Part shown: in pieces, positions 1 through 28,742 of the stretch
Layout: each line of letters opens with the position of its first letter
How positions within the stretch are numbered: the first letter of the stretch is position 1
Notes under the pieces: model-generated
The model's input: only the letters and a program-made list of their open reading frames with translations
Databases searched by the model: none
Told to the model about the DNA's origin: nothing
Origin: an uncultured archaeon
GTDB taxonomy: Archaea > Asgardarchaeota > Lokiarchaeia > Sigyniarchaeales > SOKP01
Reading direction: 5' to 3'
Assembly (NCBI GenBank): GCA_964447495.1
Contig: CAYUTF010000037.1
Location: 1-28,742 of the forward strand
DNA: 28,742 nt
Translations under genes and position numbers: made by a program

Positions 1-534
1 GAACTGGAATTTGCAAATCTTATAAAACAAATAGGAAACGTAAAAGAATTAGAGGTTAGAGAAGAAATTAAGTCATCAAACAATTTGATTAAAAGAGAAA
101 CTAAATACGCAAATCTTTACTTAGATATTGCTGTAGATGATGATATCCTTGCTGAGAGAGTAGTAAACGATTTAATTAGGCATATTCAATTTTCACGAAA
201 GAAAAATAAATACAAAGTTGGAGAGGAAATTTCCTTGGAAATTGGCACTGCAACCGATTATTTGAAAAACTACATCGAAACGAAGAAGGATGAGATTTCA
301 GATAAAGTTACCGCTACTACATTTACAATGAGTCAAAATAAGTTAAATAAAGAAGGCGATAAAGGATTTGGGACATTATATATCTGTCCTAATAAAGACT
401 GTTCTGCGTCTCTGAAAGATAATGTCTATTCCAAGTTAAAGAATAATAAGGATACAAAGTGCCCTTACTGTGGGTCAAAATTAAGCGAAAACACAATAAA
501 ATCCATATATTTCCTATTTAGTAAGGATAAATAA
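1..534 (+). CDS. ileS: Isoleucyl-tRNA synthetase (type 2), C-terminal part; 5' end lies outside the window
   Basis: The frame is open from base 1 (ELEFANLIKQIGNVKEL...). LYLDIAVDDDILAERVVNDLIRHIQFSRKKNKYKVGEEI matches the type-2 IleRS C-terminal pattern LDxxLxxEL..EG.AR..IR.IQ..RK. It ends with an extra CPxxxC...CPxC motif. Confidence 0.8.
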   Translation, partial: ELEFANLIKQIGNVKELEVREEIKSSNNLIKRETKYANLYLDIAVDDDILAERVVNDLIRHIQFSRKKNKYKVGEEISLEIGTATDYLKNYIETKKDEISDKVTATTFTMSQNKLNKEGDKGFGTLYICPNKDCSASLKDNVYSKLKNNKDTKCPYCGSKLSENTIKSIYFLFSKDK

Positions 535-583
535 CTTTCCATTTCTTAATTACCCTTTAATGTTATTTATTAACAAACTTCTT

Positions 584-1627
584 TTAATTCTTGATATTCT
601 TATAATAGTTCATCCAAGCATCACACATTTTTTTTAGTGTTTCTTGAATAGGGACTTTTTTTCCCCAACCTAATTCCGATTTGATTTTAGAATTGTCTCC
701 TATAATGATATCCTCATCGGTTCGTCTTAATTTTGTTTGTACATTCTCAATGACTTTTATTTTTTTTGATGAGAAACTTAATGCGATATCTAAAAGTTCT
801 TTAATCTGCATTTTTTGTCCTGAACAGATATGATAAACTTCACCTGGTTTACCCTTTGTACTAGCTAACCAAATGGCAGGTAATGCATCTTCAATATCCA
901 AAATATCACGATATGGTTGTAAATTTCCCACCTCAATTTCAGGTTTTGTGATACCTAATTCAATTTGAGCAACTTTTCTGATAAAGTCTGAAGCGGCGTC
1001 ATTAACCCTTCGGACACCTGTGAGGTTAAAAAATCTTAGATTAATACTCTCTATTCCAAAATTTATATAGTATTGACGACTAAGAAGTTCAGCCGCAATT
1101 TTACTAATACCGTAAGGATGAATTGCTAATAATGGGTCCGTTTCCTTCAAGGGGCGTCCTATATTCGTAGTAGTTCCAAATTCTGCTGCTGTACATGCTA
1201 AAATCACTCTTGTATCTATTTTATATTTTTTAATTGGTTCAAAGACATTTATTGTTCCAATTACATTCGTTTCAATTGTATTTATAGGATCCTTCCATGA
1301 TGGAATAATATAAGGCTGAGCTCCAAAATGGAAGAAGTATTTAGGTTTAAATTCTGAAATTATCTTCTCTAATAAAGAGTTGTTTTTTATATCACATTCT
1401 AGAAACGTTAAATTGTCGTTATTACTTTGAATTTGAAGTTTCTTTCCGAAAATTTTTTTCTTTTGTTTTTCAGTAAAAATTTCTATACCATTTGTATAAT
1501 GAATCAAATTCTTAAAGGATGAGTTAGGTCTATCTAAACCATATACGTGAAATCCTTTTTTTAAACACCAATCAATTAAATGAGAACCAATGAACCCATT
1601 TGATCCAGTAATTAAAATATTTTGCAT
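584..1627 (-). CDS. Extended SDR of the GDP-mannose 4,6-dehydratase family, Rmd-like (GDP-4-keto-6-deoxy-mannose reductase)
   Basis: Motifs ITGSNGFIG, HFGAQ, YGISK (YxxxK), RFFNLTG and VGNL...RD. The catalytic strand reads CTAAEFG. Confidence 0.8.
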   Translation of the reverse strand: MQNILITGSNGFIGSHLIDWCLKKGFHVYGLDRPNSSFKNLIHYTNGIEIFTEKQKKKIFGKKLQIQSNNDNLTFLECDIKNNSLLEKIISEFKPKYFFHFGAQPYIIPSWKDPINTIETNVIGTINVFEPIKKYKIDTRVILACTAAEFGTTTNIGRPLKETDPLLAIHPYGISKIAAELLSRQYYINFGIESINLRFFNLTGVRRVNDAASDFIRKVAQIELGITKPEIEVGNLQPYRDILDIEDALPAIWLASTKGKPGEVYHICSGQKMQIKELLDIALSFSSKKIKVIENVQTKLRRTDEDIIIGDNSKIKSELGWGKKVPIQETLKKMCDAWMNYYKNIKN

Positions 1628-1776
1628 TATTATTCCTATAAATTGAATTTACTTTACCAATGATTTCTGAAACGCTTAATGGTGAATTTAAAGTATATAG
1701 TACACATAAATTATAATTTATTATTTAAGATAAAGAATATTATTAAACATATTCAATCAACGTAAAATCTAATTTT

Positions 1777-2400
1777 ATGAAGAAAGTAGCTGTTTCATTA
1801 CATGCAACGGAAGACTTCTCACCCGAAATAATACGGAATATCATAGGATTAGATTATATTCATATTGATGTGATGGATGGGAAGTTTGTAAAATCCACTT
1901 GCTTAAATCTAAAAGTTTTTGATATCATCAAACAAAATTATAACATTCCTATTTTAGCTCATTTGATGGTAATCAATCCGATAGATTATATAAGTAAAAT
2001 AGTGGAAAAAGTTTACGCAATTTATTTCCATTATGAGAGTGTAGGAGATAAATCTAAATTAATTGAACTAATACATGAATCTAAAAAGAAAGTAGGGATC
2101 GCTTTAAATCCAAGTACATCAATTCTGAAAGTTAAAAATTTCTTATCAACTATTGAATTTGTATTAATACTTGGAGTAAATCCCGGATATTCAGGTCAAA
2201 AATTTATTCCTAGTACTATTGACAAAATTAGAAAATTAACTAAACTGAAAGATGATTATCATCAATTTCAAATTGCAGTCGATGGCGGAATTACTTTAGA
2301 AAATGTAAAATACTTGGATAAAGTTGATATAATTTCTAGTACGAGTGCAATTCTTAATGCCACTAATCCTAATTCAACAATTGAATTATTTAAGCTCTGA
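1777..2400 (+). CDS. rpe: Ribulose-phosphate 3-epimerase
   Basis: Motifs HIDVMDGKFV, AHLMV, VNPGYSGQKF and VDGGI. Confidence 0.9.
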   Translation: MKKVAVSLHATEDFSPEIIRNIIGLDYIHIDVMDGKFVKSTCLNLKVFDIIKQNYNIPILAHLMVINPIDYISKIVEKVYAIYFHYESVGDKSKLIELIHESKKKVGIALNPSTSILKVKNFLSTIEFVLILGVNPGYSGQKFIPSTIDKIRKLTKLKDDYHQFQIAVDGGITLENVKYLDKVDIISSTSAILNATNPNSTIELFKL

Positions 2401-2468
2401 TTTATTGACCCAAGAAATAAACAAATTTAACAGTGAATAACTAAAAATAAAACCTTTAAACCTTAATA

Positions 2469-3449
2469 TTATTTAACAATTCTCTTTTGAGTTTTTATCC
2501 AATCTATGTAATCACTTATTCCCGAGTGGATATCATATTTTGGGTCATATTTCAAAAATTTTCGTGCTTTAGTGATATCGGCATAACCTTTTTTAATATC
2601 CCCTGGTCTTGGGTCATTATATTCAACTTCAACGTTTGAATGCCCCCATATTTCTTTCATTGTATGCGCTAGTTCATTAATAGTAATTTTTTTATCTGAA
2701 CCGATGTTAAATACCTCACCAGCTGCATTTTTAGAAAGGGCTGCCTTAAAGTTAGCTTCTATTACATCTTTAATATACACAAAGTCTCTTATTTGTTCAC
2801 CATCACCATATATAAGAAGCTTTTCATTTCTTTGAAGATTTCCTAACCATTTTGAAATAACACCACTATAAGGAGACATATCTTGTTTAGGACCATATAC
2901 ATTTTGATATCTTAATGATATTGTATTTAATCCAAAAGTTTTCGAATATTGAAAGAGATACTTTTCTCCTGCTAATTTTGTAACACCATAAGGGGAAATT
3001 GGATTTGTAGGCATATCTTCCTTCATAGGCAAGGTTTTTGTTTCTCCATAAACTGCTCCAGATGATGAAAAAATAATTGTATCTACGTTTTTTATCCTTC
3101 CACATTCTAGCACATTAAATGTACCTGTAATATTTATATCATTACAAGAAAGTGGCATGATAATCGAATCGGGAACACTAGTAAATGCTGCTAAATGATA
3201 TATTATATCAATATCTTCACAAACTTTTAATAAAAAATTAAAATCTCTAATATCTGCTTTATAAAAAATAAATTTAGGATTTTTAAGAGCACTATTCACG
3301 TTTAAAATATTTCCATTAAATAAATTGTCTATTCCAATAACTCTTGCGCCAAATTGCAGTAATTCATCGATTAAATTACTACCAATAAAACCAGCAGCCC
3401 CTGTTACCAATACTTTTTTTTTCTCAAAACTCAAAATGGTTGCACACAT
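2469..3449 (-). CDS. NDP-sugar 4-epimerase (GalE/WbpP-like extended SDR)
   Basis: Motifs VTGAAGFIGS, SSSGAVYG, SPYGVTK, LRYQNVYGPKQD..PYSGVI, GDGEQIRDF and RPGDI. Confidence 0.88.
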   Translation of the reverse strand: MCATILSFEKKKVLVTGAAGFIGSNLIDELLQFGARVIGIDNLFNGNILNVNSALKNPKFIFYKADIRDFNFLLKVCEDIDIIYHLAAFTSVPDSIIMPLSCNDINITGTFNVLECGRIKNVDTIIFSSSGAVYGETKTLPMKEDMPTNPISPYGVTKLAGEKYLFQYSKTFGLNTISLRYQNVYGPKQDMSPYSGVISKWLGNLQRNEKLLIYGDGEQIRDFVYIKDVIEANFKAALSKNAAGEVFNIGSDKKITINELAHTMKEIWGHSNVEVEYNDPRPGDIKKGYADITKARKFLKYDPKYDIHSGISDYIDWIKTQKRIVK

Positions 3450-3466
3450 CTAATTTAATTCTATTG

Positions 3467-4120
3467 CTATTCTAATAGATATTTCATAACTTGAAAGCCT
3501 TCAGCATAATCAACATTTACCTGCATCCCACGATATCTTGCTAAGCTTTTAACATCCTCAATCCACTTTTCTCCACCAAATTTATCGTATTCTGTCTTAT
3601 GATTTCTGATTGCATCACACTTTTTCTCAATATATTTTGAGATATCAATATAAGAATTTGGATTCATCAATCCTCCAGCATATTGAGAATACAATTCATA
3701 GACGATTACATTATTTATATATCTCCTAGCCGCAGCTAATGAAATAAAATGAGTATATATGTGATCTTGATGGTAAGTATCTGGATTAGAGTGAGTGAAA
3801 ATAATATTAATATTATTTGAAATAATTAATTTTTGTAGTTCTGAGATAATTTCCTTATCAATTCTCAGTTGAGTAGCTGGGACATTCGAAAAAAAAATAT
3901 TTTTGTGGTTAACACCTAAAGAAGATAAACTTTTTAATGTAGTCTCATAAATCTCTTCAAAGTCCCGAACTTTTTCATTATTTATATCAGAATATACTCC
4001 ATTTGTGGTATGATAACAATAAATTTCATATTCAGGCTTCTTTTCAACAAAATGGCAAATTGCTCCACCACATCCTAATTCTATGTCATCTGGATGAGCT
4101 CCAATAAATAATATTCCCAT
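3467..4120 (-). CDS. PIG-L/LmbE family N-acetyl-sugar deacetylase
   Basis: Metal motifs GAHPDDIELG and HQDH, plus C-terminal YAEGF. Start moved to the ATG at 4120 (MGILFIGAHPDD), which has GGAG upstream. Confidence 0.88.
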   Translation of the reverse strand: MGILFIGAHPDDIELGCGGAICHFVEKKPEYEIYCYHTTNGVYSDINNEKVRDFEEIYETTLKSLSSLGVNHKNIFFSNVPATQLRIDKEIISELQKLIISNNINIIFTHSNPDTYHQDHIYTHFISLAAARRYINNVIVYELYSQYAGGLMNPNSYIDISKYIEKKCDAIRNHKTEYDKFGGEKWIEDVKSLARYRGMQVNVDYAEGFQVMKYLLE

Positions 4121-4322
4121 TTTAAAATCTCCTAACTTATTATTCTTTATTATTAGGTAAATTGTTGATTTAATTTTCTTAAATGATATCTCCATTAAAA
4201 ATTTAACATAAAACTTGGCTAAGAAGTAGTAAAGAACAGATTGCTAATGATAAATTTTACTATGAAAAATATATTAAATATCATAATATAAATTATTTAG
4301 TTGTTAATAAAAAGGGTTTTTA

Positions 4323-5300
4323 ATGGAAATAAAATGGAAAATACGAGATTATTTAGAATCTGACCGCGTGAACTTTATCGCTTGGAGAAATCTTGTCGAT
4401 AAGCGAAAAATTGAAGAAGATTTTTTCAATTGGCAATATTATTCAAATCCCTTTGGCCCCGTAGATACTTGGGTTGCAGATGATGATGAAAAAATTGTTG
4501 GTCAATACACTATCCAAAGACAAGAATATTTTTATTATGGTAAAAAAATTATCGGATCATTAGCTTTTGATCTTGCTACTCATCCGGATTATAGATATCA
4601 AGGGATGTTTACCAAACTAGGTTTTTATTCTTTAGCGGAAGCGGGCAAAAAAGACATTTGTTTTACTTTGGGATATCCTTGGGTTAATGGGATCGCAATT
4701 CCGGGGCATAAAAAGGTGGGTTGGACTCTTTTAGATAAATTAAAGATTTATGAGAATAATAATCTAAATAATTATAAATTTGAAAAGGTAAATGATTATT
4801 CTATTAGGGAATTAAAAAATTTTGATGATAGATTTGATGTTCTTGCTTTACAACATAAAAAAGATTGTCCCATTATGCTAAACCGCACAGGATCATACTT
4901 AAATTGGAGATATTTTCAAAAAGTTGGATATTCTTATTATTGCTGTGAAATCTTAGATAAAAGCGAAAATCTTATTGGTTTTTTTGTTTTAAAAATATAT
5001 GAGGAAGAAAATAAGAAAACTATACATATTATTGACTTCATTCTTCCTGATAGTAAAGAAGTTTATAGGAAATTATTAAATTTTACTTTTGACTTCGCTC
5101 TTAAGCAAAATGCTGATAAGATTAACCTAATCATAAATAGGAAATTAGGATTCTATGATTTTCTAAAACAAAATAGCTTTAAAGGACTTGCGAGATATTT
5201 TATACCCATTGTGCACGTCAATAATAATTCAGTTGATTTGAACAAAATGAATGATGTAAACTATTATTATTTCACTATGGGTGATAATGATATATTTTAA
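4323..5300 (+). CDS. GNAT-family N-acyltransferase, probably tandem GNAT fold
   Basis: Acyl-CoA motif A-like DLATHPDYRYQGMF, R...YLNWRY and C-terminal MGDNDIF, as seen in polysaccharide-locus GNATs. Confidence 0.8.
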   Translation: MEIKWKIRDYLESDRVNFIAWRNLVDKRKIEEDFFNWQYYSNPFGPVDTWVADDDEKIVGQYTIQRQEYFYYGKKIIGSLAFDLATHPDYRYQGMFTKLGFYSLAEAGKKDICFTLGYPWVNGIAIPGHKKVGWTLLDKLKIYENNNLNNYKFEKVNDYSIRELKNFDDRFDVLALQHKKDCPIMLNRTGSYLNWRYFQKVGYSYYCCEILDKSENLIGFFVLKIYEEENKKTIHIIDFILPDSKEVYRKLLNFTFDFALKQNADKINLIINRKLGFYDFLKQNSFKGLARYFIPIVHVNNNSVDLNKMNDVNYYYFTMGDNDIF

Positions 5301-5308
5301 TAATTAGT

Positions 5309-5998
5309 TCAAAAAATAAGCCCACCATTCAGATTAATAATTTGCCCAACTAAATATTTAGAAGAAATGATATAATCAACTACTTTAATTATCTCTTCAG
5401 GCTCTCCAAATTCTTTTAAAGGAATTTTTTCTTTAATTATTTTAATTATATTTTCAGATAATTTTAATCCCATACCTATTTTAAAGTACCCTAAAGCAAC
5501 AGCATTCACAAATATCTTACTTTTATGGAGGCATTCTAAAGCAAAAGATCTTGTAAATGCTTCGATCCCTCCCTTAGAAGAAACGTAATTTGTTGCACCA
5601 ATCATGCCCATTTTGTTTAGTACACTCGAAAAATTTATGATATGACCTCCATCAACCATTTTCTCATACCCATAACGACAAGACAAGAAAATTGATTTTA
5701 AATTACTATTTATAACAGTGTCCCATTCTTCCTCTTCCATTCTATAAATTAAATTATTTGCAATAGTCCCTAAAGCGTTGAAAATTATATTTAATAATTG
5801 AATATTCGAATATGTTCTTTCAACTTCTTGCTTTTTAGTAAAATCGCACTTTAAAATTGTAAATTTTGCTTCCTTGACGGGATAAATATTATTCCTTGAA
5901 GTATTATAGGTGAGAAATAGTTCATTTTCTTTTCTGTCATAATGTTCAGTTAATAAGCGTCCAATACCACCACTTGCTCCAACGATCATAATTTTCAT
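5309..5998 (-). CDS. Classical SDR, FabG/acetoacetyl-CoA reductase-like
   Basis: Motifs VGASGGIG, EEWDTVINSNL, INFSS, YVSSK, VNAVALG, IPLKEFGEPEE and GQIINLNGG. Confidence 0.85.
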   Translation of the reverse strand: MKIMIVGASGGIGRLLTEHYDRKENELFLTYNTSRNNIYPVKEAKFTILKCDFTKKQEVERTYSNIQLLNIIFNALGTIANNLIYRMEEEEWDTVINSNLKSIFLSCRYGYEKMVDGGHIINFSSVLNKMGMIGATNYVSSKGGIEAFTRSFALECLHKSKIFVNAVALGYFKIGMGLKLSENIIKIIKEKIPLKEFGEPEEIIKVVDYIISSKYLVGQIINLNGGLIF

Positions 5999-6246
5999 AT
6001 CTAATAACCTTTAATCAGTAAATCGGTTTAATAATTTTAATAAAAAGTTTAGTTAAAATTTAAAATTTTACATACTTTTAGAGTCTTCTGTTTATTTTTG
6101 TCCTAATTTTCAATTAAGGGAAAAAACGAAACCAATAATTATTCTTCATAAATCTAAAGGCAATAAAAAAATACTCTAAATTAGTAAAAAATAATAATTT
6201 TTTCATTTTTATTTTACTTAAAATAAGAATTAAGATAAGTGAGCAG

Positions 6247-7455
6247 ATTATTATTACAAGAAATCGAAGAAAAATAAATTATGTTACTTTATTTCTAAAA
6301 ACTCAAAATGTACATCTGATTAAAGAAATAGGGATGATACCAACCTATTTCAGCCGCTTATTTAATTTTAATGGAAAAATTATAACCTATAATAATGGAG
6401 ATTACCCTTTTTTAAAAACCTTCTGTCCTGGAGTCCAGTTACAATTTATTAAAAAAGCTAAAAGATTTAGTAAAATCATTGAAAGAAATGTGTTAAAATA
6501 TTTATTATTCAATGCAAAAAAAATCGATTTTTTAAATCTAACTCATTATATGGATGACGTTCCAATCTTTGGTGTTTTTTATAAATTACTTAATAAAAAA
6601 GGATTTCTATATTTGAAGTTGGATGTGCATGAATATTTTAAAAAAGTAGATCTATATCAACGAAATTACAGAAAGGCATCGTATAAAGGGTTCTTAAAAA
6701 TATTATACTTCTATCTAAGAATTCAGTTATACAAAGCTTTCTTAAAAAAAGTGGATTTGATAAGTGTTGAGAATAAAGCTTTAGTTACTTTTTTCAAAAA
6801 GAAATATCCCGAGCTTAAAAACAAATTTGTTTATGTACCGAATGGAATTGATGATTATTATTTTAAAAATTGTGGAATAAGTAAAATTCCTTTTCATGAA
6901 CGAGAAAATATAATTCTAAATGTGTGTAGAATTGGAACAATAGGAAAAATTTCTGAAATCTTAATGTACGCAATAGCAAAACTTAAAGACTTAAAAGATT
7001 GGAAGATCTTATATATTGGACCAATCGATAAAAGTTTTTATAAGATATGTGAAAACTTTTTTAAGATTTATCCTCATCTCAAGGAAAAAATTGAGTTTGT
7101 CGGTGAAGTATCAGATAGAAAAAAACTTTATGAAATATACCAAAAGTGCAAAATCTTTTGTTTAACAACATTTTATGGTAGTTTTGAAATAGTATTGGTT
7201 GAAGCGTTAACTAATGGGTGTTATTTAGTTAGTTCTAACATCCCAACTGCTATTGATATAACTAATAATGGAACTTTGGGAACTATCTATCAACGTGGAA
7301 ATGAAGATGACCTTGCTAAAAAACTTCAGAAAATTATTAATAACGACGACTTTATAGAACAACTTTATCCTAAAATTCTTAGGTTCGCTGAAAACAATTT
7401 CTATTGGAGTAAGATTATTCAGAAATTATTTAGAGAAATGTTAAAAAGAAGATGA
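6247..7455 (+). CDS. Glycosyltransferase family 4; true start uncertain and upstream of the ATG at 6334
   Basis: GT4 motifs VPNGID, SFEIVLVEALTNG and FYWSKI. The frame is open from 6139 and encodes NYVTLFLKTQNVHLIKEIG directly before MIP. Confidence 0.82.
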   Translation: MIITRNRRKINYVTLFLKTQNVHLIKEIGMIPTYFSRLFNFNGKIITYNNGDYPFLKTFCPGVQLQFIKKAKRFSKIIERNVLKYLLFNAKKIDFLNLTHYMDDVPIFGVFYKLLNKKGFLYLKLDVHEYFKKVDLYQRNYRKASYKGFLKILYFYLRIQLYKAFLKKVDLISVENKALVTFFKKKYPELKNKFVYVPNGIDDYYFKNCGISKIPFHERENIILNVCRIGTIGKISEILMYAIAKLKDLKDWKILYIGPIDKSFYKICENFFKIYPHLKEKIEFVGEVSDRKKLYEIYQKCKIFCLTTFYGSFEIVLVEALTNGCYLVSSNIPTAIDITNNGTLGTIYQRGNEDDLAKKLQKIINNDDFIEQLYPKILRFAENNFYWSKIIQKLFREMLKRR

Positions 7456-7600
7456 CTTTAATCATTATTACATTAACTCAATTCACGATTTTCTGTCTAA
7501 ATTTAGAACTTTCATTTGTAGACAATTGAAAAAAAGTATATACAACGACTTATTATTTCCACTCTACAGAAACAATTATTAATAAAACGAAATTACGAAT

Positions 7601-7698
7601 ATAATTAAAGAGATAGTTTTTTGAAGATTCTATTATTGAATCTTATCATAATTAAAAAGAAAGGATATGGTTTTTTGAAAATTCTACTAGTGAATCCT
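7601..7698 (+). repeat. Imperfect tandem duplication of the leader and first codons of the radical SAM gene
   Basis: ataattaaag-agatagttttTTGAAGATTCTATTATTGAATCTT versus ataattaaaaagaaaggatatggttttTTGAAAATTCTACTAGTGAATCCT; 20 of 24 coding bases are identical. Confidence 0.6.
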
Positions 7699-9168
7699 CC
7701 CTTACTTGATCTTTCAATGTATGGAAAATCACCGTTACTCAGTCCTTGTCCCGGAACAGGATTAAGTTATTTATGTTCATATTTGAAAGAACACAAATAT
7801 AATTGTAAAATTTATGATTTCTATTTTGATACATGGGATTATATTAAAAAAGTGCTAATCGAAGAAGATGCGGACATTATTGGGATAACGTGTTTAACTG
7901 AAGGGCGTTATAATGCGTTTAAATTGCTATCTCTTATTCGAAAAGTTAAAAAAGATACAATTGTAATTTTTGGAGGTCATCATTCAACATACATGTACAA
8001 GCAATTACTAAAACAATATGATATCGATTACATTGTACTTGGAGAAGGAGAGATAAAATTATTAAATTTAATTCGCGCAATTGAAGGTGAAATTCCTCTA
8101 GAATCGGTTGAGGGTATTGCTTATATAAAAGATGGTAAATTAATAGAAAATTCTATCAAAGAAAATTATTTTATCAAAGATTTAGATGCACTTCCATTTC
8201 CTTTTTCTAAAGATCAAGTGGATGAGATTTTTAAAAATTATCCATCAATACAACAATTACGGCCTCACTTATTTAAAAATATCCCCCCTGAGACATATGA
8301 GAACGGAAGGATTGTGTCTATAGTGACTTCTAGGGGTTGCCCTTTTAATTGTCAATTTTGTTCATCAACTCAATTTTGGGGAATAACATATCGCTTTAGA
8401 TCTCCAAAAAATATTGTCGATGAGATTGAATTTTATTATAAGAATTTTGGTTTTAGGTATTTTAATTTTGCTGATGATGCATTTACAATTATACCTATGA
8501 GAAGTATAGAAATTTGTAAAGAAATCATTAATCGCGATTTAAAAATATATTTTGATTGTACAACAAGAGCAGATAGGATTACAGATGAATTAGTAACTTG
8601 GTTAAAAAAAGCGGGATGTCTCTTTGTTGCGATTGGAGTTGAATCTGGTTCTAAGAAGATTTTAAAAACAATAAATAAAGGCATCACTCCTGAATCTGTT
8701 ATCAATGCTTTTTCGATTTTAAAAAAAAATCAATTACACGCATACCCCTTATTAATGGTTGGCAATCCTGGAGAAACAGATGAAACTGTTAATAAAACAG
8801 TAATTTTGATGAAAATTATCAAGCCAACAAATTTATCTGTTTCGAAAACAATGATTTTTCCAGGAACTGAATTGTATGACCTCGCTAAAGCGCAAGGCAT
8901 TATTAAAGATAATTATTGGCTCACATCAAAGCCCCCTCCTTACTACACGTATGAACATTCACTAAAAACTTTAATTAAGTGGGCTTTTCGAATTTCTAAT
9001 TATAACAAAAATAAATATCAATTAACTCTTTTAAATATATATCAAAAAATTCGAAGAATTTTAAAAGAAGTTTATGCATTGACTTTTAGAAAGACACGAC
9101 TAGCTCCAATAATTAAAAAAAACGTTAGAAAATTTAAAATACAAAAAATTCTGAATTTTCTTCTTTAA
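7675..9168 (+). CDS. Cobalamin-binding radical SAM protein (class B methyltransferase-like)
   Basis: N-terminal KILLVNPP, B12-domain motifs (ADIIGIT, IFGGHHST, VLGEGE), SRGCPFNCQFC (CxxxCxxC), FADDAF, IGVESGS and GNPGET. The start may be 7621 or 7675, both TTG. Confidence 0.92.
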   Translation: MKILLVNPPLLDLSMYGKSPLLSPCPGTGLSYLCSYLKEHKYNCKIYDFYFDTWDYIKKVLIEEDADIIGITCLTEGRYNAFKLLSLIRKVKKDTIVIFGGHHSTYMYKQLLKQYDIDYIVLGEGEIKLLNLIRAIEGEIPLESVEGIAYIKDGKLIENSIKENYFIKDLDALPFPFSKDQVDEIFKNYPSIQQLRPHLFKNIPPETYENGRIVSIVTSRGCPFNCQFCSSTQFWGITYRFRSPKNIVDEIEFYYKNFGFRYFNFADDAFTIIPMRSIEICKEIINRDLKIYFDCTTRADRITDELVTWLKKAGCLFVAIGVESGSKKILKTINKGITPESVINAFSILKKNQLHAYPLLMVGNPGETDETVNKTVILMKIIKPTNLSVSKTMIFPGTELYDLAKAQGIIKDNYWLTSKPPPYYTYEHSLKTLIKWAFRISNYNKNKYQLTLLNIYQKIRRILKEVYALTFRKTRLAPIIKKNVRKFKIQKILNFLL

Positions 9169-9213
9169 ATCTCCTAAAAATATTCTATTTCTCTTTTATC
9201 ATCTAATATTTAC

Positions 9214-10173
9214 TTACTTATCAATTAGTTTTAATGCAAATATTTTAATTAAACTATGGCGGTGACCTCCATGGGTTAATAGTTGAAGAAGCCATCCGTA
9301 TAATCCTCTGACTTTTTCAAGAGGGATTTCTAATTTGAACTTTTGAAACAAAAAATTTAATTTTTTTATCAGTTTAAATAAAAGGCGATTAAAAAGAAGC
9401 GTTGGATTTCTATTACATAAAGATAGCATAACATTTGAGAACGTTAATGGATTACACCAAAGTTTAATTTTAATTGGAATAAATCCTGCTGTGGTTAGAA
9501 CTCTAAATAAAGATTTAGGTGTAAAAAATTGAAGATGGTCTCCTGGAGTCAACCAATTCCACTTGTTTCCAAATTTTAAAAATTCATAGCTTTCCATATT
9601 TGGACATTGAACGACTAATAAACCACCTGGTTTTATTACATATTTAAGTTTTGAGAGATATTCTACAGGATCTTTCAAATGTTCAAGAACATCCCACATT
9701 GTTGCAACATCAAATAAATTCTTATTCTTTTTATCTTCTAGAAAATTATCCGGTAAGATATTAATCCCAAAGATTTTTTTAGCCTTCTTTAAATTATTTT
9801 TATTGACATCATAACCGTATGGTTCAAAGCCAAAAAACGCAGCTGTATTTAAAAACAACCCGATACTACAACCGATATCTACCAATTTCCCGCCTCCCTT
9901 TACAATTCTACTTATTTCTTTCAATTGGTTTTTATAACGATTGGTAAGTTGATGTTGCATTCGAATTAAGAGTTTGTAATATGACTTCAAATTATAAGTT
10001 GAGAGATTTAATTCTTCAAAAACTGGAATATCTTTTGGATTTAAATTCAGAAATCCTAAACCGCATTTTCCACATCGTAGTATATCTCCAACTTCAGTTT
10101 TAACCCAAACACTAACACCTAAAGACGTTTCTCCACAGTGTGGACAATTCATACGTTCCGTAATACCGATCAC
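9214..10173 (-). CDS. Class I SAM-dependent methyltransferase with N-terminal zinc ribbon
   Basis: CPHC...CGKC, LVDIGCSIG, FDVATMWDVLEHL, KPGG and HLQFF. GTG start. Confidence 0.88.
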   Translation of the reverse strand: MIGITERMNCPHCGETSLGVSVWVKTEVGDILRCGKCGLGFLNLNPKDIPVFEELNLSTYNLKSYYKLLIRMQHQLTNRYKNQLKEISRIVKGGGKLVDIGCSIGLFLNTAAFFGFEPYGYDVNKNNLKKAKKIFGINILPDNFLEDKKNKNLFDVATMWDVLEHLKDPVEYLSKLKYVIKPGGLLVVQCPNMESYEFLKFGNKWNWLTPGDHLQFFTPKSLFRVLTTAGFIPIKIKLWCNPLTFSNVMLSLCNRNPTLLFNRLLFKLIKKLNFLFQKFKLEIPLEKVRGLYGWLLQLLTHGGHRHSLIKIFALKLIDK

Positions 10174-10306
10174 TTTTTTTGCTTAAATTTTTGTAGTGTT
10201 TATTCTATAGAACATGCATTATTATTTAATAAAACTTGTTGATATATAAGCTAGTTTATATATTTTAAAAGAAAGGGAATTTTTCTTTAAACTTAAAGAG
10301 CTATGT

Positions 10307-10873
10307 TTAATTTATTTTTTGATAAATTCTATTTTCTACAATTTGTTTATACCTATTATCTCTTTTAACTAAATTATCTACAATCAATTTAATTTGGGGT
10401 GTATCTATTTGTTCTTTTGTATAGAGCTCAGCAGTATGAGTGAAATTTACTGGAGGATATGGAGAACAAGAGGGACTCTTTGCGATAGTCCAGTTATAAT
10501 CATCAAATTCTATATAGCCATTGATTTCTAATAATTTATCAACTAAATAAAAGCATAATCCATCAATTGTAAGATCATGGGAACCATCTAAATAAACATA
10601 GTCAAACAATTTCTTCTTTGATTTTGATATAAGTTTTATCAAATCCCAATTATAATTTTGCTTTATTACTCCATATATCTTGACTTTAAATTTATTACCA
10701 TATTTATCGATGATTTTTTTAAAAACATTCTCTACTTGAGCCTTAAAATCGAACAAATAAATAGTTGATCCCTTTTCCAAAAATTCACATACTTTTAAGA
10801 CGGTATTTCCTTCGGCTATTCCGATTTCTGCATATTTTTTCGGCATGCATTTGTTAATGAAACTTAACGACAT
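10307..10873 (-). CDS. Class I SAM-dependent methyltransferase (Methyltransf_24-like)
   Basis: AEIGIAEG, FDYVYLDGSH and GYIEFDD. Confidence 0.82.
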   Translation of the reverse strand: MSLSFINKCMPKKYAEIGIAEGNTVLKVCEFLEKGSTIYLFDFKAQVENVFKKIIDKYGNKFKVKIYGVIKQNYNWDLIKLISKSKKKLFDYVYLDGSHDLTIDGLCFYLVDKLLEINGYIEFDDYNWTIAKSPSCSPYPPVNFTHTAELYTKEQIDTPQIKLIVDNLVKRDNRYKQIVENRIYQKIN

Positions 10874-11015
10874 TATATTTAGCTATTAAAAAAAATAAAT
10901 TTAAATATTTGGAAAAAATTTTGCGTTTTAAATTTCAAAATTTAAATTAAAATGAATTAGTGGTTGGTTTGGGATTTTCCCACATATTTACATAATAAAG
11001 CTTCTAATCTTTTAC

Positions 11016-11409
11016 TTAACAAAAGAATAAAATATGAGATAACGTATCATTTGTGAAGAGCATTTCTATGTATTCTAAATCACTTCTCATGAATGTCTTA
11101 AACACAATATTTACCAGAAGAAAAATAATAATGAAAATTAATAAATTTAGTAAATTGAGATGTTTAAAAATAGTCAAATTAGAATTTATCCAGAATTGAT
11201 AACTTAAATCGTCATATATAAAATTTCCTAATATAAACAATTATAGCAATAAAGAAAGCTAGATATTGAAAGATCATTTTATAAAAACCCAAACGAATTT
11301 TTAATAGTTTCGAAGTCAAAATTAATTCACAAATAAGCAGAATTGAATTAACAATTATTATTACGATAATGATACCATAAATTCCGAAATTAATGAGCCC
11401 AAATAAAAT
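11016..11409 (-). pseudogene. 5'-truncated, frameshifted remnant of an oligosaccharide flippase, paralogous to 15612..17258
   Basis: One frame gives ILFGLINFGIYGII...LLICELILTSKLLKIRLGFYKM...FFIA. After a frameshift near 11240 it gives FIYDDLSYQFW...IFKHLN...DLEYIEMLFTND. Both align with the intact flippase C-terminus (FTGLIYFGIYGM...LLITEIGLTIKILKINLEYRKM; IFEHLN; DLDYIEMLFTKD). Confidence 0.88.
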
Positions 11410-11443
11410 GTATCAAAGAAAATTATTATTTCATAAAATAATA

Positions 11444-12280
11444 TTATTTCCTCTTCTTTACAATAATTCCAATACCACCCCAATTTTGATTCCAGTCCTC
11501 AACTAGTTCTTTACTAACAAACTCATTTTTAATTTCATTCCACAACTTATTTACTTCGCAATTTGATTCTGGGGGATGGATTACGATATCGTGGAAAGCT
11601 ATTAAACCATTTTCTTTAACTAAATTACTATATAATCTAAAATCTCTTTTTATTCCGAGATATGTATGATCTCCATCAATGAATAAAAAATCCAGTTTAT
11701 TATTTTTTAAAATTCTTTTTACTTTTTTTAAAGTTGCGGATTTATGAGAATCATTACGAATAAGCGTAATTCTACGAGGTGAGGACGCGAATGCCTTGTA
11801 TATTGGTATCTTCCATTCAGGATACCCTCCCCCATGAGATCCCCCTGGTAAATCAATACTAATTATTTTTGCATTTTCAGATGCAACTTGAGAAAATAAA
11901 AATAATGTCGCTCCAGCATAAGTTCCAATCTCTAAAATATATTTTGGTTTATTTTCTTTTAGTATTTTTAGTAACCCGGCGATTTCACTACGTAATTGGG
12001 AAGGTTTGATAAAAAATTTTTTATTATATAAGGCAAAATCTATGATTTCTTCAAAATTTTCTTTATTTTTAATTGAATTTATAGAATATATAAATTCCCT
12101 TTTATATTCTCTTAAAGAGTATGCTTCCTTTAATAAATTTTGAATAATATTTTTTATTATAAATGTAAATCTACCTTTTAGTAGTCCAGGCAATTCATTT
12201 CTAATATTTTTTATTAGATTACCGTTTTTTAATGAAAAAAACCATTCCTTAATTTTTCTTATAAAGTAATTCATAAACAT
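11444..12280 (-). CDS. Class I SAM-dependent methyltransferase (Methyltransf_24 type, probable sugar O-methyltransferase)
   Basis: ILEIGTYAG, IISIDLPGG, LDFLFIDGDHTY, GLIAFHDI and GGIG. Confidence 0.88.
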   Translation of the reverse strand: MFMNYFIRKIKEWFFSLKNGNLIKNIRNELPGLLKGRFTFIIKNIIQNLLKEAYSLREYKREFIYSINSIKNKENFEEIIDFALYNKKFFIKPSQLRSEIAGLLKILKENKPKYILEIGTYAGATLFLFSQVASENAKIISIDLPGGSHGGGYPEWKIPIYKAFASSPRRITLIRNDSHKSATLKKVKRILKNNKLDFLFIDGDHTYLGIKRDFRLYSNLVKENGLIAFHDIVIHPPESNCEVNKLWNEIKNEFVSKELVEDWNQNWGGIGIIVKKRK

Positions 12281-12470
12281 AATACAATATCATTTAAAAT
12301 AAAAGATCGGATTTAATATGTACCATACCAATAGTGTTCTATATTCCTTAATCATAATTTTGACTCATTGTGTCAGATAAGCTTTTATTGAGATTTATAT
12401 TATCTTAAATCAAAACATTCAATAATCTACATCTTGAACCTTTTTTTCAGAACAATTGAAGTGGATTAAA

Positions 12471-13469
12471 TCAATTCTTCAAATTTAATAATTGGATTTT
12501 ATTTTGCATTTCTTTAATAAAATGATAATCTCTAATAATTATATTTTTACATGATTGATTAGTTCTTCTTTTGAGACCTATTCTAAAACCTTGGAGCAAT
12601 GAATGTAGCTGTAAATATCTTAAATATAAGTCTCTATTTTTTAATATTCCTAGAAACGATCGAAAATTCTTTAATAAAAATCTACAATAAAAAATTAATA
12701 AATCTATATAAGTACCATGTTTCCATACAAAAATTTGCCTGTTTCTATTGAAAAAATATTGTTGGAATATATTTCTATTTAAGTTTCGAGTAATATTATG
12801 ATATACCGTAGTAGTAGGTACATAGTAATTATTAAATCCATTTCTTTTTGCTCTTATATTCCAATCAGTTTCTTCGAAATACATGAAATATATTTCATCC
12901 AATAAACCGATTTTCTCCGTAATACGTTTTCTTAAGAATAATACGGTCCCCGCTGTGTAATCCGTAAGTGATATTTTGTTATACTTTTCATTTTTAGTTT
13001 CCTTTTCCCATATTCCTTTAGGTTTTGCTACATATGAACTTCGAATATTTATCTCACCCCCCCCATAGTACATGTAATTCTTATTTCGATAAATTCTGAT
13101 TTTTGGTGAGATCATTCCAGCATCTTGATTATTTTCCATAAATTCAACCAATTTCTCAATCAAGTCAGGTTCTACAATTGTGTCGTTATTTAACAGACAA
13201 ATGTAATCCCCCGTTGCTATTTTCATACCTTTATTATTTCCACTAGCAAAATATAAATTATACTCGTTTCGGATCAGCAAAATTTTCAAATAATTTTCAA
13301 ATTGATTAAGTTCTTTTTTTAATTTTAAATATAGATTCTTTTTTGAACCATTATCAACGAGAATAACTTCAATATTCTTATAAGTTTGTTGTTGCAGTGA
13401 TTTTAAACATTCAAGAGTATAGTTATATTTATTATAATTCAAGATTATAATTGATACTAATTTTTCCAC
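12471..13469 (-). CDS. Glycosyltransferase family 2 (rhamnosyltransferase-like)
   Basis: VSIIILNYN, VILVDNGS, FASGNN, LLNNDT, GLLDE.YFMYFEETDW and VYH. GTG start with GAGG upstream. Confidence 0.9.
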   Translation of the reverse strand: MEKLVSIIILNYNKYNYTLECLKSLQQQTYKNIEVILVDNGSKKNLYLKLKKELNQFENYLKILLIRNEYNLYFASGNNKGMKIATGDYICLLNNDTIVEPDLIEKLVEFMENNQDAGMISPKIRIYRNKNYMYYGGGEINIRSSYVAKPKGIWEKETKNEKYNKISLTDYTAGTVLFLRKRITEKIGLLDEIYFMYFEETDWNIRAKRNGFNNYYVPTTTVYHNITRNLNRNIFQQYFFNRNRQIFVWKHGTYIDLLIFYCRFLLKNFRSFLGILKNRDLYLRYLQLHSLLQGFRIGLKRRTNQSCKNIIIRDYHFIKEMQNKIQLLNLKN

Positions 13470-13491
13470 GCAGATTTCCTCTTATTGTTTA

Positions 13492-14322
13492 TTATTTTGC
13501 TTTTTCCAAACTAAAAATCAGAAATGTGAAATCTAAATTGAATTTTCTCCATTTTACTACTTTATTTTGGCATTTAAGATCAATTTCAGGACCGAATAAA
13601 ATAAATCCTTGTTTTAAAGCTTTTTCTAATAAATTTTTGACAGAATTTTTATTATATATATAAATAGGATTATTATATGCTAATCCATTAGTTCGGTCTA
13701 ATTCATTTTCCCAGTAATCCATCGAAGTGATCAATAAACCTCCCTTTTTAAGAATTCTATACATCTCTTTAAAATATTTAATTTCATCAACACCATGTTC
13801 GATTACACTAATACAAGTAATTGCATCAAAATAATTATTAGGAAAGGGGGTTTTGGTTAAATTACCAGGAAAAAATTCGATATTTCCTCTTTTAATTCGT
13901 TTATTAAACGTTAAGTTTAAGCAATTTAAATTAGAATACCCTAATTGGTAAAGCCAATGGAGAATTAATGAAGTTTGCTCACCACCGGCATCTAAAATAA
14001 CTGCTGATCTGGCTATATTTTGTGTTATTAGATTTAATGCAATTAATGAATCCCAATTCTTTTCAGGAATATTAGGATGAAGTTTTAAATTAGAATTCTC
14101 AATAATTTTAATTGCAAGCCTTAGCTCATCTTTGGTTTTTAAATTAGTATTAAACCATGGTACTCGAGAAGTGAGATTTAAGTTAAATCTTAATCCTTCA
14201 ACTAATCTGAGATAAATTTTATAAAATAAATTATATCGTAGAAGATATCCCTTTTCAATTTTAATGAGATACTTTTCATAAATAATATTAATTTTTGAGC
14301 GTAAACACTTTAATCTCATCAA
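13492..14322 (-). CDS. Class I SAM-dependent methyltransferase (Methyltransf_11-like)
   Basis: ILDAGG, PFPNNYFDAITCISVIEHG and EMYRILKKGG. Confidence 0.85.
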   Translation of the reverse strand: MMRLKCLRSKINIIYEKYLIKIEKGYLLRYNLFYKIYLRLVEGLRFNLNLTSRVPWFNTNLKTKDELRLAIKIIENSNLKLHPNIPEKNWDSLIALNLITQNIARSAVILDAGGEQTSLILHWLYQLGYSNLNCLNLTFNKRIKRGNIEFFPGNLTKTPFPNNYFDAITCISVIEHGVDEIKYFKEMYRILKKGGLLITSMDYWENELDRTNGLAYNNPIYIYNKNSVKNLLEKALKQGFILFGPEIDLKCQNKVVKWRKFNLDFTFLIFSLEKAK

Positions 14323-14464
14323 AAATTTATATTAATATAATTTTAATAAATTTTTGTATTAGATTGGTCGTAAAATATGCATCAATCTTCTTAAAGAAGA
14401 AATATAAAAATCACTGAAATAAAAAAAATGAACTATATCTCCCAAAATTTATAAATATCGATTA

Positions 14465-14470
14465 GGGTGA
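14465..14470 (+). promoter_or_regulatory. Shine-Dalgarno motif GGGTGA
   Basis: Located 6 nt before the TTG start at 14477. Confidence 0.6.
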
Positions 14471-14476
14471 CAGAAA

Positions 14477-15568
14477 TTGAAAAAAGAGGTTCTAATGATG
14501 CCTTATCCTGAATCGGGGGCTCAATATGTACATAATCTAGCAACCGAGCTTAGAAAAGGGCATTTTGGAGTCAGAAAGCCAATCAGATTCAATAAACTCC
14601 CGTTTCTATTTCCGATTATGCGAAATGTTTTAAAATGTAGAGTTAAACTGCTACATGTTCATTGGATTGAAGGATATTCAGGTTTAAATGCAAAAAATAT
14701 CTTCTTGTGCATTATTAAGTTTTTATTATTCATAATTGATACAATTATGACAAAATTTATATTAAAGACAAAAATCATTTGGACAATCCATAATTTATAT
14801 AGCCATGAAGTCTATTATCCAAAAATTGAGAAATTAAGTAGAAAATATTGTTCTCTTTTGTCGGACGCAATAATCTGTCATTGTAATTATGCAAAAAAGC
14901 TATTTCAAAAAGAATTCGGTGTATTTCAAGATAAATTTTATATTATTAAGATTGGAAATTATCATAACACTTACAAAAATCAAATCTCCCAAGAGAATGC
15001 TCGCCAAAGGTTAAATCTTAAAAAGGATGATTTTGTTTTTCTTATTTTCGGACCATTAAGGCATTATAAAGGAATTTTAAAGTTAATAAACAATTTTAAT
15101 AAATTAAGTACAAATCATCCTACAATATTATTATTAATTGTGGGAAAACCAGAAAACTCATTATTGAAAAAACTTATTGAAAAGGCAGCTATTAATAACC
15201 AAAATATTATTTTAAAATGTGGATTTATCCCTGATGATGAAATTCAATTATTTATGAACTCCTGTGATATATTAGTTTTTTCTTATAATAAAATACTTAC
15301 TTCTGCAGGAATTTTACTAGCTATGAGTTTTCGTAAACCTATTATTGCTCCTAGATTAGGTTGTATTCCAGAGACAATTGACAAAAAAGGTGCATTTCTT
15401 TATAATTCTAAAGATGAAAATGGTTTATATAATGCTTTAGAGAAAGCGATGAAAAATAAAAATAAATTATTAGAAATGGGTAAATATAACTTCGAATTAG
15501 CAAAAAATTTTGAATGGAATGATATTGCTAAACAAAATAGGAAAGTATATGAGAGATTTTTAAACTAA
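14477..15568 (+). CDS. Glycosyltransferase family 4
   Basis: LHVHW, WTIHNL..HE, FGPLRHYKG, TSAGILLAMSFRKPII and FEW. Confidence 0.9.
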   Translation: MKKEVLMMPYPESGAQYVHNLATELRKGHFGVRKPIRFNKLPFLFPIMRNVLKCRVKLLHVHWIEGYSGLNAKNIFLCIIKFLLFIIDTIMTKFILKTKIIWTIHNLYSHEVYYPKIEKLSRKYCSLLSDAIICHCNYAKKLFQKEFGVFQDKFYIIKIGNYHNTYKNQISQENARQRLNLKKDDFVFLIFGPLRHYKGILKLINNFNKLSTNHPTILLLIVGKPENSLLKKLIEKAAINNQNIILKCGFIPDDEIQLFMNSCDILVFSYNKILTSAGILLAMSFRKPIIAPRLGCIPETIDKKGAFLYNSKDENGLYNALEKAMKNKNKLLEMGKYNFELAKNFEWNDIAKQNRKVYERFLN

Positions 15569-15611
15569 TCTTAAACAAGACATAAGGAATTTTTGAAGAA
15601 ATCTTGAACTA

Positions 15612-17258
15612 TTACCTTAAAAACTTTTTAAGAACGTTTATAAGCTTTTTAATAAATTTATGAGTTGTTTTGTCTTTTGTAAATAGCATTTCTATATAAT
15701 CCAAATCTCTTTTGCTAAAACTTTTAAAAATTATATTTAAAACAACAAATATAATTGTAAAAGAAAGGAGATTAAAGATATTGAGATGTTCAAATATCGA
15801 AAGATTAAATAAAGACCATAATTGTTTACTTACTTCATCAAATAGTAAATAATTCAGAGTTATAGTGAGTAAAACCGCAACGAAAAAGGAAAAAAACAAA
15901 GCAACCATTTTCCGATATTCTAAATTAATTTTCAAGATTTTTATTGTCAATCCGATTTCGGTAATTAGAAGTAATATATTAATTAATATTATTGCATAAA
16001 GCATACCATAGATCCCGAAATAAATCAATCCAGTAAAAACAAAAATAACATTGATTGGGAATGAAATCATCGTCAGTTTTGCTAAAAGTTTTATTTTATT
16101 GGTAGTTCTTAATAAAATTCCAAAGAGAGAAGGATAAATGCTAATAACACTAGAAATTTGCATCAACTTGATTATTGAGGCATATTGAACATAAATATCA
16201 CCGTAAACAAAGCTTAGGAAAAATTCAGAGAGAAAGAAGAAAATCCCAGTTAACAACAAAAAGAGATACAAAGAATAATTAAGAATAGTCTTAAACATTC
16301 TCAATATTTTATCATAATCTTCTTTATAATCAAGAGTTGAAAATGAGTAAATTAATGGGCTAGTTATTGAACTTAAAAATAAGTTAGCAATATGAGTGTA
16401 ATTTCTAGAGATATTATAACCCGTGACTATTTCGCTACTTTCAAAACCTCCAATTGCTTGAGTTTGAGTCTCTCTCCATAAATCAGAGATAAGATTTTCA
16501 ATTCTGAAAAAACTTCCATATTTTATAGTTTTTCTAATGACTTTAGTAAAGCTTAAACCATTTTCTCGTTCAGATTCTAATTTAGGTATTTTTAAAATGA
16601 AAATAAAAAATTCAGCGATTAAAGGTAATATCAAAGAGATGACATTAATCAATGCTATTGTTTCAATTGTAATACTTTTAACGATAAAAAAGTAAAATAA
16701 TAATGGTATTAGATTAGAAAAAGCCTTTATTATAAAAAATAATAAATTAGTTTTAAATAAATTAAAGCCAATAAGAAACGCACTAAAATAACTATCCAAA
16801 TTACTTAATATAATAAGTAGAGATAATATGTATAATAATGTAAGATGATCCTTTAGAAAATTAGCAAAATTGGAATTAAATATCCCAAAAATGATCATTG
16901 CTATAGAAAAGATAATTACAATTCCTAAGGTTCTCAAATAAAAGGTCTTTAAAATGAAATATTTAAGTTTAGTTTGTTCATTATTCGCTCTATACCGCGG
17001 AATATAAAAATTCATAGCAAAAATTGTACCGGGTGGTAAAAAATTAACTAATATTGAAAAAATTCCAATAACGGAAGTAGCCAGAATCAGAATACCCCAT
17101 TCATCTCTTGTAATCATTCTCGCAAAAAGATACGATGTTACTAATGAAATAATGAAAGTACCATAACTCAGAAAAATAGAAAATAGAGTATTTTTGACGA
17201 GAGTTTTGTATCGAGAATCTAGCTTTCTGTGGTTTCCTGAAGAATTAGGTTCTTCCAT
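15612..17258 (-). CDS. Oligosaccharide flippase (Wzx/MOP superfamily)
   Basis: Many hydrophobic segments, LVKNT...FARMITRDEWG N-terminus and VTGYNIS. It sits directly downstream of rmlD and has GGAG upstream. Confidence 0.85.
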   Translation of the reverse strand: MEEPNSSGNHRKLDSRYKTLVKNTLFSIFLSYGTFIISLVTSYLFARMITRDEWGILILATSVIGIFSILVNFLPPGTIFAMNFYIPRYRANNEQTKLKYFILKTFYLRTLGIVIIFSIAMIIFGIFNSNFANFLKDHLTLLYILSLLIILSNLDSYFSAFLIGFNLFKTNLLFFIIKAFSNLIPLLFYFFIVKSITIETIALINVISLILPLIAEFFIFILKIPKLESERENGLSFTKVIRKTIKYGSFFRIENLISDLWRETQTQAIGGFESSEIVTGYNISRNYTHIANLFLSSITSPLIYSFSTLDYKEDYDKILRMFKTILNYSLYLFLLLTGIFFFLSEFFLSFVYGDIYVQYASIIKLMQISSVISIYPSLFGILLRTTNKIKLLAKLTMISFPINVIFVFTGLIYFGIYGMLYAIILINILLLITEIGLTIKILKINLEYRKMVALFFSFFVAVLLTITLNYLLFDEVSKQLWSLFNLSIFEHLNIFNLLSFTIIFVVLNIIFKSFSKRDLDYIEMLFTKDKTTHKFIKKLINVLKKFLR

Positions 17259-17338
17259 TATATTTACTCCAGCTGAATTTATTTAATATTAATTATCAAT
17301 TAAAAAAATATAATAAATTTTTAGATTCATTTATGAGA

Positions 17339-18277
17339 TCATTCAATATTTCTAATTTGCTTCATATCTTTTAATCCGTCTTCTAAACTATATACATTTA
17401 ATTCTGAGCCAAGCAACCGTTTTAATTTAGATATATCGAGTCCTGCATTTTCAGGACGTAACGCTTTTTGTTCTATATTATTAATAGGCGTGATCAAGTT
17501 TTTATTGAAATTAAATATTTCTGCACATTTTAATGCCATTTCATATCTACTTAATGCTCCATTGCCAGTTGTATGATATATTCCCTTACTGTTTTTCTCT
17601 ATCATTTTTAGAATAATTTCTGCTAAATTCTTTACATAAGTAGGATTATTTATTTGATTTGTAACGATCCTGAGCTTTTCATTTTTTTGTAATTTGTCTA
17701 ATAACCAAGTAATAAAATTTAATTTATTAGGGTTCCAACCATATAAAACGGCCGTTCTACAGATTAGATAATCAACTTCAGAATTAATTATTGCTTGTTC
17801 AGCATCATATTTTGTTTTTGCATAATGGCTTAGTGGATTTGGTAAATCATTTTCAGAATAATTTCCTTGCTTTTTACCATCAAATACAAAATCAGTAGAC
17901 ATAAAAATTAACTTCGAATTGATTTTCTTACAAGCAGCTAATACATTTTTTGGTCCTTCCGTGTTTATTCTTTTAGCAAGTTCTTTCTCTATTTCATTTT
18001 GATCAACATCTGTCATCGCAGCCGTTAGTATTATGACATCAGGAGAGATTTTTACAATTTTTTTATACGTACTCTTATGATTTGTAATATCAATGAAATG
18101 AAACGGGATTCCTTTCTCAATATTATTATCATAGAGATCTGCAGCAATATAAAAAGAATCTTGATAGAATTTTCCATTTCTACCTCGATTTTGAATGATA
18201 TTTGTACCTAAAAAGCCGTTAGCACCAATAATTAAGATTTTTTTTTGATCTCTATCGATTTTGATATTGTTTTTCAT
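17339..18277 (-). CDS. rmlD: dTDP-4-dehydrorhamnose reductase
   Basis: IIGANGFLG, TAAMTDVD, STDFVFDG, PNPLSHYAKTK and Q.NNPT. Confidence 0.92.
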   Translation of the reverse strand: MKNNIKIDRDQKKILIIGANGFLGTNIIQNRGRNGKFYQDSFYIAADLYDNNIEKGIPFHFIDITNHKSTYKKIVKISPDVIILTAAMTDVDQNEIEKELAKRINTEGPKNVLAACKKINSKLIFMSTDFVFDGKKQGNYSENDLPNPLSHYAKTKYDAEQAIINSEVDYLICRTAVLYGWNPNKLNFITWLLDKLQKNEKLRIVTNQINNPTYVKNLAEIILKMIEKNSKGIYHTTGNGALSRYEMALKCAEIFNFNKNLITPINNIEQKALRPENAGLDISKLKRLLGSELNVYSLEDGLKDMKQIRNIE

Positions 18278-19274
18278 AATACGTAAGATAATCCTTTGTT
18301 TTTACATTGTTTAGCCATTCTTTATTTTTTATATACCAGTTGACTGTTTTTTCTAATCCCGTTTCTAATTTAATCTCTGGTTTCCAATTTAATTCCTTTG
18401 TAATTTTAGAGTGATCGATAGCATATCGCAAATCATGTCCAGGACGATCTTTAACAAACCTCATGAGTGATTCGGGTTTATTTAATATTTTTAATAATTT
18501 CTTAACTAAATCAATATTCGCGATCTCCGAACCTCCTCCTATATTATAAATCTCTCCATCAGTTCCTTCTAATAACACTTTTAATATTGCTTTACAATGA
18601 TCTTCTACGTGTATCCATTCTCTTATGTTTATTCCTTTCCCATATATTGGTAATTCTTTATCCTCCAAAGCATTACTTATCATTAAAGGGATTACTTTTT
18701 CAGGGAATTGATATGGACCATAATTATTCGAGCAGCGAGTAATATTTATAGGAAGATTAAAACTTTTATGATAAGCTCTTATTATAAGATCCGCAGATGC
18801 CTTACTAGCGGAATATGGATTATTAGGAGCTAAATGATTTTTTTCAGTGAAAGGGGGGTCTTCAAAATTTAATGAGCCATAAACTTCATCTGTAGATATT
18901 TGCAAATATTTTTTTATCCTGTTTTTTTTTGCTGAATTTAATAAACTTATTGTTCCTGCAATATTTGTATCACAAAATAAAGTTGGATTATTGAGTGAAC
19001 GGTCTACGTGTGTTTCTGCCGCAAAATTTATTAAGTAATCAATATCTTTTTGTTTAATTACCTTATCAATAGTTTCAAAATCACTAATATCCATTTTATA
19101 AAACTCATATTTACTAGGGAAATTGCTATCAATTCCTTTTAAATTTTCGGGATTTCCAGCATAGGTGAGCTTATCGACATTTATAACTTTAAAATCTTGG
19201 TTTAAATTAAGAATAAATCTTATGAAATTACTCCCTATAAAACCCATCCCACCTGTAACTAATATTGTTGTCAT
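18252..19274 (-). CDS. rmlB: dTDP-glucose 4,6-dehydratase
   Basis: VTGGMGFIGSN, DKLTYAGN, FAAETHVDRS, STDEVYG, PYSASK, RCSNNYGPYQFPEK and DRPGHDLRY. Confidence 0.96.
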   Translation of the reverse strand: MTTILVTGGMGFIGSNFIRFILNLNQDFKVINVDKLTYAGNPENLKGIDSNFPSKYEFYKMDISDFETIDKVIKQKDIDYLINFAAETHVDRSLNNPTLFCDTNIAGTISLLNSAKKNRIKKYLQISTDEVYGSLNFEDPPFTEKNHLAPNNPYSASKASADLIIRAYHKSFNLPINITRCSNNYGPYQFPEKVIPLMISNALEDKELPIYGKGINIREWIHVEDHCKAILKVLLEGTDGEIYNIGGGSEIANIDLVKKLLKILNKPESLMRFVKDRPGHDLRYAIDHSKITKELNWKPEIKLETGLEKTVNWYIKNKEWLNNVKTKDYLTYYEKQYQNR

Positions 19275-19302
19275 ATTACACAAAATCTTTATATTCTTAT
19301 TA

Positions 19303-19764
19303 CTAACCCATCTTTATATCCCAATTATATTCAATTTTATCTGTGTTATAAGGTAAACGATACTCATCTGCTTCAGAATAGTTGTAAAGCTCTGTAGGAC
19401 AGTTGATTACCATAATTTCTTTTCCTCCAATCGCTTTAAATCCATGCCATACATTTGGTGGAATACTTACCAAAAGGGGATTTTTTTCTCCAAAAAAAAA
19501 TTCATTTATTTTTTTAAATGTTTGAGAGGCATTTCTGTCATCGTAGAGGACCAATTTTGCATTTCCTTTAATACACACCATGTTGTCAGTTTGAATTTTA
19601 TGAGAATGCCATGCTTTTACTACATTAGGAAAAGCAACAGTTATATAAACTTGCCCAAATTTTTTATACATTGGCCAGTCTGACCTAAAACATTCTTGGA
19701 GATACCCTCTCTCATCTAAAATTGGTTTCAATTCTTTTAATATAACTCCTTTAATTAAATCCAT
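19303..19764 (-). CDS. rmlC: dTDP-4-dehydrorhamnose 3,5-epimerase
   Basis: Cupin motifs DERG, VKAWHSH, IPPNVWHGF; lies between rmlA and rmlB. Confidence 0.9.
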   Translation of the reverse strand: MDLIKGVILKELKPILDERGYLQECFRSDWPMYKKFGQVYITVAFPNVVKAWHSHKIQTDNMVCIKGNAKLVLYDDRNASQTFKKINEFFFGEKNPLLVSIPPNVWHGFKAIGGKEIMVINCPTELYNYSEADEYRLPYNTDKIEYNWDIKMG

Positions 19765-19813
19765 AATCTTTCCATTTTATCTTAATTTTATAATTTTATA
19801 GTTATTACAATTT

Positions 19814-20554
19814 TTATTTCTTACTTCTTAAAGATTTAATAAAATTACTTGATTTTAATAGTGTATCAAAAGTACCAGCATCAGACCAAAATCCTTTAAC
19901 TTTTTTTGAAATTGTTTTGCCTCTTCTAATATATTGATTGTTTACGTCAGATATTTCTAATTCTCCCCGAGATGAATATCCTATTTCATTAATTACTTCC
20001 TGAATTATATCAAATATTTTCTCATTATAAAGATATAATCCCGTTACAGCATAACTACTTTTAGGGATTTTCGGTTTTTCCTCAATATTCTTAATTAAAA
20101 AGTCTTTATCAAGTTCGGCTACACCAAAACGAGTTGGGTCATCCACTTCTTTTATAAATAAAATACAATCATGTTTATTAGTTTCTTCGAATTCAATAAA
20201 TTCCTTTTCAAATGTGTCTTCAAAGATATTATCTCCTAAAATCACAGCAATCTTGTGACCTTCGACTATATTCTTAGTTAAACTTAACGCTTCTGCGATT
20301 CCCCCTGCTTTTTTTTGATAAACATAATTAAAATTAGCACCAAATTTCGAACCGTCTCCTAATAACTTAATAAAATCACCGACACTTTCACCCCCTAAAA
20401 CTATTGTTATGTCATGAATTCTTGAATTTGTAAGTGTTTTTATCACTTTATAGATCATTGGTTCGTTATAAACTGGTAAGAGATGTTTGTTAGTAACTTT
20501 AGTTAGAGGAAATAATCTAGTACCCGTTCCGCCCGCTAGGATAATTCCTTTAAT
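19814..20554 (-). CDS. rmlA: Glucose-1-phosphate thymidylyltransferase, apparently ATT-initiated
   Basis: An in-frame extension above the track ORF gives (I)KGIILAGGTGTRLFPLTKVTNKHLLPVYNEPM. Also LGDNIF, EEKP, GELEISD and WSDAGT. Confidence 0.92.
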   Translation of the reverse strand: MKGIILAGGTGTRLFPLTKVTNKHLLPVYNEPMIYKVIKTLTNSRIHDITIVLGGESVGDFIKLLGDGSKFGANFNYVYQKKAGGIAEALSLTKNIVEGHKIAVILGDNIFEDTFEKEFIEFEETNKHDCILFIKEVDDPTRFGVAELDKDFLIKNIEEKPKIPKSSYAVTGLYLYNEKIFDIIQEVINEIGYSSRGELEISDVNNQYIRRGKTISKKVKGFWSDAGTFDTLLKSSNFIKSLRSKK

Positions 20555-20722
20555 ATAAAACCACTTTACTATTTGACTTTATTTTGATTAATTTCTATTA
20601 ATTAAATTTATTAATAAAAGTTTAATAAATTAATTTTTGAAAATGATTTTGATTCTTGTAAAATGACAAGATTATCATTATATTGTTATAAAATTAACAT
20701 TTAATTTTATACAAAAAAAAAT

Positions 20723-23700
20723 TTAGATATTATTATTTCTAAATATCGTTAAATTCTTGTAGATATACAATGTTTCATTAAAGTGTTCAGGTATAAGGAC
20801 ATTCCATATATCTACGTAGTTATTAGCTCTTTCTTGATATTCATTGCTCTCATCAGATAGGATAAGATAATAGAACTCATTAATTCTCAAATAATCAAAA
20901 ATAGTCAAATAAGTAAATAAGCAATATTCATATTTATAGTTAGGATTCCAAGAAAAAGTAAAATCCTTAAGGTAAATAGAATAACCTGAATCGGGATCCA
21001 AAGTATACATATTGAGAGATGTAATTCTAGTTATGTTATTTTGGAAAAAGTAGGGACCATAATCTGTATCATTAATTACCATTTTCCATTGGTAATCACC
21101 TAAACTTGGGTAGTATTCAGATTCTGCATTAAAAATTATTCTTATTTCGTACCATAGGTTATTCGAAATGTTCATAACTTTTTGATAAAAACTACCGTTG
21201 TAACCATAAATAGCATTAGCTTCCACTTTTATAGCAATAGCTACAAGGTAAGAACCCGTTCCAAAATTAATATTAAAGATGTTAGACGCATTTGAGGTTT
21301 GAATAGAAAAATTGATTATTCCATAGCTCCTATCTGAATTAAAATAGGTTAAAACAGACACATTTTCATTATTATTGCTATCATTAATTTCGATCACATC
21401 TTCTGATCCCTTATAGGAATGATAATATTCAATACTACAATTAGGAGCAAGATTTTTGTAGGTGGTCCAAATATCAATTTCTTTATCTGCAGCTTCAATT
21501 GTCTCATCAATCAAATACACATTTACTTTAGCTATGTCATCAAGAAATTTATATAACTGGCCCCCATCAACAAGAATATTAGAATTGCGAGGTAAATTTT
21601 CCGATACCCATCCTGATATTTGAGCCTCCTCATCATTTATGACTTTATAACCATGATTATTTATCAACATACCAGAGATAATAGTATTTGAAAGGCAAAA
21701 AAAAATCAATACTGATACACCAAACCATTGACCTGATTTTCCTCTAAAACCTTTTAATTTAACTCTTCCAGCTTTTTTAACATAGGCTCTAAACTCAATA
21801 ATACCGATACTTGCTAAAATACTGAGAGGAATTATGGAATAATGCCATAATCTGTCAAACCAATAATATGAAGTCCCCAAACTCTTTCCTGGAAGAGTTA
21901 GAGGATTTGAAAAGGGATTACTTATCCAGTATAAAAAAAACACACCTAAAGCGGAAATAAAAGTAATAATAAACCAATTGAATAAAATATAGGTTAATCT
22001 CTGATCTTTCTTATAGGTAAAATAAATTAAATATATGGCGGTTATTCCTATAAAACCTATATAAAAAAAAAAAAGATGAAGAAATAAGGTAAAAAAGTAA
22101 AGGTCTCTTAAGGTCCTGATAAGATTTAAGAAAATGTCTAAAATGAAAAATCCTGTGAAAACTAAAAGCAATATCTGTAAGAGAAATTTGCTTGGTTTAA
22201 ACTGAACTTTTAGAACATGCAATTTTCTCAGTTTTTGATAATACTTAACAAATAGAACATATGTTATGATAAGAATGGTAAATAATAGTAAATAGATCAT
22301 AAATGCATTATAAAGAAGCCTTATGAAAAAACTCGAACTATCAATAATTAAATTAATCTTAAAGAAATAATTCAAGCGTGCCATGGCAGACCAACTAAAA
22401 AAGAAGTTATAAACCAAATCGAAAACCAAAAAGAACATGAAAAAGATGAAGAAACAAACGAATGCATGTAAAATTGTTTTTTGTCTATTAGGAGAAAAAA
22501 TAATCATAATAAAGATATAAATTACTGCGGGAATAATGGGTAGGAAATAAATCATGAAGCTTTGAATTAAAAAGTAAGTACCGATAATTATAAGACTCAA
22601 TTCTTCAGATTTGAATAATTTTTTTGCATTTATTATATTAGAACTTTTAAAAGTAGTCGTTATCAAGGTGATTGATAAAAAAAATAAAATGATTGCAAAT
22701 CCTTTATAGCGGAAATTGAATATGGCATCAAAAACAAACATCGAAACGTTCTCATATGCATTTACAGATTGATAAATATAAAATAGACTAGAAAAACTAA
22801 CGGTGAGAATTGTTGCGAGGATCGCAAATTTTTCCTGGAGTGTATTCAATAATGATTTCATGAATAGATATACGGAACAAATGAATAAATAGATGAAAGG
22901 AAACATCATTGCACCGATATTCATGACGGGAATACCACTTAAAGAGCTAAAACTAAAAATTATATAACTCCAATATATTGCATAGGTATAAAATTTATCA
23001 TTGGGAGTGGTATCCACCTTCCCAATATAGTTAGTATAATTAGAAGCCCTGCACGCGTCTAATCCGAATAAATATTTCGTGAACAATTGAATACTTAAAG
23101 CAATTATTATGATAGCGATTGCCATATAAATAATAAAGGCTGTGTTTCTCGATACTTCTATACTGTTTAATTCAATTAACGATTTTATTCTATTTCTACG
23201 TATCTCAATGATAACTCTTAGAATATATAGTGATATTAATATTAAGAACAGTGATATAGAGAAATAATCTCTTAACAGTCCTAACTGATCAAGAATTAAT
23301 GATACACTTCCAAGAAAACAAAATGAGAGGACCGGATATAAAATTATTTTGAGAAAGAAAGGTTCGACCTTTAATTTTCTATGAAGAGTCATGTTGGGAT
23401 AAAATATCTTGATAAGGCAAGAACCTGGAATGAATGCACTTCCAAGTAAAAATACAACCGCTCTAAAAACATTCAATGCAGACACTTGATGCCAATCTAT
23501 TGCCATTTGAGAAAAAGTTATTGGAGCAATATTGAATGTGATGATCATTAACACTATTATGATAAGAAAAATTGCCTCTTCGTTTGTAAATTGAAATTTA
23601 AATGAGCTTTTTTGATGGTCTGTATTTGAAGGATATCGGAAAAAATAAAAAATTCCAATTATAAAGAGTGCAAAACCAATTAATAGAATAATGGGAACAG

Positions 23701-23806
23701 TTGCAGAAGAGGGAAGATATATTGTCAAAAATATGAAATAAATTACAAGAAGTGAAAGGAATAAAAATGATTTCCAAAATAAAGATCGAACTTTGAAGCT
23801 TTTCAT
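20723..23806 (-). CDS. Large polytopic membrane protein, GT-C-like, with an extracellular beta-rich, sequon-rich C-terminal region
   Basis: About 700 aa of repeated hydrophobic segments, then E.QISGWVSENLPRNSNILVD and a soluble tail with 11 N-x-S/T sequons. The function is inferred. Confidence 0.6.
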   Translation of the reverse strand: MKSFKVRSLFWKSFLFLSLLVIYFIFLTIYLPSSATVPIILLIGFALFIIGIFYFFRYPSNTDHQKSSFKFQFTNEEAIFLIIIVLMIITFNIAPITFSQMAIDWHQVSALNVFRAVVFLLGSAFIPGSCLIKIFYPNMTLHRKLKVEPFFLKIILYPVLSFCFLGSVSLILDQLGLLRDYFSISLFLILISLYILRVIIEIRRNRIKSLIELNSIEVSRNTAFIIYMAIAIIIIALSIQLFTKYLFGLDACRASNYTNYIGKVDTTPNDKFYTYAIYWSYIIFSFSSLSGIPVMNIGAMMFPFIYLFICSVYLFMKSLLNTLQEKFAILATILTVSFSSLFYIYQSVNAYENVSMFVFDAIFNFRYKGFAIILFFLSITLITTTFKSSNIINAKKLFKSEELSLIIIGTYFLIQSFMIYFLPIIPAVIYIFIMIIFSPNRQKTILHAFVCFFIFFMFFLVFDLVYNFFFSWSAMARLNYFFKINLIIDSSSFFIRLLYNAFMIYLLLFTILIITYVLFVKYYQKLRKLHVLKVQFKPSKFLLQILLLVFTGFFILDIFLNLIRTLRDLYFFTLFLHLFFFYIGFIGITAIYLIYFTYKKDQRLTYILFNWFIITFISALGVFFLYWISNPFSNPLTLPGKSLGTSYYWFDRLWHYSIIPLSILASIGIIEFRAYVKKAGRVKLKGFRGKSGQWFGVSVLIFFCLSNTIISGMLINNHGYKVINDEEAQISGWVSENLPRNSNILVDGGQLYKFLDDIAKVNVYLIDETIEAADKEIDIWTTYKNLAPNCSIEYYHSYKGSEDVIEINDSNNNENVSVLTYFNSDRSYGIINFSIQTSNASNIFNINFGTGSYLVAIAIKVEANAIYGYNGSFYQKVMNISNNLWYEIRIIFNAESEYYPSLGDYQWKMVINDTDYGPYFFQNNITRITSLNMYTLDPDSGYSIYLKDFTFSWNPNYKYEYCLFTYLTIFDYLRINEFYYLILSDESNEYQERANNYVDIWNVLIPEHFNETLYIYKNLTIFRNNNI

Positions 23807-23993
23807 TATTTTATAAGGCTATAATGAATTTTGAATATCTAAAAATTCTTATTATTTTATCTTATCTTTTAATATTTAAAAAACTATTAATATTATCCAA
23901 ATTATTAAAAAACTCGTCTAAACCTATTTCTATCAATATTCTTAAATCATATAATAATTTATAATTATTACTAAATTTTCTACATTGATTTCT

Positions 23994-25043
23994 ATGGGTA
24001 AAATTAAAATTGGAATCATAGGGATTGGCAATTGTGCTAGTGCTTTAATTCAAGGCATAGAATACTATCGAGGATCGAAAAAAGAAGGACTATTACGATC
24101 AACTTTAGCGGGATATAAAATATCAGATATAGAGGTTGTTGCAGCAATTGATGTTTCAAAAGATAAGGTTGGAAAGGATCTATCTGAAGCAATATTAGAA
24201 AATGATTTAGATTTAATGGTAGAATTTCAAGAAGCTTTTAATGTAAAAGTTGAAATGGGACAAATTCTTGATGGGGTCATTAATCAAACGCAAAATAAGA
24301 TTAATCCCGCAGATCAAAAATCAATTGACCTCTCCGAATATTTCATATCTAAGGGTGCGGAAATGATTTTATGTCTTTTACCTTCTGGCGCAGATAATGC
24401 TGTTAGATTTTATGCCAATGAAGCTCTAAAAGCAGGCTGTGCTTTTATTAATGCCACACCTACAAATGTAGCAACTGATACAGAATTTGCTAAAAAATTT
24501 TATGATAAAGGGCTTCCATTAATAGGAGATGATTTGCAAGATCAATTTGGAGCAACTATTTTGCATAAAATGATTCTACAACAAATGCTTGATAGAGGAG
24601 TCAATATAAAAGAAAGTTATGCTCTTGATGTAGGAGGGGGCTCAGAAAGTTTAAATACCATATATCGAACACGAGAAAGAAAGCGAAAAATAAAAAGTAT
24701 GACTGTTGCAGGAGCATTGAATATTAGTGCTCCAATAGTTGCAGGAACTTCTGATTGGGTTGAATTTTTAGGAAATAAAAGAAATACCATGCTTTGGATT
24801 GTAGGAGAGGGATTTATGGGCTCTGAAGTTATTATGGATATTAAAATTCAAACCGAAGATGGTCCGAATGGGGGATCTGTATTAGCAGATGTGATTCGTG
24901 CTACGAAAATAGCGTTAAGTCAAGGCAATGCTGGTCCAATCAATGAAATTTCAGCATATGGGTTTAAAAATCCACCAAAAGCTCCAAAAAATCCCAGTGA
25001 AGCCAGTAGAGATTTAGCAAATTTTATATTAGGAATAATGTAA
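23994..25043 (+). CDS. Inositol-3-phosphate synthase paralog with divergent active-site motifs
   Basis: IGIIGIGNCASALIQG, FINATP, IGDDLQDQFGAT, LDVGGGSE, EDGPN and FKNPP. Confidence 0.85.
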   Translation: MGKIKIGIIGIGNCASALIQGIEYYRGSKKEGLLRSTLAGYKISDIEVVAAIDVSKDKVGKDLSEAILENDLDLMVEFQEAFNVKVEMGQILDGVINQTQNKINPADQKSIDLSEYFISKGAEMILCLLPSGADNAVRFYANEALKAGCAFINATPTNVATDTEFAKKFYDKGLPLIGDDLQDQFGATILHKMILQQMLDRGVNIKESYALDVGGGSESLNTIYRTRERKRKIKSMTVAGALNISAPIVAGTSDWVEFLGNKRNTMLWIVGEGFMGSEVIMDIKIQTEDGPNGGSVLADVIRATKIALSQGNAGPINEISAYGFKNPPKAPKNPSEASRDLANFILGIM

Positions 25044-25046
25044 GAA

Positions 25047-25051
25047 GAGGT
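25047..25051 (+). promoter_or_regulatory. Shine-Dalgarno motif GAGGT
   Basis: Located in the 14-nt gap between the two MIPS genes, 6 nt before the ATG at 25058. Confidence 0.65.
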
Positions 25052-25057
25052 ATATAA

Positions 25058-26194
25058 ATGAGTGATAATAAAGAAATTCGGATCGCTATCGCAGGTCTTG
25101 GAAATTGTGCTTCAGCACTGGTTCAGGGCATTGAATATTATAAAAACATTAAAGAGGAAGATATGTATATAAATGGATTAATGAATCCTAGTATCGGTGG
25201 ATATCTCCCCCGCCATATAAAAGTGGTTGCTGCTTTTGATATATCTGAGAGAAAGATCAATAAGGATATCTCGGAAGCGATATATGAAGAGCCTAATTGT
25301 TGTCAACATATTATCAATCCAGAAGATATGCCAAAAACGGGTGCGTTATGCTATCCTGGACCCATTTCAGATGGATGTTACAAAAATGAGGATCATTCAA
25401 TATCAACCTATGATTTTTTTAAAGCCTATGATGATACCAAAGTAAAACCAGTTGATGTTGCTCAAATTCTAAGAGAAAATAACGCAGAGATTTTGATTAA
25501 TATTATACCCGTAGGCAGTTATGAAGCGTCCCGAATCTACGCTCAAGCAGCACTCGATGCAGGATGTGGGTTTATAAATGGGATTCCTGAATTTATCGTG
25601 TCTGAACAAGTTGAAGGTGATAAAGATTGGGCAACAGAATTCAAGACCAAGGGATTACCATGTGCTGGTGATGATATTAAATCTCAAGTTGGTGCAACTA
25701 TTGCCCATAGAGTGTTAACTAAAATGTTCTTAGACAGAGGAGTAGTTGTAAATAGCACATATCAGTTAAATATCGGAGGGAACGGGGATTTCTACAATAT
25801 GAAACTTGAAGATCGGTTAACAACTAAACGTAAATCGAAAACTTCGGCAGTTACTTCAGTCTTACCATATCCAATTAAATGTCGCATTGGACCAAGTGAT
25901 TATGTTCCCTTTCTGGGAGATAAAAAAATATGCTACATTAGAATTGATGGTGTTACTTATGGTAATTTACCTTTAGTTTTAGATTTAAAAATTCGGGTAG
26001 AAGATTCACCAAATTCAGCAGGGGTTATGTTAGATATTATTCGTGTTATGAAACTCGCATTGGATCGGGGTATCGCCGGACGCTTAGAAAGCATAAGTTC
26101 TTTCTGTTTTAAACATCCACATATACAACCTCCTTCAGATGTAACGGCAAAACAATGGGTTACTGAGTTTATTGAAAGAAAGCGTGAACGATAA
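25058..26194 (+). CDS. ino1: Inositol-3-phosphate synthase (MIPS), canonical motifs
   Basis: GLGNCASALVQG, GDDIKSQVGAT, YQLNIGGNGDF, KRKSKT, DKKICY, EDSPNSAG and FKHP. Confidence 0.95.
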   Translation: MSDNKEIRIAIAGLGNCASALVQGIEYYKNIKEEDMYINGLMNPSIGGYLPRHIKVVAAFDISERKINKDISEAIYEEPNCCQHIINPEDMPKTGALCYPGPISDGCYKNEDHSISTYDFFKAYDDTKVKPVDVAQILRENNAEILINIIPVGSYEASRIYAQAALDAGCGFINGIPEFIVSEQVEGDKDWATEFKTKGLPCAGDDIKSQVGATIAHRVLTKMFLDRGVVVNSTYQLNIGGNGDFYNMKLEDRLTTKRKSKTSAVTSVLPYPIKCRIGPSDYVPFLGDKKICYIRIDGVTYGNLPLVLDLKIRVEDSPNSAGVMLDIIRVMKLALDRGIAGRLESISSFCFKHPHIQPPSDVTAKQWVTEFIERKRER

Positions 26195-26263
26195 TTATTT
26201 TTAATTATGTATTTTTCTTAGATTATATATTATATTCAATATTAACTATGGTTTGATGCTACT

Positions 26264-27043
26264 TTGGAAGGTATAATTTTAGCCGCAGGATTCTCTTCTC
26301 GATTCAATTTTGATGATCATTCATTTAAGAAATTTCTTTTACCTCTCAAGAAAACTATTATATTGAATTATGTGATTACCGCTATGTATCATGCGGGAAT
26401 TAGAACAATTAATATAATTGTTGATGAAATGGTCGATAAATCAAATTTAATAAATTGTTATTACGATTTTTGTAAGGAGACTAATTTAAGTACTATAGAT
26501 TTGTCGATTAATTTGATTGAAAATAAATATTCAGAACGAGAAAATGGTTATAGTTTATTTTTAGGAGTAAGTACTGTTAAATCTTCGAGTTTCATGCTTT
26601 CTATGGCAGATCATATTTTTTCTGACAACATCTATGAAATATTAATAAAGAATTATCGACAAGAAGATGTATTATTAGCTACAGATCCAATGAAGATTAA
26701 GGGTATTTACGATTTGGACGATTGCACCAAAGTCTTTGGAAAAGAGCTTTCCATTAAAAATATAGGAAAACAAATCCCTAAATATAATAGGCTTGATATG
26801 GGGGTTTTTATCATGAAGAGAAATCCAATAATAAAAATTTCTGATGAAATTGAAGCATCTAATCATAAATTCGGAGTTTCCGATATTGTAATTTCTACTA
26901 TTAAATCAAATTTAAAAGTTTCATATTTTGATTTTCCGCATACTATTTGGGTAGATGTGGATAATGATTTTGAATATGCTAAATTAAAAGAAAATTTTGG
27001 TAAATCAAACAAACTAAAACCCTTTAATTTGGATATTATCTAA
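26264..27043 (+). CDS. Inositol-phosphate cytidylyltransferase (IPCT-like NTP transferase)
   Basis: GIILAAGFSSR, ERENGYSL, MADHIF, D..TKV...IGK, DMGVF and WVDVD resemble archaeal IPCT. It lies directly downstream of MIPS. TTG start. Confidence 0.8.
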   Translation: MEGIILAAGFSSRFNFDDHSFKKFLLPLKKTIILNYVITAMYHAGIRTINIIVDEMVDKSNLINCYYDFCKETNLSTIDLSINLIENKYSERENGYSLFLGVSTVKSSSFMLSMADHIFSDNIYEILIKNYRQEDVLLATDPMKIKGIYDLDDCTKVFGKELSIKNIGKQIPKYNRLDMGVFIMKRNPIIKISDEIEASNHKFGVSDIVISTIKSNLKVSYFDFPHTIWVDVDNDFEYAKLKENFGKSNKLKPFNLDII

Positions 27044-27093
27044 TTACTCCATTTAAGAGGTTAGAATATTAAAAAGAAAGAAAATTACCTTCA

Positions 27094-28320
27094 TTAAATA
27101 ATATTGAGAACCTTTAATAGTCTTTCTGTAGAATTACCATCAACATATTTGTGAAACAAGTTTCTTGTTTCTAATCTCCTATCTTTATATTTTTTATCAA
27201 TTTCATCGATATTTTTTACTGCATCGATTAATTCTCTTCCTGTGTATATTAATGGACCTGGTGCTATTTTCTCAAAATTATAATAGAATCCTCGTCCCTT
27301 TTCCATAAATTGTTTAAAATCATAAGTGAAGAATAAAATTGGTCTGTTTAATAATAGAAAATCGCAATACACGGAAGAATAGTCAGTAATTAAAAGATTT
27401 GTTAAATATAATAGTTCTTGGATATCTGCATTTTGAGGTGCTCTCCTTATATTAGAATAGTCTTTAAAATTGACAACCTTTTCAAACATATGAGCTTTCA
27501 TTATCAAGAATGACTTTGATGCTTTTAATAAGTTATTTAATTCTACTAATTCATCTTTAGATAGGGGGAATTTAGCCGTAAAATTATTATCTCGAAATGT
27601 TGGAGCATATAATATTATTCTTTTTATTTCGTTGTCTATCTTATATTTATTTCTTAGATTTGTTTTAAATTTAGGAGTTTCATTAAAAAGAATATCATTT
27701 CTTGGATATCCCGTGCTTAGAATTTTTCTTGGAGAAATTTGAAAATAATTTACAATAAGTTTTTTATCTTTCTGAGTACCAGAAGGAGTAACAAAATAAT
27801 CCATATAATCTTCATTCACGATTTTTAATTTACATAATTTAGCAAACTTATTATACTCAATCGGGCCATGAGAGGTTTGATTTCTTTTATTTTGAACTCC
27901 ATGCCACGTACATACAAATATAGTATCGGGAGAGAAATCAATAGGTAAGACATCAAAAACTCCATGGGTGGTAAAAATGAATTTTGCTTTTCGTAATAAT
28001 CTAATTGTCATCAAGCTGAATTTATTAATCACTGTGTACCCTTTCGCATTAAGTTCTTTTAATAAATTTTGAGATGAGGTAATGATTATCGGCTTATACT
28101 CTGTATTTTTCTTTAAATATAAAAATATATATTTAATATTATCTATGAATGCATTTCCACCGTAAGTACTTAATAGTATTAACTTATCATCTACATCATC
28201 ACTGTAGAATCTGGAAAAAATTTTAATTACTGAGGAGTATAAGATTTCTTGAAAAAATTTATACATCTTAGTAGTTTTTATAAAATCTACTTTTTTAAGG
28301 AGGTTATTAAAAACTTTCAT
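27094..28320 (-). CDS. CDP-glycerol:glycerophosphotransferase family protein (TagF/TagB-like)
   Basis: DNIKYIF, TWHG, TGYPRND, ILYAPTFRD, KAH, LITDYSSV..DF and DGNSTER. Confidence 0.92.
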   Translation of the reverse strand: MKVFNNLLKKVDFIKTTKMYKFFQEILYSSVIKIFSRFYSDDVDDKLILLSTYGGNAFIDNIKYIFLYLKKNTEYKPIIITSSQNLLKELNAKGYTVINKFSLMTIRLLRKAKFIFTTHGVFDVLPIDFSPDTIFVCTWHGVQNKRNQTSHGPIEYNKFAKLCKLKIVNEDYMDYFVTPSGTQKDKKLIVNYFQISPRKILSTGYPRNDILFNETPKFKTNLRNKYKIDNEIKRIILYAPTFRDNNFTAKFPLSKDELVELNNLLKASKSFLIMKAHMFEKVVNFKDYSNIRRAPQNADIQELLYLTNLLITDYSSVYCDFLLLNRPILFFTYDFKQFMEKGRGFYYNFEKIAPGPLIYTGRELIDAVKNIDEIDKKYKDRRLETRNLFHKYVDGNSTERLLKVLNII

Positions 28321-28325
28321 TATAA

Positions 28326-28742
28326 CTAAACCAATTTCTTTTTTGTTTCAATTAAAATATCTTTAATTATTTTTGATAAATCATCTTTACTTTTCTTTAT
28401 AGAAAAAAGGGTATAAAGATCCTGAACGTCATCATTTGTGATAACTGGAGGTTTCTCCACTACTTCTTCAATCATATTTTTCCATAGAGATAATTTTAAT
28501 GGTACTTCTTTTAAAAATTCTTTATTAATAAAAAAGGAATTGGCTCCGCAGTTTGGCGAGACTATTACTGGGGTTTTGTTTGCAATACTTTCAATAATAA
28601 CTCTTCCGAAAGCCTCAGTGTAAAACGACGGGACAAAAGTTATTTGTGAATCACGATATAATTTATCTAATTCATTTTTATTAACATGACCAATATTAAT
28701 GATTTTATGTTTCATAGATGCTATTTTATCAGTTTCTATTAT
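28326..28742 (-). CDS. Glycosyltransferase family 4, C-terminal part; 5' end lies outside the window
   Basis: PSFYTEAFGRVIIESIANKTPVI (Ex7E motif). The frame stays open to the window edge, and the stop lies 5 nt before the TagF-like start. Confidence 0.85.
   Translation of the reverse strand: MIETDKIASMKHKIINIGHVNKNELDKLYRDSQITFVPSFYTEAFGRVIIESIANKTPVIVSPNCGANSFFINKEFLKEVPLKLSLWKNMIEEVVEKPPVITNDDVQDLYTLFSIKKSKDDLSKIIKDILIETKKKLV

Follow-up and report, generated by a model that had tools for sequence, protein, structure and literature searches.

Wall-teichoic-acid synthesis relies on phosphotransferases of the TagF/TarF/TagB/TarL type (PF04464), which use CDP-glycerol or CDP-ribitol as donor and are served by TagD or TarI/TarJ. 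The TagF-like capsule polymerases of Gram-negative bacteria (Cps3D, 8QOY), for which the donor is CDP-glycerol, carry a glycosyltransferase domain in the same protein and make alternating sugar–polyol-phosphate chains. In the di-myo-inositol-phosphate (DIP) pathway, MIPS, IPCT and DIPP synthase (DIPPS) act together (NF041135; structures 4MND, 2XME and 4JD0) and CDP-inositol ends in the solute DIP. For a Bacteroides vulgatus-type gene cluster, PMC9246714 proposes that MIPS and an NTP-transferase provide CDP-inositol in a non-thermophile, and it cites Jorge et al. (2015), with their Rhodothermus pathway, for CDP-inositol as a known donor of lipid head groups. In a full-text search that left most subscription journals outside its reach, so that absence is unproven, we found no link between CDP-inositol and TagF-type enzymes or between inositol phosphate and teichoic-acid repeats.

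We analysed a stretch of 28,742 nucleotides, here called the window, from a Promethearchaeota (Loki-type) MAG. The genes of interest (Table 1) form the edge of a surface-glycan island, and the remainder of the window holds dTDP-rhamnose genes, GT2 and GT4 genes, methyltransferases and a Wzx-like flippase. The layout given in the preliminary description is borne out: a MIPS-like, a MIPS and an IPCT-like gene end 50 nt from a convergent TagF-like gene, and by ORF coordinates the GT4 gene lies 5 nt upstream of the latter. Over its last 2112 nt the window is identical to a metagenome contig (L103), on which the GT4 gene has its full length of 403 aa with the GT4 domains present. L103 joins contig C134 across a 405-nt gap. 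Domain scans of the window ORFs gave no match for CDP-OH_P_transf, CTP_transf_like or IspD. The earlier statement that no CDP-alcohol transferase is fused or adjacent holds, and it extends to all 16 loci of the IPCT group described below, none of which has such a gene within 5 kb.

Table 1. Genes and spacer at the edge of the surface-glycan island (window coordinates).
Feature	Position	Strand	Size and supporting match
MIPS-like paralogue (MIPSa)	23985-25043	+	352 aa; PF01658 58.5 bits
Canonical myo-inositol-1-phosphate synthase (MIPSb)	25058-26194	+	378 aa; PF01658 105 bits and PF07994
IPCT-like CTP:inositol-1-phosphate cytidylyltransferase	26264-27043	+	259 aa; NTP_transf_3, NF041135 IPCT half
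Convergent intergenic spacer, IPCT-like stop to TagF-like stop	27044-27093		50 nt; ORF coordinates
TagF/TarF-family phosphotransferase	27094-28320	-	408 aa; PF04464 Glyphos_transf 240.5 bits
GT4 glycosyltransferase, runs off contig	28326-28742	-	C-terminal 138 aa; PF00534

The coupling of a TagF-like gene to a glycosyltransferase inside a surface-glycan locus recalls the wall-teichoic-acid systems. In contrast to these, the host is an archaeon, its genome has no TagD, and MIPS and IPCT take the place of TagD or TarI/TarJ as neighbouring donor genes. The MIPS gene adjoins the IPCT-like gene as in the DIP pathway, but DIPPS is neither fused nor adjacent, and the DIPPS-like genes of a sister clade of IPCT loci have no orthologue in this genome. 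MIPS together with an NTP-transferase is also proposed for CDP-inositol-dependent lipid synthesis, but there a CDP-alcohol phosphatidyltransferase uses the CDP-inositol to make a lipid, whereas the conserved neighbour in the window is a TagF-family enzyme. The locus departs from the Cps3D type by encoding TagF and GT4 as two proteins and by its presumed donor, CDP-inositol.

We read the locus, with a probability of roughly 60%, as encoding a putative inositol-phosphate transferase that uses CDP-inositol and modifies a surface glycan, with the donor cassette placed beside its transferase. The identity of the genes and the conservation of the catalytic motifs and of the IPCT–TagF neighbourhood are shown, whereas what the IPCT-like enzyme activates, the donor and acceptor of the TagF-like enzyme and the product are inferred. 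MIPSb, possibly with MIPSa, would convert glucose-6-phosphate to L-myo-inositol-1-phosphate, from which the stand-alone IPCT-like enzyme would form CDP-inositol with CTP. The TagF-family enzyme may then use CDP-inositol to place inositol phosphate on a hydroxyl of a lipid-linked glycan, with release of CMP and formation of an inositol-phosphodiester linkage. The GT4 would supply or extend the sugar acceptor of the TagF-like enzyme, and the product could be a single decoration or an alternating sugar–inositol-phosphate chain.

The PF04464 match of the TagF-like protein covers the full domain (profile positions 5–364 of 367) and lies far above the curated cut-off of 22.1 bits; TagF of S. epidermidis (3L7M) matches at E 2.7e-31 and the capsule polymerase 8QOY at E 4e-22. 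The scores with the NCBIfam equivalogs, however, all stay far below their cut-offs (TarF 156 against 550, TarL 94 against 1000, TarB 59 against 500). Both catalytic histidines are present, His140 within a TWHG motif and His277, each aligned to 3L7M; the second aligns with Ala in the mutant chain 3L7M and with His in 3L7I. They are at least 90% conserved across a 55-row family alignment, and we take them to be the counterparts of His444 and His584 in the S. epidermidis enzyme. The protein has the size of the short TarF/TagB forms and consists of the catalytic GT-B region only. The N-terminal part found in the 729-aa TagF is missing, and neither a predicted TM segment nor a hydrophobic 19-mer is found in it. 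No other PF04464 gene is present in the genome. The IPCT-linked TagFs fall into two separate parts of a TagF tree built by a quick method, and the TagF family alignment contains no residue that is exclusive to them.

The two MIPS genes differ in their motifs. MIPSb matches TIGR03450 at 354 bits and M. tuberculosis Ino1 (1GR0) at 310 bits, and it keeps every motif checked against this reference, namely GDD-x-KSQ, N-x-DF, SKT, SD and DSPNSAG. MIPSa, which has 349 aa when read from ATG 23994, the form given in the database copy P0125, matches Ino1 at 212 bits and is without those catalytic motifs. The conserved Lys-Ser of GDD-x-KSQ is gone, and GDDLQDQFGAT, GG-x-ESL, IKS, AGTSD and DGPNGG are found instead, as in 8 of 8 orthologues. 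This motif change is also present in wider archaeal relatives, and on sequence grounds MIPSa is a member of an archaeal MIPS-related subfamily. Eight genomes of the family (G046, G050, G061, G070, G053, G049, G022 and G032) contain the MIPSa/MIPSb pair without a nearby IPCT or TagF. As a general Asgard module, the pair is not specific to this locus.

The evidence for a connection between IPCT and TagF comes from related genomes. The IPCT lineage, defined by E<1e-40, occurs in 38 of 135 genomes of the family and in none of 265 other genomes of the phylum. Its tree, built by the same quick method and with a root that rests on a very long outgroup, contains a clade of 31 rows (SH-aLRT 99) in which a CDP-OH_P_transf gene lies within 5 kb in 27 cases and TagF in none. 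The other 16 rows, which comprise 10 family genomes including that of the window and 6 metagenome loci, show the opposite picture: 12 of them have TagF within 5 kb and none has CDP-OH_P_transf. Although the loci come from related genomes, are not independent and include the near-duplicates L015/L097 and L099/L100, this difference shows that chance does not account for the pairing. TagF is absent from this distance in two contigs shorter than 4 kb (L018, L023), in the metagenome contig L101, and in G026, where TagF lies 14.5 kb off in the same island. The two genes are convergent in the window and in L015, L016, L022, L097 and L098, their ends overlap in L020, and a double or fused TagF accompanies IPCT in L017, L021, L099, L100 and L102. 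PF04464 is present in 10 of 10 genomes with the TagF-linked IPCT group and in 30 of the 125 others of the family. The neighbourhood that the preliminary description had seen in a single genome is thus conserved among relatives. MIPS and IPCT also occur in 18 relatives that have no TagF match, which counts against the idea, although these belong to the separate IPCT clade with DIPPS-like genes. The partners in that clade match the DIPPS half of IPCT/DIPPS best (c7 with 126 bits, c10 with 62 bits), and MIPS lies within 5 kb in 24 of its 31 loci, which ties the IPCT lineage to CDP-inositol; in the TagF-linked group only 9 of 16 loci have a MIPS at this distance. A fused IPCT–TagF protein was not found, as 3 of 3 long matches were IPCT–CDP-OH fusions, and this absence is weak evidence.

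A further comparison is offered by one chromosomal slot, beside RNase PH, PheA and PheRS, at which different genes flank TagF. MIPS-MIPS-IPCT is found there in the window together with C134 and in G098. In G065, TagD takes this place, convergent with TagF and about 100 nt apart, and in G073 it is a convergent 460-aa IspD-containing frame, which we read as a fused TarI/TarJ. A PepM-Ppd-FeADH-NTP-transferase cassette also flanks TagF, in one case at the same slot. These PepM cassettes of the same archaeal family resemble the genes of the window as presumed CMP-activated head-group cassettes beside TagF, but their head group, with PEP mutase, TPP decarboxylase and Fe-ADH, is a phosphonate and not inositol phosphate. 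In this comparison the MIPS-IPCT genes appear as one exchangeable donor cassette among several. Some 9 of the roughly 15 TagF loci at the slot lack a recognisable donor cassette in their vicinity, so that TagFs of the family are evidently able to use donors encoded elsewhere.

This last observation would also fit two unrelated pathways that merely lie side by side, an explanation we consider unlikely. CDP-inositol from MIPS and IPCT would then pass to a lipid or solute via an AIPS-like (archaetidylinositol-phosphate-synthase-like) transferase, in keeping with its known role as lipid head-group donor, and TagF would use CDP-ribitol or CDP-glycerol, the latter from an unrecognised source. The genome does contain three AIPS-like CDP-alcohol transferase paralogues (C6, C149, C53). 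On contig C123 a TarI-like gene (IspD, 88.6 bits) is followed by an SDR, and a ribulose-phosphate 3-epimerase (Rpe) and an SDR lie inside the window itself, which makes CDP-ribitol a possible donor in this genome. Against this stands, apart from the split between the two IPCT groups, that the transferases partnering IPCT in relatives have no orthologue here: the best match to c7 is a housekeeping paralogue with 31–37% identity, and c10 gives 0 of 13 matches. Of 5 genomes that show no match to IPCT, 4 have an orthologue (55–61%) of this C149-type housekeeping paralogue. The TarI-like gene of C123 is without a close counterpart in the relatives with orthologous TagF, of which G098 (69%) and G011 (57%) are the closest. 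IspD (E<=1e-12) and TagD (at cut-off) each occur in only 3 of 135 family genomes, so that G098 and G011 have neither, and the IspD copy of G096 is only 31% identical. A family-wide scan for TagD (E<=1e-15) gave no match in the genome of the window. TIGR01518 (TagD) reaches at most 34 bits, against a cut-off of 165, on the PF01467 proteins scanned (C149, C84), and the three PF01467 matches of the genome are of FAD-synthetase/heptose type, PPAT and NMNAT type. The genome search for other donors and for DIPPS that the preliminary description had proposed thus found no TagD and no c7 or c10 orthologue, but did find the TarI-like/SDR pair. For the original idea that TagF uses CDP-inositol, this pair and the general nature of the MIPS module are a weakening, while the comparative genomics strengthens it.

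Cooperation of the two enzymes with an activated phospho-alcohol other than inositol phosphate, so that a different group is transferred, is quite improbable. The question turns on the IPCT-like protein, which stands alone without a DIPPS domain. Among the NCBIfam models it best matches NF041135, which describes bifunctional IPCT/DIPPS, and does so over the IPCT half (97.7 bits, profile 1–211), far below a cut-off of 580 that is set for the fused enzyme; the runner-up family reaches only 36 bits. For NT11, a different, unrelated transferase that adjoins other TagF genes, the top match is likewise the IPCT model (83 bits). According to PMC12275187, the fold family includes cytidylyltransferases reported with phosphocholine, phosphoglutamine or phosphoglycerate as substrate, and the active-site Arg, Lys and Asp of the T. 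maritima IPCT are R16, K26 and D112. In the window protein the Asp of an SMADH motif falls on GD in the alignment to 4JD0, and an N-terminal AAGxxSR with a following Lys is present, in a stretch that is not structure-aligned and with an unverified offset to the T. maritima numbering. At seven of the 16 loci MIPS is missing within 5 kb; yet the MIPS pair is adjacent in the other nine, and L017 retains a 45-aa MIPSa remnant between TagF and IPCT. The PDB sequence matches are IPCTs only (4JD0, 2XME, 4MND), and the core motifs agree with those of the sister clade linked to DIPPS and MIPS, the two groups sharing 75 strongly conserved columns and differing at 6.

That the two genes are neighbours without functional meaning, both sitting in a variable glycan island dense in transferase genes and the pattern reflecting the shared ancestry of a few related, partly near-identical genomes of one family, is very improbable, since the pair stays together in at least three gene orders while the surrounding genes differ, a random gene would lie within 5 kb of TagF in about 0.3–1% of cases (a rough estimate for 1–4 TagF in genomes of 2–5 Mb), and the sister clade is never found in such islands beside TagF.

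If CDP-inositol is indeed the donor, the donors of the TagF family would widen to a class that is undescribed for it, and to the two fates of CDP-inositol, the solute DIP and inositol lipids, a third would be added. The cassettes exchanged beside related TagFs (TagD, TarI/TarJ, phosphonate, inositol) are a good starting point for asking what fixes donor specificity. As a more tentative suggestion, some Loki-type Asgards may possess a teichoic-acid-like anionic surface polymer with inositol phosphate in its repeat, made by TagF-family enzymes that use CDP-inositol; in the relatives with a double TagF, these could act as a primase-plus-polymerase pair, with export by a TagGH-like ABC-2 transporter. 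Asgard archaea are the closest known prokaryotic relatives of eukaryotes, and the proposed function would provide a concrete, testable prediction on their almost unknown cell-surface chemistry.

The window is the entire contig C37 of genome G000 (3.81 Mb, 223 contigs, 31% G+C), which the names of close database homologues assign to Promethearchaeota/Lokiarchaeia within the Asgard archaea. The final 4.8 kb of the window contain five genes: a MIPS-like gene (MIPSa), a canonical MIPS gene (MIPSb), a gene for an IPCT-like protein, a TagF-family gene and a GT4 glycosyltransferase gene. The preliminary description placed the first three on the plus strand, ending 50 bp from a TagF-family gene that is coupled to a GT4 gene within a glycan locus, and open reading frames and domain matches bear this out. 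The absence of a CDP-alcohol phosphatidyltransferase and of TagD/TarI that it reported for the window also holds, as domain scans find no open reading frame of the window matching these families or IspD. The remaining window is a surface-glycan island with dTDP-rhamnose genes, GT2, GT4, several methyltransferases, a B12-radical-SAM protein, a Wzx-like flippase and a PIG-L-family deacetylase.

Features of the window with their positions on contig C37
Feature	Position (nt)	Strand	Remarks
Ribulose-phosphate 3-epimerase	1777-2400		inside glycan island
PIG-L-family deacetylase	3467-4195		weakly BshB1-like; inside glycan island
B12-binding radical-SAM and methyltransferase-domain genes	7621-14322		interspersed with GT2/GT4 genes
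Wzx-like gene	15612-17258
1027-aa protein	20723-23806	-
MIPS-like gene, MIPSa	23985-25043	+	349 aa with ATG 23994 as start
Canonical MIPS, MIPSb	25058-26194	+
IPCT-like, stand-alone NTP_transf_3 protein	26264-27043	+	top NCBIfam match IPCT half of IPCT/DIPPS, 97.7 bits; next family 36 bits
Convergent spacer, IPCT-like/TagF-like			50 nt
TagF-family gene	27094-28320	-	PF04464, 240 bits
GT4 gene			5 nt upstream of TagF-like; runs off contig

The contig break at 28742 lies inside the GT4 gene. The final 2112 nt of the window recur unchanged in metagenome contig L103, which spans the whole GT4 gene (403 aa) and runs on into C134, another contig of G000, bridging an assembly gap of 405 nt. Past GT4, the next gene encodes a 383-aa sugar dehydratase/epimerase of the SDR type, and genes for RNase PH, chorismate mutase/prephenate dehydratase and PheRS come after it. 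The island therefore ends with the TagF-GT4 operon, and the MIPS-like, MIPS and IPCT-like genes are the only donor-synthesis genes adjoining it.

Within the island, at least five methyltransferase-domain genes accompany the B12-binding radical-SAM gene, so the glycan is probably heavily methylated. Divergent from MIPSa, with 178 nt between them, lies a gene whose 1027-aa product has about 19 hydrophobic segments and ends in a soluble portion of about 300 aa. Neither Pfam nor the related loci clustered yield a match to this protein, a possible glycan polymerase or membrane enzyme of the ligase type. The ribulose-phosphate 3-epimerase and the deacetylase likewise have no counterpart among these loci. 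A GPI- or mycothiol-like pathway, with GT4 as an MshA/PIG-A-type enzyme acting together with the deacetylase, is rejected because full-length GT4 has no MshA-type top match and the deacetylase is only weakly BshB1-like and unconserved in related loci.

The TagF-like protein (408 aa, no hydrophobic 19-mer) aligns to S. epidermidis TagF with an E value of 2.7e-31. Both catalytic histidines are present, one in the TWHG motif and the other at the position replaced by Ala in chain 3L7M. Its best model is TarF, though far below cut-off. For the IPCT-like protein, the only PDB sequence matches are 4JD0, 2XME and 4MND, all of them IPCTs. A different transferase (NT11) also takes the IPCT model as its top match, and other substrates are reported for enzymes of the IPCT fold (PMC12275187); both points weaken the case for CDP-inositol.

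Among the 135 family genomes searched, 38 carry close relatives of the IPCT-like protein, at 41 places in all; at E<1e-40, none is found in 265 genomes from the rest of the phylum. All 40 other family places were compared together with 12 metagenome loci, six of which carry full-length close relatives. In a tree calculated by a quick method, whose rooting depends on an outgroup with a very long branch, 31 rows form a clade with a long stem and SH-aLRT support of 99. Within 5 kb, members of this clade have CDP-OH_P_transf in 27/31 and MIPS in 24/31 cases. The partner is a 209-aa or a 452-aa form, for both of which the DIPPS half of IPCT/DIPPS is the best match (126 and 62 bits). These loci (L024-L054) show a split IPCT adjoining a DIPPS-like CDP-alcohol transferase, usually with MIPS; the 209-aa form adjoins a xylose-isomerase-like TIM-barrel protein and the 452-aa form has an unannotated N-terminal half. 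In its gene set, this sister clade corresponds to a pathway of the DIP or CDP-inositol-lipid type in these Loki-type archaea.

The other 16 rows, which include the window and are best regarded simply as those outside the DIPPS-linked clade, have MIPS within 5 kb in 9 cases and CDP-OH_P_transf in none. The preliminary description proposed to examine whether IPCT and TagF stay neighbours in related genomes, and they do: TagF lies within 5 kb in 12 of these 16 rows versus 0/31 in the sister clade. Distinct loci among these 16 rows number nearer 13 or 14 (L097 and L015 are near-identical, as are L099 and L100). The four rows lacking TagF are two contigs shorter than 4 kb, family genome G026, whose island has TagF genes starting at a distance of 14.5 kb, and a single metagenome contig. 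The counts leave out L103, which is the window itself, and L104, a partial IPCT-like gene with a TagF fragment that is not in the tree; L122, L123 and L125 repeat arrangements counted already. PF04464 is present in 10/10 family genomes of the TagF-linked group versus 30/125 others. The IPCT-TagF pair occurs in several arrangements (convergent, overlapping, across the MIPS pair, with single or double TagF) and has therefore stayed together while the gene order changed. Both IPCT groups have 75 columns conserved at ≥85% in each in common and only 6 such columns that differ, which argues for the same chemistry in both. Common motifs include SMADHIFS, LATDP, D-x-TK, IGK, YNRLDMG, FGV and W-D-D.

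Could CDP-inositol be consumed by a DIPP synthase encoded elsewhere, or could the TagF-like enzyme receive another donor? The proposed genome search for DIPP synthase, tagD and tarIJ finds no TagD and no orthologue of the sister-clade DIPPS-like partners, and it does find a TarI-like/SDR pair. G000 contains four PF01066 genes, one archaetidylserine synthase-like and three archaetidylinositol-phosphate synthase-like (on C6, C149 and C53), all below cut-off. With the 209-aa DIPPS-like form, the only match in G000 is the paralogue on contig C149 (31-37% identity); with the 452-aa form, there are 0/13 matches in G000. Because orthologues of the C149 paralogue occur in 5/5 genomes tested at sites other than the IPCT-linked gene (56-65% identity) and in 4/5 genomes without any IPCT match (55-61% identity), this CDP-alcohol transferase is independent of the IPCT lineage. 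The three PF01467 genes are of the FAD-synthetase/heptose type, PPAT and NMNAT type; the two proteins scanned for TagD (on C149 and C84) reach ≤34 bits against a cut-off of 165, and a family-wide TagD scan returns no G000 match at E≤1e-15.

The one real PF01128 match in G000 is an IspD/TarI-like gene on contig C123 with an SDR gene behind it; the other proteins of their operon are unannotated. This co-directional operon (L092: 764-6027) encodes 426-, 219- and 191-aa proteins without Pfam matches, a 113-aa ORF, the IspD/TarI-like protein, the SDR and a 376-aa protein without Pfam match, and it may constitute a CDP-polyol pathway with an unrecognised transferase. With this pair, and with Rpe and SDR in the window, CDP-ribitol is possible in G000, where the window's TagF-like gene is the only PF04464 gene, and this weakens the case for CDP-inositol. 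However, IspD matches are missing from the relatives whose TagF is orthologous. The operon has no close counterpart in the family, where G096 alone has a second such IspD-like gene, 31% identical and with none of the flanking genes in common.

Of the three PF01658 genes in G000, two lie in the window and one on C86. MIPSb scores 310 bits and keeps every motif compared with M. tuberculosis Ino1. MIPSa scores 212 bits against Ino1, with several motifs replaced, for example GDDLQDQFGAT for GDD-I-KSQ-x-GAT, in 8/8 orthologues. Conceivable roles for MIPSa are those of a variant enzyme, of a partner subunit or of a regulator. MIPSa belongs to a wide archaeal MIPS-related subfamily with Q, M or L in place of the Lys of GDD-x-K, which spans Asgard lineages, Nitrososphaeria and a Methanomethyliaceae MAG (loci L110-L121, L128, L133, L136-L161); many Loki-type members reach about 395 aa and have a helix-turn-helix extension at the N-terminus. 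Within the family MIPSa is nearly always in tandem with canonical MIPS, and the two cultured Loki-type genomes have a MIPSa-type gene without MIPSb within 6 kb. The pair occurs in 19/135 family genomes, in 8 of those without nearby IPCT or TagF, and a contig scan of MIPS-like gene neighbourhoods outside the family finds no adjoining IPCT or TagF. The pair is a module in its own right; this and the membership of MIPSa in a wider subfamily lacking the motif Lys weaken the case for CDP-inositol use by the TagF-like enzyme.

The IPCT-linked enzymes fall into two groups of the TagF tree. One consists of the window, L015 and L016 (SH-aLRT 87), and the second lies inside a 12-row clade (SH-aLRT 100), of which 8 rows come from genomes with the TagF-linked IPCT group. 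The TagF alignment reveals no inositol-specific signature among columns common to both groups yet rare elsewhere. D128, N297 and F345 are ruled out as specificity residues, as they also occur in TagFs without IPCT; F345 is common to TagD- and TarI/TarJ-linked TagFs and S. epidermidis TagF. A Rosetta-stone search for longer relatives of the IPCT-like protein returns three matches, all IPCT-CDP-OH_P_transf fusions, and no TagF fusion. That neither a fused IPCT-TagF protein nor a common specificity residue is found weakens the case, as do the many family TagF genes without donor genes nearby.

The use of CDP-inositol by the TagF-like enzyme, as first suggested, agrees with the neighbourhood comparison. 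We consider the most likely mechanism, with a probability of roughly 0.6, to be a three-step route in which glucose-6-phosphate would be converted to inositol-1-phosphate, inositol-1-phosphate to CDP-inositol, and inositol phosphate would then be transferred by a TagF-type reaction onto a glycan built with the coupled GT4. We found no precedent in the searchable literature. A polymer as product is hinted at in relatives by double TagF genes and an ABC-2 transporter pair; the window has a single TagF gene and the Wzx-like gene in place of this pair. The TagGH/Wzm-Wzt-like permease and ATPase are seen in L015, L017, L021, L063, L078 and L083 and have no orthologue in G000, where the best ATPase matches are 34-35% identical.

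Of the 135 family genomes, 40 have PF04464, three have a TagD that reaches the cut-off and three have an IspD match at E≤1e-12. TagF islands of some relatives (L016, L017, L065, L072, L076) also carry genes for ATP sulfurylase, APS kinase and a sulfotransferase-family protein, which suggests sulfated glycans there. About 10 TagF genes adjoin a phosphonate cassette (L058, L061, L062, L065, L067, L071, L073, L075, L080, L087) made up of a PEP mutase/NTP-transferase-domain fusion, TPP decarboxylase, Fe-alcohol dehydrogenase and a 243-aa NTP transferase, which predicts phosphonate-decorated surface glycans in these archaea. In the slot beside RNase PH, PheA and PheRS, TagF is found with TagD (G065, convergent, ~100 nt apart), with a convergent 460-aa IspD-containing frame (G073), with the phosphonate cassette (L058), with a lone NTP-transferase (L081), with nothing recognisable flanking it (~9 loci), and with MIPS-MIPS-IPCT in the window and G098. 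This slot reads as a site of swappable head-group cassettes beside a TagF-family transferase, MIPS-IPCT being one of them.
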